Shown: one piece after another, positions 1-64,000 of the stretch | Layout: each line of letters starts with the position of its first letter | Position numbering within the stretch: the first letter of the stretch is position 1 | DNA from: Candidatus Magasanikiibacteriota bacterium | Lineage (GTDB): Bacteria > Patescibacteriota > Patescibacteriia > Magasanikbacterales > UBA922 | NCBI GenBank assembly: GCA_016193335.1 | Contig: JACPSK010000001.1 | Span: 279,424 to 343,423, forward strand | Direction: 5' to 3' | Length of the DNA: 64,000 nucleotides | Notes under the pieces: model-generated | Told to the model about the DNA's origin: nothing | Seen by the model: the letters and a program-made list of their open reading frames with translations, nothing else | Databases searched by the model: none | Made by a program: the position numbers and the translations under genes

Positions 1-176
1 GCGGAGCGTCTTAAAAAAGCGCGGAAGCAGGCTGAAAAACAAACAGTCTAAAAGACTGCTTTCATCGCAGGTTCTTGTCAATCTATCGCGGGGACCTGCA
101 ATTTCACGACAAAATCGGGATTAGAGCATCACGACTCAGTCGGGAAAGTCGCGGATTCGCGTTTACACTATTCTTT

Positions 177-250
177 GGACCGGTAGTTCAACTGGTTAGA
201 GCACCGCCCTGTCACGGCGGAAGTTGCGGGTTCGAGTCCCGTCCGGTCCG
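177..250 (+). tRNA. tRNA-Asp (anticodon GTC), CCA not encoded
   Basis: Cloverleaf read directly. Acceptor ggaccgg/ccggtcc, D arm gttc-aactggtta-gagc, anticodon stem ccgcc/ggcgg with loop ctGTCac, T arm gcggg-ttcgagt-cccgt, discriminator g. The minus-strand ORF 168..371 is the usual tRNA-shadow translation. Confidence 0.85.
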
Positions 251-258
251 CATAAATT

Positions 259-285
259 AAAACTCCCCCGAAGGGAGTTTTAATT
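259..285 (+). terminator. Hairpin (aaaactccc-ccgaa-gggagtttt) plus T-rich tail immediately 3' of tRNA-Asp
   Basis: Perfect 9-bp stem followed by ttaatttt. Seen in sequence. Confidence 0.5.
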
Positions 286-428
286 TTGCGAGAACGGAAG
301 CGACACAATAGTTTGTGTCGCGTCGGGACGAGAAGGCCGGAGCGATGTTTTGTGAGCTTGCCGGCGAGCAAAACCGCGAGGCCAGCCTGAATCCGAACGA
401 GTGGAAACGAATGAGAGGTGAAGGCGAA

Positions 429-444
429 TCCCGTCCGGTCCGCA
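429..444 (+). repeat. Direct repeat of the tRNA-Asp 3' end (tcccgtccggtccgca, 16/16 nt identical to 234-249); att-like scar
   Basis: Exact match to the T-arm/acceptor 3' half of the tRNA at 177-250. Followed at 451-479 by a second hairpin plus T7 (aactccgct-tgttt-tagcggagttttttt). Confidence 0.6.
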
Positions 445-504
445 AAATTAACTCCGCTTGTTTTAGCGGAGTTTTTTTGTTGGAAAAAATGAGTTTGTAA
501 TTAC

Positions 505-1185
505 CTAGTTGAGATGTAGGATCTTCCGCAAAAGCGCCGGAACTTCTTTTTTGAAAAAAGACTTCACTTGGGGCCATGTAGCTTTGAAATAAATCTCCGG
601 TTCCGGGTCACTTTCCGCGTCCACAAAATACACCAAACTTTTCAGAATATGATGAAAATCGTGAGCAACAGACGGATACTGAATTTTTAATCTCTTAACG
701 GTATTTTCCAATGACTCAAGATGATTGGCGCACCAGTACAAATCAAAAAAATCTCTTTTCCTGCCACGCTGCGAGATAGCGACAATTTTCATGACCGCTA
801 TGTCCAGCGGATCCAAAATCCTTACTGTACCATGCCAGTGTGGTTTTTGTTTGGGAACAAAAAAGGGATAAGCGATAAAGCTAACCTTGGCTTTGAACAG
901 CTCACCGTAGATGGTATTTTCATCCTCGACTTGTATTGTCCAATCAGGGTTATCCAAAAATTTTGATAATAATCTCTTCATGTCAAAACTCTTTTTTTCA
1001 GTAAAAAAATCCAAATCAACAGATCTTCTATTCCCCGAATGGAGCGCAAGAGCAGTGCCTCCGGCCAAGTACCATTTAGACTTTTTAAGCCAATCTTGCT
1101 TTGACAAAAAATCAAAAGCTTTTTTGGTTTCTTTTGGTAATGTTTCAAAATGAAATGCTGCTAGCTGTGTGTTAGTAACTGCCAT
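505..1185 (-). CDS. Nucleotidyltransferase toxin, AbiEii/AbiGii family (type IV TA / abortive infection)
   Basis: 226 aa. Motif KWYLAGGTALALHSGNRRSVDLDFF is the pol-beta-type NTase signature typical of the AbiEii/DUF1814 family. Overlaps the upstream small ORF by 25 nt. Confidence 0.65.
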   Translation of the reverse strand: MAVTNTQLAAFHFETLPKETKKAFDFLSKQDWLKKSKWYLAGGTALALHSGNRRSVDLDFFTEKKSFDMKRLLSKFLDNPDWTIQVEDENTIYGELFKAKVSFIAYPFFVPKQKPHWHGTVRILDPLDIAVMKIVAISQRGRKRDFFDLYWCANHLESLENTVKRLKIQYPSVAHDFHHILKSLVYFVDAESDPEPEIYFKATWPQVKSFFKKEVPALLRKILHLN

Positions 1186-1385
1186 AATTGTTTAGTTTTG
1201 GGTCGCAAACAGCGAGATTTACCAACTACTTTTTTTAAGTGTTTTTTATCGTAAAAATTCCACATCCACCTTACTTCCTTGTCATTGCCAAAATCCAAAA
1301 TTCGCTCGATAACATATTGAGCGTTTTTACGCGGATCTATGTTCTTTGGATTGGTATCCCAAAATAATGCTTGTCTGAATTTCAT
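1161..1385 (-). CDS. Small protein upstream of and overlapping the AbiEii gene; putative cognate antitoxin/regulator
   Basis: 74 aa ORF whose stop overlaps the toxin start (operon coupling). Function inferred from position only. Confidence 0.35.
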   Translation of the reverse strand: MKFRQALFWDTNPKNIDPRKNAQYVIERILDFGNDKEVRWMWNFYDKKHLKKVVGKSRCLRPKTKQLWQLLTHS

Positions 1386-1450
1386 ACCCTAATTATATCA
1401 AAAAATAGAGCATTCGGCAACCGCATTTATAATCGGATTTCATGAAAAAA

Positions 1451-1478
1451 GTTCTAATCCCGTCTCGTCGGTCCCGCA
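1451..1478 (+). repeat. Third, degenerate copy of a tRNA-Asp-like 3' end (gttctaatcccgtctcgtcggtcccgca), followed by hairpin plus T6 (1480-1512)
   Basis: Shares the T-loop/acceptor-3' pattern with 222-250 and 429-444. No 5' half of a tRNA is present. Followed by aaaaactctgctg-aataca-gcagagtttttt. Confidence 0.45.
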
Positions 1479-1693
1479 TAAAAAACTCTGCTGAATACAG
1501 CAGAGTTTTTTATTGACAACGGATGGGATTGTAGTAGAAAAAAAAGCAACCCATTCATGAGTCACTAATAATTTTGAGCCGGGTTCTAGTGACATAAACG
1601 AAAATGATGTCGAATAAACATCTTTGACGAGCGGCATCAGATTGACAAGAGCTCTCCAAACCGCTATAATAGCGGCCACTTTACTGATTATCT

Positions 1694-3166
1694 ATGTCCA
1701 CAGGGAATGTCATTATCCGTTTCGACAATGTTTCGTTTCAGTACACCGAAGACAAACCGATTTTGGAAGAAGTAAATTTTTCGATACGCGAAGACGCCAA
1801 AATCACCATTATGGGCCAAAACGGAGCGGGCAAGAGCACGATTCTGAAACTGATCTGCGGAGCCGCGCATGTGAACATGGTTGAAACGCTCAAGCCGCGA
1901 GAAGGCTCAGTGCACATTCGCGACCAGGCTTCTATTGGCATCGCGCTCCAGGTCATGCCAAAACATTTTTTTGATCATAACATTACAGACTATTTTGCCA
2001 CTGCCTTTAGCGAACAAAAATATAATTTGGAAAAATTGATCACCGATGTCTTGAAAGTCGTTGATCTCTCCATTCCGCTTACTAAAAAAGTAAAAGAATT
2101 GTCCGGAGGCCAGCAAGCCCGCTTACTTTTGGCCTACGCCCTTATACAGAAGCCGGACATTTTGCTCCTCGACGAACCAACCAATAATCTGGACGCGGAC
2201 GGAATCGCGCATCTGACCGGATTCCTTATGATATACGAAAAAACCGTGATCGTCATTTCCCATGACGCGAATTTTCTGAACGCGTTCACAGACGGTGTTT
2301 TGAACGTGGATCTTCATACCAAAAAAGTGGAACAATACCTGGGCAATTATTTTAACGTCGTAGAACAAATCACGGCGCAAATCGAACGTGAAGAAAAAAA
2401 GAACGCACAGCTTAGACGAAATATCCAAGACCGCAAAGATAAAGTGAATTTTTTCGCGCACAAAGGCGGCAAGATGCGCAAACTTGCGAGCAAACTCAGA
2501 GAAGAAGTGGCTGAGGACGAAGAAAACATGGTAGAGGTGAAACGCGATGACAAAACAATCCGCGAATTCAGCATTCCGGCCCAAGCCTGCTCTGACGTGG
2601 TGGTGAAAATTTCCTCGGTCGGAATTATCAAAAATCATGAAGTGACGGAAAAACCCGTTTCCGTTAGCTTGTGGAAAAAGGATCGCTTGCAAATTGTAGG
2701 GCCGAACGGCATTGGCAAAAGCACGCTCCTTAGGACCTTGGCGCTTGGAGAATCAAACGGCGCAAAAATTGAGAGCGGAATAAAAGTCGGCTATTATCGC
2801 CAAGACTTTTCCGGGCTCGATTTCTCTAAAACCGTGTACGAATCACTCGCGGAAATGATGGACACGCCTGACAATCAAAGCATCTACGCCACCGGAGCCT
2901 CGTTTTTGCTTACGGCCGAACTCATAAAAAATTCCGTTGGCTCGCTTTCTGAAGGCCAAAAAGGATTGCTCTGCTACGCGCGTTTTGTGTTGCAAAAACC
3001 CGGTCTCCTAATTTTGGATGAACCTACCAATCACATTAATTTCCGTCATTTGCCCATTATCGCCAAAGCAATTGATGAATTCGGCGGCGCGGTTATTTTG
3101 GTGTCTCACATGCCCGAATTTATGGAGCAAATTAAGATTACGCAGGAACTGGATTTGGCACGCTAG
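1694..3166 (+). CDS. ABC-F family ATPase (two tandem ABC domains, no TMD)
   Basis: 490 aa. Walker A GQNGAGKST and GPNGIGKSTLL, signatures LSGGQQARL and LSEGQKGLL, Walker B LLLDEPTNNLD and LILDEPTNHIN, charged inter-domain linker. Confidence 0.85.
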   Translation: MSTGNVIIRFDNVSFQYTEDKPILEEVNFSIREDAKITIMGQNGAGKSTILKLICGAAHVNMVETLKPREGSVHIRDQASIGIALQVMPKHFFDHNITDYFATAFSEQKYNLEKLITDVLKVVDLSIPLTKKVKELSGGQQARLLLAYALIQKPDILLLDEPTNNLDADGIAHLTGFLMIYEKTVIVISHDANFLNAFTDGVLNVDLHTKKVEQYLGNYFNVVEQITAQIEREEKKNAQLRRNIQDRKDKVNFFAHKGGKMRKLASKLREEVAEDEENMVEVKRDDKTIREFSIPAQACSDVVVKISSVGIIKNHEVTEKPVSVSLWKKDRLQIVGPNGIGKSTLLRTLALGESNGAKIESGIKVGYYRQDFSGLDFSKTVYESLAEMMDTPDNQSIYATGASFLLTAELIKNSVGSLSEGQKGLLCYARFVLQKPGLLILDEPTNHINFRHLPIIAKAIDEFGGAVILVSHMPEFMEQIKITQELDLAR

Positions 3167-3251
3167 AATCCAAGGAAAAAATCAAAGCATATTCAAAAAA
3201 ACTGGCGAATGAGGCCAGTTTTTTCGTTTATGAAAAATTATCCAAAGTGTC

Positions 3252-6200
3252 TTATTCTCCGATATCCTCCGCGTCACAAACTTTCCATCCTTCAGGCACG
3301 GCGCAAGGCGTGGAAAAAATTTGGCACTGCACGCCCGCGCCGCTTTCCTTGGCATAGGTTATCATCTGAGCGCAGAGTCTTTTTTCTCGAACATCCCAAT
3401 GATTATAAACCGGCTTAGTATCAGTTTCAGGATTCTGTAATTTTATACCGGAGAGAAGCGAACCCCAATCCTCGCTCTTTACGTTTATTTCCAAAATGCC
3501 GCCTTCTTCGTCCAAAGGAACTTCCAAAATTATTAAGCGAGGCTCATCGCCAGGAATCCGATACAATTTTGAAGCTATATTTTGATAGAGAAAATCCTCT
3601 TTTTGAGAATCGGGAATAGGGTGAACGAGCAATTGCTTGAATATACTCAAGTATCCGCTCCCATCTTCGCTATTGATTGTCAGTCCTCCGTTCCATTGCT
3701 CCAAAGTCCAGGAACTGGGATACTCCATTTCGAAATTCGCGAAGGTATTATTTTTTATCAATGAACGCTGGGCTTTGAGCTCTTGGTCTTTCTGTTGCAA
3801 AACTTTTTCAACCGCCCGCTCTCGAATGCTCGCCGGTGTAATGTTCAATTCCGAACCGCGAGGAAAAGAACCTGCGGGATTCAAGACATCGGCGCAGCCG
3901 GCACCCAAGCTCATGAAACCGGCACTAAGGACGCCAAGAGCAAGCACCAAACTCACAAAAGCCTTATTGGTTCTTCTTCCTGTCTTTCCCAAGGTTTTTT
4001 CCGCGTACGCTACGCGCTCTCTCACACCGAGCACCGTATCCGGATTAAGAGAAATGCTGTCTATCCCCTGCTGAACCAAAAATTCAGCGAATTCAGGATT
4101 ATCGCTTGGCGCTTGGCCGCAAATCCCCACGGTTTTTTTGTATTTGTGAGCACTTTTTATTACCTGTTTAATGAGTGTCTTGACCGATTCGTCATCTTCG
4201 CTGTAGAGAGAACTTAAACGATCCGAATCACGATCAACGCCCAAAACCAATTGGGTGAGGTCATTGGAACCTATGCTGAATCCATCAAAAAGTTTCGCGT
4301 ATTCTTCGGCCAAAATGACATTCGAAGGAATTTCACACATCACAAATACTTTGAGCCCCTTCTGTCCTTGTTTAAGTCCATACTCTTCCATGGTCTTGAG
4401 GACTTTTTGACCTTCTTCCGGCGTGCGGCAAAAAGGAACCATCACAACAATATTGTCGAGACCCCATTCTTCGCGCGCTTTTTGTATGGCCTGGCATTCC
4501 AATTTGAAAGCAGGCTTGTAAGCCTTGGAATAATATCTGCTTGCTCCTCTCCAGCCGAGCATTGGATTTTCTTCTTTTGGTTCAAACTCAGCTCCTCCCA
4601 CCAGCGTGGCGTATTCATTGGTTTTGAAATCGCTCAGGCGCACCACCACTTCTTTGGGATAAGACGAAACGGCAATCCGCGCTATACCTTCCGCCAATTT
4701 ATCCACGCAATAATCCGTTTTCTTGGAATATCCCAAGGTGAGTTCGGCTATTTTTTTCTTTGCTTTTTTGTCTTTTAGTTTTGCGTAATGAACCAAAGCC
4801 AAAGGATGAATTCTTATAAAATTGCTGAAAATAAATTCAAGACGCGCCAATCCGATTCCATCATTGGGCAAAAAAGACAGAGAAAAAGCGTTATGGGGAT
4901 CTCCCATATTCATCATTATCTTTGTCTTGGTAGACGGAATATTTTGGATGGTAGAACGCTTGAGTTCGTAAGGCAGGATCCCTTTATAAATTCTGCCTTC
5001 TTCCCCTTCAGCGCAGCTCACGGTTATATTTGTTCCATCTTTAAGCACTTTTGTGGCGTTCTCTACTCCCACCACGCAAGGTACTCCCAATTCTCTCGAA
5101 ACAATCGCGGCATGGCTGGTCTTTCCGCCTTTTTCCGTTACAATCGCGCCGGCGATTCGCATGATGGGTTCCCAATCAGGATCTGTAACATGAGTTACCA
5201 AAACTTCGCCTTTTTTAAGAGACTTCATTTCTGAAGGTTTTTGTATGACACGCACTTTGCCCGCTCCGATTTTTTGCCCCACGGCCACTCCGGACAAAAG
5301 CAATTCGCCCTTATGTTTTAAACGATAGACCTCAAGAAAAGCATGATCTGAAAGGCTTTTTACGGTTTCCGGTCTTGCCTGCACAATAAAAAATTCACCC
5401 GTTTCTCCATCTTTGGCCCATTCTATGTCTTGCGGCTTCCCATAGTGCTCTTCTATAAGAAGAGCCCACTGCGCGAGCTGTAATGCTTCAGCTTCGTTCA
5501 GACAAAAACGATGTTGGTCTTTGGCAGACACCACCTGCTGTTTTGTCCCCGCGCTTTTCCCCGATACGAGTTTGATGTCTTTTTTGCCCAAAATCTTACT
5601 GATGAGAGCTTTTTTACCTTTTCTGAGTCCTTCTTTGAAAATATAATATTGGTCCGGATTTACTTTTCCTTTTACCACGTATTCTCCAAGACCATAGGAA
5701 GCGTCTATAAGCACCACACCCTGAAATCCGGATTCAGTATCCAAAGTAAACATAACGCCGCTGACTCCATTTTCCGCTCGGACCATGCGTTGTACTGCCA
5801 CAGAAAGAGCGACTTCCAAATGATCATAGCCTTTTGTTTCCCTATACGAGAGCGCTCGATCGGTAAAAAGTGATGCCATGCATTTGTGCACCGCTGATAG
5901 AACGGCTTTTTCTCCTCGTATGTTTAAAAAAGATTCTTGCTGACCCGCGAAACTGGCGGCTGGCAGATCTTCTGCCGTGGCGCTGGAACGGACCGCCACC
6001 AGACCGGGATCTCCGGACTTGGCGAGCGTTTTGTAAGCAAGAACTATTTCTTTTTGCAGAGTAAGAGGCAAAGAAGTGCTCATGATGAGTTTGCGCGCGG
6101 ATGAAGCCACGCGTTTCAATTGGCCAATATCGCGAACATCCACATTTTTGAGCAAAATTTTCAGCTTCTTTTTAAGCCCGGTGGATTCCAAAAAATCGCG

Positions 6201-6398
6201 GTATGCCCTTGCCGTGACCGCAAAACCGTCTGGCACGCGGATACCTTTTCTGCCGAGTTTGCCATACATTTCTCCCAGAGACGCGGTTTTGCCGCCAACC
6301 AAAGGAACATCTTGTATGGAGATGTCTTTGAACCAGAGAATACGCTGAAGTTCTCTTGAATCTGATTTCATGGCAAAAATAAGGTCTGAATGAGACAA
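3252..6398 (-). CDS. ppsA: Phosphoenolpyruvate synthase (PpsA-like; ATP-grasp plus PEP-utilising His domain plus TIM barrel) with an unusual ~255-aa C-terminal extension carrying a lipoprotein-type signal/TM and an extracytoplasmic domain
   Basis: 1048 aa. N-terminal RVPDGFAVTARAYRDF, mobile His domain GGKTSHAAIVSRELGVPCVVG, C-terminal PEP-utilising TIM barrel GSNDLTQLVLGVDRD. After the canonical end (...VAYAEK) the frame continues without a stop through RRTNKAFVSLVLALGVLSAGFMSLGAGC (lipobox LGAGC) and ~220 more residues. Confidence 0.8.
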   Translation of the reverse strand: MSHSDLIFAMKSDSRELQRILWFKDISIQDVPLVGGKTASLGEMYGKLGRKGIRVPDGFAVTARAYRDFLESTGLKKKLKILLKNVDVRDIGQLKRVASSARKLIMSTSLPLTLQKEIVLAYKTLAKSGDPGLVAVRSSATAEDLPAASFAGQQESFLNIRGEKAVLSAVHKCMASLFTDRALSYRETKGYDHLEVALSVAVQRMVRAENGVSGVMFTLDTESGFQGVVLIDASYGLGEYVVKGKVNPDQYYIFKEGLRKGKKALISKILGKKDIKLVSGKSAGTKQQVVSAKDQHRFCLNEAEALQLAQWALLIEEHYGKPQDIEWAKDGETGEFFIVQARPETVKSLSDHAFLEVYRLKHKGELLLSGVAVGQKIGAGKVRVIQKPSEMKSLKKGEVLVTHVTDPDWEPIMRIAGAIVTEKGGKTSHAAIVSRELGVPCVVGVENATKVLKDGTNITVSCAEGEEGRIYKGILPYELKRSTIQNIPSTKTKIMMNMGDPHNAFSLSFLPNDGIGLARLEFIFSNFIRIHPLALVHYAKLKDKKAKKKIAELTLGYSKKTDYCVDKLAEGIARIAVSSYPKEVVVRLSDFKTNEYATLVGGAEFEPKEENPMLGWRGASRYYSKAYKPAFKLECQAIQKAREEWGLDNIVVMVPFCRTPEEGQKVLKTMEEYGLKQGQKGLKVFVMCEIPSNVILAEEYAKLFDGFSIGSNDLTQLVLGVDRDSDRLSSLYSEDDESVKTLIKQVIKSAHKYKKTVGICGQAPSDNPEFAEFLVQQGIDSISLNPDTVLGVRERVAYAEKTLGKTGRRTNKAFVSLVLALGVLSAGFMSLGAGCADVLNPAGSFPRGSELNITPASIRERAVEKVLQQKDQELKAQRSLIKNNTFANFEMEYPSSWTLEQWNGGLTINSEDGSGYLSIFKQLLVHPIPDSQKEDFLYQNIASKLYRIPGDEPRLIILEVPLDEEGGILEINVKSEDWGSLLSGIKLQNPETDTKPVYNHWDVREKRLCAQMITYAKESGAGVQCQIFSTPCAVPEGWKVCDAEDIGE

Positions 6399-6436
6399 AA
6401 ATCAGTATAACACAAAAAGCAGTTAAAAAACAAAAA

Positions 6437-7873
6437 TCAAACCTCTCTCACTTCGAGGACATTCACATGCCCGGATTCCCCCACCGGCTCTCCGGCGACC
6501 ACAATGATCTTGTCGCCCTTTTTTACTTGTTTATGTTTTTTTAGATAAACCATTGAACGCTCCACCAACTCTTCTATGGTTCTGCAAGGCGGGAGGACAA
6601 AAGGCGCCAGACCCCAAGACAAATTTAGCTGACGTTCTGTCCGCTCTGAATTGGTAGCCACCACGACCGGAAACTCAGGCCTGTTGCGGCTGATGAGCCG
6701 GCCTGTTTCTCCGCTGATGGAAGCGGCCAAAATAAGTTTTGCCCCAAGATCTTCGGCCGCCATCCGCGACATACGACTGATCACTTCATCCACAGAATGT
6801 TTTTTATGCGGGTTCTCCCGCGGGTGCAAGTCATCATAAGCGGATTCTTCGGTTTTCTCTATGATTTCCGACATGGTCTGGACAGTCTCCACCGGGTATT
6901 TTCCCGTGGCGGTTTCGTTGGAAAGCATTACCGCGTCCGCGTGGTCTATCACCGCGTTTGCCACGTCCGAGACTTCGGCTCTGGTAGGACGAGGATTATT
7001 TTGCATGGAATCGAGCATCTGTGTCGCCACGATAACCGGCTTTGCGTGATCAAGAGCCAAATCTATCAATTTTTTTTGCGTGAGTGGGACTTCGGCGGCC
7101 GGAATTTCTATGCCCAAGTCTCCGCGAGCCACCATGATGCCATCCACTACTTCGAGAATTTCGAGTATGTTCTGAACAGCTTTGCCTCGTTCTATTTTTG
7201 CGATTATTCTAATCGGCTGATCGGACACGATACCGCATTCTTTCTCATATTCTTTTATAAGATAACGTAAATCCAATATATCTTTGGCGCTGGTAACGAA
7301 GGAGAGCGCCATCAGGTCTACCTTCTGTTCGACTCCAAAACGCGCGTCCTTTTTGTCTTTTTCCGTAAGCGAGCTTACACTCAGATGCGAATCCGGTATA
7401 TTGATACCTTTGTGCGAGGTGATGGAACCGGAATTCAAAACCTTTGCGCTGATCCGAGTTCCTTCGACGCTTTCAATTTTTGTGCCCGTACGTCCATCAT
7501 TGAGCAGAAGCCGTTCTCCGCTCTGTACATGGGTATGCAATTCTTTGTAATCAACCGGAATCGCGGCGCCTTTATAGCTGTCTATGCTGGTGTCAAAAAT
7601 CACCGTGTCTCCTTCTTTTAATTCTATCCCCTCACCAGGCAAGACTCCAACTCTGATTTTAGGCCCTTGAAGATCTTGAAGCACGGCTATGGGTTCTCCG
7701 GTCTTTTTTCCAACCGAGCGAATATGTTCTATGAGCATCTGATGATTTTCATAGGTTCCATGTGAAAAATTCAAGCGAGCGATATTCATGCCGGCTTTAA
7801 CCATGGCGGTTATTTTCTCTATATTTTCGCAAGCAGGACCGATGGTACACACTATTTTCGTTCTTTTTTTCAT
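6437..7873 (-). CDS. pyk: Pyruvate kinase
   Basis: 478 aa. N-terminus MKKRTKIVCTIGPACENIEKI...NIARLNFSHGTYENHQ is the classic PK signature. Barrel and C-terminal regulatory domain present. Confidence 0.9.
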   Translation of the reverse strand: MKKRTKIVCTIGPACENIEKITAMVKAGMNIARLNFSHGTYENHQMLIEHIRSVGKKTGEPIAVLQDLQGPKIRVGVLPGEGIELKEGDTVIFDTSIDSYKGAAIPVDYKELHTHVQSGERLLLNDGRTGTKIESVEGTRISAKVLNSGSITSHKGINIPDSHLSVSSLTEKDKKDARFGVEQKVDLMALSFVTSAKDILDLRYLIKEYEKECGIVSDQPIRIIAKIERGKAVQNILEILEVVDGIMVARGDLGIEIPAAEVPLTQKKLIDLALDHAKPVIVATQMLDSMQNNPRPTRAEVSDVANAVIDHADAVMLSNETATGKYPVETVQTMSEIIEKTEESAYDDLHPRENPHKKHSVDEVISRMSRMAAEDLGAKLILAASISGETGRLISRNRPEFPVVVATNSERTERQLNLSWGLAPFVLPPCRTIEELVERSMVYLKKHKQVKKGDKIIVVAGEPVGESGHVNVLEVREV

Positions 7874-7956
7874 AAACAGCGTTTCGTATGATTAATAACC
7901 GGACAAGACTAAATAAAAAATTCAAGAGGAGCCGACCCCGCGTAGGGATATTAATT

Positions 7957-8424
7957 TTATTGAGGGTTTGGAGATTTTCCCGAGTATTGGTCGGGTCTTC
8001 CCACGTTCATTTGTTTGGATTCCAAAAAACGATCCACAGAAACTCCGGGAGGCAAAAACTGTTCTATGATAGAGCCGATATCACCCAAGGGAAGGCCCGC
8101 TGAAGAAGATCCGACAAACTGACTGTAAGTCTTTGTGAATTCGCGTATGAGAGGCGGCAAATAAATGGCGCCGAGAATAAAGGGGGCCAGGAACAAACAT
8201 AACTTGATATAATCTCCCACCGCTATGACCGTGAGCCGCCGTTTTATTTTTTTATTTTGCTGATAGATAAGCTCAGACCATTTGATATTTTTTTCCACTA
8301 ATTCCCGAAGCGACCCGTCAATATCCGGCGTATCTTGGATAGGCTTTTCCACTTTAGCCCTATCTTCATGAAGGGTGGTCATATTAGGTATGTGAAGTAT
8401 AAAAATTTTTGCGAATAATCTCAA
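7957..8424 (-). CDS. Hypothetical single-pass membrane protein, immediately downstream of nrdR
   Basis: 155 aa ORF, one hydrophobic segment (LCLFLAPFILGAIYL), 1-nt gap to nrdR. No recognisable domain. Confidence 0.45.
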   Translation of the reverse strand: MRLFAKIFILHIPNMTTLHEDRAKVEKPIQDTPDIDGSLRELVEKNIKWSELIYQQNKKIKRRLTVIAVGDYIKLCLFLAPFILGAIYLPPLIREFTKTYSQFVGSSSAGLPLGDIGSIIEQFLPPGVSVDRFLESKQMNVGRPDQYSGKSPNPQ

Positions 8425-8425
8425 C

Positions 8426-8905
8426 TCAGAAATTTTTTTCTATATGATTTTTCTTCCCGCGTTTCAAAGATTTAATTTCATTTTCAAAAGTATGCACATC
8501 TTCAAAAGCCCGATAAATGGAAGCAAAACGTATATAAGCCACTTTATCAAAATGCTTCAAGTGTTTCATCACTGATTCACCGATCTCAGAACTGGTGATT
8601 TCGCGACGCTTCTTTTTTTGGAGATCGCGCTCTATGGCATACATGAGCCGATCGAACTTCTCCCCTGTATAGGGACGTTTGGTGAGGGATTGCAAAATAC
8701 CGTTTTGCAATTTCCCCCTGCTATAGGCTTCCCGACGTCCGTCGTTTTTTACGACCGTGATATCGAGAACCTCCATTTGCTCCACCGTTGAAAAACGATA
8801 CGAACACTTTACGCATTCCCGACGCCTCCTCACCGACATTCCGTCCTGGGTTATGCGAGAATCTATAACCTTGGTTTCTCGGGATCTACAGACCGGACAG
8901 TTCAT
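8426..8905 (-). CDS. nrdR: Transcriptional repressor NrdR (zinc ribbon plus ATP-cone)
   Basis: 159 aa. MNCPVCRSRETKVIDSR...RRRRECVKCSYRFSTVE, ATP-cone, C-terminal KVAYIRFASIYRAFEDV. Near-textbook NrdR. Confidence 0.85.
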   Translation of the reverse strand: MNCPVCRSRETKVIDSRITQDGMSVRRRRECVKCSYRFSTVEQMEVLDITVVKNDGRREAYSRGKLQNGILQSLTKRPYTGEKFDRLMYAIERDLQKKKRREITSSEIGESVMKHLKHFDKVAYIRFASIYRAFEDVHTFENEIKSLKRGKKNHIEKNF

Positions 8906-9074
8906 ATAGCTTGCAAATAGTATTCAATAAAATGCCTCTCTGTAAAGGCTCAAAAAACATTATAAATATATCACATTAAAAATGCCCTGCAAAGCAGGAC
9001 ATTGTTTCAAATTTAACTGATCCGAAACTGGCTCAAAATTATTTTCGAGATAGACTCCAGATAAACAACAAAAT

Positions 9075-10352
9075 CTACATCCCCATCTTCTTTCGCAAAA
9101 AAGCGGGAATCTCCAAGTCTTCCTCAGGGTCTACCGAACTTTTGGAGTCTTCATGAGAAGAGGCACTTTTGGAAGGCAAGATGTCTTCCATGTCCATGAT
9201 CTTTTTGGTAAATTGAGGTTTTGGCTTGGCCGCGATCTCTTCTTCTTGGAGTTGTTGAGCCGAGTCTTGTTTCTTTTTTGTAAAAATTGCCGATCTGAAA
9301 CTGTTGCGTCTGGCCGGGTAAGAAGATTCAAATTCTCCGCCCGTATTGTAAGAGCCTTGTTCAGAAGATGATGAAAAAGCCCGTTCAGGTTCCCGCTTGT
9401 CGAAGCCAGTGGCGATAACCGTGATTCTGATATCTTCTCCCATCTGTTCGTCAATAACCGCTCCAAAAATAACTTTGGCATTGTCATCGGCTGAACTTGT
9501 AATAATTTTTGCGGCTTCCGCCACCTCTTGCATCCCAAGGCCACTGCCACCGGTTATGGTAAACAATATGCCCCGCGCCCCGTCTATGGAAATTTCCAAG
9601 AGAGGACTAGAGATGGCGGATTTGGCCGCTTCCACCGCACGGTTTTCGCCACTCCCTGTGCCGATGCCCATAAGCGCTGAACCGGTATCGCTCATTATCG
9701 TTTTTACGTCGGCGAAATCCACATTTATAAGACCCGGTACGGTAATCAATTCCGAAATACCCTGCACGCCTTGACGCAGAACGTCATCCACGATTTTGAA
9801 AGCTTCGAGTAAAGATGTTTTCTTGTCTATGATTTGTAAAATCCGATCATTATGTATGGTTATGATTGTGTCTACCTGTCCTGACAATTCTTCATAAGCC
9901 CGTTCGGCGATGTCTTTTCTTTGAGGTCCTTCAAAAGAAAACGGCTTCGTAACCACGGCAACGGTAAGTATCCCCATGTCCCTCGCTATTTCAGCGATGA
10001 CAGGACTGGCGCCAGAACCCGTGCCTCCGCCAAGACCGCAGGTGATAAAAACCATGTCAGTGTCTTTGAGCATTTCACGAACTTCGTTTTGAGTTTCCTC
10101 GGCGCTTCGCTTGCCCACTTCGGGATTCATGCCAGCCCCAAGACCCCTGGTAACGGTTTTGCCTATGTGCAATTTGTGAGGCGCGCTGTTGTGATGCAAA
10201 GCCTGCACGTCTGTATTCATGGCAATAAAATCAACTCCGCGTATGCCGCTCTTTACCATGCGGTCAACGGCAGAACCGCCGGAACCGCCTACTCCAATCA
10301 CTTTTATTTTTGCGAAGGTTTCGATTTCTGGTTTCACTTGTGGCATAAACAT
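9075..10352 (-). CDS. ftsZ: Cell division GTPase FtsZ
   Basis: 425 aa. [12 protein letters not shown], tubulin signature [13 protein letters not shown], disordered C-terminal tail. Confidence 0.9.
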
Positions 10353-10488
10353 TGGCTCAAATATTACTCCGAGTAAAAAAGGTATTCAATAAAAGATCGG
10401 AATTTACTCTTTGTATAAAATCTATATACAGTTTAGAGCTTTCACCCTATAGTGTCAAGAATGCAAGACGTGAGTGTGAATAAGTAAT

Positions 10489-10594
10489 AGGCCTATCCCT
10501 TCATAACACAATTTAAAAATCCCGAGGACGAGCGCGAGAACGAAGCCGGCTGACTCCGCAGACTTGCTAAAATATATTATGAATGGACAGGCTT
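10489..10594. repeat. Conserved ~105-nt palindromic element, locus A (imperfect long stem around 38-nt GC-rich core gaggacgagcgcgagaacgaagccggctgactccgca)
   Basis: Core is ~85% identical to 58090-58127. Flanking arms (aggcctatcccttcataacacaatttaaaaatccc / ...ttatgaatggacaggctt) are inverted repeats. ftsA-ftsZ intergenic. Confidence 0.5.
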
Positions 10595-10602
10595 GAATAC
10601 GT

Positions 10603-10647
10603 AAAAAATCAGGACTCTGCCAGAAAGCTGGCAGAGTCCTGATTTTG
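10603..10647. terminator. Bidirectional rho-independent terminator between ftsA and ftsZ (17-bp perfect stem flanked by A6 / T4)
   Basis: aaaaaa-tcaggactctgccag-aaag-ctggcagagtcctga-tttt. On the minus strand it is followed by U6, so it terminates ftsA transcripts. Confidence 0.6.
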
Positions 10648-10709
10648 ATATTTCGCAGAGCCCATCTCGAAAATAATTTGAGATGGGCTCTGGTTAAAAA
10701 AATTGGATC

Positions 10710-11987
10710 CTACGGTATTAAAGATTTAAATATTTTATGAAAACGATCTCTGACCCCGTGGGTTAGTTTTAATGAAAAACGCTTTTTATTACCGGCCCGA
10801 TGAACCGAACTCCCCCATTTAACGAGACCGATGACAGGCGCAAAGGCGGCATCATTTATTTTGCTGGTAATGCCCTGAATACCAAATAATTGTCCTTGGC
10901 GAGCGGGCAGGGAAAGTTGTTCTTTGGACAGATCTACCAAACCGCCGATTTTAGAACCTCCACCGACAAAAGAAACACCGGCGGGCAAAAGACCCGCCCT
11001 GTCTATGGCGATAAGTTCTTGGTCTATTTTTTCCAAAATTTCTGCGGCACGGGCTTCTACGATTTCCGAAATATAATGAAAGTGAACAAGCTCGCTATGT
11101 TCAGCGCCAAGATCAGCCAGATCTATGGTTTCTTTCTTGCCCACAGACTTGCTGAGACAATGGCCATAGCGTATTTTAACTTTTTCCGCTATATCGATAG
11201 AAGTTTTGAGCCCCAAGGCCAAATCATTGGTAATGTGAGAAGAACCTATTGGTATAGCGGCAGTATGCATGATATCGCCTTCTTCGTAAACTACCAAAGT
11301 AGTGCTTGGCCCTCCGATATTCACTATCAAAACTCCAAGTTCCTTTTGCTTTGAATCGGCAACCACTTCTCCGGCGGCAAGAATTGAAAGTACAAAATCG
11401 TCGATATCCACGCCGGCGCGATACACCGCTTTTGTGATATTTTTCATGTGTGAGCTCAGCCCATAAATGATTTTTGTATCAACCTCCAGCCTTATGCCGG
11501 TCATGCCGACCGGATCTTTGATATGAGTTTGGCCATCAACACTATAACCCCTCGGCAACACATGAAGCACTTCATAATTCAAAGGACTGGCTATAGTGCG
11601 CGCGGCTTCCACCACTCGTTCCACATCATCGTCTGATATTTCGCCGTCAGAACGGCCCACGGCCACCACGCCTCTGCTTTCTTGAACGATAATTTTTGCG
11701 CCGCTTACCCCTACCCATACATGTTCAAGAGGCATGCCGACTACCCTTTCAGCCTGCTCGAGCGCGTTTGAGATTACTGAAACGGTGTCTTCGATACTCG
11801 TGATAAGACCTTTTTGTAAGCCTTCTGAGGGGACTTCTATAGCCGCGATGATCTGGAGAGAGCCTGGCTGGTCTGTATGGTAGACATATTGGCCCACAGC
11901 CAAACGAACAGAAGTAGATCCTATATCAAGACCTGTAATCAATTCCACTTTGTCTTTTCCGCGCGCCATGCCCATAGTTTGATTCAT
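10710..11987 (-). CDS. ftsA: Cell division protein FtsA (actin-like ATPase)
   Basis: 425 aa. ITGLDIGSTSVRLAVGQ N-terminal phosphate-1 motif, IVNIGGPSTTLVVYEEG, actin-fold layout. Confidence 0.9.
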   Translation of the reverse strand: MNQTMGMARGKDKVELITGLDIGSTSVRLAVGQYVYHTDQPGSLQIIAAIEVPSEGLQKGLITSIEDTVSVISNALEQAERVVGMPLEHVWVGVSGAKIIVQESRGVVAVGRSDGEISDDDVERVVEAARTIASPLNYEVLHVLPRGYSVDGQTHIKDPVGMTGIRLEVDTKIIYGLSSHMKNITKAVYRAGVDIDDFVLSILAAGEVVADSKQKELGVLIVNIGGPSTTLVVYEEGDIMHTAAIPIGSSHITNDLALGLKTSIDIAEKVKIRYGHCLSKSVGKKETIDLADLGAEHSELVHFHYISEIVEARAAEILEKIDQELIAIDRAGLLPAGVSFVGGGSKIGGLVDLSKEQLSLPARQGQLFGIQGITSKINDAAFAPVIGLVKWGSSVHRAGNKKRFSLKLTHGVRDRFHKIFKSLIP

Positions 11988-12013
11988 TTTTTGATGACGG
12001 TACTATTGTAACA

Positions 12014-12382
12014 CTATTTATCGAGCCACTCAATAAGGTAAGGGGAAAAAAGTATTATCCCTGCCAAGGCAGACCCCAATGAAGCGCAGAGCACCGCGGC
12101 CGCCATGCAATCTTTTATCCGTTTTACATGCTCGCTGAGCCGAGGTTTCGCCACATCCAACAAAATTTCCACCGCTGTATTAATTAATTCCAAAGCCCAC
12201 ACAAAAGCTATGAGTATTATGATGATGATCCATTCGATTGGGGATATCTTAAAGACAAAGGCAAAACACAGGGCGATGAGAGCGAAAAGGGCGTGAATTT
12301 TAAAATTACGTTCACGTCTGAACGTAAGCACAATACCCCCCAAAGCTCTGCGCACACTATGCAAAAATGTATTTTTATTCAT
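12014..12382 (-). CDS. dgkA: Diacylglycerol/undecaprenol kinase (DgkA family), 3-TM
   Basis: 122 aa, three hydrophobic helices. Conserved ALELINTAVEILLD region typical of prokaryotic DAGK. Confidence 0.7.
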   Translation of the reverse strand: MNKNTFLHSVRRALGGIVLTFRRERNFKIHALFALIALCFAFVFKISPIEWIIIIILIAFVWALELINTAVEILLDVAKPRLSEHVKRIKDCMAAAVLCASLGSALAGIILFSPYLIEWLDK

Positions 12383-12423
12383 ACATGCTCAAAATCTCTT
12401 CTAGCTCCACTCGCCAAGCCGTA

Positions 12424-12861
12424 TCAAAAATGTTCAACAGCCTTCCTCAAAAATCGTTCTTGTAGCTCAAACATTTTTTTGGCTTGCCACTCTTCTTTGT
12501 GATCATAGCCCATATTGTGCAGTACACCATGTATAAGCATTCGCGTCAATTCTTCTTTGTAGGGCACAGACCAACAGGCCGCCTGCCTGCGAATATAAGG
12601 AACTGAAATAAAAATATCTCCCAGGTCTGAATGTTTCAAAGGGACGGCGCTTCCTTCTTGAGCGGAAAATGAAAGCACGTCAGTGGACCTATGGATACCA
12701 CGGTGCTCGGCGTTAAGATTGCGCATCTTGCGATCCCCGATAAAGTGTACACTGAGCTCTCCGTCTTTCCGCAAACCCTTGAGCAGATATGCTATGGTTT
12801 TTTTGACAAAGATTTTTGAAACTCCTATCTCTTTGACACTCTGATATATATTGCATTCCAT
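12424..12861 (-). CDS. ybeY: rRNA maturation endoribonuclease YbeY
   Basis: 145 aa. HGVLHNMGYDH zinc-binding H3xH5xH motif. Classic ybeY-dgkA neighbourhood. Confidence 0.85.
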   Translation of the reverse strand: MECNIYQSVKEIGVSKIFVKKTIAYLLKGLRKDGELSVHFIGDRKMRNLNAEHRGIHRSTDVLSFSAQEGSAVPLKHSDLGDIFISVPYIRRQAACWSVPYKEELTRMLIHGVLHNMGYDHKEEWQAKKMFELQERFLRKAVEHF

Positions 12862-12867
12862 AGAGTG

Positions 12868-14130
12868 CTATTGCGGCCCCAAAACTCCGGACGGGGATGT
12901 GGAAGCGGAACTGTCCGTAAAGTCTGACGTGATCCCGTCTTCTGAAATGCCCGGAGTAGAGGTATTTGTTATATCCAAATCAGAAGATTCAACTCCGGGG
13001 ACAGACGCGGGAGAAACTTGTTCCGGCAGTTCCTTGCCGGCTGAAGCCGGCCTAAAACTTTGGATCATCATGTTCATAACATTCTTAAAAACCGCCGGAC
13101 CGACATTCCCCGGACGATACACCATGATATATACCATCCCCTTGCTTGGAAAGTAAGCCACCATGCTGTCTCGGCGCTTCCATCCTTCCACTTCAAAACG
13201 GTTGGTAAATTGAAGAAGATCCGTAATATTTTGATTGGCGGCGTGTTGCTCAAACCATGCCGTAAAATCACGCTTGTCATCCTTGGCCGCGCGCACTTCG
13301 ATATAATCGCCGCTCACCGCGCTCAATAATACTTGTTTCCCCGATTTGTCGACTTCACCCACTTGCCAATCTTTGGGGTAATACAGTCTGTAGTCAAAAA
13401 TTAAATTGATATATTGTTTTATAAGCCCTGAATCAATAAGGCGGACCGGAGCGAAACCTTTTGGATTATAAAGATTAAAGACTTCTTGCCCATCGTAATA
13501 GCCATCGGCATCAGAGTCCCAAGAGCCCGAATCAGTGTCAAAAATCTCTTCTTCTTTATCACTGAGCTGGTCTTTGTCTATGTCCGTAGCTTCGGATGAA
13601 CTGAACGGCGGAAATTTTATATTCAATTTTTCGGCGTCTGATTCGGAAAGAGACGCATCTTCTGGGATAAGATCCGTGGAGCTAGAGACAAATTTTTCAG
13701 AGCTCGTGGAAGATACAACAGAACTCTTCTGTGGTTCAATAGCCCGGGTGCTGGTTCCGCTCTGCGTGGCGGCTTGAGGCGCGTTACTTTGTTTGGCTGC
13801 CTCTGTCTCAAGCCGGAGAATGGAACGAGCTTGAAAATAACCCCGAAGGTAATAAACGCCTATAAGCGAAACCACACCAAACAAGGCGGCAGAAATAAAC
13901 CACACAGGTTTTTTATTCGATAAAAACAGGAGCTTATGTTTCTCCCCTGAACCCACGGCTTGCTTTCCCAAAAAATTTTTATTCGGATTCTGTGTATTTT
14001 GAGTTGAATCCTGTACCGTTTTTTGATGATACAAAATCGGATCTTTGCCGCCATAAAAGAGATCCGGAATGGTGTGCACTTGCAAACGTTGAGAATCCTC
14101 TTCTGTTTGTTCTTTTTTCCTTCCAAACAT
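12868..14130 (-). CDS. Bitopic surface protein with acidic Dx[DN]xDG (thrombospondin type-3-like) Ca-binding repeat ending LYNPKGF, plus extra C-terminal domain
   Basis: 420 aa. Cytoplasmic N-terminus, TM WFISAALFGVVSLIGVYYL. Repeat DTDSGSWDSDADGYYDGQEVFNLYNPKGF at ~aa 195-225. Paralogous repeat in the two downstream genes. Confidence 0.55.
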   Translation of the reverse strand: MFGRKKEQTEEDSQRLQVHTIPDLFYGGKDPILYHQKTVQDSTQNTQNPNKNFLGKQAVGSGEKHKLLFLSNKKPVWFISAALFGVVSLIGVYYLRGYFQARSILRLETEAAKQSNAPQAATQSGTSTRAIEPQKSSVVSSTSSEKFVSSSTDLIPEDASLSESDAEKLNIKFPPFSSSEATDIDKDQLSDKEEEIFDTDSGSWDSDADGYYDGQEVFNLYNPKGFAPVRLIDSGLIKQYINLIFDYRLYYPKDWQVGEVDKSGKQVLLSAVSGDYIEVRAAKDDKRDFTAWFEQHAANQNITDLLQFTNRFEVEGWKRRDSMVAYFPSKGMVYIMVYRPGNVGPAVFKNVMNMMIQSFRPASAGKELPEQVSPASVPGVESSDLDITNTSTPGISEDGITSDFTDSSASTSPSGVLGPQ

Positions 14131-14183
14131 AAAATATAGCTGAGAGAAATCAGAAAAAATCGATTCTTAACGGCAGACTTGAT

Positions 14184-15158
14184 TTATTGAGCGCTAGTAG
14201 TGGTTGGGGGCTCAAAAATTTTGCCCGGCCCGGCCGGGTTATAACCGTTCTTTACTTCTGTACCATCCTCATACGTGTCTCCATCAGTGTCAGGATCAAG
14301 CGGATTGGTCTTCCAGATAATGAGTTCGTCTCCGTCGCTGAGCTCATCTCCGTCGCTATCCCAGTTCAGCGGATCTGTGTTTGTTTCGGTCTCCCTGATA
14401 TCATCAAGGCCGTCCGCGTCAGTATCTAAAACCGAATCCCCGAATAACACACTCTCATCCACGGTCCCTGCGGTATCTTTGCCCTTGTCCTTTGTTCCAG
14501 CACCGACGGTCGGAGTTTTGTTTACCGGAGCTTGCTCAACATTATCTAGAAAGGGGTCCTCAGAATCTTTACCTTCGACAGAAGAAGCCGGAAACTGTGA
14601 ATTGGAACTTTCGATAAGGCGGTTATTGTCCGCCGTGCGAATGACTGAAAGATAAATCCAAGTCCCGCCCACCCCAATCACCAGCAAAAAAATTACAATA
14701 ATAATAATTGCTATCGTTTTTCTCTTGCCAATAGGCTCTCTCATCATATCGATGCCAGGCGCAGCTTCTTGCATTCTTTCGGACATCATGGAAGTGCTTT
14801 GAGACATACTCGGTGGAGCCATATTTGGCGCTGTTTTGTACCTTTCTTGCCGAAATTCTGGCTCTTGAGCTTGAGAATCTTTCTGCCGACGATTTTGGAT
14901 ATTATAAGGATCCGCCGGCTGAGGCTGGACCTTGGGGCGGAGTATACCGGCGCCCAAGGCCGTAGTCGGGCTTGGCGTCTCCGGGGCCGGAGAATTCTGC
15001 GAAGCAAAATCAGCATTTTCGGTCGCAGAAATTCCCGGACCCGACTCGGGCTGAGAGAGGGCAGATTCATCGGTTGAAGCAAAAATATCTTCCGGTTCTC
15101 CTATCGGAAGATTTGAAGGCGTAGTCCCTGGATTCAGTGCTTGTTGGTCATCAAACAT
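14184..15158 (-). CDS. Bitopic surface protein: disordered P/Q/S-rich cytoplasmic N-terminus, one TM, extracellular TSP3-like DxDxDG repeats ending GYNPAGPG
   Basis: 324 aa. TM IAIIIIVIFLLVIGVGGTWIYLSVI. C-terminal LDTDADGLDDIRETETNTDPLNWDSDGDELSDGDELIIWKTNPLDPDTDGDTYEDGTEVKNGYNPAGPG. Confidence 0.55.
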   Translation of the reverse strand: MFDDQQALNPGTTPSNLPIGEPEDIFASTDESALSQPESGPGISATENADFASQNSPAPETPSPTTALGAGILRPKVQPQPADPYNIQNRRQKDSQAQEPEFRQERYKTAPNMAPPSMSQSTSMMSERMQEAAPGIDMMREPIGKRKTIAIIIIVIFLLVIGVGGTWIYLSVIRTADNNRLIESSNSQFPASSVEGKDSEDPFLDNVEQAPVNKTPTVGAGTKDKGKDTAGTVDESVLFGDSVLDTDADGLDDIRETETNTDPLNWDSDGDELSDGDELIIWKTNPLDPDTDGDTYEDGTEVKNGYNPAGPGKIFEPPTTTSAQ

Positions 15159-15179
15159 AGTATAAGATAATTATAGATG

Positions 15180-16199
15180 CTAATTGCCCGTTTGCAAAAG
15201 ACCCGCGCCTTTGGGGTTATACCCTTTTATTACTTCGAGTCCGTCTCTAAAACCGTCTCCGTCCGTGTCCGCGTTGAGCGGATCTGTACCCCAAATTTCC
15301 ACTTCAGCGGAATCACTTAACGCGTCATTGTCTGTATCAAAACTCCGAATGCTGGTTCCATAATTCGGTTCTTCGCTGTCTTCCAGACCGTCTCCGTCTT
15401 GATCGTTTGAAATGTCCAATTCAGCCGGAGGGATTTGCACAAGCCCACCAAGCAAACCCGCGCTTACCATACCGCCAAGACTCTGCAATGTCTCATTCGC
15501 CGTGTTTGCCGAAGCTTGCAAGGCGGCTCCCTTTTCCGCATCCATTCTCAGCGCAGAAGCAAGAAATTCGTTTCTTTTCTGAATATGCAAATCTATGTCT
15601 GACAAAAATCTTTTAAAAAGCGTTTCATCCTGAAAAGCTCCTGTCCATCTATTGCTCGTGCTTTGGACTTTGCGGATAAAGGCGTTCGCGGATGCCATGG
15701 CTTTCGCGGCCCCTTCATAATCTTTATTTTGCCTTACCATGAGAGAGGCAAGTTCCATGCTCTCTTGAGCATATTTCAAGGCCTTCTGAGCCTTGTCAAC
15801 CGGATTGAAGGTAAAAAATAAGTTGGCTTTTTTTACCACATCCCCCAGATATTGGCCTGCCCGTGAGGGTACGTTTTGTGGAGATTCAACCTCTATAATC
15901 TGAAAAGTCCGAGAAGCGTCACCGCCAGTCGTCACCAGAACCAAGCTACCACCTCCCACGCTGTCTTCTGCCTGTGCATTGCCTGAGAGAAGAAGCCCGA
16001 CAAAAACAAGTACAGCCATACAGAATCTGAAAGTATTCTTAATGTTTCCCCGCGGGTCTCCGTTCGCAATTTTGCCGGAACAGAAAAAAAAGAAAGAGGG
16101 ATGGGACGAAAAAACGGCCCCAGAATGTGAATTAAGGGTTTGCTCTACATTTAACGAAAAAATATCAGATCTCTGAATCATAGACACAGTATAGCACAT
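15180..16199 (-). CDS. Secreted/anchored protein with helical N-domain and C-terminal TSP3-like DxDxDG repeats ending GYNPKGAG. True start probably at internal Met (~16019)
   Basis: 339 aa as called. Signal-like MAVLVFVGLLLSGNAQA begins at aa 61. C-terminal DISNDQDGDGLEDSEEPNYGTSIRSFDTDNDALSDSAEVEIWGTDPLNADTDGDGFRDGLEVIKGYNPKGAG. Confidence 0.5.
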   Translation of the reverse strand: MCYTVSMIQRSDIFSLNVEQTLNSHSGAVFSSHPSFFFFCSGKIANGDPRGNIKNTFRFCMAVLVFVGLLLSGNAQAEDSVGGGSLVLVTTGGDASRTFQIIEVESPQNVPSRAGQYLGDVVKKANLFFTFNPVDKAQKALKYAQESMELASLMVRQNKDYEGAAKAMASANAFIRKVQSTSNRWTGAFQDETLFKRFLSDIDLHIQKRNEFLASALRMDAEKGAALQASANTANETLQSLGGMVSAGLLGGLVQIPPAELDISNDQDGDGLEDSEEPNYGTSIRSFDTDNDALSDSAEVEIWGTDPLNADTDGDGFRDGLEVIKGYNPKGAGLLQTGN

Positions 16200-16200
16200 T

Positions 16201-19200
16201 TTAAAGCGAACATTTTTCTTCGGGTGGCAGAGGCATATTTTCTTTTATCTGACAGATATCTGTTTCTATAGTCTCAACAGGCTCTATACCATAACTGTAC
16301 GTGCCATCAGCCGAGGGACTTACCAAAAAATTAAAGACATGCCAGTACGGAGCCAAAGAATTACTGCTGGAATCGGCCGCGTCTTTTATATTAAAAGAAT
16401 AATCAGGCTGATACAAAGAATAGAGCGGCACTTGTCCTTCGTGGTAAGAATACACATCAACTTGAAGATTGCTATTTGTGTATGAGCCGAGAACATCATC
16501 CACCGCTTCCACGAAAAACCCATAAGAATGCGGCTGAGCAGTAACGATTATTGACGGGTCTATGGTAAAGGATTGGATAAAAGTCTTAGCGGCTCCCGCG
16601 ATTTCATGAACAAACACGCCGTTTGTTCCTGTGCAGCCACTTCCATTCAATGGAGCCGGCATCCAATACTCCTCGCTAACCGACCCCTCATCTGTTTGCA
16701 CGGTCTTATCGGTTTTTACCATAAATTTGCATAATTTTTGCAAGGGGTTAACAGCAGATTTCGCGTCAGCATAACGAATGAGCGCTTTCGTGGGATCTCC
16801 GCCGGAAAATTTCGCCAAACGAGAACTGTACAAGCCGCCGGAAAATATGCCGCCTTTCTTGTTTTCTTCGTCAGTCCAGCGAAGCACTACGCGAACGACA
16901 CCCTCAGGCACTGCCGGCGAAACAACCAATTCATTGACTATTTTTTCTTTTTCTCCATTCACCGGATAATCGAAGAAATGTTTCTTTTTGGCTTTGTATT
17001 GAAGCATTGAACCGCTTATGCCGGTGGCGGTCTGTATTCCAAGCCTGTTAAACGATAAAGCATATTCTTCTTTGCATAAAAGGTTTGCTTCTATATTACT
17101 TTCAGAGGTTATGAAGAAAGGATTTGAAGGAGTTTTAACAGTAATTAATGAAACATCATCGGGTTCCAGACTGAAGAAAGCACCCAAACCACCCTCTGTC
17201 TTAAGCTGTTTCCTGCCAAGAGACAAATCATAATCCGCCAGTTTCGCCCAATTCAAACCGGAACCCAGACTCTGTGTGTCTCCCCCTGTCAAAGGATCCA
17301 CCATTGGGTTGAGCAGAGCTAAAAGAGGCTCCGGGCCAAAGGTCTTTACGCCGCAGGCCACGCATTTGTTCTCCGGCTCTCCCAGACAATCGGAGGAACA
17401 AACCCAAGACCCTTTGTTTGTATAGTCCGGCCCCGCGTCGCAGACCAGCTGTTTTGAGTTGGCTTGTGATTTCTCCGCGACACAAGAGTCATAAGCCGCC
17501 ACGCAATCTTGTTTGCATTGAACATCGGAAACCAAAACTTTTTCCATAAAGGCGTCCGCGTCCGGGTTGTCTTCCCACGGTATTAATTCAAAAGGCAAGG
17601 GCTGGGCCGAGGTCCCATATAGCTTATTGCAGAGTTCTTTTGCCGGATCAGTGTATTGATCCCATTTTGTATAAGAAGAAAAGGAAACATTTACCCCACT
17701 GTTGATCCCTCCGATGGGAAAACCATAATAAGTATCAGGCACACCCTCTGGCGCATGGCCATAGGCCACGCGTATCCGATTTTGTGGATTGGCCGTGTTT
17801 TTGCAAATGTAGCCATCCAGGGTTTCTTTGCCGTATTTCCAAGGGCTTTGAAAATGATCCTCGCAATCGTTCTCGCAAGTCTGCACCTGAGTTTCGGCAA
17901 GACAAATATCCTGGACCTCGGCCAAGGTTTGGGGAATCAAAATAGCAGTACTACTAAAGGGCTCGCATTGCTCCGGACCGCTAATGAGCCCGTCTCCGCA
18001 AAATTCTCCCGAATCAATCGTCAAGATATTTTTACAATCCAATGAACAGTAATTGCAGGACTTGCCATAGACCGGACTGCATTTTACGCCGTTTTTGTCT
18101 TTTCCAAGATCACAGGCTTCTCCAATGTCTTGTTCAATTTTCCCATTGCCGCACTCTGCTTTGGCGATTTCCACGGTGCAAGACGAGGAACAACCGTCAC
18201 CGTCTTTTTTGTTGCCATCGTCGCAAGCCTCTGTCCCTTCTTTTTTTCCATTCCCGCAGAGAAGCGTTACCTCTTCAACTTCACAATAAGTATTACAGCC
18301 ATCGCCGTTTGTTTTGTTGCCATCGTCGCAAGCCTCGTATTCATGTTGGATTGATCCGTCTCCGCAATAATTGCCCACGGCCTTGCAATTCGCGGCGCAG
18401 CTGAATTCAGAAGAAAAATGATAGCTTGGATCTTTTAAGCAAGTATCAACGCAGTCTGAATTCTGGGAACAAGAAAGCCCCAGCGCCTTGCCGTTTGAAT
18501 TGTAGCAGGCGCCGTTCGTGCAAACCAAATTGAAATTACATTCATTCACCGCGCCACAAAGCGTATTCGCGTATTTGCAATATCCCGGTTTCTGCGCGTA
18601 TTTTGCTTCAGCTATATCACAGACTTCTTTGCCCGCTTGCACCAAACCATCTCCGCAATAAGCGGGATGCAGACCCTGGCAGGCCCCGACTTTGCTTCCG
18701 TCCGATAGAGCGCTCTTGCTGTCCGCGCAATGTCCATAGGTTCCATTCAAAGCTCCGTCATCGCATTTTTCTCCTGATTCTACCACGCCATTGCCGCAGG
18801 TATATGAAGCCGTGCAAAGGCCATACTCCCATGTTTTGCAATCTTGGCTACATATACTTTTAGCGAAATTACCCGTGGGGCATTGACCCAAGCCGCCCTG
18901 AATCGCGCCCACACATTGATCAAACTCCCAAGTAACACTCTTGGCGCAAGTAAGCGTCTGCTGATTTATTGCAACATATTGATTGAAGCCATCTTGGTTT
19001 AAAATATTCGGATTCGCATTGTCTAAATCGACAATACCGAATGAAGTGGCATCGTAATACGAGGCTGTTCTGCATTCACTGTCAGAGGAACAACCAAAGG
19101 CAACAAGTTTCAAACCGCCAGGCTCCCAAGTGGAGACAAGCTGATCATAAATTATCTCTTGAGCATTAGAGGACTTCGAATTGATACAGACTCCCTCTTT

Positions 19201-22200
19201 ATTTGTAAGCAAAATTCCGGCTCCATCCAAGTCTACATATTTTGGACAGTCTACTGATGCATTTAAGCAGGCTATGCCCGGGCTGAGGACGCAAGACCCT
19301 TCTTTTTGAGCGATATTCCCTATCTTTGAATACAAAAGCTGCCCCGGCGGATCGCATTCTTCCGCAGGACCCACGATTCCATTCCCGCAAGTTTCGTCAA
19401 AAGGATTCACGGGCAGAGGTAAGGCGGACTGACACCATTGTTCATCAGTAAAAGACTGAGTATCTATGAGGCCGCTTACGATTTCATCGTCAAGATTGAA
19501 AAATTCCAGATTTCCATGCAACACATAGCCTTGAGTGTCCTTTTGATATTCATACTCATACACGCTCGAAAAAGCCGGACACATGTACAGTGACTTGCTT
19601 TCATTCCAACAAGTATTGGGGTCCTGCAAGACGCAAGAATCATTTTCACCGGGGCAATCTTGATCTGAAGCGCAACCCAGAAAAACGCCTTGCTCTTCGG
19701 AACTGCCGCCCAAACACAATCCGCAAGAAGACCAACGGTTGATAGGATCCACCGGCAAACCACCCACCGAGGCGGCCAAAGTAGCACTCCAGGAAGGCCA
19801 TTTTGAGACCGTGTAACCCGGGACGAAAGTGCCGGACTTAAGATCTCCTTTAAAAGTCGGCAGACCTTCATTGGTGCTGAAATGGGTATTTATGTTTTTG
19901 AGAGCTTGCTGAATGCCGGGCAAACGCGCCCAATCTCTGAAAAACTTTGTTTTTGCGTTGGAACAAACACCGCTCGTCGTCGGGAGACCTTGGGCATCAA
20001 CCAGAGGCGAACCGCCGGCATCTCTGCAGTCAAAATCCGTTTCACAGGTTTTATCGGTTATATCATTGGCGTCTTCGCCAAAACGAATATCAAAAGATCC
20101 GTCTGCCATGCAATATTTGTGATCGCTCAAATTTGTATTGAACTCAAGTGAAGATACGAGCTGTTCCAATACGTCTTTTGTAGAAGAATCAGCGTCCGGA
20201 TTGATACTCAATAAATATATGTTATTAAATATGTCGCTTCCCGCTCCGTCCTCCACGAAATTCAAGGCGTTGACATAATAATTGGTATTGTCGCTGAGAG
20301 CTTCATAATTCGCGACGTTTTTCTCTTGCATAGTCCCCAAATCTTCAAATTTTTCAGCGTACCAGGCGCCCAAGGATTTCGCTTTCCCTTCTTCATCCAT
20401 GTTTTTAAAAATTTGCAGTCCGACCACATCTTTATTTTCCGGTTTATCATTGAAAAAGAGAATTTTGCGCAAAACATCTTGAGCCAACAATTTTTTGCCT
20501 TCATCCACTTCAAAAGAAATATCAACGCAAGAATCCGTCACTTTCCAAGCGACAGAAGCGTTAACGCAACTTTCATTCTGAGCCTGGTCACAATCCGCGC
20601 TTGCGGAGCAAGATATATATGTTGAACCATAAAGCGGCGGATATTGTATATTCCCGTTCGCGTCCGTTTTTCTGCAAAATTTTTCCGTGGGCAATGACGT
20701 CAACTTGCAACCATTTGTTTTTAACTCGACGGCGCTCAATTCCAGCTTGCACTCAGGAGTATACATAGGATAGCCCGGACTCGTGTTGACAGCGGGAAGA
20801 TTATACAAAGGAACGCATTGGCTGTCTTCCAAGCAAGAAGTTCCGGGTGCCAGCAAACAATTCCCCGGAACTTTAATTTGGACGTCTTGTTCATTTTGGA
20901 TCTCAAATATATTGTTCAAAAACGGCAAGTCGTCCGAGGTGTCACCGGCGTTACCGGCGTCCGCGCAATAACTCATGCTAAAATTGTACTTCTCGTCTTT
21001 CCACGGCGACCATGAACCATCGGCTTCAAAAGCCGGCCAAGGGTTTTCACAAAAATTCGCGGTCAAATCCATGATTTCGGTAAATTTAAAGCCCTCTTGG
21101 CTGTCTTCGCCCTTGTCGGTTATGATTTCAGCCGCGACAATACCATTGATATGGCCCTCCACGTCTTTGGAGCTAATCGTATTGTCGGGTTTGTTGATAT
21201 CCGGAATATCAAAAATGATATTGTTCACCGGATCCCATTTCCAAACCCAATCATAGACATCTTTAATGGGCACGATAAACTGTCCGTTCGCGCTCTCCGC
21301 TTTTACATTGAAATCCTTTCCTTGGCCGGGTTTATTGAACAAATAGGAATCCGGATCCACTTGAATATCTTTTATCTTGCAAATTTCATTTCCTGTTTTG
21401 AAAACCCAAATATCATCTCGAACCAGCAAGAAAGAATCCGCACTTTTAATGCCCACCCCGTCAATATCTCGTATGCCGGTTAAGCCACCATTCAAGAGGA
21501 CGCCATAAATACTGTTTTCATCCAAAAGCTTTCCTATATATATGGAAACAAGAGAAGCTTTAAGCGGCGTCTCACCGGCTACTGTTATTGTTTTGGCTTC
21601 AAAAGAAACCGGGATTTCACCCGCGCACCAGGTTTGTATATCGGTTAAATCTTTGATTTCAAAATAAGAAAGCGCGAAAGCTATCTTATTGAACAGCATC
21701 ACGAAAAAGTCTTTTATTTGTTTCCACATTTGATAAAAAAATCCGCCGTCGCTCTTGAGAACCAAAGTATTTATACCCATGGCATCCTGAACTTTTTCAG
21801 TAATGTCGTATCCGCCCGAACTTGCACAGTCATAGCCGGCCTCGGGATGTGCTTTTACTATGACTATATTATTATTGAGCGAGTCAACTTCAATTTCTTT
21901 GTTAAAACGCGCTTCTATATATGTGTTTCTGCATACGGCATTGTCAGGATCTCCGATCCCTGCTTGACCGGGAGGGTACTCTTCATATCTCAAAGGCCGA
22001 AGAGCACAGCAAGAATTATAAGCCACACCATAGAGATTGCCCCCATTCCCCCCGTTCACTACGCAATCATTATATTGTTCACTGACATCCTGAACTTTAA
22101 ATTCGGTGTACCCGCATTGAAGCGTATAATCTCCTGAACCGGAAGCATCATTGGGGATGCCAGGATTGCCATCTAACTTCACAGTGATGTCCGTGTTTTG

Positions 22201-25200
22201 CTTTCCATCCGTGACTGTGCCTTTCCCTATGGCGGTCACTACCTGCACCGGGCTACTGCTCGTAAAGTTGAAATTCAAAGTTTCCGCCGCTTTCTCGCAT
22301 TGACCATACTCTCCAAGACCAACTTTTCCTCCTGTTGCAAGTCCGTCGCCGCAAATTGATGAAGAAAAATATTTGGGTGAAGAACCAAGGAGCTGACATT
22401 CATCAGAGCAGCCTTCTAAACCTTTTTGACAACGGAAACCATTTTGTTGCGCGCTTGAATATTCGGGTATATTGGTGGAACAAATGTTTCCTTGGAGAAG
22501 ACAACGGGATCCACAGGCCGCTTTCGCCGCGTTTGTCTCTATCATAACATTTTCAGCGTAGTTACCGGCCACGTACACTTTGTTATTAATGACTTCGCAT
22601 TCTTCTCCATCCTCTATAACCGCATTGCCACAGATACTGAGGGATTCTTGACAGGCTTCTGCTTCTTCTTTGCTTTTGTTTGTTTTTTGTTCGCACCAGT
22701 AAGTAGCCAGCTGGGTGCCTATGTGTAAGCAGGTATCAGTACAAAATATATTTGACTGAGATTTATCCGTAGCGTCTTCGTAACTCAAGGCCATGTCACA
22801 GGCCTCGCCAAGACCCACCTCTCCGTCCCCGCACCACGATTGCCCCACCAACTCTGAATTGAACTGGCTGTAAGGCAGAGAACCTGTCAGCGCAGCGCCT
22901 TCTGGCGTGCTGGAACTGAATAGACAGTGCGTATCGCAGACACCCTCAGCCCATTTCAAGGTTCCGTCAGCGTTCTTTTCATTCAAATCACAATCTTCAC
23001 CCGGATCTTTTACGCCATTCCCGCAGAGAGGAAATGTTAATAAGACCGCGTTCGATAAATCACTGCCTTTCGGCAAACATAAAGGAGAACAAAAATCAGA
23101 CCATCCGAAACCGGTATGAAAATTGCTCACTGAAGCGACACTATTCCCATCCAGTTCATCTTTGTCTTCCGGGGTATACCAATCATACCCATAGTCCCAT
23201 TTATTCAATTTTTGTCCGTATTTGCTACATTCGTTTGGAGAACTGTAAGGAACAACGCCGTATTTTGTCTTCTCTCCTATGTTATAGGCAGTAAATGGAT
23301 CCGGTTCTACTTTGAGATCATTGGCCGCGCAAGGCGTGGCATCATTTTTTGTCTTAAATATCCATTCAAAAGGCTGGAGAGCTTTCCCTTGTTTAAAACT
23401 TCCATCCCCATTGATGAAATCAATGGAACGAATGGCAGAACTGAGACTCACCTTGTAATAGGTATTTTTGTCCAGAGAATCCGGATCCACCACCAATTTT
23501 AATTTGTTACTGCTATCAATATCATAAGCAGTGTTTGATATCTGCGTGGGATTGACGCAATTCGCGTTGTCACATTTGAACAAAACGAAACCCGCCTCAT
23601 AGGTGGACGGATCCATGTGTCTGTTGAAATGCGCGGCAATACTCGCGTTGATGCAAGATTCTGAACAATTTGGTTCCCAATAGATAACTTTCGGATCCCC
23701 AAGTTGGATATTAAGCAGACTGTAAGGCGACAAAAGCGTAGTAAGAGCTCCGGCCCCTTCTGTGGCTTCTTTGATAACAATTTCAGCCTCTGCTTCGATA
23801 TGAACAGGGGTAATGGCTGTATCTTCTTTTGCTCTGGCGATCCCTCTCGTATCTGTGTATTGAGGCGGATTTGGCCAATTATGAGCCGTAGCTTTGACAA
23901 GATCAGAACTGTCCCACACCCAACCTTTGCCGTCCACCGGAAGGACCGAACATTCCTGATCTCCATACCCGTTGATGAAATAATGCAAAGGATTAGTCGG
24001 AACCGCGAATATATCTTCCATATCTTGAACCGGATACTTGGGGTCCTGAACAGTACCCAGTTTGTCGGTGCTGTATTGAATGGGATTAACACCGGCATTG
24101 CTCAATACGCATAATTTATCATTGGTTTTGAAAGCGAAACAATAGGCAGTGCCTTCGCCGCAGGGTCTGGTTTCCTTGAGTGAACCGCTCTGGATCACCG
24201 ATTCGCCGAGAAGCTGAACGGTTTCCTGTGATTTGATATCTTTGGAAAGTTCAACATTGTACCAAGTATTGGGCGATAAATACGTCTCAGGGCTGTCATT
24301 TTCTTTTATAATCAAGATCTCATTCTCCAATTTCAAATCAAGGTTTGTTAGCTGTTCTTTTTTTGCGGCGCAATCCATGGCTCCGTCTTCAGCAGTATCG
24401 CAGACATAGACCTTCACATTATTGGAAGTGAGGGTGCCCGTATCCATGGACATACTGAAACGAACCGCGATACTCGCGTTTTTGCAGGAAGCTTCTCCCA
24501 ATTTCAGATTCTGTTCCCAAGGAGTTGGAGATGGAAATTCCTGCTGAATGTCAAGTTTATTCCAATTCGCCACATTACAATCCTCAATCACATAAGGACG
24601 GTTGGGTATGAGGCCCGTGGTAAAACGCCATACATATCCCGCGTCACGGGTTTCTCCGGGGCACACATAACCATTACCTATCCATTGACCAGCCCCCGGT
24701 CCTTCGGTACAGCAGGTATATCCGGTACCCGGAGCTGTGGCTCCCGTTTCTCTGCAATCTGAAACAGTGTAGAGCACTCCGTTGCTTACTTGCTCTGAAT
24801 CTGATTTTACTTTTATAAGTCCGCTCTGCATGGAAAGACCGGTACCCACATCTACAGGAAGCAATGTCCTAACCAAGGTATCAACAGACTGCAAAATGAC
24901 ATTTTCGCCGCCGAATTTGTCTTGCTCAGAATTCAGCCAGGTGTTGAGCGTATCGGCTTGAGCCCCGTTCTGCCAATAATACACCGTTGGATCGGTGGAA
25001 AAACCATAACCTCTGATATACAAACCCTCGCTCTCTTTGGGCAAAGGAGCCGGGCCTTTATTCGGGTCGAGCAAACAGATGCTGGGTAAAGGCAGACCTT
25101 CATATACTCCAAAAGTATCCAGGCCATTTGAATGCAAAGGCCCGTCGCCTCTTTGAACAATAAGATAATAATTCCCCGCGATCATAGAATCCGGAACCTG

Positions 25201-28200
25201 CACTATAACCTGTGTGTCAGACCAGGTGTCTTTGCAATACGCAGGAAGAGTGGCGTTGGCTTGTGCACAGGTTCCGTCATCCGGACTGCATTCATGACCC
25301 TCTTCGCTTGTAAGATATACGATGCCCGTACTTTCTCCAAAATTCTTTCCAAAAATCGTTATGTAGCTCCCCGGAGTGCTTGACACCGGATCTATGCTTT
25401 CAATGATTGGAGCAAGATCTTTCAAATCTCCGGCCAAAACTTGAAAAGGAACCGCGTTGCTTGTTTTCCCTCCCACTTGCACGGTAACCGGGACCTTGCC
25501 CACGGCAGTATTAAAAGGAACGAGGGACTGTAAGAAATTATCAGTCCATTTATCTTGGTCTACTTGGGCTATGACGCCGCCAAAATCCAGGTTACTCGTC
25601 GCACCCTTTATATTGCCAAAGGATTTGCCATAGGCCTGAATGTCGGTATTCGGCAAAGCGGAAGAAAATTTGTATGAATCTGCCGTAACTACGGCGCAGA
25701 GACCGGGCCGAACGGTTTCATTTTTTATGAAATACCCCGGCTTGCCGCCTGTAATCTGGTCATATTCTTGTTTTGTCAAGTAGCCTTTCGCGGCCGCGTC
25801 CGGGTCTGGGACAGGGTTAGGCCCAAATGCATCGTCGCTTAAATCAAACAAACTCGGGTCGTCTCCCCTGCTCACGCGTATGGCGCTTATCTGGCCCAGG
25901 GCTCCATAGGATCCAAAAACTCCGGTCTGATTGAATAAAGGATTGCTTTCCTTGCTTATTTGAATCGGCGCTTTGCCGTTGACAATATTTACCGGATTTT
26001 GATCGAAAAAACGCAGATACAAGCTAGGCTCAAGAGAAAGGGCCGCGTCTTTGTAATGATCCAAACCTGCCAGAGGATCGTACAAAGCCGCTACCTGGCT
26101 ATCTGACAATGGGGATTCGTACATCAAAAATTCATCTATACTGCCCTTAAAATACAGAGGGGTGAATATAGAACGTTTGCCCAAGTTAATCCCATTTACA
26201 TTTGATTGGGTCAGAGAGCCGGCGCTGAGAGCTGTGGTCTTGAGGACTTTCCCATCAAGATACAAAGCTATTTGTCCGAGAACACTGTCAAAACTTGCCA
26301 CTACATGGTGAAAAACACTGGGAGTAGCAAAGGGAGATGAGATACGTCTGTATTTTGACACGGTCGGATCGAACATTTCGAAATTTATATGCTTCGACAA
26401 ATCAGGGAGCGTATTGAGATACAAACTCCAGCCTCCTCCCGCTTGGCTGAGCCCGCCTCCGGCTACGACTTCAAGACCAGTCTTGCTCCCCTCTCCTCTT
26501 ATCCAAGCGCTTACTGAAAAAGAAGCGGGCGCCTGCTTATATATAGGACTCGGGTTTATACTCAAAGAATCATCCACGCCATCAAAAGCAATGGCGTTAC
26601 CTTTTGGGGCGGGGTTGGGAACTTCCACCACTACAAAACTATCCTGCCAGGTGCTCTTGATCACTTCACTGCACTCCGCCAATTTTGCTTCAATCCATTC
26701 GCTATCTTCATATTCTCCGCTGTCATTTAAATCGGTGGCAAATTCAACTTTCCCGATTTTGGAACCGAAATAATTACCCAATATACTTATCCAATTCCCG
26801 GAAGCCCCGTCCTGCGGAACAATATCCGTGATTTGAGGATATTGCACGCAGGTGTTGTTCACACACTTTAGTCCGGCAGAGCAAGGAGTTGATTCATCAC
26901 AGTAGGCTCCTTCTTCCGCCCCACAAGGTCCGCCGGCGTCAACGTCAGTCTCCCCTTTATCTTTGTCAAATTCTCCGTTGGCGCAATATCCGGGATACAC
27001 GAAAAAATAGGTCTGTTTTTCTGAACTGTTGTGGTCTATATCAAACACCGCGGCTGTAACAATATACTTTGTTTTCGCCGGAATGCCTGAGCCCAAAAAT
27101 AAAGGATAGCTGAAGGTAAAAGGGTTTGCCGATTCATTTTTGTAAGGACCGTCGTAAATGTCGAACACATCTGCCCCATTCTCCGAAGCAATATACAGAT
27201 GGACGTATCCAAGACCAGAATCATCTTCAACGGTAAATTCTATCGGATATGTATTGTTGCTATAGAGCTTGATGCCAGGCTCAACGCTCGGGTTCCCGTC
27301 TGGCAATACAAACTGTATGCCCGTTTTATAAACAGGCGCGGTTTTATCATTAATCTTCTGGTTAACCCCGAAATCGACTTCTTTGAATGTCTCCACGCCG
27401 CAGACAGTACCCTCTTCCAATTTCTCGCCATTAGTCGATTCTATTTCTTTGGGAACTTCAACAAGATATTTGCTATCTGAAAGCGGCAGGCAAGTTTGTC
27501 CTTCTGTTTTGTTTTCATCCGCGCAGTTCTGCTCTTCTCCGGCGTACTTATATCGAGCCTGAATTACTTTTTTACTGTCATCAACAAAGCTGATATCAAA
27601 TAAAGTTGTTATGTCTTCTTTGGTTAATTCATTGTTCCCTCTGTATATTTTCAGAGCGTCTCCCGGAGCAGTGCCCAAGGCCTTACTAAAGACCGCGCGG
27701 ATCACGATATTATTCATGTCTGTGACATCTTGGCTCGGCGTAATGCTTTTCACCACAAAGTGCTGTTCAAAACAAGAACCATAGCCACCCCCGCCGCCAT
27801 TACACTCGGCAACCGTTTGGCAGCCCCCGCCCCCGCCTCCTCCACCTGCGCCAGTGGCCTCCGCGAGCTTGTCCAAGACAAATTGGGTGATGGCGAGAGA
27901 AGACAAAATAATAGCAAGGCCTATAGTGCCATTTATCAAAATTTTCCGCGCTTGCAAAATCTTGTCTTCACTGCCTCCGGCGGTCATGTACACATATCCG
28001 CCGTACAATATAATACCAAGGGCTATGACCCCCAAAAGCCCAAGAAAAATTCGGATTATTTTTGCCACGGTAACGCGAATATCCTGGACTTCCAAATTCA
28101 CGGTTTCGTTTATCTTGGCCACGCCAAAGGTATCGCCTTGCGCCATGGCAAAATCGCTCCACGCAAAAGAAAATAGACCATAAAATAGAAACACGAAAAA

Positions 28201-28272
28201 ACATGGTAGGCCTATTTTGTACAATATTGTGCGAAGAGCTTTGTTCATAGGTAAAACGGAAAGTTTATTCAC
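16201..28272 (-). CDS. Giant (4023 aa) cell-surface adhesin-like protein. N-terminal signal plus two-helix membrane hairpin (TrbC/VirB2-pilin-like), then LamG/ConA-like, IPT-like, Ig-like and many Myxococcus-type Cys-rich (CGDG...ECDDGN..GDGC) repeats
   Basis: Single uninterrupted 12,072-nt ORF whose start overlaps the upstream gene stop by 8 nt. Motifs read from the translation: IIRIFLGLLGVIALGIILYGGYVYMTAGGSEDK...IGLAIILSSLAI, Gly8 linker, LamG block (SFSVSAWIRG...LYLDGKVL), and tandem CGNGKKEGTEACDDGNKKDGDGCSSSC-type repeats (~18150-18420). Confidence 0.8.
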   Translation of the reverse strand: MNKLSVLPMNKALRTILYKIGLPCFFVFLFYGLFSFAWSDFAMAQGDTFGVAKINETVNLEVQDIRVTVAKIIRIFLGLLGVIALGIILYGGYVYMTAGGSEDKILQARKILINGTIGLAIILSSLAITQFVLDKLAEATGAGGGGGGGGCQTVAECNGGGGGYGSCFEQHFVVKSITPSQDVTDMNNIVIRAVFSKALGTAPGDALKIYRGNNELTKEDITTLFDISFVDDSKKVIQARYKYAGEEQNCADENKTEGQTCLPLSDSKYLVEVPKEIESTNGEKLEEGTVCGVETFKEVDFGVNQKINDKTAPVYKTGIQFVLPDGNPSVEPGIKLYSNNTYPIEFTVEDDSGLGYVHLYIASENGADVFDIYDGPYKNESANPFTFSYPLFLGSGIPAKTKYIVTAAVFDIDHNSSEKQTYFFVYPGYCANGEFDKDKGETDVDAGGPCGAEEGAYCDESTPCSAGLKCVNNTCVQYPQITDIVPQDGASGNWISILGNYFGSKIGKVEFATDLNDSGEYEDSEWIEAKLAECSEVIKSTWQDSFVVVEVPNPAPKGNAIAFDGVDDSLSINPSPIYKQAPASFSVSAWIRGEGSKTGLEVVAGGGLSQAGGGWSLYLNTLPDLSKHINFEMFDPTVSKYRRISSPFATPSVFHHVVASFDSVLGQIALYLDGKVLKTTALSAGSLTQSNVNGINLGKRSIFTPLYFKGSIDEFLMYESPLSDSQVAALYDPLAGLDHYKDAALSLEPSLYLRFFDQNPVNIVNGKAPIQISKESNPLFNQTGVFGSYGALGQISAIRVSRGDDPSLFDLSDDAFGPNPVPDPDAAAKGYLTKQEYDQITGGKPGYFIKNETVRPGLCAVVTADSYKFSSALPNTDIQAYGKSFGNIKGATSNLDFGGVIAQVDQDKWTDNFLQSLVPFNTAVGKVPVTVQVGGKTSNAVPFQVLAGDLKDLAPIIESIDPVSSTPGSYITIFGKNFGESTGIVYLTSEEGHECSPDDGTCAQANATLPAYCKDTWSDTQVIVQVPDSMIAGNYYLIVQRGDGPLHSNGLDTFGVYEGLPLPSICLLDPNKGPAPLPKESEGLYIRGYGFSTDPTVYYWQNGAQADTLNTWLNSEQDKFGGENVILQSVDTLVRTLLPVDVGTGLSMQSGLIKVKSDSEQVSNGVLYTVSDCRETGATAPGTGYTCCTEGPGAGQWIGNGYVCPGETRDAGYVWRFTTGLIPNRPYVIEDCNVANWNKLDIQQEFPSPTPWEQNLKLGEASCKNASIAVRFSMSMDTGTLTSNNVKVYVCDTAEDGAMDCAAKKEQLTNLDLKLENEILIIKENDSPETYLSPNTWYNVELSKDIKSQETVQLLGESVIQSGSLKETRPCGEGTAYCFAFKTNDKLCVLSNAGVNPIQYSTDKLGTVQDPKYPVQDMEDIFAVPTNPLHYFINGYGDQECSVLPVDGKGWVWDSSDLVKATAHNWPNPPQYTDTRGIARAKEDTAITPVHIEAEAEIVIKEATEGAGALTTLLSPYSLLNIQLGDPKVIYWEPNCSESCINASIAAHFNRHMDPSTYEAGFVLFKCDNANCVNPTQISNTAYDIDSSNKLKLVVDPDSLDKNTYYKVSLSSAIRSIDFINGDGSFKQGKALQPFEWIFKTKNDATPCAANDLKVEPDPFTAYNIGEKTKYGVVPYSSPNECSKYGQKLNKWDYGYDWYTPEDKDELDGNSVASVSNFHTGFGWSDFCSPLCLPKGSDLSNAVLLTFPLCGNGVKDPGEDCDLNEKNADGTLKWAEGVCDTHCLFSSSTPEGAALTGSLPYSQFNSELVGQSWCGDGEVGLGEACDMALSYEDATDKSQSNIFCTDTCLHIGTQLATYWCEQKTNKSKEEAEACQESLSICGNAVIEDGEECEVINNKVYVAGNYAENVMIETNAAKAACGSRCLLQGNICSTNIPEYSSAQQNGFRCQKGLEGCSDECQLLGSSPKYFSSSICGDGLATGGKVGLGEYGQCEKAAETLNFNFTSSSPVQVVTAIGKGTVTDGKQNTDITVKLDGNPGIPNDASGSGDYTLQCGYTEFKVQDVSEQYNDCVVNGGNGGNLYGVAYNSCCALRPLRYEEYPPGQAGIGDPDNAVCRNTYIEARFNKEIEVDSLNNNIVIVKAHPEAGYDCASSGGYDITEKVQDAMGINTLVLKSDGGFFYQMWKQIKDFFVMLFNKIAFALSYFEIKDLTDIQTWCAGEIPVSFEAKTITVAGETPLKASLVSIYIGKLLDENSIYGVLLNGGLTGIRDIDGVGIKSADSFLLVRDDIWVFKTGNEICKIKDIQVDPDSYLFNKPGQGKDFNVKAESANGQFIVPIKDVYDWVWKWDPVNNIIFDIPDINKPDNTISSKDVEGHINGIVAAEIITDKGEDSQEGFKFTEIMDLTANFCENPWPAFEADGSWSPWKDEKYNFSMSYCADAGNAGDTSDDLPFLNNIFEIQNEQDVQIKVPGNCLLAPGTSCLEDSQCVPLYNLPAVNTSPGYPMYTPECKLELSAVELKTNGCKLTSLPTEKFCRKTDANGNIQYPPLYGSTYISCSASADCDQAQNESCVNASVAWKVTDSCVDISFEVDEGKKLLAQDVLRKILFFNDKPENKDVVGLQIFKNMDEEGKAKSLGAWYAEKFEDLGTMQEKNVANYEALSDNTNYYVNALNFVEDGAGSDIFNNIYLLSINPDADSSTKDVLEQLVSSLEFNTNLSDHKYCMADGSFDIRFGEDANDITDKTCETDFDCRDAGGSPLVDAQGLPTTSGVCSNAKTKFFRDWARLPGIQQALKNINTHFSTNEGLPTFKGDLKSGTFVPGYTVSKWPSWSATLAASVGGLPVDPINRWSSCGLCLGGSSEEQGVFLGCASDQDCPGENDSCVLQDPNTCWNESKSLYMCPAFSSVYEYEYQKDTQGYVLHGNLEFFNLDDEIVSGLIDTQSFTDEQWCQSALPLPVNPFDETCGNGIVGPAEECDPPGQLLYSKIGNIAQKEGSCVLSPGIACLNASVDCPKYVDLDGAGILLTNKEGVCINSKSSNAQEIIYDQLVSTWEPGGLKLVAFGCSSDSECRTASYYDATSFGIVDLDNANPNILNQDGFNQYVAINQQTLTCAKSVTWEFDQCVGAIQGGLGQCPTGNFAKSICSQDCKTWEYGLCTASYTCGNGVVESGEKCDDGALNGTYGHCADSKSALSDGSKVGACQGLHPAYCGDGLVQAGKEVCDIAEAKYAQKPGYCKYANTLCGAVNECNFNLVCTNGACYNSNGKALGLSCSQNSDCVDTCLKDPSYHFSSEFSCAANCKAVGNYCGDGSIQHEYEACDDGNKTNGDGCNTYCEVEEVTLLCGNGKKEGTEACDDGNKKDGDGCSSSCTVEIAKAECGNGKIEQDIGEACDLGKDKNGVKCSPVYGKSCNYCSLDCKNILTIDSGEFCGDGLISGPEQCEPFSSTAILIPQTLAEVQDICLAETQVQTCENDCEDHFQSPWKYGKETLDGYICKNTANPQNRIRVAYGHAPEGVPDTYYGFPIGGINSGVNVSFSSYTKWDQYTDPAKELCNKLYGTSAQPLPFELIPWEDNPDADAFMEKVLVSDVQCKQDCVAAYDSCVAEKSQANSKQLVCDAGPDYTNKGSWVCSSDCLGEPENKCVACGVKTFGPEPLLALLNPMVDPLTGGDTQSLGSGLNWAKLADYDLSLGRKQLKTEGGLGAFFSLEPDDVSLITVKTPSNPFFITSESNIEANLLCKEEYALSFNRLGIQTATGISGSMLQYKAKKKHFFDYPVNGEKEKIVNELVVSPAVPEGVVRVVLRWTDEENKKGGIFSGGLYSSRLAKFSGGDPTKALIRYADAKSAVNPLQKLCKFMVKTDKTVQTDEGSVSEEYWMPAPLNGSGCTGTNGVFVHEIAGAAKTFIQSFTIDPSIIVTAQPHSYGFFVEAVDDVLGSYTNSNLQVDVYSYHEGQVPLYSLYQPDYSFNIKDAADSSSNSLAPYWHVFNFLVSPSADGTYSYGIEPVETIETDICQIKENMPLPPEEKCSL

Positions 28273-30433
28273 CTGAAACAGGGCTTACTTCTTCTGAAGA
28301 CAAAAGGTCCAGACAAACAGGGGTACTCGGCTGAGCCGTAACCGAATCATCCGTGGTAACGCAAGCAGTGTCAACCGTTCCGGTCTCAAGCACTTCGTCT
28401 TCATTTAATTGTTGAAGCTTTACATCAAAACAATCGGCCCCGGTTCCAGTGATCGGGTTCCCTTCCGTGTCTTCTTTATATGCGCATACTATGGATTCTC
28501 CTTTGGCGCCAGACTTGGGCCCCCTGCCCGGATACAAACAATTTCCATTTGAAGAAAGCACGTTTGAATCCGCATAAGGAAAATAATAAAAATCCTGATC
28601 ATTGGGACCAAAAACCCTGTGCAAAAGACTGGCTACGGTAGAGTTCGGATAATCAGGCACCGCAAGTTTCAAAGGATTATCCAGATCTTCAGATTCAGGT
28701 TTTGACCAAAATTCGAGAACTGTTCCCGGAATAGGGGTTACATTATCAGGAAACTCGCGCATTCTAATATTGTAAAGAGTTCCGAAAAGCATTCTTCTAT
28801 TGAAATACAAAGTAACCGGTTCGTCTTTGACCACGTTTTCTTTGTCAACCCCGGGAAAAACACGTTGGAGGTAGGGCGAACTCCGGTCTATTTTATTGAG
28901 GACGACAAAAGACCACCAATAGTTGTCTTCTTGAGCTCCTTCAGCCCGTCCTTTTGCCACTGCGTTTGGGGTTGGCCCGTCCAAAGCATTGCCAGACATA
29001 TCCATGACGCCGCTGAATGGTTTGCTTTCAAATGATTTGTTGTTTGTCGGATTAATTAATTCAGCCGAATGAACCACAATGCTATATTGATTTTTCGAGG
29101 TATCAGTACAAGCAGTTTCTCCGCAATCAAGGGGCAAACAATACAGCGGATTGCCGCAACTGTTTTGTCCGCAGACTTCGTCAGAATAAAATTCCACTGT
29201 TTTGTATCCATTGCTTATCTTCCATTCACCGGTTGGTACAGCCTCGCCCGCTCCATCCAATGTATTGAAAACCAAATTGTTGTGTGGGACCGCGGCTGTT
29301 GTCAAACCCTGTACCATAGTGGGATCCACGGCTTCATTGAAATGAATTTGGACATACTCATTTCGAGCCGTTTCAGTATTGGGATCTGGATTCACGGATA
29401 CCACAAAAGGAGGAGATTGGTCCAAAGTGCCGTCAGTTTGAAAATCCCACGTATAGTATTCGGCGCCAAGAAGGTCGCCGAATACCCCAATTTGTTTGCC
29501 GTTAACCGGTGTTTTTTTGAGAATACTGTTGTTCAATTTCACCGTATGCCATACTTCTTCGGCTTCTTTGCCCAGATGATCAAAGGGCTTTATAACTAAA
29601 GTATATACATTTCGAGCGTCAGCGTCCTCGTACAAAGCTTGGGCTGAGGCGTTTTTGAGCTGTTTGATTTCGGCCTGGGTATCGAAAATTCCCACGGCTT
29701 CTGTTTTGAGATGATCACAATCTTTCTCATAACTGAAATTGGGACTTTCTGTAAGGCAATCTCCATAATACGGCTCAGAAAAAACGTCATCACAAAGAAC
29801 CGGAACAGCTTCAGATCCCCAGCAGGTTTTATTAAAATTGTCCATCACTGACGCAGGGTCAATGGGTTCAAAAAAAGTAATCGCTATCTTTGTATTCCGC
29901 TTTACTCCTGTTTGGTCCCTAAACGGATAATGATCTTTCACCACCTTGCCCAAAGCCCCGCTTCCGGTGAAAGTATCAAATACCGGAGCTCCTTCGCTCT
30001 GTTTCGCGGAAGGATTTATGGCTTCGGTAAGCGCGTTGATGACCCATTGCGCTATAGCAAGAGAAGACAAAATAATGGCAAGCCCGATAACCGCGTTCCT
30101 TAAAATGGTTTTGCCGGCCGTGACTTTTTCTTCATTTCCCGCCGCGGTCATAATAGTATAACCGGCGTAGATGATAAGAATCACGGCAATAAGGCCAAGT
30201 AAACCGAGAACCGCCCGTATAATGCGCGCGGCTATCACTCGTATGTCAGCATTCGCCAATTGCACTTCTTGGCCAAATTGGCCAAGACCAAAGGTGTCTG
30301 ATTGGGCGGACACAGTGCCTCCTCCATACGCCAAACTCAGGCCCAAAAAAAGAAAAACCGCGACTCCAACTATAACGGCATGGAGCGCAGTTTTGTTACT
30401 GTACTTTCTGAATGTGAATATCCTTGGCAGCAT
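28265..30433 (-). CDS. 722-aa surface protein paralogous over its N-terminal ~135 aa (signal plus membrane hairpin module) to the giant protein, followed by Ig-like/beta-rich extracellular domains
   Basis: Conserved N-terminal region: DTFGLGQFGQEVQLANADIRVIAARIIRAVLGLLGLIAVILIIYAGYTIMTAAGNEEK...IGLAIILSSLAIAQWV versus the giant protein's DTFGVAKINETVNLEVQDIRVTVAKIIRIFLGLLGVIALGIILYGGYVYMTAGGSEDK...IGLAIILSSLAITQFV. Confidence 0.7.
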   Translation of the reverse strand: MLPRIFTFRKYSNKTALHAVIVGVAVFLFLGLSLAYGGGTVSAQSDTFGLGQFGQEVQLANADIRVIAARIIRAVLGLLGLIAVILIIYAGYTIMTAAGNEEKVTAGKTILRNAVIGLAIILSSLAIAQWVINALTEAINPSAKQSEGAPVFDTFTGSGALGKVVKDHYPFRDQTGVKRNTKIAITFFEPIDPASVMDNFNKTCWGSEAVPVLCDDVFSEPYYGDCLTESPNFSYEKDCDHLKTEAVGIFDTQAEIKQLKNASAQALYEDADARNVYTLVIKPFDHLGKEAEEVWHTVKLNNSILKKTPVNGKQIGVFGDLLGAEYYTWDFQTDGTLDQSPPFVVSVNPDPNTETARNEYVQIHFNEAVDPTMVQGLTTAAVPHNNLVFNTLDGAGEAVPTGEWKISNGYKTVEFYSDEVCGQNSCGNPLYCLPLDCGETACTDTSKNQYSIVVHSAELINPTNNKSFESKPFSGVMDMSGNALDGPTPNAVAKGRAEGAQEDNYWWSFVVLNKIDRSSPYLQRVFPGVDKENVVKDEPVTLYFNRRMLFGTLYNIRMREFPDNVTPIPGTVLEFWSKPESEDLDNPLKLAVPDYPNSTVASLLHRVFGPNDQDFYYFPYADSNVLSSNGNCLYPGRGPKSGAKGESIVCAYKEDTEGNPITGTGADCFDVKLQQLNEDEVLETGTVDTACVTTDDSVTAQPSTPVCLDLLSSEEVSPVSGE

Positions 30434-30484
30434 GGAAACCAGGGATAATGGTAATGATTATCTGATTCTCTTGTTTTTACCAAT

Positions 30485-30934
30485 CTATGTTTGGGCCAAT
30501 AATTCGGACAGCATTTTTTTTACGCGAACTCCGTCAGAACGCCCCTTTACTTCTAACATCACAGCCCCCATCGCCTTTCCCAGATCTCCAGAGCCTTTGA
30601 AAGATCCTCTATCAAGGACCGAACAAGCAATCTCTCTCAAAGCCTCATCTGAAAGTTGTTCAGGCAGATAAGCTTTCAAAATCGAAATTTCTTTTTCTGC
30701 CTTTCCACTGAGATCCGCGCGTCCCGCTTTCTCAAAATCTTGCAAGGCGTCTTGCAACTGTTTAACGAGACGAGCGAGCACCGCCTCGGTTTCCGAGTCT
30801 TCCAAAGCTCCGCCTTTTCTTATTTTTTCGTTCTTAAGAGCGGCCAAAGCCACTTGCAAAATGGACAAAGTATCCGCGTCTTGCGATTTTCTCGCCGCCA
30901 TTTGATCCTGAGAAAGCCGATCGTATAAAAACAT
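30485..30934 (-). CDS. yqeY: GatB/YqeY-domain protein
   Basis: 149 aa, helical, YqeY-like layout. Classic rpsU-yqeY pairing. Confidence 0.65.
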   Translation of the reverse strand: MFLYDRLSQDQMAARKSQDADTLSILQVALAALKNEKIRKGGALEDSETEAVLARLVKQLQDALQDFEKAGRADLSGKAEKEISILKAYLPEQLSDEALREIACSVLDRGSFKGSGDLGKAMGAVMLEVKGRSDGVRVKKMLSELLAQT

Positions 30935-30938
30935 ATTC

Positions 30939-31181
30939 TTACTTTCTTCCGTAAGGCTCCTCTTTCTGAGGCAATTTCCCTATTTTCTTCAAGTAATTTA
31001 TCTTCGAAACCTTCTTGGATTTTGCCACGGCTTGGCCGCGACGCATATTTCTGCTTGGCTGACTCTGAAAAAATTGTATTTTCCTGGCCTGCAGTAATTT
31101 TCCAGAACGTTTCCACTGGTCTTTAACTCTGCGCATGAAGCCCTCAAAAGACTCACCTTTTTTTCTTTTGATTTCTGACAC
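30939..31181 (-). CDS. rpsU: 30S ribosomal protein S21, probable GTG start with GGGAGG Shine-Dalgarno 8 nt upstream
   Basis: MSEIKRKKGESFEGFMRRVKDQWKRSG aligns with the canonical S21 N-terminus ([22 protein letters not shown]...). The longer six-frame call (to 31190) would start inside the SD. Confidence 0.7.
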   Translation of the reverse strand: MSEIKRKKGESFEGFMRRVKDQWKRSGKLLQARKIQFFQSQPSRNMRRGQAVAKSKKVSKINYLKKIGKLPQKEEPYGRK

Positions 31182-31254
31182 AATACTCACCTCCCGGTGA
31201 AATTAATGAATAATTATCATGTATAATGTAACTGAAACAACGCAAAAAGTCAAA

Positions 31255-32730
31255 TCAAAGCTGTAATAACTTTCGCAAACTGTTTTTCAGTTTTCCTTGG
31301 TCGACCACTTCTTGGATCCCTGACTCCATATCACGAATAAGAATGGTACTGTCTTGAACTTCTTTCTGGCCCAAAATCAAAGCGTGAGTAACCCCGCGTT
31401 TATTGGCACTCTCGAGCTGAGCTTTGAGAGATGATTTCGCCAAATTGTGATATACCAAGATGCCATCTCTTCTAAGCTGTTCGAGCAAATACAAAGCTCG
31501 TTTTCTCCCCTGCTCGCCCAATTGGGCAAAGAAAACAACGGGTGTGGAAGATTTTTTGGGAACCCCGGGTTGCGGTTCTTCTTGTTTTGACTTTTTTTGC
31601 AGAGCCGCGTATACCCGTTCAATTCCCATCGCGAAACCGGCGGCAGGCGTGGGAGCGCCTCCCAGCAATTCAATGAGGCCGTTGTATCTTCCACCTCCGG
31701 CCAAACTGCTCTGCGCGCTCTTTTCTACATTGTCTTCCACGATCTCGAACACGGTATCTGTATAATAATCCAAACCTCGCACCAAGCTTGGTGTCAGAAC
31801 ATAGGGTATTTCCGCGGCGTCGAGATATTCCAAAACAGACGTGAAATAACTTTTTGATTCTTCAGAAAGCCAATCCAGGATTTCGGGAGCTTCTTCAATG
31901 ATGGGCAGATCTTCTTCCTCATTTGAATCAAGAACGCGCAAAGGATTTTTGTGCATCCTCTTTTTGGATTGTTCTGACAGATAACTCCGCTTGCTCTTGA
32001 GATACCCCAACAATTCCACCACATACTGTTCTCTATCCGCGAGAGTGCCGATACTGTTGACTCTAACCGTGCTTTCAATACCCAGATCTCTGAGAGTATT
32101 GTAGGCCACGCTAATAAGTTCGGCGTCTACTACAGGGCTGTGTTCTCCTATGTGTTCACAATCAAACTGATGAAATTCGCGATAACGTCCGGCCTGGGGA
32201 CGGTTGTGGCGAAACATGGGACCCCAATTCCAGATCTTTACCGGTTGCGGCAGCGTTTGCATGCCATGCATGATGTAGGCGCGGGCAACGGCGGCTGTAA
32301 GCTCGGGACGCAAACATACTTTAGTGCCGTCAGCATCTTCAAAAATGTACATTTCTTTTTCCACCACGTCCGTTCCTTTCCCCAAAGAACGCACAAATAG
32401 TGAAGCCTGCTCCACTATGGGAGTTTCTATATATGTGTATTCATAAGCTTTGGCCACAGCCTCGGCCGTATGATATATGCGTGTCCAGAGCTCACTCTGT
32501 TGGGGCAAGAGATCTTTCATGCCGCGAATCAAGGCGAGAGAAGATGATTTCGTCGCGGCCTTTTTTTCTTTTTTATCATCTGAAGAAGACTTACCCGGAC
32601 CCTGTATGGTGGTTTTGGCCTTTGGAGCTCTAAGAGCTCCTTTCTTTTTTCTCTCCGCTTTGCCTGAATCCTTTGCCTTTCTTGGCGCAGAAGCTTTCAT
32701 TTTTGAAGATTGTTTCTTTTGGGGAGACAT
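31255..32730 (-). CDS. hisS: Histidyl-tRNA synthetase (class II) with a ~65-aa lysine-rich N-terminal extension, or a mis-called start
   Basis: LIRGMKDLLP...IETPIVEQASLF...DVVEKEMYIF aligns to the HisRS N-terminus. Motif 2 FRHNRPQAGRYREFHQFDCE, anticodon-binding C-terminal domain. Confidence 0.85.
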   Translation of the reverse strand: MSPQKKQSSKMKASAPRKAKDSGKAERKKKGALRAPKAKTTIQGPGKSSSDDKKEKKAATKSSSLALIRGMKDLLPQQSELWTRIYHTAEAVAKAYEYTYIETPIVEQASLFVRSLGKGTDVVEKEMYIFEDADGTKVCLRPELTAAVARAYIMHGMQTLPQPVKIWNWGPMFRHNRPQAGRYREFHQFDCEHIGEHSPVVDAELISVAYNTLRDLGIESTVRVNSIGTLADREQYVVELLGYLKSKRSYLSEQSKKRMHKNPLRVLDSNEEEDLPIIEEAPEILDWLSEESKSYFTSVLEYLDAAEIPYVLTPSLVRGLDYYTDTVFEIVEDNVEKSAQSSLAGGGRYNGLIELLGGAPTPAAGFAMGIERVYAALQKKSKQEEPQPGVPKKSSTPVVFFAQLGEQGRKRALYLLEQLRRDGILVYHNLAKSSLKAQLESANKRGVTHALILGQKEVQDSTILIRDMESGIQEVVDQGKLKNSLRKLLQL

Positions 32731-32759
32731 AATGAAAATTTTTAATTTATAATTTATAA

Positions 32760-32874
32760 TTTTTAAACAATTTTTATTCTCTTAATTTCTAATGAGTGAG
32801 CCCACACGGTACCTTTCGGACAAGGATATTTTGTGTAGAGGATAAAAATTACATCATTGGAAATTGTTTAAAAA
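32760..32874 (-). mobile_element. MITE-like element, copy L (14-bp TIRs tttttaaacaattt / aaattgtttaaaaa), inverted relative to copy R
   Basis: ~93-95% identical to the reverse complement of 37286-37400, with perfect terminal inverted repeats. Sits between the hisS start and the lepB stop. Confidence 0.5.
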
Positions 32875-32881
32875 TTAAAAA

Positions 32882-33481
32882 TTACAAATTGTATTCCGGA
32901 AGATTGCCGAATGAAGTGAGACGACTGAATGGCCAGCCTCTGAACACGACTCTCCCAACGATATCATTCACAGAAATAGGGCCGAAACGACGAGAATCAT
33001 AGCTCGCGTCTCTGTTGTCGCCAAGTACAAAGTACTGATCCGGACCCAAGGTAATCGAAACTGAACCGGGGGTTTGTTCTTCGAGATACGATTCTTGGAT
33101 AATAACACCCTGCGGGTATTCATTGTTATAAACCACAACTTTGTTCCCCTCCACTTTTATCCGTTCTCCGGGCAAACCTATGATACGCTTCAGATAATTG
33201 TCCGAAGCCACGGGCGCTCTGAAGACAATGATTTCTCCCCGCTCCGGCGCGCGGAAACGATAGCTGATTTCGTCTATGATCAAATAATCACGTTCATAAA
33301 AAGTGGGTTCCATCGATTGTCCTTTTACATAAAAGGGCTTGAACAAAAAGTAGCGTATAAGAACGATGGTAACGCCGGCGAGCAAAGTTACTTTGATGAG
33401 CTCCAAAAAAAAGAGCCCCAATTTATTCAGAAAACCGCGCTCCGTAATATTCACTTGTTCGCGATCATCTTCTTTTTTCAT
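32882..33481 (-). CDS. lepB: Signal peptidase I
   Basis: 199 aa. N-terminal TM, Ser box GQSMEPTF, GDNRDASYDSRRFGPI box. Confidence 0.85.
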   Translation of the reverse strand: MKKEDDREQVNITERGFLNKLGLFFLELIKVTLLAGVTIVLIRYFLFKPFYVKGQSMEPTFYERDYLIIDEISYRFRAPERGEIIVFRAPVASDNYLKRIIGLPGERIKVEGNKVVVYNNEYPQGVIIQESYLEEQTPGSVSITLGPDQYFVLGDNRDASYDSRRFGPISVNDIVGRVVFRGWPFSRLTSFGNLPEYNL

Positions 33482-33623
33482 AATAAAATGTATAACACTG
33501 ACCTCACACTATATCGTTTAACCCTAATCCAGTATACAAAAAAAAACTTCTTATTTCAATCCTGGCCAAGTCGAAACAGTAAATCTATACTCCCGCCGTT
33601 TGTTTTAGTAAAATCCTCTGTTG

Positions 33624-33697
33624 TGGGCATGCCTGGAGTCGAACCAGGGACCTCAACATTATCAGTGTTGCGCTCTAACCATCTGAGCTACATGCCC
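33624..33697 (-). tRNA. tRNA-Ile (anticodon GAT)
   Basis: Reverse complement gives gggcatg-ta-gctc-agatggtta-gagc-g-caaca-ctGATaa-tgttg-aggtc-cctgg-ttcgact-ccagg-catgccc-a. All stems pair. Confidence 0.85.
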
Positions 33698-33868
33698 GTT
33701 TTAACGCTTGGAAATTGATACGTAGAAATCAACCGGTTTATGTCTGACTCAACCGTAAGATATTTATTCTAAAAAAACGAATCACAAGGTTTAAACGTTA
33801 AAAGAGTATACCTATATATAAGTAATTCGTCAACCCTATTTCTTAAACCGCGCTCTTCTACGAGGGGC

Positions 33869-34738
33869 TTATAAAATCACACTGTCTTCATCTTCAGATT
33901 CGATTAGTTCAGGAAGTATATAGGTATCATATCCAAAGCCATCTATCCCTATATATTCGCCTTCTCCTCTTAAAATACGTTCCATGGGAAGGCAAGCGAA
34001 ACATCCATCCTCAGCTTTCGGGCATTTGAAACGCTCCAACTGACGAGCCAATTTTACGTCTCTGGCTATTTTGAGCACCCGCTCGTAAGCCTGATTCAGA
34101 TCGGGGAGTTCTTTTTCAGTCAATTCATCTTGGAATTCGAGATACCAATAACTGGCCTTTTCCACCTTGTGTTTTTGACAACGATCAACCAGCAAATAAT
34201 AGATAGGCAATTGTAAAGAAAACTCTGATTCTTCGGACTTTCCTGTTTTAAAATCAATAATATGCACGCCTTTGGTATCGGGAAGATACTCGAGCCAGTC
34301 CACACGGCCGCATAAAATAATGTTTTCTTCTTCTGAAAGCCAAAAATACGGCAGTTCTTTATTTATTTTTACTGCCAAACGTTTCAGAGGCCCTGGATGA
34401 TGGTAGACTCGCGTCATCATGGTCTGGCCGCGCTTTTTGTACGCGGATTCCTGGTTCTCGTCGGTAAAGCCCCCTTTCTTTCCTGATATATCTTCCCAAA
34501 CTTCATTAAAACGATCCATGAGCGGTTTGTCGAAGCGTTCTTCTTTTTTCAAAACAGACAAAGACTCCAAAGTATCGTGAACAGCCTGGCCCAAAGCAAG
34601 GGCCGGAGACATACGTTTTATCTTGTGGTTTGTTTTGGGATCGCGATACACATTGCGGAGATAATAAGCCCGAGGGCAAGACAAAAAATCGCTGATTGAG
34701 CTGTGCGAAACCCAGGTGGCGGTATATTTGTCGGGCAT
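33869..34738 (-). CDS. PD-(D/E)xK nuclease, Cas4/RecB-like (DUF83-type) with 4-Cys cluster, orphan (no CRISPR/cas nearby)
   Basis: 289 aa. N-terminal Cys (FLSCPRAYYL), nuclease core CGRVDWLEY...IIDFKTGK (D..D-x-K), conserved Y/Q helix, C-terminal C-x6-C-x2-C (CPKAEDGCFAC). Confidence 0.65.
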   Translation of the reverse strand: MPDKYTATWVSHSSISDFLSCPRAYYLRNVYRDPKTNHKIKRMSPALALGQAVHDTLESLSVLKKEERFDKPLMDRFNEVWEDISGKKGGFTDENQESAYKKRGQTMMTRVYHHPGPLKRLAVKINKELPYFWLSEEENIILCGRVDWLEYLPDTKGVHIIDFKTGKSEESEFSLQLPIYYLLVDRCQKHKVEKASYWYLEFQDELTEKELPDLNQAYERVLKIARDVKLARQLERFKCPKAEDGCFACLPMERILRGEGEYIGIDGFGYDTYILPELIESEDEDSVIL

Positions 34739-34750
34739 ACATTTTTAAAA

Positions 34751-34883
34751 TTTTTAAACAATTTTAATGCTTAATTTGAAATTAATTTTTGTCAGATTGA
34801 AAATATTCTCCAGTATACTTGAAAGGTTTCAATCTTCTCTGCCTGATTATTATTACATTCCCTCATTAAAAATTGTTTAAAAA
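34751..34883 (+). mobile_element. MITE-like element, third copy (same 14-bp TIRs, divergent interior)
   Basis: Starts tttttaaacaatttt and ends aaaattgtttaaaaattataaattgtaa, as in copies L and R. Interior differs. Confidence 0.4.
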
Positions 34884-34902
34884 TTATAAATTGTAATTTT
34901 AA

Positions 34903-36021
34903 CTACATATAAGACCCCATGCACACATTAAAATTTTTGATTCCTGTATTATGTATCTGTACCATCTCCCTGCTTTCCAAAACGAGAGCATTATACTCAT
35001 TAACCAAAGCATTATATTCATCCACTTTTGCGTTAAAATTTTCCCCCGGATTTGAGCTCTGCGCGTCCAGATATTGTTTGGTCTCTGATAATTTTTGATC
35101 CACTGCGTTTATTTGCGCGTTTTTACTTTGTATGTTTGTTTCAAGCGCAGCATCAGGCTCGGCGCAAAGACTTTTTGGAGCGCCAAATTCTTGCACTGCC
35201 ATCCACACTTCATTACCCTCATAAATTCCCTTTCCCACGGCTACTCCGATCTCTGTAAAACCTGCTTTCAATATGTTGGCCCTATGGCCCGGGCTGTTCA
35301 TCCAGGCGTTCACCAAATCACCGTCATTGGCAAAATCACCAAGAGCCAAATTTTCACCTACCAAAATATAGGTATAACCCGAGGCCTGCGCAAGATCTCC
35401 CGGTCCTTTACCCGAAGGAGACACATGAGCAAAATACTGCAAAGCAAACATATCATTGAGTTTTGATTGCGCGGCTTGCTCCAACTGCTTATTCGATTTT
35501 AAAATCGCCAGTCCAGCCTTAGCGCGTTCCTGATTGCTGATAATGATAACTCCATCCGCGCTTAAAGCGCTGCCGGGAGACGCGCTGGTGTTTGTTTTCA
35601 AAGGGGCGGGAGCGATAATCACCGGCTCCTGTTTTATACTTGGTTCAATCTGGGCTGTGTCTTCCTGCTTTACTGGCTCTAAGTCCTTCGCGGTCTTATT
35701 ATTTTGAATGATCTCCGACTTCTCGCTTGGTTCTTGAGAAGGGACGCGGTCTTTCTGAGGCAAAACTTCTTTTGCCGGAACTCCTTTTACTTCCGTTTTA
35801 TTGGAAGGAAATGCTGTTTCTTTCTCCGCAGGTTTTTGATATAAATCTTGGAAATTCTTAGAAACTGCCGTGCTCGTTTTTCTATCAACAGGCTCCGCAG
35901 TAAGCGATTCGTTATCGTCTGATATTGTTTCATTCTTTTTAGATATATCAAAAAATGCCGTATAGGCCAAAGCCAAAACCAACAAAGCAGAAAAACCGAA
36001 AAACCAGAGTATTTTTTTCAT
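34903..36021 (-). CDS. Secreted/anchored CAP (SCP/PR-1, YkwD-like) domain protein with C-terminal coiled-coil. Start taken at internal Met before the signal-anchor
   Basis: MKKILWFFGFSALLVLALAYTAFF anchor. CAP motifs GHRANILKAGFTEIGVAVG and EVWMAVQEFG. C-terminal heptad-rich region (NALVNEYNALV). Confidence 0.65.
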   Translation of the reverse strand: MKKILWFFGFSALLVLALAYTAFFDISKKNETISDDNESLTAEPVDRKTSTAVSKNFQDLYQKPAEKETAFPSNKTEVKGVPAKEVLPQKDRVPSQEPSEKSEIIQNNKTAKDLEPVKQEDTAQIEPSIKQEPVIIAPAPLKTNTSASPGSALSADGVIIISNQERAKAGLAILKSNKQLEQAAQSKLNDMFALQYFAHVSPSGKGPGDLAQASGYTYILVGENLALGDFANDGDLVNAWMNSPGHRANILKAGFTEIGVAVGKGIYEGNEVWMAVQEFGAPKSLCAEPDAALETNIQSKNAQINAVDQKLSETKQYLDAQSSNPGENFNAKVDEYNALVNEYNALVLESREMVQIHNTGIKNFNVCMGSYM

Positions 36022-36158
36022 ACAAAATCTTAGGACCGAAAAGACTTGTCTATATTGTAACTCAGATACCTTTATAAAACAAAACGACCCCGCCTCCATC
36101 TATAAACACAATCTTTTGTGAACATAGACAGTGTGGGGTCGTGTGAAACAAAATCTAT

Positions 36159-36584
36159 CTACTCGTAGATAGGCGCGCCGGGCCTCTTCCTCGGGGAAGG
36201 AAGCCTGCCCAAATCAGGGCTCAAGCCGGCTCCTTCAAGGAGCGAGCGAAGCGAGGCAAGCGTGCGGCCCTGCTCAGAGTCGTGCCGGAGAGCCATTGCT
36301 TTGTAGCATGCGGAGACGACTGTGGAATGGTCACGGCCCCCCAGAGTCTTCCCGATCTGGGGGAAAGACATCCGGGTATAAATCCGGAGAAGATACATGC
36401 AAAGATGCCTGGGCAAGGCTATCTGCTTGTACCTTCCTGAGCCTTGGACAGATCCAAAGGCCACATCAAAAAAACCGAGCAACGTGCCAATGACCAAACG
36501 GGCATCCCGGGCGCTGTTCGCCACCCCGACCAAACGCCCGCCATAAACCCGCGCTTGTGGGTCATTTGAAGTCGAAACGGACAT
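36159..36584 (-). CDS. Small DnaA domain-IV-like helix-turn-helix protein, encoded in a ~60% GC patch
   Basis: ALPRHLCMYLLRIYTRMSFPQIGKTLGGRDHSTVVSACYKAMA matches the DnaA C-terminal DNA-binding consensus (R..AMYL....T..S...IG..FGgRDHtTV.ha..k). Start chosen at MSVSTS, which has a GGGAGG SD 5 nt upstream. Confidence 0.55.
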   Translation of the reverse strand: MSVSTSNDPQARVYGGRLVGVANSARDARLVIGTLLGFFDVAFGSVQGSGRYKQIALPRHLCMYLLRIYTRMSFPQIGKTLGGRDHSTVVSACYKAMALRHDSEQGRTLASLRSLLEGAGLSPDLGRLPSPRKRPGAPIYE

Positions 36585-36608
36585 GATGACCTCCCTTGTT
36601 GTCTGACT

Positions 36609-36637
36609 TATATACACAAAAAAAGAGCTCTTGTCAA
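36609..36637 (-). promoter_or_regulatory. Near-consensus sigma70 promoter TTGACA-N17-TATATA driving the DnaA-C-like HTH gene
   Basis: Minus strand reads gagcTTGACAagagctctttttttgtgTATATAagtcagacaacaagGGAGGtcatcATG. Confidence 0.5.
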
Positions 36638-36665
36638 GCTCATGTATTATTCAACTTAATCTAAG

Positions 36666-37109
36666 TTAGCTTGTATTCCGAATATTCAGATATTCCTCTA
36701 CTCCTTTTAGCCAACCGCCCTCAAAATACTTCTCGGGCTGGAAAACTTGCGGGTCAATCCACAACATTTCAGTATGCCTTTCGGAAAGTCGTATAGTTCC
36801 ACTTTGCAAAATGCCTTCATAGCCTATAGCAAATATCCTCACCATAGGGTTGCCGAGGATTCGTTCAATTCTTTCATGCCTCATAAAAAGCAGCGGCCTG
36901 CCAATGCTATATTGAATATCCTCGCCCAATTCCTCGGAGATTTTTCGTTTGATGATCTGATCCAAGGAAACACCAAATTCATCCTTTTGGATTCTGCCGC
37001 CCGGCAAATCCCAATCTCCAAAACGATCTTTCAATATAAGCAAGGCGCCATCTTTTTCCAAAAATACTTTTACAGCCACGAAATAGCTGTCTTTTTGCTC
37101 ATTATTCAT
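36666..37109 (-). CDS. NUDIX hydrolase
   Basis: 147 aa. Nudix box GGRIQKDEFGVSLDQIIKRKISEELGE (G-x5-E-x7-REUxEExGU pattern). Confidence 0.7.
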   Translation of the reverse strand: MNNEQKDSYFVAVKVFLEKDGALLILKDRFGDWDLPGGRIQKDEFGVSLDQIIKRKISEELGEDIQYSIGRPLLFMRHERIERILGNPMVRIFAIGYEGILQSGTIRLSERHTEMLWIDPQVFQPEKYFEGGWLKGVEEYLNIRNTS

Positions 37110-37164
37110 AATCTAACGGCTTCGATTGGCAAATTAATATATCTTGGACAAAATCCCGACACAG

Positions 37165-37238
37165 TGGACCCAAGAGGATTCGAACCTCTGACCTCTACAA
37201 TGTCAATGTAGCGCTCTAACCAACTGAGCTATGAGTCC
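37165..37238 (-). tRNA. tRNA-Val (anticodon GAC)
   Basis: Reverse complement gives ggactca-ta-gctc-agttggtta-gagc-g-ctaca-ttGACat-tgtag-aggtc-agagg-ttcgaat-cctct-tgggtcc-a. Confidence 0.85.
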
Positions 37239-37285
37239 ACTCTATGGGGATGAGAAAACACTAATTTCTAATTTTAAATTTATGA

Positions 37286-37400
37286 TTTTTAAACAATTTC
37301 CAATGATATAATTTTTATCCTCTACACAAAATACCTTTGCCCGAAAGATACCGTGTGGGCTCATTCATTAGAAATTAAGAGAATAAAAATTGTTTAAAAA
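37286..37400 (+). mobile_element. MITE-like element, copy R (14-bp TIRs). Inverted partner of 32760-32874
   Basis: Internal ~85 bp (ccaatgatataatttttatcctctacacaaaatacctttgcccgaaagataccgtgtgggctcattcattag...) is ~93-95% identical to the reverse complement of copy L. Confidence 0.5.
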
Positions 37401-37432
37401 TTATAAATTGTAAATTAAAAATTCTCATCTTC

Positions 37433-38839
37433 TCAATCATCATACCTCTCTCCACCTATCAAGGCGGAAACTTCTTTGAATTTTTCTTTAAATAATTCCG
37501 CGGTCCCTGCTTCAAGATTCAACCGGAGCAAAGGTTCATTGGCCGAAGGCCGCACATTAAAATGCCAGTCTGGATACGACACAGACAAGCCGTCGGTCTT
37601 CTCAAGGCGAGCGTCTGGATACATCTCTTCCATTTTTTTAAAGACAGATGAAATATCAGACACTCTAAAATTCACTTCGCCGGATATATGGTACTCGCCA
37701 AGAGATGAAATAATTTCAGACAAAGGACGTTTTTCCTTCGCGAGAATCTCCATCATGATAAGCGCAGGTATAAAACCATTGTCCATGTATTTATTGGCGG
37801 AAAAATAATAATGTCCGCTCATCTCTCCGCCAAATACCGAGACGGTCTCCCGCATCTTAGGCTTTATATAGGTGTGTCCAACCCGTTCTATATACCCCTT
37901 GCCCCCGAGTTTGTCAATCCAATTTTGTACCACTTTGGAAGCCCTCAAATCATACACGATTCCAGCACCTTTTTCCTTCTTAAGAAACTGAATGGCCAAA
38001 AGAGCGGCAATAAAATCTCCATGTATAAAATCCCCTTTTTCATCAATAAAAAAACAACGATCACAATCAGCGTCCCAGGCAATACCCAGATCTGCCCTGT
38101 GTTCTCGCACTGCCGCCATAATGGCTTCTCTATTTTTGGGCACCAGAGGATTGGGATCATGGTTGGGAAAATTTCCGTCCGGTTCAAAAAAAAGTTTAAT
38201 TATCTTAATATCAAAGCCCGCAAAAACACGCTCAGCCACCAAGCCGCCCATCCCGTTTCCGGCATCCATCACTACGGTCAATCCTCGTATAAGCTTCGTG
38301 TCTGCAAAATTTCTTACAAAAGACACATAATCTTTCCACAAATCAATCTTTTTGTAAGAAGCTGTTTTAGCGGCTGCCATTCCGCCTTTTTCTCGCGAAG
38401 ACAGAACAAAGTCGTCTGAACGCGCAATAGCTTCCAACTCTTCCATGCCAAGCCCCCTGCCGATCGGGTCCAAAACGCCTTTATCGTTCAAACGCAAAAA
38501 CTTCATCCCATTGTATTTGCCCGGCATATGAGAAGCGGTTACCATGATTCCTCCATCATAGCCGCCATGCCAAACGGCGAAATACAAAACATCAGTGGAA
38601 ACCAAACCCAAATCTTCCACCGCAACCCCTAAACTGCGAAGGCCTTCTATAAGAGCCTTTGAAAGTACGGGAGAAGACAATCTGGCGTCAGACCCGATAA
38701 CTACCCGTTTCGCGCCGGAAAATCGCACAAAAGCCCTGGCTATCAAAAAAACAGTCTCTTCAGTAAGATCCAGGCCATATTCACCCCTCACATCGTAATT
38801 TTTAAACAGACTACTCTTTAGAATTGTGTCCAAAGCCAT
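37433..38839 (-). CDS. Phosphoglucomutase/phosphomannomutase family protein (possibly GlmM-type)
   Basis: 468 aa. Active-site Ser loop GGIMVTASHMPGKYNGMKF, Mg loop DADCDRCFF, sugar-binding GGEMSGHYYF. Confidence 0.8.
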   Translation of the reverse strand: MALDTILKSSLFKNYDVRGEYGLDLTEETVFLIARAFVRFSGAKRVVIGSDARLSSPVLSKALIEGLRSLGVAVEDLGLVSTDVLYFAVWHGGYDGGIMVTASHMPGKYNGMKFLRLNDKGVLDPIGRGLGMEELEAIARSDDFVLSSREKGGMAAAKTASYKKIDLWKDYVSFVRNFADTKLIRGLTVVMDAGNGMGGLVAERVFAGFDIKIIKLFFEPDGNFPNHDPNPLVPKNREAIMAAVREHRADLGIAWDADCDRCFFIDEKGDFIHGDFIAALLAIQFLKKEKGAGIVYDLRASKVVQNWIDKLGGKGYIERVGHTYIKPKMRETVSVFGGEMSGHYYFSANKYMDNGFIPALIMMEILAKEKRPLSEIISSLGEYHISGEVNFRVSDISSVFKKMEEMYPDARLEKTDGLSVSYPDWHFNVRPSANEPLLRLNLEAGTAELFKEKFKEVSALIGGERYDD

Positions 38840-38929
38840 AATTTATTGATTTTTAATCTTAAATTAGATAGAATGGAGTATATAAAATTAAGTTGATTTA
38901 GGCAAAGCTTAAGTACGGATGGTACAGCT

Positions 38930-41521
38930 TTGCAGATCTACGTCATCCGTACTACTATGAATCCTCAAAAACTTCTGGATAACTTCTCTACTCACTTAAA
39001 AAACACCATCGCCCGCGCCATTTCTTTGGCTTCATATATACAAGAAGACCAAGTAGAGCCTGTTCATCTCCTTATAGCCCTTACACAAGAAGATGGTTCG
39101 GTTGGAATGGAGATGTTAAAAAAAACCGGTCTAACACAAAAAAGTGTCACTGAATATCTCTCGACTGCGTATCATATCTCTATCCACAAAACCCAATCCC
39201 TGGACACTGCTCGCAGTCTCCCTGAACTCAGCGAAGGATCAAGAGAAGCTTTGGAACAGGCCCTGCTTTTGGCTTATGACAGAAATCATACGTATATAGG
39301 CACAGAACATCTTTTGTACGGCCTTGTGCATGGGCACGACAAAAAAATCCAAAACATTTTTATAGCTCACCGCGTTGAATTCCAAAATATAGAGGCCATG
39401 CTCGAGGCGATTCTCGAAAATACCAGCAAACTCTCCGGCTTGAATGCCGAATCAGGAGAAAACACGACAACAGAACTCGAAAGTCCTGAAACAGACACGC
39501 CGCATATGCCGCTCCCAAGCCTCATGCCTATAATGGGCCTGTCACAAAAAAAACAAAAACACCAAGCTTCGGCGCTGGAACAATTTACCGCGGATCTTAC
39601 CGGGTCTTCCTTACAAAAAAATATAGATCCTGTGATAGGACGGGAGAAGGAGCTTGAACGCATCGTTCATATTCTCTCTCGAAGAACCAAAAATAATCCT
39701 ATTCTCATAGGAGAACCCGGAGTGGGCAAGACGGCCATAGCCGAAGGTTTGGCAAAAAAAATTAACCTCCGTCAGGTCCCTGACCTCTTAAAACGAAAAA
39801 AAATACGCTCCCTTGACCTTACTTTGCTTATAGCCGGTACCATTTACCGCGGCGAATTTGAATCCCGTCTCAAACAAGTCATAGACGAACTATCCGAACG
39901 CGACGATTGCATTTTGTTTATAGACGAACTGCACAACATCATAGGAGCCGGATCAAACCAAGGAACTCTTGACGCGGCCAATATCCTCAAACCCGCCTTG
40001 GCCAGAGGCCAGTTGCGTTGTATAGGAGCGACTACGTATGATGAATACAAAAAATACATAGCCTCTGATCCTGCTCTTGAACGTCGTTTTGAACCAATCC
40101 ACGTCAAAGAACCGGATGAAGCCCAAACATACCAGATACTCGAAGGCTTGAAACCTCATTATGAACAATTCCATCATCTGCGCATAAACACAGGCGCGCT
40201 CAAGAGAGCCGTTGAGCTGAGTTCGAAATACATCAATGACAAATTCCAGCCCGACAAGAGCATAGACCTCATGGATGAAGCCGCGGCCGCGGTTCGCAGC
40301 TCTCAAAAAGACAGCCTTTCAAAACAAAAAATAGACCTTCTCCTCGACCGCAAAATTATCGGCGAAGAAAAAAAACAAAAAGCCATACAAGAAGAACGCC
40401 TCAAAGACGCTCTCCAATATAAAAAAGAAATAACACGCTTGGAAAAACAGATACAGAGCCTGGAAAAACAAGGCTTAGAAGAAAAAAAGGGTTCTGCCAA
40501 GACTCAAGTCACTGAAAAAGATGTGATTAAGGCCCTCAGTCTCAAATTAAACATTGATGCTTCTATTCTTGAACGAGACGATTGGCAAAATATCCAAACT
40601 CTGGAAAAACGCCTAAAAAACTCAATCGTAGGCCAAGACCAGGCTATCAGACAAGTAATAAATGTACTCAAAAAATCTTATATCGGCATCAAAGACGATC
40701 AAAAACCCTTCGCTTCCCTGTTGTTCGTCGGGCCGAGCGGAGTGGGCAAAACCGAGCTTGCGAAAGCATTGGCGAGAGAACTCTACCAAGACCCCAAAGC
40801 CCTGATCAGACTCGATATGAGTGAATTTGCGGAAGCGCACAGTGTTTCCAAACTCCTCGGAGCGCCGGCCGGATATTTGGGATTCAAAGAACGCAATCGT
40901 TTTTTTGAAGAAATACAAAAACGGCCTTATTCCATTGTGCTCTTCGACGAAATAGATAAAGCTCATCCTGATGTAGCCAAACTTTTGCTCCAAATTTTGG
41001 ACGAGGGCACACTCACCGACAGCAATGGAAAACGAGTATTTTTTAAACACGCGGTCATTATTTTAACGAGCAATCTGGGTTCTGATATTTTTAAATCATC
41101 AGGGATAGGTTTCGGACAAACGGTAAAAAATGGCGCTCACGACCGCAAAGCCGTTGAATCAAAAGTGAAATCTCTGCTCAAACAAGAAATAGGGAGCTCT
41201 ATACTCAGCCGTATCGGGCAAACGCTGTTATTTTATCCGCTTGGTCAACCGGAACTCAAAATTATTGTAAAACGACATATCGCTGACATCAATAAAAAAC
41301 TCAAGAAAAAAAGAAACATGACTATAAGCGCCGACGCCAAAGCTTTGCGCTCAATCATCACCGAAAGCTATGATCAAGACAGCGGAGCCAGAAACATCCA
41401 CCAAAATGTGGACAGCATACTCAATGATCTCATAGTCAACATATTGGGCAAAGATTCAACGGAAACGAGGAAAAAACGCTATGTTTTAACCCATGAAACT
41501 CAACATTTCAAATTGATCTAA
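38930..41521 (+). CDS. clpC: Clp/Hsp100 AAA+ chaperone, ClpC-like (Clp_N, two AAA modules, short middle coiled-coil). Start may be the Met at 38957
   Basis: 863 aa. Clp N-domain repeats, D1 Walker [16 protein letters not shown] and [13 protein letters not shown]2 Walker [18 protein letters not shown], sensor/SRH regions. Confidence 0.8.
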
Positions 41522-41577
41522 AAAGCAAAAAAGACAAACACCAATATACATAATCAAAAAATCGTCCCACCAAAGCT

Positions 41578-41925
41578 ATGTCCAACGCTGAAGAACGAAA
41601 ACAAGCGGCGTCTTTCCACGCCAGCAAGCGAAAATCCACGATACACGGGACAACAGATCTTATCGTCCGTGATTCTCGAATTCAGGAAGAGATGACATTT
41701 TATAAAGAAAAATTGACAAAAGCGATAAAAGACAAAGAAATCGCCGTAGCAGAATCTTGCCTGGACAAACTCATGGGATTGAGGACAAAACAACTCGCCT
41801 TCTCTGTCGCGAAACTCAAACAAACAGGCAGAAGTCTGGACAGCAAGGCCTCACAAAAACTCCTGCTCGGCTATCAGGAAGACTGCATCGCTCTGGTTTA
41901 TAGTGTAAAGACGCTGCTGTCATAA
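41578..41925 (+). CDS. Hypothetical small helical protein
   Basis: 115 aa ORF in operon-like spacing after clpC. No recognisable motif. Confidence 0.4.
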   Translation: MSNAEERKQAASFHASKRKSTIHGTTDLIVRDSRIQEEMTFYKEKLTKAIKDKEIAVAESCLDKLMGLRTKQLAFSVAKLKQTGRSLDSKASQKLLLGYQEDCIALVYSVKTLLS

Positions 41926-41935
41926 ATAAAGGATT

Positions 41936-43867
41936 ATGCCTGTCGCGCAAAGCAAACAAGAACAAGACCTGGACAATTTATTTGCCGTGCGTTTTCTTCC
42001 TCATGTAAATAAAATACTCTCTACCTTGCTCGGCGTATTGCCCGGCCCGGATATCAAACTCTTGAGAGAACAAATAACTTCGTCCCTCACTGACACAGCA
42101 AAAATTCTCTCGAGAAAAGGACTCAAAGATGAACAAAGAGCCGCGTCATTGATGAATGTCATCAAAAATTTTGGTGCTCCGCCTCAAAATCCGGATTCCC
42201 TTGAAAATGAACTGGACGATGCTTATTCGGATTTGGAAGAAGAAGACGGAAAACAGACAGAAGAAAAAACCGAACAAAAAAACGACCAGAGAGATAAAGC
42301 CGCTCAAGAACCCGAAGACAAAACACGGGCCGAGGCAGAAGACAGCGCGGGCAGAAAAAAAACAGCTAAGCCGGCTTCAAACGCAGAGAAGCCAGACAAA
42401 ACTGGAGACCAAAAGCAAGCAGAGCATGGTCTCCCCCCTGATGATGAAGCGCAGAAACCAAAACAAGAACCTCAAAATCCAAAGTCGGACACTGCCACTG
42501 AACAAAGGGCCGCGGAATCACCTGAAACCGTACCGGCGCAACAAAAACCGGGAGAAGCGGATAGAAAACCGCCTGTTCGTGAACAGCAAAAACCAAATGA
42601 CGAACAAGAACCAGACAACGAAAAAAACAAACCTGAAGAAAAAACACCGGAAACAGAAAAAAAACCGACAGAAGACAGCCCTACAAAGAAACAAGGCGAA
42701 ACAGAACAAGAATCCTCCCGCCATCCTGCCCAAACAAGCAGTCACGAAGACACGGACGTGGTTGAACAACTAAAAAAACTAGGAGATATCAAATCAGAAG
42801 GAGAAGAAAAAGCTGGGCAAGAACCCAAAGGAACCGGTGAAGAGATTCCTGAAAGAGAAACAACGGGACAAGAGCAAAAATCTCCCGGGATTTCCACAGA
42901 AGGCAAAAACGCGGGAGATCAAGCAATTGAAAATGAAAAAGGTGATGAAGGAGATCAAGAGAATAAAGACAACAGAGGAAAAGAGCCTGAAGCAGAAAAA
43001 AAAGGGCAAGACCAAAAAAAACCTGACGCGGAGGAAGACGCCAATTCGCCGGACGCGAAAGCAAATGAACCTGAAAAAAAACCCGAGGACAAAAATGCCA
43101 AACCGGAGGATGAGGAGAATAAAGACCAGGACTTGGAAAAAGAGCTCGAGGAAGCCTATAAAGACGATGGAGAAGACAAAGAACAGCAAGGCAAAGGAAT
43201 GGAACAAGACCAAGAAGGGCAAGAAAGACCGGGAGGAAAAGGCGGACCAGGCGAGCCCGAACAGAGAGAAGCGGATGAAGAGGGAGCTCAGGACCAAAAT
43301 CAGGAAACTCAGAAGAAAATGATGCAAGAGCAGAAAAAAAGAGGACAAAACACAGAAGCCAAAATACAAGCCTTGCAAAAAAAATTGACAAAAGCTCAAA
43401 AGAAAACCGAACAAATATCCAAAAAAAGAAGCAAACCTTTTGAAAGACAACGCAGCGCGCTCAAAAAACAAAAAGCGGTTTTGCAATTAGAAAAACTAAT
43501 GATATACGTCAAGATGCTTATCGCCATTTTGTGGTGGCTTCTCTTGGCTATTCTTTGGCTTCTTGTTATTATTATATCAATCCCTCTCTTATTTTTTGTA
43601 ATCGGATTCCCCATCATGGGATTCGCGGCCAGGCAGCTGGCAACTGACACCATCAACCTATTCAAAAGACTGGCCGATTACGAAATTCAAATACAGAAAA
43701 TCAACGCGCGGATAAAAACAATAAACAATGAAATCAAAATCCTTAATAAAAAAATCATGGCTATCCAAGGAACCGCGAACAGCAAGCTCAGAGGATACAG
43801 TGAACAGATCCTGCAACAAATCCAAGAACTCCAAACGAAAGGCCTACAAAACCCTTTGACGCGATAA
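41936..43867 (+). CDS. Highly charged low-complexity (K/E/D/Q/P/T-rich) protein with C-terminal multi-helix membrane anchor and coiled-coil tail
   Basis: 643 aa. ~450 aa of KEKE/PEDK-type repeats, then LIAILWWLLLAILWLLVIIISIPLLFFVIGFPIMGF and a heptad-rich end. Many antisense shadow ORFs at 42156-43486 come from the low-complexity codons. Confidence 0.55.
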   Translation: MPVAQSKQEQDLDNLFAVRFLPHVNKILSTLLGVLPGPDIKLLREQITSSLTDTAKILSRKGLKDEQRAASLMNVIKNFGAPPQNPDSLENELDDAYSDLEEEDGKQTEEKTEQKNDQRDKAAQEPEDKTRAEAEDSAGRKKTAKPASNAEKPDKTGDQKQAEHGLPPDDEAQKPKQEPQNPKSDTATEQRAAESPETVPAQQKPGEADRKPPVREQQKPNDEQEPDNEKNKPEEKTPETEKKPTEDSPTKKQGETEQESSRHPAQTSSHEDTDVVEQLKKLGDIKSEGEEKAGQEPKGTGEEIPERETTGQEQKSPGISTEGKNAGDQAIENEKGDEGDQENKDNRGKEPEAEKKGQDQKKPDAEEDANSPDAKANEPEKKPEDKNAKPEDEENKDQDLEKELEEAYKDDGEDKEQQGKGMEQDQEGQERPGGKGGPGEPEQREADEEGAQDQNQETQKKMMQEQKKRGQNTEAKIQALQKKLTKAQKKTEQISKKRSKPFERQRSALKKQKAVLQLEKLMIYVKMLIAILWWLLLAILWLLVIIISIPLLFFVIGFPIMGFAARQLATDTINLFKRLADYEIQIQKINARIKTINNEIKILNKKIMAIQGTANSKLRGYSEQILQQIQELQTKGLQNPLTR

Positions 43868-43958
43868 AACATGACATATTGTTTTTATAAACCCCACTTT
43901 GTTCTCTATTTTCCAAAACAATATGTTTGATGGAATAAATTTGATTTAGTCATCACCT

Positions 43959-45206
43959 ATGGACAGAAAACGCCTTGTCTTTGCCCTCATATTCGCCGTC
44001 ATCAGCATACTGCTCGGTTATGCCATTTATAGGGTTTTCTTTAAAAAAATTCCGGCAGAAAAACCATTGCAGACCGGCATAACAGACACAAGCGGAACTT
44101 TCCCTGCCATAGAAAGCGGCGGCCCAAAAGAAGGAAGCATCGGTCCCACAGGATTGCCCATAAGTGACACAAAAATCACTCCGACCGGACAGGAAACCGG
44201 CGAAAGCCAGCTCCGTCTGCCACGCACGGCGAGCGGAGAAGAACCGCGTCTTAAAAAAGTAGTGGAAGCCGAGGTCTTGAGCCCCTCCCCCACCAAAAAT
44301 GGCGGAGCGAAATTTTACAACCAAGAAGATGGAAAATTCTACCGCCTCAATCCCGATGGCAGCATGACACCTCTCAGCGATAAAGTATTTTTTAATGTTT
44401 CCAAAGCCACCTGGTCGCCGTCCAACAATGAAAGTATCATCGAATATCCGGATGGTGCGAACATATACTACAATTTTGACACCGGACGCCAAGTGAGCCT
44501 CCCCAAACACTGGGAAGAATTCAGTTTTTCCCCTCAAGGAGAAAAAGTGGCTGCCAAAAGCATGGGTCTTTCTCCGGACAACCGATGGCTCATCACATCA
44601 AACCCGGACAGTTCTGAAATCAAACTGGTGGAACCTATGGGAAAAAACGCGGACAAAGTTACGGTTGATTGGTCTCCAAACAAGCAAATCGTAGCCCTGT
44701 CCAGAACAGGAGATTCTCTCGGATCAGATAGACAAGAAGTGCTCCTCGTGGGCCAAAATAAAGAAAATTTCAAATCCATCGTCGTGGAAGGCAGAGGCCT
44801 AAAGACCGCCTGGTCCGCGAGCGGCGGCAAATTGCTCCACAGCGTGTACAACGCGAGAAACGATTTTAAACCTGAGCTCTGGATCGTGAATGCGGAAGGA
44901 GACAACATCGGGTCAAACCGAAAACTTTTAAACGTAAGCACTTGGGCAGATAAATGCGCCATGCCGGATGAACGCTTTGCTTATTGCGGCGTACCGACCA
45001 CTTTGCAAACCGGAGCGGGCTTCGCGCCGGATCTTGCCAACGACACGCCGGATTTGCTTTATAAAATAGACACCGTAACTGGCATAAAAACGCAGATTCC
45101 TCTTGAAGGTTTTCACGTTATAAACAAAATCATCATATCCCCCGACGCCAAGACTCTTTATTTCACGGGTAAAAATGAAACAGGCTTAAATCAGGTAAAA
45201 TTATAG
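43959..45206 (+). CDS. Membrane-anchored TolB-like (PD40/WD40-like beta-propeller) protein
   Basis: 415 aa. N-terminal TM. Repeated W/FSP..... propeller blades (WSPSNNESIIEY, FSPQGEKVAA, WSPNKQIVAL). Confidence 0.5.
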   Translation: MDRKRLVFALIFAVISILLGYAIYRVFFKKIPAEKPLQTGITDTSGTFPAIESGGPKEGSIGPTGLPISDTKITPTGQETGESQLRLPRTASGEEPRLKKVVEAEVLSPSPTKNGGAKFYNQEDGKFYRLNPDGSMTPLSDKVFFNVSKATWSPSNNESIIEYPDGANIYYNFDTGRQVSLPKHWEEFSFSPQGEKVAAKSMGLSPDNRWLITSNPDSSEIKLVEPMGKNADKVTVDWSPNKQIVALSRTGDSLGSDRQEVLLVGQNKENFKSIVVEGRGLKTAWSASGGKLLHSVYNARNDFKPELWIVNAEGDNIGSNRKLLNVSTWADKCAMPDERFAYCGVPTTLQTGAGFAPDLANDTPDLLYKIDTVTGIKTQIPLEGFHVINKIIISPDAKTLYFTGKNETGLNQVKL

Positions 45207-45352
45207 CTGTGAAATCTCTCTTTAATAAAACAGAAATGTTGAGGAGCAGGTCTAATACTCGGTTCGGCCTTCGCTCCAGTTCGCCATTTTAAGAATGTCA
45301 ATAAACCAACGGTGAAACCCCATAACCCAAAGCCACTGCGTTACAAAGCAAT

Positions 45353-46003
45353 ATGTTAAAAACTCGTCACCTCATGTTTATTTTCATACCTGCCACGCTT
45401 TTGGCCGCCGTTTTTCTTTTCGTCCGCGTGGTGCAATATCAGCCGCTCTTTCCAAAAGAAGACAAAACCGAAAATCCGGAAAGCAAAACGCTTTCAGTGC
45501 CCATATTTCCCGATGACCCAATTCTGGGAAACAAAAAAGCCGGCACAGGAATTGTGGCTTTCGAAGATTTTGGCTGTGAAGCTTGCAAAGAGCAAACGGC
45601 TATTTTTGAAGAATTGGTAAACAAATATCCTGGCGCTATAAGAATTATCTGGAAAGGCTTGCCGGTAACACAATTCCCCTACCCCACCGAGCTCGCCGAG
45701 AGCTACGGATATTGCGCGAATAAACAAGGAATGTTCGATATTTTCAAAACCTATGCTTTCAGTAACAGCGGCAATCTTTCACAAACAAGTCTTGATATCA
45801 TTTCAGAGGAAATAAAACTGAACAAAGAAAAACTGACCGAGTGTCTGGAATCTCCCGCTACCGCAAACCACATAACGCAGACAAAACAAATTGCCCGCAT
45901 ACTCAATATTCAGGCAGTACCGGCCATATTTGTGAATGGAAAGCAAATTGATCCGCCAAAGAGTCTGGAAGGCTGGGAGACGCTTTTGGGGTTATCACAA
46001 TAA
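45353..46003 (+). CDS. DsbA-like thiol:disulfide oxidoreductase (thioredoxin fold, CxxC)
   Basis: 216 aa. N-terminal TM, active site FGCEACKEQ, DsbA-type helical insertion. Confidence 0.7.
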   Translation: MLKTRHLMFIFIPATLLAAVFLFVRVVQYQPLFPKEDKTENPESKTLSVPIFPDDPILGNKKAGTGIVAFEDFGCEACKEQTAIFEELVNKYPGAIRIIWKGLPVTQFPYPTELAESYGYCANKQGMFDIFKTYAFSNSGNLSQTSLDIISEEIKLNKEKLTECLESPATANHITQTKQIARILNIQAVPAIFVNGKQIDPPKSLEGWETLLGLSQ

Positions 46004-46009
46004 GTATCT

Positions 46010-48448
46010 ATGAAATTTTTGCCGTTTTCCTTCAAATCCGCGATCATACCCATGATCGGACTTCTTTTTTTATGTCCTTTTCAAACTTCTGCCGCCGAAG
46101 TGCCCAATATTACCGTAGTAAGCTACAACATTCAGGGTGGCTGTTCGGCGCCCATGGATGAAGGCAGCTATAATTTGGACAAAACAATAGCAGAGCTGCA
46201 ATCACTAAACGCCGACATAATTTTTCTCCAAGAAGTACAAGGACAGTCTGTTTCAAAAGGAACCTGCAAAAAATCATTCAACAAAAATCAATATAGCACC
46301 ATAGCTTCCGAGCTTAAGATGAAGTCTTATTATTCCCAGCGTCTTCAAATTTTAGCGCGCAGTGATTTTAAGCTGACAGATACAAAATCAGTTCAATACA
46401 ATGCCCAAAAATCTTCAGGAACCAAACGTTATTACGCAAGAGGGCAAGTCGAGACCTCCGATGGCTTCAAATTTATTGTATACAATACCCACGCGGAACG
46501 TTTCGATCCTCTCCAACGCATAGCCCAAATAAAACAGTTGGCAGCGGACGCTGCTCAAGAAACATTCCCTGTCATAGTCGGGGGAGATTTCAATGAATGT
46601 TCAGACGAACCATTCAAAATATTCGGCCTGTCATTCAATGCCGCGCTCGGATCCACGGCCACCTTTACCCCGCTTCAGCCCAAAAGCTCAAAAACCTTGC
46701 AAGATCTCATAAAAAGTTCAAGCTGTAAATTGACGGTCTCAAATATCAATGAACGGCTTGATTATCTCTTCGGCAGCAAGACACATTGGGTTTTGACAAA
46801 CGCGACTGTGGTCACTGGTGCTGGCGCCACTTCGGATCATTATCCCATTACCACCACCTTCCAAGCCACTGAAGGAGCCATTGCTCTCTCCGGACTTGGT
46901 ACTCCCCCTCCCGCGGCACCCGCCTCGCCACCCGCCCCCCAACCCGGCAAAGGCAACTTTGGCAAAGAATGCGACACCGACGCGGATTGTCCGGTGGGGA
47001 ATGAATGCGAACAGAGCATACATCCGAATGGAAAAGAATACTGTGTTTGTGAAGAGGCGGCGCATTGCGTGGAAGAATATGGCGGAGACGTAAAAGAATG
47101 GACCTGTTCCAATGGGAGTAATGTGTCGTATGAGTTGAATTATTGTTTAAAAGGAAGCACGCCCTATTATCCGATCGGAGAAAATCCGGCGGCAAAGAAT
47201 GTAACGAGTGATGTGGGGCGAGCTTTTGATGGGGCGGCCCTCTCTGAGAGTGAAATACAAAAACTCCTCAAGAAGCCGGTGCCCAAGATCAGGATTCCGG
47301 GGTTGGAGTTTAGTGAGATTGATATAGAAAGACTGCGCGGAGATGGCGTGGACGCCTCGTATCTCTATATTCCTTTTTTAGGAGAATATATCGCGGCTGT
47401 GTACAAATTTAGCGTTATCCTTATTACCGTATTATCTACCGCGCTTCTCATTCTCGGAGGCCTGCAATGGACTCTCAAAGGAGGAGGCACAGGAAATGAA
47501 GAGGTGAAAAAACGCATTACTGGCAGTATCATAGGTCTTCTTCTTTCTCTGGGTTCTTACACAGTCCTTTATCTCGTTAATCCGAATTTACTGGAATTTA
47601 AGGCTCTAAGGGTTCAATTTATAGCTCCTGAACCCTATGCCGACTATGAGGAATTGCCGGAAACCGCTGATTTCGGATATGCGCAAGGATCAGGGCCAGT
47701 CAGCGCCGAAGCGCAAAAAACCATAGGCGGCCTAATCGGCGGGCCGAATACCCTTACGGCTTGCTCCAAAGAAGCGGCTCAAAACGCCTCCCAAAAACTA
47801 CATGACTTAAAAATTTGCACAGGGCCCTGCCATTGTGGCTATACCGCAACTAGATTCTTATCCTATATAGGATGCGGCAACAAAACGCTCAGCGGAGGCG
47901 CGAATATAAACGTTCCGTCTCTGGAACAGCAAGGATGGATTTCAGCAAAAATCAGCCAAGAAAACTACAAATCCCTCCCGGTAGGGCTCTTATGGTTTCC
48001 CGGTCACAATGGCGTTTCCATAGGCGACGGAAAACTATTCGAATCAACTCCGGGCAAAGCCTTCCAACGAGTGGCGGAGGGGACCTCTTGTCCCATCGAA
48101 ATTACCGATGTCCCGGCCGGTTCCGGCATCTGCGATGCCTGTTCAAAACTACAAGGGCACGGTCCGGCGTCCAAATTATACTTTCGGCCGCGCGATCCAC
48201 GAGCCTGCCATAGTAACCAAGGTTGGTCTCAAGGAACCCATGTAAAAGCATTCAGACTTGTGGTTTTCCCTGCTGATACTGCCCCAAACAAACCGCCGCT
48301 CGGTTGCTGCAAAATAAATAATAAAGATACTTACTTTTCTTCTGAACTTTTTTGCAAAGAATTCAGTATCAGATGGAAAAATAAGGCTTACGTCAATCTT
48401 CCGTATACTTGGGATTCTTCCATAACCGACAAAAATCTGTGTAAATAA
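46010..48448 (+). CDS. Modular secreted enzyme: signal peptide, EEP-family nuclease/phosphatase, Pro-rich linker, Cys-rich module, two-helix membrane hairpin, C-terminal papain-like (CHAP/NlpC-like) putative peptidoglycan hydrolase
   Basis: 812 aa. EEP motifs VVSYNIQGG, IFLQEVQ, GGDFNE, TSDHYPI. Cys module GKGNFGKECDTDADCPVGNECEQ...CVCEE..HCVEEYGG. Hairpin IAAVYKFSVILITVLSTALLILGGLQWTLKGGGTGNEEVKKRITGSIIGLLLSLGSY. C-terminal CHCGYTATRF...FPGHNGVSIGDG (Cys/His). Confidence 0.75.
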   Translation: MKFLPFSFKSAIIPMIGLLFLCPFQTSAAEVPNITVVSYNIQGGCSAPMDEGSYNLDKTIAELQSLNADIIFLQEVQGQSVSKGTCKKSFNKNQYSTIASELKMKSYYSQRLQILARSDFKLTDTKSVQYNAQKSSGTKRYYARGQVETSDGFKFIVYNTHAERFDPLQRIAQIKQLAADAAQETFPVIVGGDFNECSDEPFKIFGLSFNAALGSTATFTPLQPKSSKTLQDLIKSSSCKLTVSNINERLDYLFGSKTHWVLTNATVVTGAGATSDHYPITTTFQATEGAIALSGLGTPPPAAPASPPAPQPGKGNFGKECDTDADCPVGNECEQSIHPNGKEYCVCEEAAHCVEEYGGDVKEWTCSNGSNVSYELNYCLKGSTPYYPIGENPAAKNVTSDVGRAFDGAALSESEIQKLLKKPVPKIRIPGLEFSEIDIERLRGDGVDASYLYIPFLGEYIAAVYKFSVILITVLSTALLILGGLQWTLKGGGTGNEEVKKRITGSIIGLLLSLGSYTVLYLVNPNLLEFKALRVQFIAPEPYADYEELPETADFGYAQGSGPVSAEAQKTIGGLIGGPNTLTACSKEAAQNASQKLHDLKICTGPCHCGYTATRFLSYIGCGNKTLSGGANINVPSLEQQGWISAKISQENYKSLPVGLLWFPGHNGVSIGDGKLFESTPGKAFQRVAEGTSCPIEITDVPAGSGICDACSKLQGHGPASKLYFRPRDPRACHSNQGWSQGTHVKAFRLVVFPADTAPNKPPLGCCKINNKDTYFSSELFCKEFSIRWKNKAYVNLPYTWDSSITDKNLCK

Positions 48449-48463
48449 AATACGCGCCAGTCT

Positions 48464-49546
48464 TTGTCCCTGCGCTTAATTTTTATGAAACTGAATCATC
48501 TTTTATTGATTTTCGGTATTTTACTGCCTTTTTTTCTTTTTTTGACGGTAAACCACACTTTATTATCAAAAAAAAATGACATAAAATCCGTATTATTGGA
48601 AAAACCGCGAAGGATAGGATCTGACACTGTGTACTTTCCCTTTTTCGACAAAAAAGAAAACACAGTCACCTATTGGGCGTCAAAAGAAAACGCGTTAAAA
48701 ACGATCTCCTTATCAAATCCGGGGAAAACACTAAAAAAACAAAACACAAGCATCGGGGGCGACACTACAGACATACTGTGGGCACCGAACGGGATCGCGT
48801 TCGCGGAAAAAAACAACGGCGGTTTACGCGTGCGCTCTCTCGATAAAGAAGCGGCGTACCATATTGACGGAGACATAGAAAGCGCTGCATGGTCCCCGGA
48901 CAGCAAAAAACTGCTATACCAAAACTTTTCGGATAGAAACGCCACGAAAAGTTCCCTGTACATCTTCAACAGAGAAACAGGCTCAAGCAGCCTATACCTG
49001 GAACTGGGCGAGCCGGAGGCGTCTTTTTCTGAGGGCATCGTTTTACTTTCTTGGCCAGAAGAAAAAAAAATACTTTATGCTCAAGCAAGCACAGACCAAA
49101 GTCTTCCGGCTTGGTGGAACACGGATAAAGAAGCTCCTGAGAATGAATTATTAAGCGGAATACGCTTTTTGGAATTGTCGCCAGACAAAAAAAACTTGCT
49201 CACTGAAGTGGAAAAACCGGGCAATCAACAGTATACTGTGTATGCCGTACAAAATATGTTAACCGGCGAAGAGGCCCCCACGGATATATCGCCGCAAGAA
49301 TCCTTATGCGCTTGGAAAACGAACACCGCTTTGTTGTGCGTGAGCGCGAAAATAAGTTCTGACGTCGTCTATATCGGGAGTGTCAATCTTCAAGATGGTG
49401 AATACACCCTGCATGGAGCAGTCCGTTCTGAGGACATGGATATCAATCAAAATTCAGAATACATGCATATAGTGGGGAACAATTTCTTTTATATTTCGTC
49501 TTTTGACCAAGGACTATATTCTATAAAGTTGAAAAATACACAATAA
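48464..49546 (+). CDS. Membrane-anchored beta-propeller (TolB/PD40-like) protein, paralogous in style to 43959-45206
   Basis: 360 aa. N-terminal TM. WAPNGIAFAE and WSPDSKKLLYQ blade motifs. Confidence 0.5.
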   Translation: MSLRLIFMKLNHLLLIFGILLPFFLFLTVNHTLLSKKNDIKSVLLEKPRRIGSDTVYFPFFDKKENTVTYWASKENALKTISLSNPGKTLKKQNTSIGGDTTDILWAPNGIAFAEKNNGGLRVRSLDKEAAYHIDGDIESAAWSPDSKKLLYQNFSDRNATKSSLYIFNRETGSSSLYLELGEPEASFSEGIVLLSWPEEKKILYAQASTDQSLPAWWNTDKEAPENELLSGIRFLELSPDKKNLLTEVEKPGNQQYTVYAVQNMLTGEEAPTDISPQESLCAWKTNTALLCVSAKISSDVVYIGSVNLQDGEYTLHGAVRSEDMDINQNSEYMHIVGNNFFYISSFDQGLYSIKLKNTQ

Positions 49547-49549
49547 CAT

Positions 49550-51913
49550 ATGGAAAGGCGAAAAAAAATGACACAAATAACAAAAAACATTACAGACATA
49601 ATAGTGGCCGGCTCTTTTTTGCTATTTCTTTTCTTGCCCCAGGCAAGCCAAGCCGCCCCAAAACTCCTCAACACGGTCGGTTCAGTGGAACACTATACAT
49701 ACAGTTCCTCTTGCTCGGGAACAGGAACACAAAATCTCATCGTCAATACAACGCAGAGTTCTTACTCCAACATCTACTTTTTCTTCCACGGTCAAACCTC
49801 CCCCAGCCCAAAAGGATTCTGCGAAGGCGCTTTTCAACTTTGCTCTCGGGCAAAAGAACAGCCGTCTTCTCTCTTTGTGGGCGTTTCCATGAAAGGATCC
49901 GGCAACCAATGGGTTTCCAAAGTTGATTTTCCCTGCCTTTACAATGAAGCGAAAACACAGCTTGACGAACTTGGCATTCCCATGCCGAGCAGTGTAAACA
50001 TGGCCGCTTTCAGCTATGGCGGCAGAGCCCTTCAAAATATATTCAATCAAGGGAAACAGCAGGGAAACGTCAAAAGCACGCTTTTTTTCGATGCCTGTTT
50101 CGGAAGCTGGTGTTCTGACGTGGCAAAAAAATCTTCTTCAATCCGCGGGTCACAATATATGTACGCTTCTTCAGCCACGGACAATGACAACGGCAAAAAA
50201 AATCAAGAAGCCGCCGCTGCCGCCATCAAAGCCTCAAGCGATGCCACGCGTTATGTGCATGTGCCGGTGAACAACCATGGTCTCATACCCAACATATGTT
50301 TTTGGGATCATATAAACAGTGATCTCTGCCAGGGAAAGGGAGTCTTAAAATCTTCTTCCGATCTTCCGCAAACTCCGGCCGAGCCAGTCCAAAACCCTGC
50401 CGGCAAAGGCAACTTCGGCAAAGAATGCGACACCGACGCGGATTGTCCGGTAGGGAATGAATGCGAACAGAGCATACATCCGAATGGCAAGGAATACTGT
50501 GTTTGTGAAGAAGACGCTCATTGTGTGGAAGAATATGGCGGAGATCCAAAAGAATGGACCTGTTCCAATGGGAGCAATGCGTCGTATGAGTTGAATTATT
50601 GTTTAAAAGGAAGCACGCCTTATTATCCGATCGGAGAAAATCCGGCGGCAAAGAACGCAACGAGTGACGTAGGGCGAGCTTTTGATGGGGCGGCCCTCTC
50701 TGAGAGTGAAATACAAAAACTCCTCAAGAAGCCGGTGCCCAAGATCAGGATTCCGGGGTTGGAGTTTAGTGAGATCAGCGTGGAGGGATTAAGCTCAATG
50801 GACGCGGGAGGAAAAACTTATCTCAATATCCCCTTTCTCGGACAATACATCGCCAGCTTATACAAATATCTCATTATTCTTATTACCGTTGTTTCGACGG
50901 TATTCTTGATCATTGGCGGCATGCAGTGGATTTTGGGCGGTAGCGGATCAGGAAAAGAAGAAATAAAACAACGCATGATAAACAGCCTCATAGGCCTTAT
51001 TGTAGCACTCAGCTCTTATGTAATATTGCATACCATCAACCCTGATCTGGTGCAATTCAAAGCTCTAAAAGTCTTATACGCCCAACCAAACGAATTCTTC
51101 GCGACTCCTCCTGAAAATGATGAAGATAATCCGAATCTTCCGGCCGACACCACTATAGCCGCTAAACCAAATGCCCAGGATGAGGTGACCTCAGACCTCT
51201 TTATGGAAACCGGTATAAACGGTCCGAAAGCGAACGGTTGGCAAATCTGGCAGTCCTTTTCGGAAAATCAAAAAAAAGAAGTCCTGCCTCATCTGTTCAA
51301 ACTTATAGCGGCATGTCCTGGCGAAGGCAATCTTACGAATATCACCGGAATCCCGGGATGGAACGGCATGAAAATCAATTCCCAGGCCTTGGAACCTTTC
51401 AGAAAAGCCAATAAACTGGCCTCTGAATTGGGTTTTGTATTGTATCCCGGAGGAGTGTACAGACCCTCAGCCACACAACTTAGGCTGTGGAATACGGGTG
51501 TCGCGGCCCGCTATCAAAGAGGCCTGAGCGGATGGGAAAATAATCAAGGCAAAATCGCGAGGCCCAGCTGCAAATCCCCTCATCTGAGCGGAGGAGCGGT
51601 GGATGTGAACATGAAATATATCGCTTCCGGCAAAAAACTCGCGGCCAGCGATCCCTTCAAAATAACCAAATCCAATTACGCGACTAAATTTTTGGGGGAT
51701 CCGTATAAAATTATTCTGGAATATATTTTCAATCAAGCCGGATGGCTGCGGCTCTGTTCCGAACATTGGCATTTTGAATATGGTGTGACTGTTTCTTACG
51801 GTAGATGGGACAAGACATCACGTTGCTGGATAGGCAATGAAACATATGATCAACCCATTCCGGACAGCATGAAAGCGGAAGTAAACAAGATCGTTGGCAA
51901 AAATATTTTATAA
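49550..51913 (+). CDS. Modular secreted enzyme: signal peptide, alpha/beta-hydrolase (lipase/esterase-like), Cys-rich module, two-helix membrane hairpin, C-terminal M15 (VanY-like) peptidoglycan peptidase
   Basis: 787 aa. FFFHGQ / AAFSYGG (G-x-S-x-G) / NNHGLIP. Cys module ~96% nt-identical to that in 46010-48448. Hairpin IASLYKYLIILITVVSTVFLIIGGMQWILGGSGSGKEEIKQRMINSLIGLIVALSSY. M15 motifs SPHLSGGAVDV and SEHWHFEY. Confidence 0.75.
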   Translation: MERRKKMTQITKNITDIIVAGSFLLFLFLPQASQAAPKLLNTVGSVEHYTYSSSCSGTGTQNLIVNTTQSSYSNIYFFFHGQTSPSPKGFCEGAFQLCSRAKEQPSSLFVGVSMKGSGNQWVSKVDFPCLYNEAKTQLDELGIPMPSSVNMAAFSYGGRALQNIFNQGKQQGNVKSTLFFDACFGSWCSDVAKKSSSIRGSQYMYASSATDNDNGKKNQEAAAAAIKASSDATRYVHVPVNNHGLIPNICFWDHINSDLCQGKGVLKSSSDLPQTPAEPVQNPAGKGNFGKECDTDADCPVGNECEQSIHPNGKEYCVCEEDAHCVEEYGGDPKEWTCSNGSNASYELNYCLKGSTPYYPIGENPAAKNATSDVGRAFDGAALSESEIQKLLKKPVPKIRIPGLEFSEISVEGLSSMDAGGKTYLNIPFLGQYIASLYKYLIILITVVSTVFLIIGGMQWILGGSGSGKEEIKQRMINSLIGLIVALSSYVILHTINPDLVQFKALKVLYAQPNEFFATPPENDEDNPNLPADTTIAAKPNAQDEVTSDLFMETGINGPKANGWQIWQSFSENQKKEVLPHLFKLIAACPGEGNLTNITGIPGWNGMKINSQALEPFRKANKLASELGFVLYPGGVYRPSATQLRLWNTGVAARYQRGLSGWENNQGKIARPSCKSPHLSGGAVDVNMKYIASGKKLAASDPFKITKSNYATKFLGDPYKIILEYIFNQAGWLRLCSEHWHFEYGVTVSYGRWDKTSRCWIGNETYDQPIPDSMKAEVNKIVGKNIL

Positions 51914-51916
51914 GCT

Positions 51917-53263
51917 ATGCCGGAACCAAAAACACTCTACGTTTGCACGCATTGTGACGCGCAATTCCAAAAATGGATAGGCCGTTGTTTGGAATGCGGA
52001 ACTTGGGGTTCTTTAGAAGAAGTTTCTGCCGCGCGTATGAAACAAGAAAAAGAAAACGCGGCGATCCCCGCAAAAACGCAAGAACTTTCAGAACTAAAAA
52101 CAACTCAGACCGAACGAATCCCAAGCAAGATCAGAGAATTGGATCGAGTGCTCGGAGACGGCATAGTGCCGGGAAGCCTGATACTCCTTGGCGGAGAGCC
52201 GGGGATCGGCAAATCCACGCTCGCTTTGCAATTGGCCGCCATTGTGGACAAAACGCTGTACATTTCCGGCGAGGAATCGGCCGGTCAAATCGCAATGCGG
52301 GCTCGCCGAATTTTAAGTGAAAAATTTTCAAAAAATATCAAAGTCCTCAACGAAACAAACGTGGAAACTATTGTGTCCACTCTCAAGGTCGAATCCGCGA
52401 ACTTCGCGATCATTGATTCCATTCAAACACTCTATTCAGAAGAGGTGAGCGGAGGCGCCGGATCTCCAAATCAAATCCGCGCCTGCACGGTAAAGCTGCT
52501 CGACTGCGCGAAACAACATACCATAGCCATTTGTATCATTGGACATGTTACCAAAGATGGAGCCGTGGCCGGGCCAAAAACCTTGGAGCATTTGGTAGAC
52601 ACGGTTTTGTATCTCGAAGGAGAACCTCATCATTCGTACCGGGTCCTGCGCGCGGTAAAAAATCGTTTTGGTTCCACCGATGAAGTGGGTATTTTTGAAA
52701 TGGACGAAACCGGTCTCCGCGAAGTTCCCAATCCTTCTGAACATTTTCTCTCCGAACGTGCCGAAAAAACTTCAGGCTCTGTCATTACCTGTCTTATGGA
52801 AGGTACAAGACCTTTGCTCGTGGAAATTCAAGCTTTGGTCCAAAAAACAAGTTTCGGATACCCGGTGCGCAAAGCCAGCGGTTTTGATCTGAACCGTCTC
52901 CATGTTTTGGTGGCAGTCTTGCAGAAACGTGCTGGGCTTAATCTGGCTCAATATGATATTCACATCAATGTGGTGGGCGGACTCAAGGCGGAAGAGCCTT
53001 CCGCTGATCTCTCAATTTGTCTGGCCATAGCAAGCTCATTCAAAGACAAAATTCTTGGGCTAGATTTGGTGGTCTTTGGCGAAGTGGGACTTGGCGGGGA
53101 AATACGCGCGGTTCGGCACACGGAAAAACGTCTAAAAGAATGCGAACAGCTCGGCATGAAACGGGTCATAATGGCTCGCAACAAAAAGATAAAAGAAAAA
53201 AATACCAACAAACTTCATATTATCGGCGTTGGGAATATTGAGGAGCTGATACAGCACGCCTAA
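51917..53263 (+). CDS. radA: DNA repair protein RadA/Sms
   Basis: 448 aa. N-terminal Zn ribbon CTHCDAQFQKWIGRCLECGTWG, RecA-like Walker A GGEPGIGKSTLALQ, KNRFG motif, Lon-like C-terminal domain. Confidence 0.9.
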   Translation: MPEPKTLYVCTHCDAQFQKWIGRCLECGTWGSLEEVSAARMKQEKENAAIPAKTQELSELKTTQTERIPSKIRELDRVLGDGIVPGSLILLGGEPGIGKSTLALQLAAIVDKTLYISGEESAGQIAMRARRILSEKFSKNIKVLNETNVETIVSTLKVESANFAIIDSIQTLYSEEVSGGAGSPNQIRACTVKLLDCAKQHTIAICIIGHVTKDGAVAGPKTLEHLVDTVLYLEGEPHHSYRVLRAVKNRFGSTDEVGIFEMDETGLREVPNPSEHFLSERAEKTSGSVITCLMEGTRPLLVEIQALVQKTSFGYPVRKASGFDLNRLHVLVAVLQKRAGLNLAQYDIHINVVGGLKAEEPSADLSICLAIASSFKDKILGLDLVVFGEVGLGGEIRAVRHTEKRLKECEQLGMKRVIMARNKKIKEKNTNKLHIIGVGNIEELIQHA

Positions 53264-53362
53264 ACTTTCAGTTTCAAGAAGAGTGAGATAATTTGTGTTG
53301 TATGTACCTCAAAGCGTCTGCAGCACCCCTTTTTTCCCCCCTCCACGCTGTGTTCTCTATAT

Positions 53363-53457
53363 TTAAACCCCCTCTTACATCTCCCCCTTAGTAAAGGGGG
53401 AGAGACTGCGCAGCCACGATCCTCTCCTTTACTAAGGAGGGGATATAAGGGGTGGTT
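53363..53457 (+). repeat. Palindromic repeat units (C5/G5-armed hairpin tctcccccttagtaaagggggaga plus ~44-bp unit ccacgatcctctcctttactaaggaggggatataaggggtggtt), left flank of a GC-rich insert
   Basis: Both units recur at 54078-54206 (ccacgatcccctccttttcaaggaggggatgtaaggggtggtt; tctccccctttaaaagggggaga). Seen in sequence. Confidence 0.5.
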
Positions 53458-53652
53458 GAATGGTCTGACCTAGTCCGCAAACAAAAAAACCGACTCTTCA
53501 TCGGAATATAATTAGGATTGGGGTGGCCTTGCGCGCGTACAGCTCTATCACCCCCACTGCGATGAAAAGCATGTACAAACACACGCGGAGCTTGCCCAAA
53601 GCTCAACGCGGGCGCGCAAGGCTATAGAAAGGTGGGAGCCCGGCCTGCCGGG

Positions 53653-53940
53653 CTAGAGGTTGGCGATGTTCTTCCGGGTCGGGTCTCCGCGGACCTGGCG
53701 GCAGCCCGTCGGCAGTCGCCGCTCGGAGCCGAGCAGACCCTCCCGGCTCTGGTGGGGGCGATGGGAGACGCCCTCCACCTCGATCCCGAGCCCGAGGGCC
53801 TGCTCGATCCCCTGCTCGAACTCGGCCGTGACCTTACCGTTCCGGTACTGAACGATGAAGGCCACTCCCTCGCTGATCGCGACGGCCACCGTACCAGTCC
53901 CGCCACGGGGCGGGAAAGGACGCTTCTTGATATCCTTCAA
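53653..53940 (-). CDS. Small ORF (95 aa) inside a ~65% GC insert, function unknown
   Basis: GC3-rich codon pattern coherent in this frame only (MKDIKKRPFPPRGGTGTVAVAISEGVAFIVQYRNGKVTAEFEQGIEQALGLGIEVEG...). No family assigned. Confidence 0.3.
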   Translation of the reverse strand: MKDIKKRPFPPRGGTGTVAVAISEGVAFIVQYRNGKVTAEFEQGIEQALGLGIEVEGVSHRPHQSREGLLGSERRLPTGCRQVRGDPTRKNIANL

Positions 53941-54077
53941 AATTACCTCACCTTGCTAAGTACGCACCTCGCACCGGATGCCCATCCGATGAAAAACGCG
54001 CACAATTAGAAATAATAATAGCAGAAAAAATAGAAAAGTCAAGGCTATTTGCCCTGACCTGTAAACTCCGGAACCAG

Positions 54078-54206
54078 TCTCCCTCCTTTACCAAGGAGAG
54101 GGACATTGCATCCACGATCCCCTCCTTTTCAAGGAGGGGATGTAAGGGGTGGTTATGGATTTCTCCGATAACCCCCCCTTGCATCTCCCCCTTTAAAAGG
54201 GGGAGA
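54078..54206 (+). repeat. Palindromic repeat units, right flank of the GC-rich insert (hairpin, ~44-bp unit, hairpin)
   Basis: See 53363-53457. Hairpins tctccctcctttaccaaggagaggga and tctccccctttaaaagggggaga bracket the second copy of the ~44-bp unit. Confidence 0.5.
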
Positions 54207-54228
54207 GAAGTGATATTTATGGATTTGC

Positions 54229-55659
54229 TCACCTCACCTCTTCCAAATCATGCGCTCCGCTTTCTTTTAACCCAGCACTTGTAACGCGCAGAAACTGACA
54301 ATTTTCTTGCAGCTCGGCGATACTTCTTGAATTGGTATAACTCATTCCGGAGCGCAAACCGCCAGTGAGTTGTCCTACTATTTCCTTAAGATATCCTTTA
54401 TATGGCACTATGGCTTCCACGCCCTCGGGTGTCACTTCACTTAAGTCTCTTTTCTCCTGACCCAAGCTCCGTCTCCTCTCGGCCGTGCCAAAACTCGCGC
54501 TTCCTCGGCAGACTTTGTATTTTTTCCCATTCCTGTTCATAATAATTCCCGGACTTTCGTGAGTGCCGGCAAACATTCCGCCTATCATCACCGTATCCGC
54601 GCCCGCGCCGATAGCTTTTACTATATCACCTGATTTTTGTATCCCACCGTCAGCTATCACCGGCACGCCGTATGGCTTGGCCGCGGCGACCGCGTTCATT
54701 ACAGCCGATAGTTGCGGAACTCCACAGCCGGTTACCATCCGAGTAACGCAAATGGTCCCCGGGCCCACGCCCACCTTAATGGCATCCACCCCTGCTTCGC
54801 AAAGATCTCTGGCTCCTTGAGCAGTGGCAATGTTTCCGGCAATAAGCTGTATATCTCCACAAGATTCTCGAATGTTTTTGATTGCTTTAAACATGAGTTC
54901 CGAATGGCCATGAGCAATGTCTATTACAAGAACATCCGCCCCGGCTTCGAGCAAAGCCTGAGCTCGTTCAATATAATCTCCCTTTACACCTACAGACGCA
55001 CCTACAATAAGCCTCCCCTCCTCATCAGTATTTGCCAAAGGGTATTCCATCTGATTTTTGATATCATCACTTATGATGAGCCCGCAAATTTTGTCGTCGA
55101 GATCCACTAAGGGCAATTTTTCAACCTTGCGCTGGCCCAATATTTCTTTCGCTTCTCTAAAACTCGTGTCCGGAGAACCTACAAACAATCTTCCTCGCGG
55201 TGTCATTATTTCATGTACTCTTTGTTCATCACTTTCGGCAAACAAAATATCCCTGCTCGAAAGGATGCCGCGAAGTCGGCCATCACCATTTGCCACCAAA
55301 ATACCACCCACTCCGCAGTTTGCTATAAATTCTTTCGCCTCACGAAGCGTTTTGTCCGGCTCAATGGTATAAGGGTGCTTGATCACGAAATTCTGAGCTC
55401 TCTTTACGCGCCGTACTTCTTCCGCGTTATCTTCAATACTCATGAAACGATGCATAATGCCTATACCTCCAAGCCTGGCCAAAGCTATGGCCATCTCAGA
55501 CTCGGTTACCGTGTCCATATTCGAACTGATGATGGGAATCTTGAGATTGAGCTTTTTGGTCAATTTAGTGGAAATGTTTGCTTCCTGTCTCGAATCCAAA
55601 GAAGAACGCCGAGGCACAATCAGTACATCGTCATAAGTCAAAGCCAAAGGGATGTTCAT
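54229..55659 (-). CDS. guaB: Inosine-5'-monophosphate dehydrogenase (with CBS pair)
   Basis: 476 aa. Catalytic loop [59 protein letters not shown] insert. Confidence 0.9.
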
Positions 55660-55847
55660 AACAATAGGTTTTATAAGTCGGAAAGGAGTATACCAAAGAC
55701 AGCCGAAGTCTCAAAATATGAAACCAAACAAATAAAACAGCCGAAATCCCTTGTACCAAAGACTCGCGCATTTTGCTTCTCCCCTTTTAAAGGTTAATAT
55801 AAGAAATAATTTTTAAGATGGGCTCTAATCTGTCCGTCCCTTCTTTC

Positions 55848-57938
55848 CTATTCCAAATGCACTCTATGGTCCCATTCTTGCACCTTCTCTTTCAATAATG
55901 GATACTCACCAAAATCTATTCCTCGCGCCAATTCTCTAGCCTTTCGTATAAGTTCAGTGTCCCGCATGGTCGCCAATCTCAAATTCATCATTCCGCTCTG
56001 TGCCGTGCCGTATACATCGCCCGGACCTCGTCGTTCCAAATCATATTCCGCCAATCTAAACCCATCACTGCATTTCTCAAAAAAAGACAGCCGCTCTTTT
56101 ACTGTATCAGAACCACTGTCGCTAAACAAAAAACAATAAGACTGATGCTCGCTTCTGCCCACCCGCCCGCGAAATTGATGCAATTCCGCCAAACCGAAAT
56201 GCTCTGCGCCTTCTACAAGCATTACGCTCGCGTTTGGTATGTTTACTCCCACTTCAATGATGGAAGTTGAAACCAAGATCTGTGTTTCTCCCGCGGCAAA
56301 ACTTTTTGTTATCTTGTCTTTTTCCGCGCTCTTCATCTTCCCGTGAAGGTGGGCTATATTACAATCAGGAAAAATCGTCTCTGACAATATTTCATATTCG
56401 GCCAACACAGATTTACGATCATTTCCCTTTTCCAAATCCTCCTCAATCAAAGGACAAACAACAAAGACTTGTCTCCCCTTTTTAATTTGTTCTCGTATAA
56501 AATCATAAGCTTTTTCTCTATTATGCGGATCCACGAAACGGGTTTTGATTTCTTTTCTTCCGGCCGGCATTTCCTTGAGCACAGAAATATCCAGATCTCC
56601 ATACAAGGTCAAGGCGAATGAACGCGGTATGGGCGTGGCAGTCATGCTCAAAAAATGGGGCTCTGTGTTTCGATCTCCGGATTGCTCGCGAATTTTTTTG
56701 CGCTGTTCCACGCCAAAGCGCTGCTGTTCATCCACAATCACCAAAGCCAAATTATTGAAGCGCAGAGACTCAGAAAGTATGGCATGAGTCCCCACCAATA
56801 TATCCACAGCCCCCTCTTTGAGCAATCCGAGAAGCTCTTCCCGTTTTCCTTTTTTTGTTTTTTGGGTAAACGCGCCATTAAAAAGCTCAGACTCAGAAGC
56901 GCTTAGCAAACCGAGAACGATTTTGTCTTTATACAATCTACTCAATGACTCAAAATGCTGGCGCGCCAAAATTTCAGTTGGCGCCATAAAAGCGGCCTGC
57001 TTTTTATTCAAAGCCACTGCGTACAAAACCAAAGCCGCCACCGCGGTTTTCCCGGAGCCTACTTCACCTTCAAGCAAACGATTCATCGGCGTTTCTTTTC
57101 CCAAATCCCGTAGTATTTCCCAAGCCGCTTTTTTCTGATCCTGGGTGAGTCCGAAAGGAAGACTTGAAACAAAATCCTTTATTTCTCTTTCTTTAAAAAA
57201 AATAGACTCGGCTCGAGCTTCTTTGATTGACTGGCGTATCATCTCGGCCCGCAATTGCAAAATAAATAACTCATCAAATTTCAGCCTTGTTTCAGCTTTT
57301 TTTAAAAATGCTTCATCTTTTGGAAAATGTATCTCTTGAATAGCGACGGGAAGAAGCATCAAGCCTGTTTTGTTCATTATCATTTTCGGAAGCCAATCTT
57401 CCACGCTTTTATGTATTTTTTCTTTTAAAATTTGATGAATGAAAGAACGAAGTTGTTTTTGCGTGATGCCGTCAGTGAGATGATAAAGAGGAACAATTCT
57501 CGCCGTATGTGAAGAAACATCAGGTCTGACTTTTTCATACGCAGGTCCTACCATCTGAACCCCAAGCATATCTTCTTTTATTTTTCCGGATAGATAAACC
57601 CTATCTCCTGTCTTGATATTTTTTATGATAAAGGGCTGACCAAACCATAAAACTCTAAGTTGTTCTGTTCCATCGCTCACCAGAGCTTCGGTAAGCATGG
57701 TTCGTTTTCGATGGCTCCGTCTGTTCGCAATCAGTTCCACGGTTCCGGATATGGTTACTCGCTGTCCGTCTTTGAGTTCAGAAATGGGTAAAATCTGACG
57801 ATAATCTTCATAACGAAAGGGAAAATAAAACAAGAGATCTTTAAGAGTCTCTATGCCCAAACGCTTCAGACGCGATTCCAGAGTTTTGCCTACGCGGCTC
57901 AGATGCCGTACCGGAGTTTGGAGGTCCATAGTAGACAT
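55848..57938 (-). CDS. recG: ATP-dependent DNA helicase RecG
   Basis: 696 aa. Wedge domain, helicase motif I LLEGEVGSGKTAVA, DEAH-like VIVDEQQRFG, motif VI. Confidence 0.9.
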   Translation of the reverse strand: MSTMDLQTPVRHLSRVGKTLESRLKRLGIETLKDLLFYFPFRYEDYRQILPISELKDGQRVTISGTVELIANRRSHRKRTMLTEALVSDGTEQLRVLWFGQPFIIKNIKTGDRVYLSGKIKEDMLGVQMVGPAYEKVRPDVSSHTARIVPLYHLTDGITQKQLRSFIHQILKEKIHKSVEDWLPKMIMNKTGLMLLPVAIQEIHFPKDEAFLKKAETRLKFDELFILQLRAEMIRQSIKEARAESIFFKEREIKDFVSSLPFGLTQDQKKAAWEILRDLGKETPMNRLLEGEVGSGKTAVAALVLYAVALNKKQAAFMAPTEILARQHFESLSRLYKDKIVLGLLSASESELFNGAFTQKTKKGKREELLGLLKEGAVDILVGTHAILSESLRFNNLALVIVDEQQRFGVEQRKKIREQSGDRNTEPHFLSMTATPIPRSFALTLYGDLDISVLKEMPAGRKEIKTRFVDPHNREKAYDFIREQIKKGRQVFVVCPLIEEDLEKGNDRKSVLAEYEILSETIFPDCNIAHLHGKMKSAEKDKITKSFAAGETQILVSTSIIEVGVNIPNASVMLVEGAEHFGLAELHQFRGRVGRSEHQSYCFLFSDSGSDTVKERLSFFEKCSDGFRLAEYDLERRGPGDVYGTAQSGMMNLRLATMRDTELIRKARELARGIDFGEYPLLKEKVQEWDHRVHLE

Positions 57939-58055
57939 ATTGTAGCATATTTTGGATCTATCACTTCACGAAATACTTTAAAAATCAGAGAAGGAGAGTG
58001 AAGCAGACTGACTTCTGAGGATTCATAAAATATGTTGTCAGTGGATAAACGCAAG

Positions 58056-58160
58056 CCTATACCTTCACAACATATTAGTTTGGGAGCTGGAGGACGAGTG
58101 CGAGAGCGAAGCGGGATGACTTCCGCAAGCTCCCAAACTAATATGTTGTGAAGGTATAGG
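58056..58160. repeat. Conserved ~105-nt palindromic element, locus B (perfect 33-bp stem cctataccttcacaacatattagtttgggagct around the same GC-rich core)
   Basis: Arms are exact reverse complements. Core gaggacgagtgcgagagcgaagcgggatgacttccgca. Lies at the boundary of the high-GC island, upstream of recG. Confidence 0.55.
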
Positions 58161-58225
58161 CGTCTATAGACGTAGACATTTTGCTTTCCTCACTCGGTCC
58201 TTTACAGCAAAGACAAAGAGTTGGA

Positions 58226-58262
58226 AGCAGGGCTCGCGGATGCGATGAGCCCTGCGAGAGGC
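58226..58262 (-). terminator. Hairpin (gcagggctc-loop-gagccctgc) with U-rich tail downstream of the ALDH gene (minus-strand sense)
   Basis: 9-bp perfect GC-rich stem. The minus strand continues ttccaactctttgtcttt. Confidence 0.4.
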
Positions 58263-58291
58263 GAGAGTCCGGCTATGACCGGACGAAAGAA

Positions 58292-60673
58292 CTAGGCGCC
58301 CTTCAAGATGAAGGTGCTCGTCACCTGAGTGGCCTGGCGCAGGAATTCCAGGGACTCCCCCTGGGGTCCGGCCCAGTCAAAGGACGCATCAAGCTCGGTC
58401 CAGGTCCGCTTCATGTCTCTGGCCGAGGCTTTCTCCACGCGTGTGGCCAAAGCCCCGTCACCCCAGCACCAGACCGAGTCCACGTTCCCGTGGTTGGCCA
58501 GGTTCAAGGCGATGGCGTCCGGCTGAGACGCGGTGAGGATATTCAAGACCCCGGGAGGAAGATCCGAAGTCTGGGCGATCTCCACAAGGGTCATGGCCGT
58601 GAGCGGGTGCTTGCCAGAGACCAAGACCACGGTGTTGCCCCTGGCGAGAGCAGGCGCCAAAGAACCAATCAAACCGAGAAGCGGGAAAGCATCCGGCGCG
58701 CGAATGCCGATCACTCCGACCGGCTCGTAGCTGCTGGTCGCTTCAAAACTCGGATCAGCAAGACTCCCCACCCTGCCGGCGTGGTTCACCGCCTGAGAGG
58801 CCCAGTAGCTCAGCCGGCTGAGCGTGAGCGTGAGCTCCTCGCGCGCCTCTGCCATGCCACAGCCGGTCTGCTGAATCAGCTCGCGGATGAGACGATCTCG
58901 GCCAAGGAAGATCTTCTCCCGCATGAACAGGAGCACCTTGCGACGAAGATCCGGTCCTTTGAGAGCCCAGGAAGCCTGGGCATCGGAGGCCGCAGTGACC
59001 GCGTCTCGGACATCCTTCCTGGATGCCTCGCCGACATCGCCAAGATAAACGCCCGAAGGCGACAGCACCTCAAAGCTCCTTCCTCCGTCAGGCCGCTTCA
59101 GCGCACCGCCAATCAGGAAGCGGTGGGTCACGTCAATGACCCCAAGGCCAGAGTCATCAGCCAACGAAACACCGGCTTCTTCGGACCGCGCGCCTCGAGC
59201 CTTGGCCGGCGGATAGTCTTCCAAGGTCACATCGAGCATGCCCTCCGGACCGCCTTCGCTTCCTTTGCCGCTTCTGCGAGCACCGCTGAAAGGCAAATCG
59301 CCGTCAAAGACCTCGGCGCAGTTCACCCAGCGGGTGCCGGCCTTGATCCGGCTTGCCACATGGTGAGCCTTGTCCGTGTCGTTCGACCACACCGAGCAGG
59401 CCAGGCCGTACTCAGTGTTGCCGGCCAAGCGAATGGCATCCTCAGTGGTCGTGAACGTCATCACGGCGAGGACCGGTCCAAAGACCTCGTCCCTGGCCAC
59501 CGAGTTACTGGGGTCAACCATGAGGAGTGTGGGGCGCACAAAGAAACCGGCCTCGGGCAAGGTGCAATCGGGCTGCCAAACTTCGGCGCCTTCCTCCCTT
59601 GCGAGATGGATCATACCGGTAACTTTTTCGAACTGAGCCTTCGAGTTGAGCGGGCCCATGTCCGTGCTCTTATCGAGAGGATCTCCCACGCGAATGCGCG
59701 CGAAGCGCCTCTTGAGCCGCTCCACGAGAGACGGCATCACTGCCTCATGTACGATCAGTCGAGAGCAGGCACAGCAGACTTCTCCCTTGTTGAAGAGAAT
59801 GCTGCGCACCACAGCCTCGACCACGGCATCAAGGTCAGCGTCTTCACAGACCACCATGGGCGACTTGCCGCCCAACTCCAAAGTCAATCGCTTGCCGCTT
59901 CCGGCCGTGGCTTCGCGAATCGAAGCGCCGGCGGCCGTAGAGCCGGTGAAGCTGATCTTCCAAGGAGTCCGGTGAGCTACCACCAGCTTGCCGGTTTCCC
60001 GGTTGCCGGTAACAATGTTCAGCACACCGGGCGGCAAGCCGACGCGCCGGCAGATCCCGGCAAAATACATGGCGGTAACCGGCGTGGTATCGCCCGGTTT
60101 GATGACCATGGTATTGCCGGCCGCGAGAGCGGCCCCCACTTTCCATGCCAAAAGCATGAGGGGGAAGTTCCATGCATACACGGCTCCGACCACGCCTCCG
60201 GGCTTGCGGCCCGGGAACAGCCTCTCGAAGAGACGGGCGTATGTCGCCTGCTGTCCGAAATGCCTGGCAGTGACTGGAATGTCCGCCAGCCTGGTCTCGC
60301 GGAAAGGCTTGCCTGTGTCCAAAGCCTCGAGAACCTCGAAATCCCGACGGAACTTGAGAATCTGCCGCTCGAAAGCATACAGGTACTCGGCCCGCGCGGC
60401 ACCCGAGAGAGCGCTCCACGCAGGGAATGCGGCGGCGGCTGCAGCGTAAGCCGCGTCCACGTCTGCCGCGTTGCCCTGGGTAAAGCGAGCCAGAACCTTG
60501 CCTGTGGCAGGGTTAATGGCATCCAACATGTCGACGCCGGGGTTAGTGAACTCACCGCCGATGAAGTGGCCGAAACCACCCTCACGGCTCAGCCAGGCGA
60601 GAGCCTCTTTAGGACTCTCCGGCGCCGGACTGTACTTGAAAGGTCCGGTCAAGCTAAAAGTTCTTGCTTCCAT
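58292..60673 (-). CDS. NAD(P)-dependent aldehyde dehydrogenase with an additional C-terminal partial ALDH-like domain; high-GC (~62%) gene
   Basis: 793 aa. First ~480 aa is a full ALDH (GGKSPMVVCEDADLD, FNKGEVCCACSRLIVHE catalytic Cys, ELGGKSP). Residues ~500-793 repeat an ALDH-like N-terminal/NAD-binding fold without a clear catalytic Cys. The plus-strand 843-aa ORF 58181..60712 is an antisense artefact of high GC. Confidence 0.75.
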   Translation of the reverse strand: MEARTFSLTGPFKYSPAPESPKEALAWLSREGGFGHFIGGEFTNPGVDMLDAINPATGKVLARFTQGNAADVDAAYAAAAAAFPAWSALSGAARAEYLYAFERQILKFRRDFEVLEALDTGKPFRETRLADIPVTARHFGQQATYARLFERLFPGRKPGGVVGAVYAWNFPLMLLAWKVGAALAAGNTMVIKPGDTTPVTAMYFAGICRRVGLPPGVLNIVTGNRETGKLVVAHRTPWKISFTGSTAAGASIREATAGSGKRLTLELGGKSPMVVCEDADLDAVVEAVVRSILFNKGEVCCACSRLIVHEAVMPSLVERLKRRFARIRVGDPLDKSTDMGPLNSKAQFEKVTGMIHLAREEGAEVWQPDCTLPEAGFFVRPTLLMVDPSNSVARDEVFGPVLAVMTFTTTEDAIRLAGNTEYGLACSVWSNDTDKAHHVASRIKAGTRWVNCAEVFDGDLPFSGARRSGKGSEGGPEGMLDVTLEDYPPAKARGARSEEAGVSLADDSGLGVIDVTHRFLIGGALKRPDGGRSFEVLSPSGVYLGDVGEASRKDVRDAVTAASDAQASWALKGPDLRRKVLLFMREKIFLGRDRLIRELIQQTGCGMAEAREELTLTLSRLSYWASQAVNHAGRVGSLADPSFEATSSYEPVGVIGIRAPDAFPLLGLIGSLAPALARGNTVVLVSGKHPLTAMTLVEIAQTSDLPPGVLNILTASQPDAIALNLANHGNVDSVWCWGDGALATRVEKASARDMKRTWTELDASFDWAGPQGESLEFLRQATQVTSTFILKGA

Positions 60674-60687
60674 TTTCCTCTCTCCTA

Positions 60688-61638
60688 TCAGCCGATCGGG
60701 ATCTCGGTGTAGTCGGCGTACTTGTCGCCGCCACCGTCCGCGTTCGTGGTAAGCTGGGCGATCAAGTCGTCCAGAAGCGTACTCGCGCCGATCCTGAAGA
60801 GGCGCGGCTCGAGCCAGCTCGGGTCGAGAGTACCCAGCTCTTCGTTCATGAGGACAAACCAGGCACGAGCCTGGGCCGCCTTGCCAATGCCGCCGGCAGG
60901 TTTGAAACCCACCATACGGCCAGGGTCCACCTCGGTGTAGAACCAGCGAATCATGCGGAGCATGACCAAGCCCACCGGCAAGGTCGCGTTGACCTTCTCC
61001 ATGCCGGTTGAAGTCTTGATGAAGTCAGCCCCTGCCATCATGGCCACGCAGGCCGCCTTGGCAATGATCTGGTAGTCTGCCAAGTCACCGACCCCGAGGA
61101 TCACCTTCAGATGAGCCTGGCCACAGACCTCGCGGAAAGCCACAAGCTCGTCGTAGAGTTCCCGCCAGCGCTCGCAGAGTGCCAGCCCGCGGCGAATCAC
61201 CACGTCGATCTCAGCGGCTCCTGCCTCCACCGCTCCGCGAATCTGAGCACAGCGCTCTTCGAGCGAAGAGTTCTGCCCGTGCGGAAAGTCTGTGGACACA
61301 GCCGCCACAGGCACTCGCCCGTAGAGGGCTGCAACGGCAACGGGAACCTGCTGTCTGTACACGCAGACTCCGCCAACCGTCAGTGGCTCGTTATAGCCCA
61401 GCTTGGCCAAAACCCCGGACGGAACCGGAGCCAAAGCCTTGCGGCAGAGACGCCGCACGTTGCCGGGGGTGTCTCCACCCTTCAAGGTGGTGTCATCAAT
61501 GAGACCCACCAAACGGAGATCCGCCTCCACCTGAGAATCTCCCTTGATGCTCCGCCTGGAAACCAGGTCTGCGGCGTCTATGTCCACCTGGGGCCTGCTC
61601 GCATGAACGTGAGACAGAATCCCAGGATCCCAAACCAT
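60688..61638 (-). CDS. deoC: Deoxyribose-phosphate aldolase, long (class II-like) form. High-GC gene, start trimmed so it does not overlap tRNA-Arg
   Basis: LIDDTTLKGGDT, VCVYRQQVP, VSTDFPHGQ, Schiff-base Lys region FIKTSTGMEKVNAT, GFKPAGGI. The six-frame call to 61842 would run through the tRNA at 61785-61856, so the start was moved to Met at 61638. Confidence 0.75.
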   Translation of the reverse strand: MVWDPGILSHVHASRPQVDIDAADLVSRRSIKGDSQVEADLRLVGLIDDTTLKGGDTPGNVRRLCRKALAPVPSGVLAKLGYNEPLTVGGVCVYRQQVPVAVAALYGRVPVAAVSTDFPHGQNSSLEERCAQIRGAVEAGAAEIDVVIRRGLALCERWRELYDELVAFREVCGQAHLKVILGVGDLADYQIIAKAACVAMMAGADFIKTSTGMEKVNATLPVGLVMLRMIRWFYTEVDPGRMVGFKPAGGIGKAAQARAWFVLMNEELGTLDPSWLEPRLFRIGASTLLDDLIAQLTTNADGGGDKYADYTEIPIG

Positions 61639-61784
61639 GGGCGCAAGCACAGGGTGCCTTGCCCTTTCAACAAAACCAGTACCAGTCTGAGTATCCAAAA
61701 AACACCTCGCCTGTAGGTTGTTGCTTGCACAAATGTGCCCGCTGACTCTACTGTATTGAGGTGTTTTTGTAAAGGTATATCGTG

Positions 61785-61856
61785 TGCTCTCGGCAGGAAT
61801 CGAACCTGCATTGCCAGATCCGCAATCTGGTGTCCTATCCATTGAACGACAAGAGC
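61785..61856 (-). tRNA. tRNA-Arg (anticodon GCG)
   Basis: Reverse complement gives gctcttg-tc-gttc-aatggata-ggac-a-ccaga-ttGCGga-tctgg-caat-gcagg-ttcgatt-cctgc-cgagagc-a. All stems pair (one G-U). Confidence 0.8.
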
Positions 61857-61989
61857 TAAATAATTTTTTTGAATCGCGTTCTCTCAGCGTAAAGTTTGGC
61901 CAGTATAATAAATGACAAACAAAAAGTCAACCATTCGGCTGACGCTTTACAGACCAAAATTTTTGGAGTTACCGACAAAACTTAGCGTT

Positions 61990-62505
61990 CTAATGCATCA
62001 ACCATCTGCGCGCAAACATATCGCTAAAGGGTTCTTCTTCCCGTTCCGTGTCTTCGGGCAAAAATTCCCGCAAGGTAAAACGAATTTCACTCGGGTCTTG
62101 ATCTCCAAGAGGCACACGTATCCTCGGGCGAGCGCTTGAACGCGGTTCAAAAAATAAGGTCTTTATCTCGGGAGGATTATATATAATGTAAAAATTTTCA
62201 AGCTCAGAATATGAATAAAACCTGCTATTAATAACAATCCCCAACTCAGTGATCCGGAAAGGCAAACGCGGGGGATCTTGTTGAGACTGCAAAAATAAAA
62301 TAATGGAAAAAAGAACTATAATGAGAGCGAACAAAAAATTGCCGGTGAATAAAGCATAAGCCACGAGAGCCAAACCAATGACAAGCATGCAGGTGTACCA
62401 CAAAACGTTGCGCTTATGTTGTTCGTATTCCAAAATCGTCCATTCATGCAGGACTTCTCCGGTTAGCGTATTGCTATGGTGCACTGATTTTGGCATATAG
62501 GACAA
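61990..62505 (-). CDS. Hypothetical 2-TM membrane protein
   Basis: 171 aa. Two hydrophobic helices (WYTCMLVIGLALVAYALF, FLFALIIVLFSIILFL). No motif recognised. Confidence 0.45.
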   Translation of the reverse strand: MSYMPKSVHHSNTLTGEVLHEWTILEYEQHKRNVLWYTCMLVIGLALVAYALFTGNFLFALIIVLFSIILFLQSQQDPPRLPFRITELGIVINSRFYSYSELENFYIIYNPPEIKTLFFEPRSSARPRIRVPLGDQDPSEIRFTLREFLPEDTEREEEPFSDMFARRWLMH

Positions 62506-62614
62506 TTATAGCACAGGATTGTTCCCGGGTACAATCTACAAAAGACGCCAAGGGCGCTCAAGCCGGCCGAATTGTACAATTTCATTTTTTCCTATATACT
62601 GGCAGCGGATTATT

Positions 62615-64000
62615 ATGGAAGAACAGCACATAAATTTTGTGGAGCAAAACACCGAGGAACCGCGGGACAAAAATACCAAATGGCGCCTGGGTATTTTTTT
62701 GTTTATAACGGTACTGCTCATCTCGGGCTTCATATTGTATTCACGAACAAAAACCGAACTCCCCGCTGACCCGGGAGCCTACGATCCCGTGACTCTTGAG
62801 CCCAAAAAACCAGAAGGATTTCTTAAAAAAATATCCTATTTCGTGTTCAAAAAAGGGAATGAAACACTGGAAGGACAAAAAGACGACCAAATCAATATTT
62901 TGCTCCTCGGCATGGGGGGGCCTGGCCATGATGGACCTTTTTTGAGCGACACCATCATTATCGCCAGTCTTAAACCGAGCAGCAAACAAATTGCCCTCGT
63001 CTCAGTCCCTCGGGATCTCGGCGTCAATATCCCTGGTTATGGATTCACAAAAATAAACCATGCCAACGCGTATGGTGAAAATCAAAAAAAAGATTGGGGC
63101 GGAGCCTACGCGGCCGAGATCATAGCAGACACGCTTGACATCGAGATCCCCTATTATGTGAGGATAGACTTCAAAGCCTTTGAGGAAATTATAGACGAGA
63201 TAGACGGCGTCACGGTAGAGGTAGAACGCTCATTTACCGATGCTCTCTATCCTGCCCCTGATGATGAATACCAAACGCTGTATTTCAAATCCGGCGTGCA
63301 AACCATGAATGGCTCCACTGCTCTCAAATTCGCCCGTTCAAGACACGGAAACAACGGCGAGGGATCCGATTTCGCCCGAGCTAAAAGACAACAAAAAATC
63401 CTCCTCGCCCTCAAAGAAAAACTCTTGTCTTTTGGAACTCTCGCGAATCCGGTAAGAATCAAAAGAGTTATGGATTCTCTCGAACGACATGTAACGACAA
63501 ACATGGAATTCCCGGAAATACTTTCTTTCATAAAGTTGGCCCGAGAATTTAACACAAAAAATATTACCAGTCTTGTTCTTGATAATTCAGAAAATGGCTT
63601 CCTGCGTGAATCAATTTCCTTGGAAGGCGTCTATCTTCTAGAGCCTAAAACCGGCTCTTTCGAACAGATACACGAGGCCATAACGCATATTTTTGATAAA
63701 GAATATGTAGCGACTGACACAAGCCCCGCGCAAAAAGAGCCCAAACAAGGTGACGCAAACGTGGAGATAATAAACGCCACGTGGAGAGCCGGCTTGGCCG
63801 CTCGAGTCAGAAAACGTTTAAGCGACAAAAACTTCATCATTTCAAGCATTGGCAATGCGCAGGAAAAACCGGTCACGAAAAGTGGCATATACCGTGTTAC
63901 TAAAAAAGAAGTGCAGGACACGGTTCTTGCACTCCAACAAGAATTGAACATACCCATCATCGAACGTTTGCCAGCCATTATCGCCCCTACTTCCAGTACC
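62615..64000 (+). CDS. LytR-CpsA-Psr (LCP) family cell-envelope phosphotransferase, N-terminal TM; partial, runs off the window end
   Basis: ILLLGMGGPGHDGPFLSDTIIIASLKPSSKQIALVSVPRDLGVNIPGYGFTKINHA is the LCP core. ORF open to position 64000. Confidence 0.75.
   Translation, partial: MEEQHINFVEQNTEEPRDKNTKWRLGIFLFITVLLISGFILYSRTKTELPADPGAYDPVTLEPKKPEGFLKKISYFVFKKGNETLEGQKDDQINILLLGMGGPGHDGPFLSDTIIIASLKPSSKQIALVSVPRDLGVNIPGYGFTKINHANAYGENQKKDWGGAYAAEIIADTLDIEIPYYVRIDFKAFEEIIDEIDGVTVEVERSFTDALYPAPDDEYQTLYFKSGVQTMNGSTALKFARSRHGNNGEGSDFARAKRQQKILLALKEKLLSFGTLANPVRIKRVMDSLERHVTTNMEFPEILSFIKLAREFNTKNITSLVLDNSENGFLRESISLEGVYLLEPKTGSFEQIHEAITHIFDKEYVATDTSPAQKEPKQGDANVEIINATWRAGLAARVRKRLSDKNFIISSIGNAQEKPVTKSGIYRVTKKEVQDTVLALQQELNIPIIERLPAIIAPTSST

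Follow-up and report, generated by a model that had tools for sequence, protein, structure and literature searches.

A MITE-like family of palindromic intergenic repeats with heptamer-array arms in Patescibacteria

Three non-coding palindromic repeats, L, M and R, were identified in a 64-kb stretch of DNA from a Candidatus Magasanikiibacteriota bacterium (GCA_016193335.1, JACPSK010000001.1:279424-343423; the whole stretch of 64,000 nucleotides is referred to as the window), where they all lie inside 4.7 kb, the other 59 kb containing no copy. They are members of a previously undescribed MITE-like repeat family, in which an invariant 14-mer is combined with arrays of the heptamer AATTTNN. The elements are regarded as MITE-like because they turn over between relatives, lack an orientation bias and are non-coding. 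Judging from the sequence comparisons described below, we lean towards a reading in which the arms would be recognised in trans and the elements would have spread by transposition.

Results

Architecture of the three elements

A pattern scan located six exact occurrences of the 14-mer TTTTTAAACAATTT in the window, at 32760, 32861(-), 34751, 34870(-), 37286 and 37387(-). Together they make up three inverted pairs and bear out the first-pass annotation, which had placed three elements with a perfect 14-bp terminal inverted repeat (TIR) at these positions. With two mismatches allowed, the number of matches in the window rose to nine, a figure reached in none of 100 shuffles. The elements and the genes around and between them are arranged as follows.

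31255–32730, minus strand: hisS (histidyl-tRNA synthetase), with its ATG 6 nt from the L outer array
32732–32893, no strand assigned: element L, the whole unit homologous to R, filling the lepB–hisS spacer
32737–32759, plus strand: L outer array, AATTTTT AATTTAT AATTTAT AA
32760–32773, plus strand: L left 14-mer, an exact match to TTTTTAAACAATTT
32774–32860, no strand assigned: L interior, 87 nt, 36% GC, 94% identical to the reverse-complemented R interior
32861–32874, minus strand: L right 14-mer, for which the plus strand reads AAATTGTTTAAAAA
32875–32890, minus strand: L right outer array, one heptamer fewer than the corresponding R array
32882–33481, minus strand: lepB (S26 signal peptidase), immediate neighbour of hisS in relatives
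33623–33697, minus strand: tRNA-Ile(GAT), a conserved synteny anchor
33869–34738, minus strand: PD-(D/E)XK nuclease, a widely conserved Patescibacteria gene
34744–34902, no strand assigned: element M, flanked by the CAP-gene stop (34903) and the PD-(D/E)XK start (34738)
34751–34764 and 34870–34883: M 14-mers, enclosing an unrelated interior of 105 nt, with an array on the right side only (34884–34902)
34903–37109, minus strand: CAP-domain protein, GC-rich DnaA_C HTH protein and NUDIX hydrolase, a block not found in the relatives examined
37164–37238, minus strand: tRNA-Val(GAC), a conserved synteny anchor adjoining R
37258–37428, no strand assigned: element R, between tRNA-Val (37164–37238) and the PGM/PMM stop (37433), inverted relative to L
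37263–37285 and 37401–37423: R arrays, with the R 14-mers at 37286–37299 and 37387–37400

Each unit is laid out as an outer (AATTTNN)x2–4 array followed by AATTTTT-AAAC-AATTT, which contains the invariant 14-mer, a freely diverging interior of 70–105 nt and a mirror-image arm. Two to four heptamers flank the 14-mers externally, giving structured arms of ~35–45 nt. The 14-bp TIR originally described therefore holds as a perfect core in all three copies, but the inverted repeat continues outward through the AATTTNN arrays, and the inverted arms including the arrays are imperfect and span 22–67 nt. In L, CCAATGATG on the minus strand adjoins the right 14-mer, and the outer heptamers include the final three codons and the stop codon of lepB. 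The units measure ~160–170 nt and completely fill intergenic spacers of 151, 164 and 194 nt. Their interior had been described as GC-balanced, which is contradicted by a GC content of 33–36% in the L and R interiors and of 19–22% in the whole elements, in a window of 46% GC. The only listed ORF of at least 50 aa starting in L (32796–33002, plus strand) extends into lepB in the antisense direction, and R contains no equivalent ORF. A search against Rfam, at gathering thresholds as well as at E≤5, recovered the two tRNAs alone and gave no match for the elements.

The close similarity of L and R, annotated as ~95% identity in opposite orientation, was reproduced. A repeat search gave inverted arms at 32732–32890 and 37270–37428 (159 nt, 92% complementary), with an identity of 94.3% over 140 gap-free aligned nucleotides. 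The eight mismatches are all transitions, and the longest exact run is 45 nt. Once one 7-nt indel is admitted, the homology extends over 32732–32893 and 37258–37428. L and R differ in the orientation of the complete unit: both arrays, and with them a unit-specific heptamer indel, are inverted along with the interior. M has only its arms in common with L and R (~22–36 nt per end), and its interior is without significant similarity to any other copy.

The inversion of the whole unit, arrays included, fits two insertions and not a flip of the interior. This bears directly on whether the elements could be invertons, that is, 90–105 bp segments flipped by a site-specific recombinase, with L and R representing one switch in opposite states. 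Their size, their intergenic location upstream of genes and their shared inverted repeats with differing interiors resemble those of invertible promoters, and the L and R interiors are oppositely directed relative to their downstream genes. However, a flip between the repeats would spare the arrays, which here are inverted with the interior together with the unit-specific heptamer indel; the contigs spanning M in two independent samples (L001 and L009) show a single orientation; and no recombinase gene was found in the scanned window ORFs. We consider such a switch very unlikely. In the MITE-like reading, L and R would stem from two recent insertions of a single subfamily, in opposite orientations, and M would represent a diverged one. 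Integron attC sites were also considered and rejected: TTTAAAC/GTTTAAA match the core sites RYYYAAC...GTTRRRY at only five of seven positions, an integrase is absent from the window ORFs scanned, and the “cassettes” would hold tRNAs and lepB.

Related elements in other genomes

The paired 14-mer pattern (28 specified bases) was searched in 596 Gb of genomes and matched three other MAGs, all of which contain heptamer arrays although these were absent from the pattern. The element architecture is found in four other Patescibacteria genomes, as six further full copies with differing interiors and several solo arms. L003 and L004 carry two copies each, within 8 kb, and L012/L013 one additional full copy. 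The 14-mer is exact in nearly all arms across the genomes, despite interiors that have diverged beyond alignment. Each of the nine full copies takes up the entire spacer between two co-directional genes; the downstream start codon is 0–13 nt from the outer array and has no Shine-Dalgarno sequence. When the asymmetric “AATGA” end is related to the direction of transcription, three copies point one way and five the other, and the copies show no orientation bias. Searches of phage, plasmid and IMG/VR sequences with the element or its arm gave no match, and the sole match in a metagenome scan (L005) was an unrelated low-complexity array of TTTAAACAAATTGTTTAAA palindromes. None of the papers searched contained the 14-mer in a relevant context or linked MITEs with Patescibacteria. 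The relatives also contain intergenic palindromes formed from inverted arrays with other cores, namely AACAAYT, AAAGTTYAT and GATAYGT.

This regular placement would suit a host cis-acting module, in which the arms would serve as binding sites of a conserved protein of the host, or as a hairpin in the mRNA, between the genes of an operon. Such a module would have a role in transcription, RNA processing or translation control, similar to REP/BIME or ERIC sequences, and the apparent mobility would correspond to a fast turnover of regulatory spacers. The filled co-directional spacers, the start codons close to the array without a Shine-Dalgarno sequence, the near-invariance of the 14-mer and the occurrence of palindromes with different cores all agree with it. 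Moreover, the elements form folds stabler than shuffled sequence (z = −2.2 to −5.8), and each heptamer junction creates a TNNAAT hexamer, with promoter-like matches located in the arrays. On the other hand, the element is missing at orthologous junctions of close relatives, has neither an orientation preference nor a link to particular genes, and lacks a U-tract terminator signature. Covariation between the arms is also absent in the comparison of the variable NN positions: partner arms match at 2.0 of 6 positions and non-partner arms at 2.3 of 6, which suggests that each arm is read as sequence and is not kept as base pairs. The central hairpin of L and R likewise shows no clear compensatory changes. 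A host module is retained as a tentative and, on the whole, unlikely alternative to the MITE-like reading.

Two further regulatory candidates were rejected. An intrinsic terminator would contain a GC-rich stem and a U-tract, which are not present, and a fixed sigma-70 promoter does not agree with promoter-like hexamers that derive from the heptamers and shift in position between copies.

Presence and absence at orthologous junctions

The lepB–hisS spacer, of 151 nt with L in the window, measures 45 nt in L006 and 12 nt in L007, both of which lack the element; the HisRS of L006 and that of the window are 89% identical in amino acids and 82% in nucleotides. L is most probably a simple insertion between two ancestral neighbours, lepB and hisS. 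The thyA operon presents a comparable situation in L004 and L012, which are syntenic and ~76% identical. In L004, copies are found at the dCMP-deaminase–dcd and dcd–thyA junctions. The copy in L012 is located at thyA–folA, and its dCMP-deaminase–dcd junction holds only a 31-nt array remnant. The thyA operons of L014 and L017 contain no copies. Presence/absence polymorphism at orthologous sites, a characteristic of MITEs, is therefore observed both at lepB–hisS and in the thyA operon. The outer borders of L and R show no obvious direct repeat that could represent a target-site duplication, and the arms merge gradually with the AT-rich sequence around them. In L006 and L012, the empty sites have diverged too far, or retain array remnants, for the boundaries of an element to be fixed to the base.

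The segment between L and R

The genes enclosed by L and R are those listed in the first-pass annotation: an S26 signal peptidase, tRNA-Ile, a PD-(D/E)XK nuclease, a CAP-domain protein, a DnaA_C HTH protein, a NUDIX hydrolase and tRNA-Val. Its interpretation of this 4.4-kb stretch as an accessory segment is not supported by synteny. L007 contains ClpB, tRNA-Val, tRNA-Ile, lepB–hisS and YqeY in the same order and orientation as the window, and in L018 PGM and the PD-(D/E)XK nuclease are located between ClpB and lepB. Within the segment, only the CAP, DnaA_C and NUDIX genes appear to be variable, the DnaA_C HTH gene having a GC content of 56–60%. Nor is the nuclease an orphan Cas4-like protein, as had been proposed: it is full-length and widely conserved in Patescibacteria, with 6767 homologues, the best 120 of which are 61–69% identical.

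No evidence of an inversion of the segment emerged, but the 45-nt exact match between L and R would make one possible. The two repeats (160 nt, inverted, 94% identical) contain in this run a stretch sufficient for homologous recombination, and the CAP/DnaA_C/NUDIX block, with its one GC-rich gene, is missing from the relatives examined; both features would suit a pair that serves as an inversion substrate or delimits a mobile composite accessory segment. Against this, the lepB–hisS adjacency and the order ClpB, tRNA-Val, tRNA-Ile, lepB, hisS are older than L and R, with an identical orientation in L007; L018, too, has PGM and the nuclease as resident genes; all the enclosed genes have the same orientation as the flanking genes; and L would simply separate the ancestral neighbours lepB and hisS. 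In the window the segment has the orientation seen in the relatives. The Logan short-read contigs of four samples are all collinear with the window; they break at L and R and span neither. It is very unlikely that the pair has either of these roles.

The coding strand changes at ~38.9 kb, and the segment contains an orphan DnaA_C gene. A replication origin was nevertheless rejected: the sign of the GC skew stays the same, copies in other genomes do not coincide with strand switches, and no match to a DnaA box was seen.

Discussion

The first-pass annotation suggested that the elements may be non-autonomous transposons. Their short, non-coding, TIR-bounded and insertion-like character supports this part of the proposal, but the transposase was not found in the ORFs scanned: 30 window ORFs and 16 ORFs adjoining copies in other genomes contain no transposase or recombinase domain, and among them there is no autonomous relative or transposase whose ends would match. 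No longer element bearing these arms was found. In the MITE-like reading, the two structured arms would be recognised by a trans-acting protein, most probably a transposase whose gene lies elsewhere, and this protein would insert the unit into AT-rich intergenic spacers in either orientation. Heptamer units would be gained and lost in the arrays, and the loss of an element would leave solo arms. Side effects on expression may arise from long AU-rich hairpins in operon mRNAs and from the built-in −10-like TNNAAT hexamers. Differing interiors within one genome, together with perfect 14-mers, are not the usual outcome of a MITE burst; in-place selection on the arms could be responsible instead.

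Patescibacteria (CPR) have very small genomes and are usually considered poor in mobile DNA. If the elements are MITE-like, they would combine base-exact ends across genomes with turnover in essential operons (lepB–hisS and dcd–thyA–folA), and selfish or semi-domesticated repeats would also shape these streamlined genomes. The elements put AU-rich hairpins and −10-like hexamers beside start codons and tRNA genes, and their heptamer-array arms provide a handle for finding a candidate reader protein. As the repeats break short-read assemblies, they are also relevant to MAG contiguity. A more speculative and rather improbable proposal is that the AATTTNN/14-mer elements are one family of a broader undescribed Patescibacteria class of palindromes, with phased arrays of 7–9 nt units read by array-binding proteins. 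Such a class would represent a new transposon-end architecture with its own mobilising enzyme or, alternatively, phylum-specific protein–DNA switches placed before start codons that lack a Shine-Dalgarno sequence.

Comparison with known systems

The Correia elements (CREE) of Neisseria, of ~100–160 bp, have long inverted repeats, are found within operons as co-transcribed hairpins and contain promoter-like hexamers at their ends; they are homogeneous, occur in hundreds of copies, and have a TA duplication and an IHF site. The present elements are similar in size, long inverted repeats, intra-operon insertion, hairpins and promoter-like hexamers. In contrast, they have no sequence similarity to Correia elements, and in the few copies seen no TA duplication or IHF site was found. 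The REP/BIME and ERIC sequences of enterobacteria are transcribed with the intergenic spacers in which they lie; these imperfect palindromes vary in presence between relatives, and their host functions are debated. REPs are mobilised by RAYT (IS200-like) proteins. The intergenic location, the imperfect palindromes and the variable presence between relatives are shared with the elements described here, whereas REPs are shorter, have neither the sequence nor the heptamer architecture in common with them, and a RAYT was not seen here.

Bacterial MITEs are non-coding elements of 50–800 bp with TIRs of at least 10–15 bp and a target-site duplication of 2–10 bp; they are mostly intergenic, occur in several copies per genome and show insertion polymorphism between relatives (PMC11602168). 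The present elements resemble them in size, non-coding content without a transposase gene, TIRs of the required length, intergenic sites and insertion polymorphism (PMC11602168). The copies seen are few and clustered, three within 4.7 kb of the window and two within 8 kb in each of L003 and L004. They differ in the lack of a recognisable 2–10 bp target-site duplication or an identified parent IS or transposase, in their heterogeneous interiors within one genome, and in the phased heptamers outside the invariant 14-mer. In eukaryotic MITEs with subterminal repeated motifs, such as Emigrant, which is bound by the pogo-like Lemi1 transposase, the motifs serve as further binding sites of the transposase (PMC1636448). 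The repeats of Emigrant-type MITEs lie inside the TIRs and involve other motifs, in another domain of life, whereas here the arrays are outside the 14-mer and their recognition is putative. In combining inverted ends with repeated short motifs, Emigrant-type MITEs are like the present elements and set a precedent for arms built of repeated units (PMC1636448).

Three palindromic elements bounded by one terminal repeat

A pattern scan of the 64 kb found six exact copies of TTTTTAAACAATTT, at 32760/32861(-), 34751/34870(-) and 37286/37387(-), a count reached by no shuffle of the window; the only remaining near-matches carry two mismatches. The six copies form three inverted pairs, and the 14-bp terminal inverted repeat (the 14-mer) that the first-pass annotation saw bounding three elements is thus confirmed:

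32732-32893: element L, palindromic, intergenic
34744-34902: element M, palindromic, intergenic
37258-37428: element R, palindromic, intergenic, inverted relative to L

The elements wholly occupy spacers of 151, 164 and 194 nt. A repeat search aligned L and R as inverted arms (32732-32890 and 37270-37428; 159 nt, 92%), and their identity is 94.3% over 140 ungapped positions, with 8 differences and a longest exact run of 45 nt, in agreement with the earlier reading of ~95% identity in opposite orientation. All eight differences (32732-32871 vs 37289-37428) are transitions. With one 7-nt gap, the homology covers 32732-32893 and 37258-37428, taking in both outer flanks. M has only 22-36 nt per end in common with L and R.

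Arms and interiors

Fifteen arms (the 14-mer of an element end with any outer heptamer array) from three other genomes and the window were lined up in register. Two to four phased heptamers AATTTNN precede the 14-mer in 13 of them, and the final heptamer, AATTTTT, overlaps the 14-mer, so that the full arm reads (AATTTNN)n-AATTTTT-AAAC-AATTT. Two arms depart from this: the left one of M lacks an array, and in the right one of the copy in the compared sequence L002 a GC-rich insert of ~55 nt separates array and 14-mer. Within the window, heptamer arrays are found only at L, R and one side of M. The motif yyAATGA lies within 2 nt after one arm, which makes the unit asymmetric. The interiors are 70-105 nt long; in some copies they show weak subterminal similarity (z = 3-9) with an unalignable centre, and that of M is similar to no other copy.

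One array differs between L and R by exactly one heptamer, indicating that arrays change by whole units. Agreement at the NN positions is 2.0/6 within the two arms of one element and 2.3/6 between arms of different elements; partner arms are therefore no better matched, and the arrays bear no sign of base-pairing selection. The symmetry of the arms lies in a consensus common to both, as expected for protein recognition.

The family in other genomes

Paired 14-mers with a gap of 80-110 nt were sought in 596 Gb of species-representative genomes and found in three other MAGs, two labelled Patescibacteria and one "Gammaproteobacteria"; with 28 bases specified, we estimate that well under 1 such hit would arise by chance. 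All three contain the AATGA motif and heptamer arrays, though the pattern did not demand them. A second copy lies ≤6 kb away in each of L003 and L004, L002 has one solo arm, and L012 (a relative of L004, identical to L013) holds one full copy plus array remnants. Nine full elements are known so far, in five genomes, all between co-directional housekeeping genes. Three copies have the asymmetric end pointing downstream and five have it pointing upstream.

Host junctions of the elements
fadB-like / thiolase
acylphosphatase / GT2
ribBA / next gene
dCMP deaminase / dcd / thyA (junctions)
thyA / folA
lepB / hisS
CAP / nuclease
PGM / tRNA-Val

No copy was found in the viral contigs, phages and plasmids searched, and no Rfam family matches the element. 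The sole metagenome match, on the 166-kb contig L005 (Ga0256838_1000012), was rejected as a family member: at ~2900-4500 the contig carries short palindromes of the TTTAAACAAATTGTTTAAA type in a long array, which fitted the pattern solely through its low complexity and has no relation to the window.

Relatives also contain intergenic palindromes built as inverted arrays of 7-9-nt units differing from AATTTNN, often inverted around a short centre or immediately ahead of a start codon. Their architecture is like that of the AATTTNN family, whereas their sequence is different, which hints that array-built palindromes may be a more general architecture in this bacterial group.

Other arrays and palindromes
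Locations: L018:9809-9914, L004:4068-4181, L014:9955-10000, L002:4080-4130, L020:~985-1004
Cores: AACAAYT (7 nt), AAAGTTYAT (9 nt), GATAYGT (7 nt), TAAGGATNN (9 nt), TTAATTG (7 nt)

Filled and empty junctions

HisRS homologues place the organism in Candidatus Magasanikbacteria. In L006, the closest relative found (HisRS 89% aa identity, ~82% nt), the lepB/hisS spacer is 45 nt long and lacks the element, containing a small GC hairpin, and the flanks are alignable with the window on either side of a 137-nt difference; the L007 spacer (70% aa) measures 12 nt. Independently of this junction, an 8-kb stretch is collinear between L004 and L012 (~76% nt identity). L004 carries elements at dCMP-deaminase/dcd and dcd/thyA, while L012 has no element at the latter and just a 31-nt array remnant at the former; thyA/folA contains a full element in L012, a different palindrome in L004 and 5 nt in L014. 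No copies were present in L014-L017 and L020-L022. Among relatives, then, elements are gained and lost faster than species diverge, at varying junctions.

This turnover argues for insertion-type behaviour and against a locus-specific regulatory role. A host cis-element, with arms under in-place selection, is rather unlikely, although perfect 14-mers around heterogeneous interiors would also fit it, the arrays abut start codons without a Shine-Dalgarno sequence and hold TNNAAT hexamers predicted as promoter-like sites, and the elements fold better than shuffled sequence.

The segment between L and R

The genes previously listed between L and R (lepB, tRNA-Ile, nuclease, CAP, DnaA-C-like HTH, NUDIX and tRNA-Val) were recovered; together with the flanking hisS and PGM/PMM, all are on the minus strand. 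Their description as a bracketed 4.4-kb accessory segment does not hold. In L007 the order is ClpB, tRNA-Val, tRNA-Ile, lepB-hisS, small ORF, YqeY, and the relative orientation agrees with that in the window. In another genome, represented by contigs L018 and L008, one contig carries ClpB, PGM, the PD-(D/E)XK nuclease and lepB, and the other hisS, YqeY, a pilin-like protein and a giant protein. The nuclease, taken earlier for an "orphan" Cas4-like gene, is widely conserved, with 6767 homologues, the best 120 being full-length at 61-69% identity. Only CAP, DnaA_C (56-60% GC) and NUDIX are without counterparts in the relatives examined. This synteny indicates that L was inserted between two genes already adjacent in the ancestor, and that most of the block is resident chromosome which has kept the ancestral orientation. 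It conflicts with the earlier proposal of an inversion substrate or composite transposon, the least probable reading; the 45 nt that L and R share exactly would in principle permit inversion, but no evidence for it was seen. The Logan contigs, drawn from four runs, match the window collinearly and break off at L, inside M or at a tRNA, so that they are uninformative across the repeats.

Several other features were observed, in this segment, its relatives and elsewhere in the window. The block at 58181-61842 was probably acquired horizontally.

36159-36617: stand-alone DnaA C-terminal HTH protein, 152 aa, lying between L and R in an island of 56-60% GC; a DNA-binding protein adjacent to the repeats; no match in PHROG
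L018:3349-6896: tandem duplication of a PDDEXK_3 gene and a PGM/PMM gene (one copy truncated), adjoining ClpB in this relative from the Magasanikbacteria
16201-28272 and 28265-30433: giant 4023-aa ORF after a T4SS-pilin/Big_5 protein
L008:2401-11553: the same pair, syntenic; giant ORF 4170 aa
505-1185: AbiEii-type nucleotidyltransferase toxin gene (type IV toxin-antitoxin), near tRNA-Asp at the window start
53363-53460: inverted repeat (35 nt, 83%, 28-nt loop), in the spacer downstream of a RadA/Sms-like gene (51917-53263)
58055-58161: inverted repeat (40 nt, 95%, 27-nt loop), at the edge of the GC-rich block
58181-61842: block of ~60% GC in a 46% GC window
58292-60673, minus strand: aldehyde dehydrogenase, in this block
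60688-61842, minus strand: DeoC-like aldolase, in this block

A candidate mobile element

On balance we lean towards reading L, M and R as copies of a non-autonomous, MITE-like element, with structured arms that would be recognised by a factor acting in trans. L and R would be sister copies of recent origin, each inserted facing the other way, since the whole unit, arrays included, is inverted; M may belong to a diverged subfamily. That the arrays are inverted along with the interior disfavours an inverton, in which the segment between the repeats flips, as does the single orientation seen at M, and we regard it as very improbable. The MITE-like reading has its weak points: no target-site duplication was recognised at the element edges (the empty sites in relatives are diverged), no transposase was found in 30 window ORFs or in 16 ORFs beside other copies, copy number is low and clustered, and the 14-mers are perfect while the interiors are heterogeneous.

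Comparison with known families

The closest functional analogues are the Correia, ERIC and REP-type intergenic palindromes. Among the papers searched, none has the 14-mer sequence and none treats MITEs in Patescibacteria. Compared with prokaryotic MITEs as defined in PMC11602168, the element differs as to a parent element, no transposase lying in the ORFs scanned, but is like them in its terminal inverted repeats, size, non-coding nature, intergenic location and polymorphism. For arms composed of repeated motifs, PMC1636448 offers a precedent in Emigrant/Lemi1.

What the first reader, a model, noticed from the sequence alone, without database searches (positions are those of the whole stretch)
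46010..51913. Paired modular 'lytic toolkit' proteins: swapped catalytic heads and tails around a shared Cys-rich/membrane-hairpin core
Two ~800-aa proteins have the same five-part layout but different enzymes at both ends. The shared layout is signal peptide, N-terminal hydrolase, ~125-aa Cys-rich module, two-helix membrane hairpin, C-terminal peptidoglycan hydrolase. One carries an EEP-family DNase-like domain and a papain-like (CHAP/NlpC-type) tail. The other carries an alpha/beta-hydrolase (lipase/esterase GxSxG) head and an M15 VanY-like peptidase tail (SxHxxGxAxD, EHWH). A DsbA-like CxxC oxidoreductase (45353-46003) sits immediately upstream in the same operon-like run (gaps of 6, 15 and 3 nt) and fits disulfide formation in the Cys modules. 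TolB-like propellers interleave. The predicted topology puts both catalytic domains outside the membrane. Nuclease, lipase and murein hydrolases on one anchored scaffold would suit an episymbiont or predator attacking a host envelope, or a polymorphic effector family. I do not recognise this combination as a described system.
Basis: partly seen in the sequence, partly recalled or inferred. Interest (0 to 1): 0.85.

Follow-up and report, generated by a model that had tools for sequence, protein, structure and literature searches.

The report
Pilin-anchored modular cell-wall-degrading enzymes
Two large secreted proteins of an ultrasmall (Patescibacteria) bacterium carry different envelope-degrading enzymes on either side of a shared membrane hairpin, which is the type IV secretion pilin domain typical of these bacteria; they belong to a large, module-swapping family at a conserved chromosomal locus that I did not find described as such.

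Summary
P1 (46010-48448, 812 aa) and P2 (49550-51913, 787 aa) share a 244-aa core at 73% identity. Their heads and tails are unrelated to each other.

- P1 head is an EEP domain (Pfam).
- P2 tail is an M15/VanY peptidase.
- The upstream gene is a DsbA-like oxidoreductase with CxxC.
- P2 head as an alpha/beta hydrolase rests only on motifs and co-varying Ser/Asp.

It is the Patescibacteria VirB2-like T4SS_pilin domain (PF18895).

The pair belongs to a large family centred on Ca. Magasanikbacteria. The best 148 other relatives carry amidase, SLT, M15, M23, C39-like, NlpC/P60 and GDSL modules. Heads and tails occur in many combinations.

The gene sits in a conserved slot: propeller, DsbA, X, radA. 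That slot holds at least seven blast-defined tail classes across genomes, plus tails matching none. A 300-nt, 94%-identical repeat in the two genes marks recent recombination.

Most likely these are outward-facing, anchored lytic enzymes. Whether they act on a host or on the cell's own wall is unresolved. I rate this a new variant of a known kind.

The parts
41936..43867 (+). Lys/Glu-rich low-complexity protein (643 aa) with a strongly hydrophobic C-terminal membrane region. It is the upstream neighbour. Belonging to the module is uncertain.
   Evidence: Its C-terminal part has homologues just upstream of the propeller gene in loci L003-L005 and L012. No Pfam family passes the cut-off.
43959..45206 (+). 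prop1: N-terminally membrane-anchored beta-propeller-like protein (415 aa). It is the conserved first gene of the propeller-DsbA-X-radA block.
   Evidence: TM-like N-terminus. 27 orthologues at E<1e-50; among the loci listed they lie directly upstream of the DsbA-like gene, except L031 (no DsbA-like hit). An 8-sequence profile hits TolB propellers weakly (E 0.007-0.02) and designed propellers.
45353..46003 (+). Membrane-anchored DsbA-like thiol:disulfide oxidoreductase (216 aa, CEAC at 75-78).
   Evidence: Thioredoxin_4 E 1.5e-21 and DSBA E 2.8e-8. CxxC is kept in 25 of 30 orthologues. The neighbouring X proteins hold 6-43 Cys.
46010..48448 (+). P1 (812 aa), in order: signal peptide, EEP head, Cys-rich module, extended T4SS_pilin hairpin, NlpC/P60-CHAP-like tail.
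   Evidence: The same protein, called from Met15, is on NCBI contig CAYOIR010000003.1 of GCA_964404105.1.
46118..46840 (+). P1 head: endonuclease/exonuclease/phosphatase (EEP) domain, aa 37-277. Catalytic motifs are intact: YNIQ39, LQEV73, NTHAE159, GGDFNE191, SDHYP275.
   Evidence: PF03372 E 1.5e-14, covering the full model. PDB profile hits are only weak and spread over EEP subfamilies.
46940..47317 (+). P1 Cys-rich module plus linker (aa 311-436; 8 Cys at 321-379). It is near-identical to the P2 copy and contains the 300-nt repeat 46944-47243.
   Evidence: About two thirds of the 153 family proteins analysed (99, counting P1, P2 and P0001) have this module. Only weak hits to small disulfide-rich families such as LEAP-2, nodulin and Dickkopf_N.
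47318..47614 (+). P1 extended pilin module (aa ~437-535): two TM helices with a KKR loop, followed by the NPNLLEFKALRV motif. The KIRIPGLEFSEI motif lies just upstream, at the end of the linker part.
   Evidence: Hydropathy. Helices 454-491 and 497-523. hhalign against the T4SS_pilin domain of the 722-aa window protein gives E 1.6e-5. 88 of 148 relatives hit PF18895.
47636..48448 (+). P1 tail (aa 543-812): disordered linker, then a papain-like NlpC/P60-CHAP catalytic domain (Cys609, His666, FES 677-679), then a Cys-rich beta subdomain.
48464..49546 (+). prop2: membrane-anchored propeller-like protein (360 aa), a distant paralogue of prop1, lying between the two hydrolase genes.
   Evidence: hhalign against the prop1 profile gives E 2.3e-6, probability 89%. 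Weak PD40 and TolB hits. A homologue sits at the same place in L011 only.
49550..51913 (+). P2 (787 aa), in order: signal peptide, alpha/beta-hydrolase-like head, Cys-rich module, extended T4SS_pilin hairpin, M15/VanY peptidase tail.
49655..50365 (+). P2 head (aa ~36-272): putative Ser-Asp-His esterase or lipase (HG80-81, Ser155 in AFSYGG, Asp181, His243).
   Evidence: Alignment A3. Ser and Asp co-vary across 11 homologues. One homologue each hits LCAT (E 3.7e-4) and DUF900 (E 0.033). No PDB, Pfam or phage match for P2 itself.
50396..50776 (+). P2 Cys-rich module plus linker (aa ~283-409). It contains the repeat copy 50400-50699.
50777..51073 (+). P2 extended pilin module (aa ~410-508).
   Evidence: PF18895 E 3.8e-5, 24.1 bits (cut-off 26.6), aa 434-493. 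Hydropathy.
51371..51781 (+). P2 tail catalytic domain: zinc D-Ala-D-Ala carboxypeptidase/dipeptidase-type M15 (VanY), with SPHLSGGAVD at 676 and SEHWH at 737.
   Evidence: PF02557 E 8.6e-6, 26.0 bits (cut-off 25), model positions 3-129 of 132. NCBIfam D-Ala-D-Ala dipeptidase E 1.2e-7, below its cut-off. Motifs.

Best explanation
P1 and P2 are two paralogous members of a large Patescibacteria family, centred on ABY1/Ca. Magasanikbacteria. The family consists of Sec-exported, modular envelope-degrading enzymes.

Scaffold. The shared scaffold is an extended VirB2-like T4SS_pilin hairpin, usually preceded by a small disulfide-rich module.

Export and topology.
1. The signal peptide takes the N-terminal part across the membrane.
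2. The two helices insert as a hairpin, with their Lys/Arg loop in the cytoplasm.
3. Both the N-terminal enzyme (an EEP phosphodiesterase or an alpha/beta-type esterase) and the C-terminal peptidoglycan hydrolase (an NlpC/P60-CHAP endopeptidase/amidase or an M15 D-Ala-D-Ala peptidase) therefore end up outside the membrane, tethered by flexible linkers.
4. The co-transcribed, membrane-anchored DsbA-like oxidoreductase forms the many disulfides.
5. The conserved TolB-like propeller is a partner of unknown role.

Module exchange. Enzyme modules are exchanged by recombination within the conserved core. This gives each lineage its own combination.

Most likely use (inferred, not shown). The enzymes open and digest the envelope of the host or of neighbouring cells, and digest the polymers released at the cell-cell contact zone: wall peptides, ester-linked envelope components, and phosphodiester-linked nucleic acids or lipids.

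What is shown: the architecture, the homology, the synteny and the mosaicism. What is inferred: the topology, the enzyme activities, the DsbA dependence and the target.
For: Architecture and domains.

Hairpin is T4SS_pilin.
- P2 scores 24.1 bits.
- 88 of 148 relatives hit PF18895.
- hhalign to a bona fide domain in the same window gives E 1.6e-5.

Family size. 21,380 representatives at E<=1e-3 and 339 at E<=1e-30. 150 of the 153 proteins analysed (150 search hits incl. P1/P2 themselves, plus P1, P2, P0001) have a C-terminal tail of at least 150 aa, and 32 also have a head longer than 150 aa.

Module census, 148 relatives:
- Amidase_2: 28
- SLT: 16
- VanY: 15
- M15_4: 13
- C39_2: 13
- GDSL_2: 12
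- M23: 4
- M15: 4
- NlpC/P60: 2
- EEP: 2
- glucosaminidase: 1
- GH18: 1

Shuffling.
- About 20 tail and 15 head blast clusters.
- The P2-type head occurs with six tail clusters.
- P0009, P0020 and P0052 combine a P2-type head with a P1-type tail.
- P0158 combines an EEP head with an M15 tail.

Conserved slot.
- The order propeller, DsbA, X is seen in 25-26 of 45 related loci, with radA directly after X in about 19, and again in L047.
- At least seven blast-defined tail classes occur in slot X, plus tails matching none.

Recent recombination between P1 and P2.

DsbA link: adjacency in 30 loci, CxxC kept in 25 of 30, and X proteins with 6-43 Cys.

Literature.
- VirB2-like pilins are widespread in Patescibacteria, form arrays, and are essential in S. 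epibionticum (PMC12102498, PMC10633639, PMC12857230).
- Surface lytic transglycosylases and phospholipases have been proposed to breach host envelopes (PMC11665869).
Against: - No activity, localisation or target has been measured.
- Topology rests on hydropathy and the positive-inside rule only. No dedicated predictor was available.
- The locus lies among housekeeping genes (clpB, radA), not in a T4SS cluster. A protein tethered to the producer's own membrane would most easily reach the producer's own wall.
- GDSL and alpha/beta-type modules could be O-acetyl-peptidoglycan esterases rather than lipases.
- About half of the P2-type heads have lost the putative Ser and Asp, so some heads are not enzymes.
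- P1 itself does not reach any Pfam pilin threshold, and P2 is just below it.
- The P2 head fold was not modelled.
Confidence: 0.5

Rival explanations
1. Housekeeping wall remodelling. The proteins are the cell's own membrane-tethered autolysins, or VirB1-like 'space-makers'. They cut the producer's peptidoglycan for growth, for division, or to let pili and secretion machines pass. The DsbA and the TolB-like propeller are envelope-maintenance partners.
For: - The gene sits in a conserved, usually single-copy slot next to clpB and radA across Magasanikbacteria and relatives.
- The membrane tether keeps the enzymes near the producer's own wall.
- Nearly all identified tails are peptidoglycan hydrolases.
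- TolB-type propellers belong to envelope and division systems in other bacteria (established knowledge; weak hit).
- Gram-positive T4SSs use membrane-anchored two-domain hydrolases such as PrgK and TraG (PMC12102498).
- SLT+GDSL combinations (P0072) fit the pairing of a lytic transglycosylase with an O-acetyl-peptidoglycan esterase (my own knowledge).
Against: - At least seven blast-defined tail classes, several of which cut different bonds, replace each other at the orthologous position, even between genomes whose propeller and DsbA genes both score very strongly against the window's (L003/L004 against L005). This is unusual for a dedicated growth or division hydrolase.
- EEP and esterase heads have no obvious role on the cell's own wall.
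- The locus is not near a virB4 cluster in this window.
Confidence: 0.3
2. Modular T4SS pilins. The hairpin is extracted from the membrane by a VirB4-type machine and polymerised, as a major, minor or tip subunit. The pilus then carries the enzymes away from the cell to the host surface. Alternatively, the conserved flanking motifs (IxIPGLxFS and NPxLVxFxxLKV) are processing sites that release the enzymes and a mature pilin.
For: - In solved conjugative pili both pilin termini lie on the outer surface (my own knowledge). Fusions at both ends are therefore topologically compatible with a pilus.
- The pilin module plus strongly conserved flanking motifs is the only invariant part of the family.
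- Patescibacteria have essential VirB2-like pilin arrays, some interrupted by non-pilin genes (PMC12102498, PMC10633639).
- A genome with this locus (Ca. Magasanikbacteria GW2011_GWC2_37_14, locus L006) is listed as VirB4-positive.
- The window also holds 722-aa and 4023-aa proteins that begin with the same domain.
Against: - Two ~30-kDa domains per ~8-kDa pilin would crowd a helical filament.
- The locus is not linked to virB4.
- No processing enzyme or cleavage has been shown.
- The same data fit a plain membrane anchor.
Confidence: 0.15
3. Polymorphic toxin/immunity system for competition between bacteria. The conserved core is the delivery part, the variable ends are toxins, and the interleaved propeller (prop2) is the immunity protein.
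For: - The ends vary around a conserved core.
- The enzyme repertoire (wall hydrolases, esterases, EEP) matches T6SS and Xanthomonadales T4SS antibacterial effectors (my own knowledge; PMC8262851 for the T4SS case).
Against: - In about 19 of the related loci X (or a tandem X-X pair) is followed directly by radA, with no extra small gene.
- prop1 is highly conserved while the enzyme modules change, so it does not co-vary as an immunity protein would.
- A prop2 homologue is present at that position in only one other locus, L011.
Confidence: 0.05

Closest known systems
VirB2-like pilins of Patescibacteria (Pfam T4SS_pilin, PF18895) and their arrays (Quinonero-Coronel et al. 2025, PMC12102498; Wang et al. 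2023, PMC10633639)
   Same: - A signal peptide followed by a two-helix hairpin of the same family.
- The same phylum.
- Paralogous copies in tandem, or separated by one non-pilin gene.
   Different: - Described pilins are small proteins, often near virB4. Here the hairpin is the centre of ~800-aa proteins with an enzyme at each end.
- The hairpin has extra conserved flanking motifs and a Cys-rich module.
- The locus sits between clpB and radA with a DsbA and a propeller, not in a T4SS cluster.
- I found no mention of such fusions in the papers read.
VirB1-like peptidoglycan hydrolases of Gram-positive conjugative T4SSs (PrgK of pCF10, TraG of pIP501, CD419/TrsG types)
   Same: Membrane-anchored, multi-domain wall hydrolases (SLT, CHAP/NlpC-P60, M23) associated with monoderm T4SS biology.
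   Different: - Those proteins use an N-terminal membrane anchor (my own recollection, not checked) and lie inside the T4SS operon.
- They carry only wall hydrolases.
- Here the anchor is a pilin hairpin in mid-protein, the heads are non-muralytic (EEP, esterase), and the locus is elsewhere.
Antibacterial effectors of the Xanthomonadales T4SS (X-Tfe) and T6SS amidase/lipase/DNase effectors (Tae, Tle, Tde)
   Same: - The same kinds of enzyme: NlpC/P60-type amidases, M15-type peptidases, lipases/esterases and nucleases.
- Modular exchange of toxic domains.
- Structural similarity of the P1 tail to Tae3 and Tse1.
   Different: - Those effectors are soluble, are recognised by a C-terminal or adaptor signal, and are paired with immunity genes.
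- P1 and P2 have Sec signal peptides and a membrane hairpin, and show no co-varying immunity gene.
Modular type IV pilins (type IV pili, e.g. Streptococcus sanguinis PilB/PilC), recalled from memory and not checked here
   Same: A pilin module grafted to a functional globular module, so that the filament displays it.
   Different: - A different, unrelated pilin fold and assembly machine (T4P, not T4SS).
- A single C-terminal module, which is an adhesin rather than a lytic enzyme.
- For P1 and P2, incorporation into a filament is unproven.
Phage endolysins and bacterial autolysins
   Same: - The same habit of domain shuffling.
   Different: - Not phage-borne: no relatives in viral contigs and none in phage records for the P2 head.
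- Anchored by a pilin hairpin instead of carrying a wall-binding domain.
- Located at a fixed chromosomal locus.

Membership tests
T4SS_pilin (PF18895) / VirB2-like pilin | Match to the family HMM at the curated cut-off (26.6 bits) | tested here: inconclusive
   P2 scores 24.1 bits, E 3.8e-5, just below the cut-off. P1 has no hit. 88 of 148 close relatives hit the family at E<=1e-3, best E 1.2e-8. hhalign of the core against the above-threshold domain of the 722-aa window protein gives E 1.6e-5, probability 79%.
T4SS_pilin (PF18895) / VirB2-like pilin | Signal peptide followed by two hydrophobic helices joined by a short basic loop | tested here: met
   Hydropathy windows and the loops KGGGTGNEEVKKRITG (P1) and GGSGSGKEEIKQRM (P2). 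Helices 454-491 and 497-523.
T4SS_pilin (PF18895) / VirB2-like pilin | Encoded with a VirB4-type T4SS gene cluster | tested here: not met
   The ORFs scanned in the 64-kb window (>=150 aa up to 42 kb, 5 of the >=120-aa ORFs beyond 56 kb, the locus genes and radA) gave no T4SS ATPase or channel family; the IMPDH-like and RecG-like ORFs at 54-58 kb were not scanned. The neighbours are clpB-like and radA. The rest of the genome was not examined. A related genome is VirB4-positive elsewhere.
T4SS_pilin (PF18895) / VirB2-like pilin | Polymerises into a pilus | not testable with these tools
   Needs fractionation, imaging or mass spectrometry of pili.
Endonuclease/exonuclease/phosphatase (EEP, PF03372): P1 head | HMM match above the cut-off, with the catalytic Asn/Glu/His/Asp motifs | tested here: met
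   54.7 bits against 24.5, covering the full model. Motifs YNIQ, LQE, NTHAE, GGDFNE and SDHYP are present.
   Profile hits to PDB are weak (E 0.002-0.5). They are spread over nocturnin, Tdp2, a mannosyl-6-phosphatase, AP endonuclease and sphingomyelinase. The substrate cannot be assigned.
NlpC/P60-CHAP papain-like peptidoglycan hydrolases: P1 tail | Sequence match to a curated family model | tested here: not met
   No Pfam or NCBIfam hit for the tail. The PDB profile gives only E 0.2-1.1 hits. All of them are NlpC/P60 and all align at the GHVG motif.
NlpC/P60-CHAP papain-like peptidoglycan hydrolases: P1 tail | Papain-like fold, with the catalytic Cys at the start of a helix and the His on a following strand, both conserved | tested here: met
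   [not shown]
Peptidase M15 / VanY: P2 tail | HMM match above the cut-off, with the zinc-binding H-x6-D and ExxH motifs | tested here: met
   26.0 bits against 25, which is marginal; model positions 3-129 of 132. SPHLSGGAVD at 676-685 and SEHWH at 737-741. 15 VanY and 13 M15_4 tails among relatives.
Alpha/beta hydrolase (esterase/lipase): P2 head | Match to a family model or to the fold | tested here: not met
   No Pfam hit for P2 even at E<=10. No PDB hit with either the sequence or an 11-sequence profile.
Alpha/beta hydrolase (esterase/lipase): P2 head | Nucleophile elbow (G/A-x-S-x-G), an acid and a His in that order, plus an HG oxyanion motif | tested here: inconclusive
   P2 has HG80-81, AFSYG with Ser155, Asp181 and His243. 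All 5 homologues that keep the Ser keep the Asp, and 5 of 6 that lack the Ser have Asn or Gly there. One homologue each hits LCAT and DUF900. This is suggestive, not proof.
DsbA-like thioredoxin-fold oxidoreductase: 45353-46003 | Thioredoxin_4/DSBA HMM match and a CxxC active site, located outside the cytoplasm | tested here: met
   77.7 and 34.2 bits, both above the cut-offs. CEAC at 75-78. N-terminal TM-like anchor. Oxidase activity itself was not tested.
TolB-like (PD40) beta-propeller: prop1 and prop2 | Significant match to propeller repeats or to TolB | tested here: inconclusive
   Pfam PD40 E 0.0016, below its cut-off. The prop1 profile hits TolB at E 0.007-0.02 and designed propellers at E 1e-10, driven by a short repeat.
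Polymorphic toxin systems | Variable toxin module paired with a co-varying adjacent immunity gene | tested here: not met
   Variable modules are present. In about 19 loci radA follows X (or a tandem X-X pair) directly, and the conserved propeller does not co-vary.

The most novel reading that the evidence does not exclude
The family may represent 'modular T4SS pilins': VirB2-type subunits that a Patescibacteria type IV secretion machine extracts from the membrane. They would be built into a pilus, or placed at its tip, so that the filament carries wall-cutting, esterase and phosphodiesterase modules to the host surface. Alternatively they are pro-proteins that are cut at the conserved IxIPGLxFS and NPxLVxF motifs. 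This would give a mechanism for the essential but unexplained T4SS and pilin arrays of epibiotic Patescibacteria.
Probability: 0.15. Interest if true: 0.85.

Novelty: new variant of a known kind. Interest (0 to 1): 0.6.

Why it matters
Patescibacteria make up a large share of uncultivated bacteria and depend on other cells. How they breach hosts and feed on them is largely unknown, and so is the function of their essential T4SS-type pilins.

This finding gives a defined protein family that physically joins the pilin domain to nearly every class of peptidoglycan hydrolase, and to esterase and EEP modules. The family sits at one conserved locus with its own DsbA, and its modules turn over between lineages. 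That provides concrete, testable candidates for the host-envelope toolkit, or for a novel autolysin system. It also offers a handle on host specificity, by comparing module type with host wall chemistry. Finally, the family is a source of diverse disulfide-stabilised muralytic domains.

Tried and rejected
- Single-sequence AlphaFold of full-length P1 gave an unusable model (pLDDT 37). Only the hairpin helices were taken from it.
- The word-index homologue search gave 1 hit with the core and none with the P2-head profile. The exhaustive representative search was needed.
- phmmer of the P1 tail, P2 head, P2 tail and P1 head against PDB gave nothing useful.
- A family profile (A4) against PDB found no solved VirB2/TraA pilin.
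- tblastn of the P2 head against phages gave no match. The viral-contig scan with the core found no relatives. A phage-lysin origin was therefore dropped.
- The afdb50 fold library was unavailable.
- The promoter/terminator scan found no more than chance.
- The polymorphic toxin-immunity reading was considered and ranked low, because radA follows X directly in about 19 of the related loci and the propeller does not co-vary.
- 'Lipase' as a firm label for the P2 head, and 'DNase' for the P1 head, were rejected as over-specific.

Full report
**Observation**

The region holds an operon-like run on the + strand:

| Gene | Coordinates |
|---|---|
| Lys/Glu-rich membrane protein | 41936-43867 |
| Membrane-anchored propeller-like protein, prop1 | 43959-45206 |
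| DsbA-like protein | 45353-46003 |
| P1 (812 aa) | 46010-48448 |
| Second propeller-like protein, prop2 | 48464-49546 |
| P2 (787 aa) | 49550-51913 |
| radA | 51917-53263 |

The gaps are 6, 15, 3 and 3 nt.

BLASTP of P1 against P2 gives a single significant segment: P1 301-543 = P2 273-516, 73% identity, E 7e-125. Nothing else aligns. The stated five-part layout is therefore real.

The shared core is a mosaic. Over P1 aa ~311-436 the two genes are 87-100% identical in nucleotides, with a longest exact match of 104 nt. Over the hairpin they are only 52-68% identical. The repeat finder reports the 300-nt repeat 46944-47243 / 50400-50699 at 94%. This is the signature of recent recombination or gene conversion confined to the Cys-rich module.

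**Domains of P1 and P2**

P1 head:
- EEP (PF03372), 54.7 bits, covering the full model.
- All catalytic motifs are present.
- A 3-sequence profile finds only weak PDB matches, scattered over nocturnin, Tdp2, a mannosyl-6-phosphatase, AP endonuclease and sphingomyelinase.
- 'DNase-like' is therefore possible but not established.

P1 tail:
- It has no Pfam, NCBIfam or PDB sequence hit.
- Ten homologous tails share C..GPCHCA, GW and PGHxGVSxGxGxxFES.
- Their profile touches only NlpC/P60 enzymes, at the GHVG motif, at E 0.2-1.1.
- AlphaFold with that alignment gave pLDDT 73 and pTM 0.75.
- Cys609 starts a helix and His666 starts a strand, as in papain-like enzymes.

P2 tail:
- VanY (M15), marginally above the cut-off at 26.0 against 25 bits.
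- The zinc motifs SPHLSGGAVD and SEHWH are present.

P2 head:
- It matches nothing.
- It does have HG80-81, AFSYG (Ser155), Asp181 and His243.
- Across 11 homologues the Ser and the Asp are kept or lost together: 5 of 5 against 1 of 6.
- One homologue each hits LCAT and DUF900.
- I treat it as a probable Ser-Asp-His esterase that has degenerated in about half of its relatives.

The upstream protein is Thioredoxin_4/DSBA with CEAC and an N-terminal anchor.

**The core**

P2 hits T4SS_pilin (PF18895) at 24.1 bits, just under the cut-off. P1 does not hit it. At family level the assignment holds:
- 88 of the 148 other relatives analysed hit PF18895.
- The core aligns by hhalign (E 1.6e-5) to the above-threshold T4SS_pilin domain of another window protein.

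Hydropathy gives a signal-like N-terminus and two helices with a Lys/Arg loop. By the positive-inside rule, and by analogy with VirB2, both ends lie outside the membrane.

The hairpin is flanked by strongly conserved motifs, IxIPGLxFS before it and NPxLVxFxxLKV after it. Plain small pilins match only the hairpin part of the profile, not the upstream motif region.

The Cys-rich module (8 Cys) resembles only generic small disulfide-rich domains.

**Family and context**

An exhaustive profile search found 21,380 cluster representatives at E<=1e-3. That count includes plain pilins. 339 representatives score at E<=1e-30.

The 150 listed hits include P1 and P2 themselves. Of the 153 proteins analysed (150 search hits incl. 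P1/P2 themselves, plus P1, P2 and P0001):
- 150 have a C-terminal tail of at least 150 aa.
- 99 have the Cys-rich module.
- 32 also have an N-terminal head longer than 150 aa.

Tails fall into about 20 blast clusters and heads into about 15. The P2-type head is joined to six tail clusters. P0009, P0020 and P0052 combine a P2-type head with a P1-type tail.

Pfam census of the 148 relatives:

| Pfam family | Proteins |
|---|---|
| Amidase_2 | 28 |
| SLT | 16 |
| VanY | 15 |
| Peptidase_M15_4 | 13 |
| Peptidase_C39_2 | 13 |
| Lipase_GDSL_2 | 12 |
| M23 | 4 |
| M15 | 4 |
| NlpC/P60 | 2 |
| EEP | 2 |
| Glucosaminidase | 1 |
| GH18 | 1 |

A scan of species-representative genomes returned 45 loci. 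Most are Ca. Magasanikbacteria, with Falkow-, Buchanan- and Peregrinibacteria. The window's own contig is CAYOIR010000003.1 of GCA_964404105.1.

In 25-26 of these loci the order prop1, DsbA-like, X is kept, and in about 19 radA follows X. X carries at least seven blast-defined tail classes, plus tails matching none. Another genome, L047, has the same block with an EEP-core-M15 protein followed by a core-Amidase_2 protein.

The X proteins hold 6-43 cysteines. The DsbA-like neighbour keeps CxxC in 25 of 30 cases.

No relatives were found in viral contigs.

**Literature**

VirB2-like pilins, including PF18895, are known to be widespread in Patescibacteria. They form arrays of 2-11 genes, sometimes interrupted by a non-pilin gene, and they are essential in S. 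epibionticum. The function of the T4SS there is unknown (PMC12102498, PMC10633639, PMC12857230, PMC11665869).

Surface lytic transglycosylases and phospholipases have been proposed to compromise host envelopes (PMC11665869).

I found no description of pilin-hydrolase fusions or of this locus in the library searched. Public annotation names such proteins after their enzyme domain only. This is absence of evidence within a limited library.

**Mechanism**

Shown:
- the architecture
- family membership
- module shuffling
- the conserved locus
- recent recombination between the two paralogues

Inferred:
- Sec export
- a hairpin anchor with both enzymes outside the membrane
- DsbA-dependent folding
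- action on envelope polymers

I favour action on a host's or neighbour's envelope (confidence 0.5), for these reasons:
- Non-muralytic heads ride on the same scaffold.
- Enzyme classes that cut different bonds replace each other at one orthologous slot.

The main rival is own-wall remodelling or a VirB1-like space-maker role (0.3). It is favoured by the housekeeping neighbourhood and by the tether to the producer's own membrane.

Incorporation into a T4SS pilus, or processing at the flanking motifs, is the most novel reading the evidence does not exclude (0.15).

A toxin-immunity system is unlikely (0.05).

**Verdict**

It lacked the key recognition that the core is the Patescibacteria T4SS pilin domain, and that the pair is one instance of a large family with a fixed locus.

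I rate it a new variant of a known kind, with interest 0.6.

Noticed in passing
window 16201-30433 (- strand): Two adjacent genes encode a 722-aa protein (28265-30433; T4SS_pilin at aa 66-131, then Big_5) and a 4023-aa giant protein (16201-28272; T4SS_pilin at aa 67-132, then Laminin_G_3, TIG, Big_5 and DUF4215). In this genome the same pilin hairpin therefore also heads very large surface proteins. TSP3-repeat proteins follow at 14184-16199.
   Followed up: partly
window 58000-62000: GC content jumps to 0.59-0.60 against 0.42-0.47 elsewhere. The stretch holds a 793-aa aldehyde-dehydrogenase ORF (58292-60673, -) and a DeoC/LacD-type aldolase (60688-61842, -), next to a tRNA-Arg. It may be a horizontally acquired island or an assembly chimera.
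   Followed up: partly
window 53264-54228: A gap of about 965 nt lies between radA and the IMPDH-like gene, with no supported ORF. GC peaks at 0.70-0.72 at 53600-53900. Two long hairpin-like stretches (53367-53456 and 54113-54212) match only miRNA-precursor models below threshold. No Rfam family passes the gathering score.
   Followed up: partly
window 41936-43867: A 643-aa protein has about 440 residues of extreme Lys/Glu/Pro/Gln low complexity (AT skew 0.47), followed by a very hydrophobic ~50-residue membrane segment and a coiled-coil-like tail. Homologues of its C-terminal part sit at the same place in several Magasanikbacteria loci (L003-L005, L012).
   Followed up: partly
loci L008, L010, L014, L015, L017, L019, L021, L024, L025, L027-L029, L033, L034: Many TPA MAG records are titled 'uncultured Gammaproteobacteria bacterium'. 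Most of those listed (11 of 14) nevertheless carry the propeller-DsbA-pilin-hydrolase block seen in Ca. Magasanikbacteria loci, with radA following in seven. The record titles look wrong. By its accession series, the window's own assembly (GCA_964404105.1) may belong to the same batch.
   Followed up: no
locus L034 439-5224: Four tandem genes each encode a pilin-core protein with a ~190-300-aa tail. This is an array of fused pilins, comparable to the 'VirB2 arrays' reported for Patescibacteria.
   Followed up: no
window 505-1185 (-) and 34903-36099 (-): An AbiEii-type nucleotidyltransferase toxin ORF lies near the window start. A CAP (cysteine-rich secretory protein) domain protein lies at 34903-36099. 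Neither is linked to the finding.
   Followed up: no

What the first reader, a model, noticed from the sequence alone, without database searches (positions are those of the whole stretch)
46946..47335. ~390-bp near-identical (~96% nt) segment shared by two otherwise unrelated genes: recent gene conversion or cassette exchange
Nucleotides ~46946-47335 and ~50402-50790 encode the Cys-rich module GKGNFGKECDTDADCPVGNECEQSIHPNGKEYCVCEE(A/D)AHCVEEYGGD.KEWTCSNGSN.SYELNYCLKGSTPYYPIGENPAAKN.TSDVGRAFDGAALSESEIQKLLKKPVPKIRIPGLEFSEI. The two copies differ at only a handful of positions. Flanking domains share no detectable similarity, and the downstream hairpin module is only ~50% identical at the protein level. 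The module GC content is higher than its surroundings. Even the antisense shadow ORFs match (46840..47112 versus 50283..50660). Sharp identity boundaries imply recent recombination that homogenises or shuffles this module between paralogs, which is the hallmark of polymorphic or variable surface-protein loci.
Basis: seen in the sequence. Interest (0 to 1): 0.6.

Follow-up and report, generated by a model that had tools for sequence, protein, structure and literature searches.

The report
Gene-conversion patch shared by tandem paralogs
Two neighbouring genes for membrane-anchored cell-wall-degrading enzymes in an uncultured Candidatus Magasanikbacteria (CPR) genome share a 376-base, 95%-identical stretch because one copy was recently pasted over the other by recombination; this is a real and clean example of a well-known process.

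Summary
Window 46944-47319 and 50400-50775 are 376 nt, 94.9% identical, ungapped and in frame, with sharp edges. Per-run assemblies from eight sequencing runs reproduce all four junctions at 100% identity, so it is not an assembly artefact.

The two genes are not unrelated. Both belong to one CPR family: signal peptide, optional N-terminal enzyme, optional 8-Cys domain, a 'KPxPKIxIPGLxFS' motif, a VirB2/T4SS-pilin-like transmembrane hairpin, then a variable C-terminal cell-wall hydrolase. One or two such genes sit between dsbA and radA in 14 related genomes, each with a different domain combination.

- **Shared patch:** synonymous divergence is 0.2.
- **Adjacent hairpin:** synonymous sites are saturated (pS 0.72) and protein identity is 53%, no higher than to family members from other organisms.
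- **Family background:** pairs with similar hairpin identity have modules 35±6% identical; this pair has 96%.

The best explanation is non-allelic recombination (gene conversion or segment transfer) between tandem paralogs. The direction is unresolved, with a slight lean towards B to A. I found no diversity-generating retroelement, silent cassettes, RNA-structure constraint or foreign composition. The process is known and the protein family is uncharacterised, so interest is moderate.

The parts
46944..47319 (+). Module copy A, inside gene A. It comprises the 8-Cys extracytoplasmic domain (~46944-47164), a linker, and the conserved pre-hairpin motif KPVPKIRIPGLEFSEI (to 47319).
   Evidence: BLASTN: 376 nt, 94.9%, no gaps. 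Codon-level comparison. Cys-domain and RIPG profile HMM hits. AlphaFold2 pLDDT 92-96 over the Cys domain.
50400..50775 (+). Module copy B, inside gene B, in register with copy A at an offset of 3456 nt.
   Evidence: Logan contig L018 reproduces 50581-53394 at 100% identity, including five B-specific alleles.
47216..47319 (+). A 104-nt sub-tract with no differences between the copies (last mismatch at 47215, next at 47320). It encodes RAFDGAALSESEIQKLLKKPVPKIRIPGLEFSEI. It may mark a second, more recent conversion event.
   Evidence: Mismatch positions and permutation test: P=0.035 over all sites, 0.13 over third codon positions only, so weak. dS is 0.04 here against 0.31 in the 5' part.
46010..48448 (+). 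Gene A, 812 aa (alternative start at 46052 gives 798 aa, P0003). Order: signal peptide, EEP (endonuclease/exonuclease/phosphatase) domain, Pro-rich linker, Cys module, TM hairpin, Cys-rich C-terminal domain of unknown family.
   Evidence: PF03372, 54.7 bits against a cutoff of 24.5. The C-terminal domain is 48% identical to the C-termini of P0010/P0039 and L003 g1. No Pfam or PDB sequence match for the C-terminal domain.
49550..51913 (+). Gene B, 787 aa (alternative start at 49568 gives 781 aa, P0004). Order: signal peptide, N-terminal domain of unknown family ('N(B)'), Cys module, TM hairpin, VanY/M15 D,D-peptidase domain.
   Evidence: PF02557, 26.0 bits against a cutoff of 25. PF18895 T4SS_pilin, 24.1 bits against a cutoff of 26.6. 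N(B) is 22-50% identical to the N-termini of P0010/12/13/39 and of L009, L014 and L003 genes.
47360..47626 (+). TM hairpin of gene A: two helices with a short basic loop, followed by the NPNLLEF motif.
   Evidence: Against hairpin B: 62% nt identity, pS 0.72, dN 0.33. Hairpin profile HMM 99 bits. Predicted as two long helices with pLDDT >90.
50819..51085 (+). TM hairpin of gene B.
   Evidence: T4SS_pilin match at residues 434-493.
45353..46003 (+). DsbA-like thiol-disulfide oxidoreductase immediately upstream of gene A. It is a conserved neighbour of the family.
   Evidence: PF13462, E=1.5e-21. It lies upstream of the family gene(s) in the 12 related loci whose contig reaches that far.
43959..45206 (+). 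Membrane-anchored beta-propeller-like protein ('prop1'), a conserved left flank of the locus.
   Evidence: 44-64% identical tblastn matches at the same position in 11 related loci. Only weak Pfam hits.
48464..49546 (+). PD40/propeller-like membrane protein lying between genes A and B.
   Evidence: Weak PD40/propeller Pfam hits. A weak counterpart lies between the two family genes of L003. Logan contigs L024-L028 join hairpin A, C-term A, this gene and N(B) at 100% identity.
51917..53263 (+). radA, the conserved right flank of the locus.
   Evidence: Pfam hits typical of RadA: Zn-ribbon, AAA_25, Lon_C/ChlI. 52-66% identical and directly downstream of the family gene(s) in 13 of 14 loci.

Best explanation
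**What the genes are.** Genes A and B are tandem paralogs, 3.4 kb apart on the same strand, in a Candidatus Magasanikbacteria (CPR/Patescibacteria) genome. They belong to a family of extracytoplasmic, membrane-anchored, modular cell-envelope hydrolases. The family plan is:
- a signal peptide;
- an optional N-terminal enzyme;
- an optional 8-cysteine domain;
- the motif KPxPKIxIPGLxFS;
- a VirB2/T4SS-pilin-like two-helix membrane hairpin;
- the motif NPxLVxF;
- a variable C-terminal hydrolase.

**What happened.** The 376-nt patch exists because a segment was copied from one paralog into the other by non-allelic recombination, either gene conversion or a segment transfer. This happened long after the rest of the two genes had diverged. 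The segment comprises the Cys domain, the linker and the pre-hairpin motif. Its 3' end resolved inside sequence that all family members share, the IPGLxFS region. Its 5' end lies in the proline-rich linker that follows the N-terminal enzyme domain. Since the event the copies have accumulated about 0.2 synonymous and 0.02 non-synonymous changes per site under purifying selection. The last 104 nt may have been re-homogenised later.

**Shown.** The tract, its boundaries, the divergence discontinuity, the conflict with family relationships, and its reality in independent assemblies.

**Inferred.**
- The mechanism: homologous pairing of the conserved core.
- The direction, leaning B to A. Both known EEP-type relatives lack the Cys domain, while most N(B)-type relatives carry it.
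- The topology: both enzyme domains outside the cell, with the hairpin loop cytoplasmic.
- That the neighbouring DsbA oxidises these Cys-rich exported proteins.
For: **1. Tract and edges.** 376 nt, 19 mismatches, no gaps, E=9e-169, and both boundaries sharp.

**2. Divergence discontinuity within the same reading frames.** The module has dS 0.215 and dN 0.022. The hairpin 40 nt downstream has pS 0.72 (saturated) and dN 0.33.

**3. Conflict with family relationships.**
- The A and B modules are 95-98% identical to each other and at most 49% identical to any of about 108 other cluster representatives.
- The A and B hairpins are 52-53% identical. That is no closer than to foreign members such as P0031 (54%) and P0001 (53%).
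- Across 3655 family pairs the module is normally less conserved than the hairpin.
- Among the 1391 pairs with 45-60% hairpin identity, module identity is 35±6%.
- The A-B excess of module over hairpin identity is +0.43; the next largest is +0.17.

**4. Coding-type substitution pattern.** Thirteen of the 17 differing codons are synonymous, and only the sense frame is conserved.

**5. The module is an optional unit.**
- EEP-type relatives (P0097, L004 gene 1) lack the Cys domain.
- N(B)-VanY relatives (L014 gene 1, L009 gene 2, L012) also lack it.
- All of them keep the pre-hairpin motif.

**6. Control.** The syntenic tandem pair in L003 is uniformly diverged, at 56% aa and at most 77% nt, with no near-identical patch.

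**7. A second case.** In L015 the tandem paralogs share at least 109 nt at 96.3%. All four differences are synonymous, and the patch ends exactly at the junction between the core and the C-terminal domain.

**8. Not an artefact.**
- Logan contigs from eight sequencing runs match the window at 100%, apart from one mismatch in L033.
- They cover EEP into module A (to 46990 or 47031), module A into hairpin A (from 47290), N(B) into module B (to 50446), and module B into hairpin B (from 50581).
- Contig ends fall in register between the two copies, as expected where an assembly graph branches at a true repeat.
Against: - **No sister genome.** Nothing close enough is available to polarise the event, so direction and number of events are not established.
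- **Closest relatives lack the Cys domain.** This holds for the closest relatives of both genes. A double acquisition from a third source therefore cannot be excluded. Nor can a recent partial duplication followed by replacement of the flanks.
- **Not very young.** At dS 0.2 the event is 'recent' only relative to the saturated flanks.
- **Second event weakly supported.** The 104-nt identical run gives P=0.035, or 0.13 on third codon positions alone.
- **Interior not independently covered.** The middle of each copy (about 47032-47289 and 50447-50580) is supported only by the MAG assembly, not by the short per-run contigs.
- **Rest of the genome not searched directly.** The remainder of the 165-kb contig and the other contigs could not be searched for further copies. 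The only indirect evidence is that just two representatives more than 50% identical to the module exist in a library built from 15 billion proteins.
Confidence: 0.8

Rival explanations
1. Remnant of a recent duplication. A single ancestral gene, or its 5' half, was duplicated recently, and the flanks were then replaced by recombination with other family members. On this reading the patch is the only part left from the duplication rather than a tract pasted into an old paralog.
For: Domain combinations are reshuffled across genomes. The N(B) domain of gene B is joined to the C-terminal domain type of gene A in P0010, P0039 and L003 gene 1. In L015 the patch ends exactly at the junction between the core and the C-terminal domain, as a C-terminal replacement would leave it.
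Against: It needs at least three or four breakpoints where one conversion tract needs two. Tandem pairs in related genomes (L003, L008, L013) are old, uniformly diverged paralogs. The hairpins of A and B belong to the same subgroup as the EEP-type relative P0097, which does not suggest recent import of one of them. This differs from the main explanation only in which segments moved.
Confidence: 0.12
2. Independent acquisition. Both genes received the same Cys module from a third donor, either another paralog elsewhere in the genome or horizontal transfer.
For: The closest relatives of both A (P0097, L004 g1) and B (L014 g1, L009 g2) lack the Cys domain.
Against: No third protein with a module more than 50% identical appears among representatives of 15 billion proteins. 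Module composition is native, GC 0.49 against 0.467. The window holds no mobile-element genes. Two insertions with boundaries identical to the nucleotide are unlikely.
Confidence: 0.04
3. Assembly or binning artefact, where a chimeric or duplicated repeat was created by the metagenome assembler.
For: The sequence is a MAG contig, and 104 nt of perfect identity exceeds common k-mer sizes.
Against: Logan contigs from eight sequencing runs reproduce all four junctions at 100% identity, and two of them carry copy-specific alleles. With two direct repeats on one molecule, the assembled order is the only linear path that uses the segment running from hairpin A to N(B). The gene order prop1-dsbA-gene-propeller-gene-radA is conserved in L003. 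Both ORFs are intact, and the 19 differences follow a coding pattern.
Confidence: 0.02
4. Nucleotide-level function or a programmed diversification system. Candidates are a diversity-generating retroelement template/variable repeat pair, an embedded RNA element, or a phase or antigenic-variation cassette system.
For: CPR genomes often carry diversity-generating retroelements (my own knowledge, not tested here). The repeat lies in exported, surface-located proteins.
Against: No reverse transcriptase, recombinase or transposase is present in 64 kb. Both copies are coding, and mismatches are mainly third-position and not specific to adenines. The RNA fold of the identical stretch is no better than shuffled sequence, z=0.21. 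Rfam reports only tRNAs. There are only two copies and no silent cassettes. Eight sequencing runs show no variation.
Confidence: 0.02

Closest known systems
Ectopic (non-allelic) gene conversion between bacterial paralogs, e.g. tufA/tufB in Salmonella and the segmental mosaics in opa, pil and msp families
   Same: A short tract of near identity is embedded in otherwise diverged paralogs of one genome. It has sharp boundaries, a discontinuity in synonymous divergence, and relationships that conflict with the flanks.
   Different: Here the tract spans an optional protein domain plus a conserved juxtamembrane motif in multidomain enzymes whose terminal domains are non-homologous. There are no silent donor cassettes and no evidence of ongoing variation. 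The organism is an uncultured CPR bacterium.
VirB2-like pilins and pilin arrays of Patescibacteria (PF18895/PF04956; Microb Genom 2025, PMC12102498)
   Same: The hairpin matches PF18895 in 44 of 89 family members. [quoted passage not shown] Paralogs in those arrays are highly diverged, averaging 25% identity.
   Different: These are 450-850 aa proteins in which the hairpin is internal and flanked by enzymes. The passages I searched in that paper mention only a VirB3-VirB4 fusion, not a pilin-hydrolase one. The locus sits between dsbA and radA, and no virB4 was found in the window. Gene B scores below Pfam's gathering cutoff, and gene A has no Pfam hit at E<=0.01.
Membrane-anchored multidomain peptidoglycan hydrolases of monoderm type IV secretion systems (VirB1 analogues PrgK, TraG of pIP501, TrsG)
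   Same: Membrane-anchored proteins that combine two cell-wall-degrading domains, as the literature cited describes for SLT plus CHAP. Family members here carry SLT, Amidase_2, M15/VanY, NlpC/P60, M23 or C39-like domains.
   Different: The anchor is a pilin-like hairpin rather than a single N-terminal helix. N-terminal partners include EEP and GDSL hydrolases. There is no T4SS gene context and no sequence homology was tested or found.
Polymorphic toxin / Rhs / CDI-type loci, with a constant region and exchangeable C-terminal domains
   Same: A conserved core is followed by highly variable C-terminal enzymatic domains. Identity breaks exactly at the junction between the core and the C-terminal domain (L015). 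Domain combinations differ in every genome.
   Different: No immunity gene or orphan C-terminal cassettes were seen. The downstream genes are a propeller protein and radA. The locus is a conserved chromosomal site present in all relatives, which fits a housekeeping role. The variable domains are ordinary cell-wall hydrolases.

Membership tests
Gene-conversion / non-allelic recombination tract | A contiguous tract of much higher nucleotide identity than its flanks, with abrupt boundaries, between paralogs in one genome | tested here: met
   376 nt at 94.9%. Flanks are unalignable on the 5' side and 62% identical on the 3' side. The boundaries are located to within a few nucleotides.
Gene-conversion / non-allelic recombination tract | Synonymous divergence is discontinuous across the boundary, so the pattern is not explained by protein-level constraint | tested here: met
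   dS 0.215 against pS 0.72 (saturated) within the same ORFs.
Gene-conversion / non-allelic recombination tract | Relationships inferred from the tract conflict with those from the flanks, relative to outgroups | tested here: met
   Modules: A-B 96%, others at most 49%. Hairpins: A-B 53%, others up to 54%. The pair is an outlier among 3655 family pairs.
Gene-conversion / non-allelic recombination tract | Donor and recipient polarised with orthologues from sister genomes | not testable with these tools
   No close relative was found in the genome or metagenome collections. All per-run contigs come from the same clone.
Pfam T4SS_pilin (PF18895), VirB2-like pilin | Score at or above Pfam's gathering threshold (26.6 bits) | tested here: not met
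   Gene B scores 24.1 bits, and gene A has no hit at E<=0.01. Of 89 family members, 44 match at E<=1e-3. The two-helix hairpin is predicted with pLDDT >90. Foldseek returns only generic helical hairpins. This is a resemblance, not demonstrated membership.
VanY / LAS-type D,D-peptidase (PF02557), gene B C-terminus | Pfam gathering score, plus the metal-ligand motifs H-x6-D and H-x-H | tested here: met
   26.0 bits against a cutoff of 25. 'SPHLSGGAVD' and 'EHWHFE' are present and invariant in the alignment with L014, L008 and L006 homologues. The identification of these as ligand motifs rests on my own knowledge.
Endonuclease/exonuclease/phosphatase (PF03372), gene A N-terminus | Pfam gathering score over the full-length domain | tested here: met
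   54.7 bits against a cutoff of 24.5, covering profile positions 1-225 of 225. The substrate (nucleic acid or phospholipid) was not determined.
Diversity-generating retroelement (template/variable repeat pair) | A nearby reverse transcriptase, a non-coding template repeat, and mismatches confined to template adenines | tested here: not met
   No reverse transcriptase among the Pfam-scanned ORFs of the window. Both copies are coding. The mismatches are mixed transitions and transversions, mostly at third codon positions.
Antigenic/phase-variation cassette system (pilE/pilS-like) | Multiple silent donor cassettes and variation of the expressed copy within populations | tested here: not met
   There are only two copies, both within full-length genes. 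No third representative exists. Eight sequencing runs give identical sequence.
Polymorphic toxin system | A variable C-terminal toxin domain followed by a cognate immunity gene or orphan modules | tested here: inconclusive
   The C-termini are variable. The downstream genes are a propeller protein and radA, and no small immunity-like ORFs were examined in detail.

The most novel reading that the evidence does not exclude
The conserved core (Cys module, IPGL motif and VirB2-like hairpin) may serve as a recombination handle. On this reading, CPR bacteria use it to shuffle N- and C-terminal lytic enzymes at a dedicated dsbA-radA locus. These enzymes include PG amidases, D,D-peptidases, lytic transglycosylases, GDSL esterases and an EEP nuclease or phospholipase. 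The resulting pilin-anchored hydrolases would be the missing VirB1-type wall-breaching, or host-wall-attacking, component of the patescibacterial pilus or type IV secretion apparatus.
Probability: 0.15. Interest if true: 0.7.

Novelty: new member of a known kind. Interest (0 to 1): 0.4.

Why it matters
**As a process.** This is an ordinary but unusually clean case of segmental gene conversion. It shows that homologous recombination between paralogs operates in a reduced CPR genome.

**As biology.** The finding exposes an uncharacterised, widespread CPR family. An internal pilin-like membrane hairpin carries two extracytoplasmic enzyme domains, and a fixed chromosomal site (prop1-dsbA-[genes]-radA) holds a different enzyme combination in every genome examined.

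These organisms are thought to live on other cells. Published surveys note many VirB2-like pilins but few VirB1-type wall hydrolases in them (PMC12102498). The family is therefore a concrete candidate for wall remodelling or for attack on the host envelope.

The conversion tracts mark where the modules are exchanged.

Tried and rejected
**Scans and searches that gave nothing**
- Single-module scans of genome contigs and metagenome contigs found no relatives.
- The 89-sequence alignment was too diverse to derive a search pattern. The 8-sequence alignment worked.
- The word-indexed protein search with module plus hairpin returned only two distant hits and missed the proteins themselves.
- The same search with the EEP domain found nothing. 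EEP-type relatives are therefore known only from P0097 and L004.
- Gene A's C-terminal domain and gene B's N-terminal domain have no Pfam hit even at E<=1, and no PDB sequence hit. Their functions remain unknown.

**Structure**
- The full-length AlphaFold2 model of gene A was poor outside the core, with mean pLDDT 52.8.
- The core-only model was good, pLDDT 85.6.
- Foldseek against the PDB gave nothing below E=1 for either model.

**Explanations considered and rejected**
- RNA-structure constraint: z=0.21.
- Diversity-generating retroelement or mobile element: no reverse transcriptase, transposase or integrase.
- Foreign origin by composition: rejected.
- Ancient two-gene-unit duplication: the two propeller genes give only weak repeat-level similarity, E=4e-4, so this is inconclusive.
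- Two-event hypothesis for the 104-nt identical run: only weakly supported.

**Other**
- Donor direction could not be resolved from module or linker similarity.
- A look-up of P0111 to reach the 687-kb Magasanikbacteria contig failed.
Full report
**1. The observation**

A BLASTN comparison of the window with itself gives one strong non-trivial match. Positions 46944-47319 align with 50400-50775 over 376 nt, with 19 mismatches and no gaps (94.9%, E=9e-169) (also found by the repeat finder).

Both copies lie in frame in long ORFs on the + strand: gene A (46010-48448, 812 aa) and gene B (49550-51913, 787 aa). Differences affect 17 codons; 13 are synonymous and 4 change the amino acid (A/D, V/P, V/A, V/A).

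The sense frame is the only one of six with no stop codons. It also has the fewest amino-acid differences, 4 against 6-17 in the others. The pair that actually corresponds is 46848-47195 and 50283-50660.

Identity in 30-nt windows rises from 0.13-0.47 to 0.87-1.0 at 46944. It falls again after 47319. A 40-nt unalignable loop and a one-codon indel follow. Identity then runs at only 0.5-0.77 through the membrane hairpin and disappears beyond about 47630.

GC is 0.49 in the module against 0.467 for the genes and 0.46 for the window.

**2. It is not an assembly artefact**

The window comes from contig CAYOIR010000003.1 (165 kb) of MAG GCA_964404105.1. I looked up neighbouring proteins (RadA, the intervening propeller protein and DsbA) in independent per-run Logan assemblies. 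This returned 17 short contigs from eight sequencing runs: SRR12113383, -384, -385, -424, -425, -426, -428 and SRR4343435. All align to the window at 100% identity, apart from one mismatch in L033.

They cover all four junctions:
- EEP domain into module A, up to 46990 (L030, L032, L033) or 47031 (L034, which reaches A-specific alleles).
- Module A into hairpin A, then the C-terminal domain of A, the propeller gene, N(B) and into module B: 47290-50446 (L024).
- Module B into hairpin B, VanY and radA, from 50581 with five B-specific alleles (L018), or from 50746 (L019).

Contig ends fall in register between the two copies: 46990+3456=50446 and 47290+3456=50746. This is what a de Bruijn graph with a short k-mer (about 31 nt, judging from the 30-nt overlaps) does at a true repeat. 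With two direct repeats, the assembled order is the only linear path that uses the segment from hairpin A to N(B). The same gene order occurs in a related genome, L003.

**3. What the two genes are**

Gene A has a signal peptide and an N-terminal endonuclease/exonuclease/phosphatase domain (PF03372, 54.7 bits). Gene B has a C-terminal VanY D,D-peptidase domain (PF02557, 26.0 bits against a cutoff of 25). It also has a sub-threshold match to the T4SS_pilin hairpin (PF18895, 24.1 against 26.6).

The N-terminal domain of B and the Cys-rich C-terminal domain of A match no Pfam family and no PDB sequence.

BLASTP between A and B aligns only residues 301-543 of A with 273-516 of B, at 73% identity. 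This figure blends a nearly identical module with a hairpin that is about 53% identical.

An exhaustive profile-free search with the 126-aa module gave 108 cluster representatives at E<=1e-3. The library was 1.84 billion representatives of 15 billion proteins. The two window proteins (P0003, P0004) are the only ones above 50% identity.

The alignment of 89 members shows one conserved core. It consists of:
- eight invariant or nearly invariant cysteines;
- a conserved Trp;
- the motif KPxPxIxIPGLxFS;
- a two-helix hydrophobic hairpin;
- the motif GSYxILYxINPxLVxF.

Pfam scans of the 89 members give:

| Pfam family | Members matching |
|---|---|
| T4SS_pilin | 44 |
| Amidase_2 | 14 |
| Peptidase_C39_2 | 11 |
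| Peptidase_M15_4 | 10 |
| VanY | 9 |
| SLT | 6 |
| GDSL lipase | 5 |
| NlpC/P60 | 2 |
| M23 | 2 |
| Glucosaminidase | 1 |
| EEP | 1 |

The two genes are therefore paralogs of one modular family, not unrelated genes.

A core-only AlphaFold2 model has mean pLDDT 85.6. It shows a compact α/β Cys domain (pLDDT 92-96) and two long helices (pLDDT >90), flanked by short paired strands. Foldseek finds no PDB fold below E=1.

From the signal peptides, the basic loop between the helices (KGGGTGNEEVKKRI) and the cysteine content, I infer that both enzyme domains are extracytoplasmic. I did not test this.

**4. Genomic context and organism**

A degenerate-pattern scan with an 8-sequence alignment retrieved 14 loci. 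They come from Candidatus Magasanikbacteria, Parcubacteria and 'Patescibacteria group' MAGs. Several are TPA MAGs labelled 'uncultured Gammaproteobacteria', probably mislabelled.

A 95-aa protein of the window is 100% identical to one annotated from a Candidatus Magasanikbacteria MAG.

tblastn with the window's proteins shows striking synteny. The order is a propeller protein, then DsbA, then one or two family genes, then RadA. It holds in every locus as far as the contig reaches.

The family genes differ in every genome:

| Locus | Gene(s) between dsbA and radA |
|---|---|
| Window | EEP-Cys-hairpin-C(A); N(B)-Cys-hairpin-VanY |
| L003 | N(B)-Cys-hairpin-C(A); N(B)-Cys-hairpin-other |
| L004 | EEP-hairpin-Amidase_2; GDSL-hairpin-unknown |
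| L005, L010 | Cys-hairpin-Amidase_2 |
| L006 | Cys-hairpin-VanY |
| L011 | Cys-hairpin-SLT-GDSL |
| L013 | hairpin-M15_4; hairpin-C39_2 |
| L014 | N(B)-hairpin-VanY; unknown-hairpin-unknown |
| L016 | GDSL-hairpin-SLT; hairpin-unknown |

A profile of the Cys domain finds it in only 7 of the 24 family ORFs in those loci. The IPGL motif and the hairpin are found in nearly all of them. The Cys domain is therefore an optional module.

Notably, the closest relatives of gene A by its EEP domain lack the Cys domain but keep the homologous pre-hairpin segment. These are P0097 (40% identity) and L004 gene 1 (44-46%). The same holds for the closest relatives of gene B by N(B) plus VanY: L014 gene 1, L009 gene 2 and L012.

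**5. Why recombination**

By Nei-Gojobori counting, the module has dS 0.215 and dN 0.022. The hairpin that starts 40 nt downstream in the same reading frames has pS 0.72 (saturated) and dN 0.33.

In the hairpin, A and B are 52-53% identical. That is no closer than either is to members from other organisms, such as P0031 (54%), P0001 (53%) and P0097 (48-54%). In the module they are 95-98% identical, and no other member exceeds 49%.

Across 3655 family pairs the module is normally less conserved than the hairpin (34% against 43%). For the 1391 pairs whose hairpins are 45-60% identical, module identity is 35±6%. The A-B pair is at 96%. Its excess of module over hairpin identity is +0.43, and the next largest is +0.17.

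Protein-level constraint cannot produce this, because synonymous sites are equally affected. An RNA-level constraint is not indicated either. The identical stretch folds no better than shuffled sequence (z=0.21). Rfam finds only tRNAs.

A diversity-generating retroelement is excluded:
- no reverse transcriptase, integrase or transposase appears in the window;
- both copies are coding;
- mismatches are not adenine-specific.

The tract is therefore a segment copied between the paralogs after the rest of the genes had diverged.

The 3' 40 codons of the tract (…RAFDGAALSESEIQKLLKKPVPKIRIPGLEFSEI) replace sequence that is homologous in all members. This would provide a pairing region. The 5' end lies in the Pro-rich linker directly after the N-terminal enzyme domains.

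The last 104 nt carry no differences, against 19 in the first 272 nt. This hints at a second, later event. A permutation test gives only P=0.035, or 0.13 on third positions alone.

**6. Direction and alternatives**

Both known EEP-type relatives lack the Cys domain. N(B)-type relatives mostly have it (L003 ×2, P0010, P0012, P0013, P0039), although L014, L009 and L012 do not. This leans towards transfer from B to A, with insertion of the Cys domain into A, but it is not decisive. Module similarity to outgroups (at most 44-49%) does not discriminate.

A variant reading treats the patch as the remnant of a recent partial duplication whose flanks were then replaced. It is less parsimonious. It fits the observed mix-and-match, since N(B) is joined to the C(A)-type domain in P0010, P0039 and L003 gene 1.

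Independent acquisition from a third donor is unlikely, because there is no third representative and the composition is native.

**7. Is it recurrent?**

Self-comparison of the 14 related loci gave mixed results.
- The L003 pair is uniformly diverged, at 56% aa and at most 77% nt.
- L008 and L013 show only moderate nucleotide similarity in the core.
- L015 has a patch of at least 109 nt at 96.3% between its two tandem family genes. All four differences are synonymous. It covers the second hairpin helix and ends exactly at the junction between the core and the C-terminal domain. Its 5' extent is cut by the contig end.

The conserved core has therefore been the substrate of recent recombination in at least two genomes, at different positions.

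**8. Comparison with what is known**

The process is classical ectopic gene conversion or segmental recombination between paralogs.

The hairpin resembles the VirB2-like pilins (PF18895) recently surveyed in Patescibacteria. [quoted passage not shown] Paralog identity within arrays is very low, averaging 25% with a maximum of 54%. [quoted passage not shown] The passages I searched in that paper mention only a VirB3-VirB4 fusion, not a pilin-hydrolase one. Two literature searches found no description of this family or of gene conversion in CPR.

Membership in PF18895 is not established for the window genes. Gene B is below the cutoff and gene A has no hit.

Resemblance to polymorphic-toxin loci is limited to a constant core with variable C-termini. 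No immunity genes or orphan cassettes were seen. The genomes compared are distant, with RadA about 60% identical. Eight sequencing runs of this organism are invariant. I therefore see no evidence of rapid, population-level variability.

**9. Verdict**

The premise of 'unrelated genes', the GC argument and the antisense-ORF argument are not.

I file it as a new instance of a known process in an uncharacterised CPR protein family. Interest is moderate (0.4), mostly because of the family and locus it exposes.

Noticed in passing
window 53600-53940 (flanks 53363-53460 and 54108-54208): A ~340-nt island of 70-72% GC sits in a 46% GC genome, between radA and the IMPDH gene. Its minus-strand ORF (53653-53940, 95 aa) has GC by codon position of 0.69/0.47/0.85, which is typical of a genuine high-GC gene. 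The ORF has no Pfam or Rfam match. A 100% identical protein is annotated in a Candidatus Magasanikbacteria MAG (HYY51_01480). Related hairpin-forming repeats flank the island. It may be a horizontally acquired fragment or a small mobile insertion.
   Followed up: partly
window 32732-32890 and 37270-37428 (plus 34867-34896): A 159-nt intergenic repeat is present in inverted orientation at 92% identity, with a 30-nt exact piece at a third site. The copies lie next to the hisS/signal-peptidase genes and next to tRNA-Val/phosphoglucomutase.
   Followed up: no
L015 1-109 and 1187-1295: This is a second case of a near-identical patch between tandem family paralogs in another CPR MAG. It is 96.3% identical and all four differences are synonymous. 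It covers the second hairpin helix and ends exactly where the C-terminal domains begin. The contig ends inside the patch.
   Followed up: partly
window 43959-53263; loci L003-L016: The gene order propeller protein, DsbA, one or two hairpin-family genes, RadA is conserved across 14 Magasanikbacteria/Parcubacteria loci. The enzyme-domain combination of the family genes differs in every genome.
   Followed up: yes
window 16201-28272 (-) and 28265-30433 (-): A 4023-aa protein and an adjacent 722-aa protein each begin with a T4SS_pilin-like hairpin (PF18895, 27.3 and 34.4 bits). The hairpin is followed by Ig-like, lectin and TIG domains. The same anchor is therefore used by giant surface proteins in this genome.
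   Followed up: no
L003, L006, L009, L014, L015, L016 (record titles): Several TPA MAG records titled 'uncultured Gammaproteobacteria bacterium' carry this CPR-specific syntenic locus. The MAG that contains the window belongs to a similar accession series. The taxonomic labels are probably wrong.
   Followed up: no
window 505-1185 (-): An AbiEii-type nucleotidyltransferase toxin gene (type IV toxin-antitoxin, PF08843) lies near the start of the window, next to tRNA-Asp.
   Followed up: no
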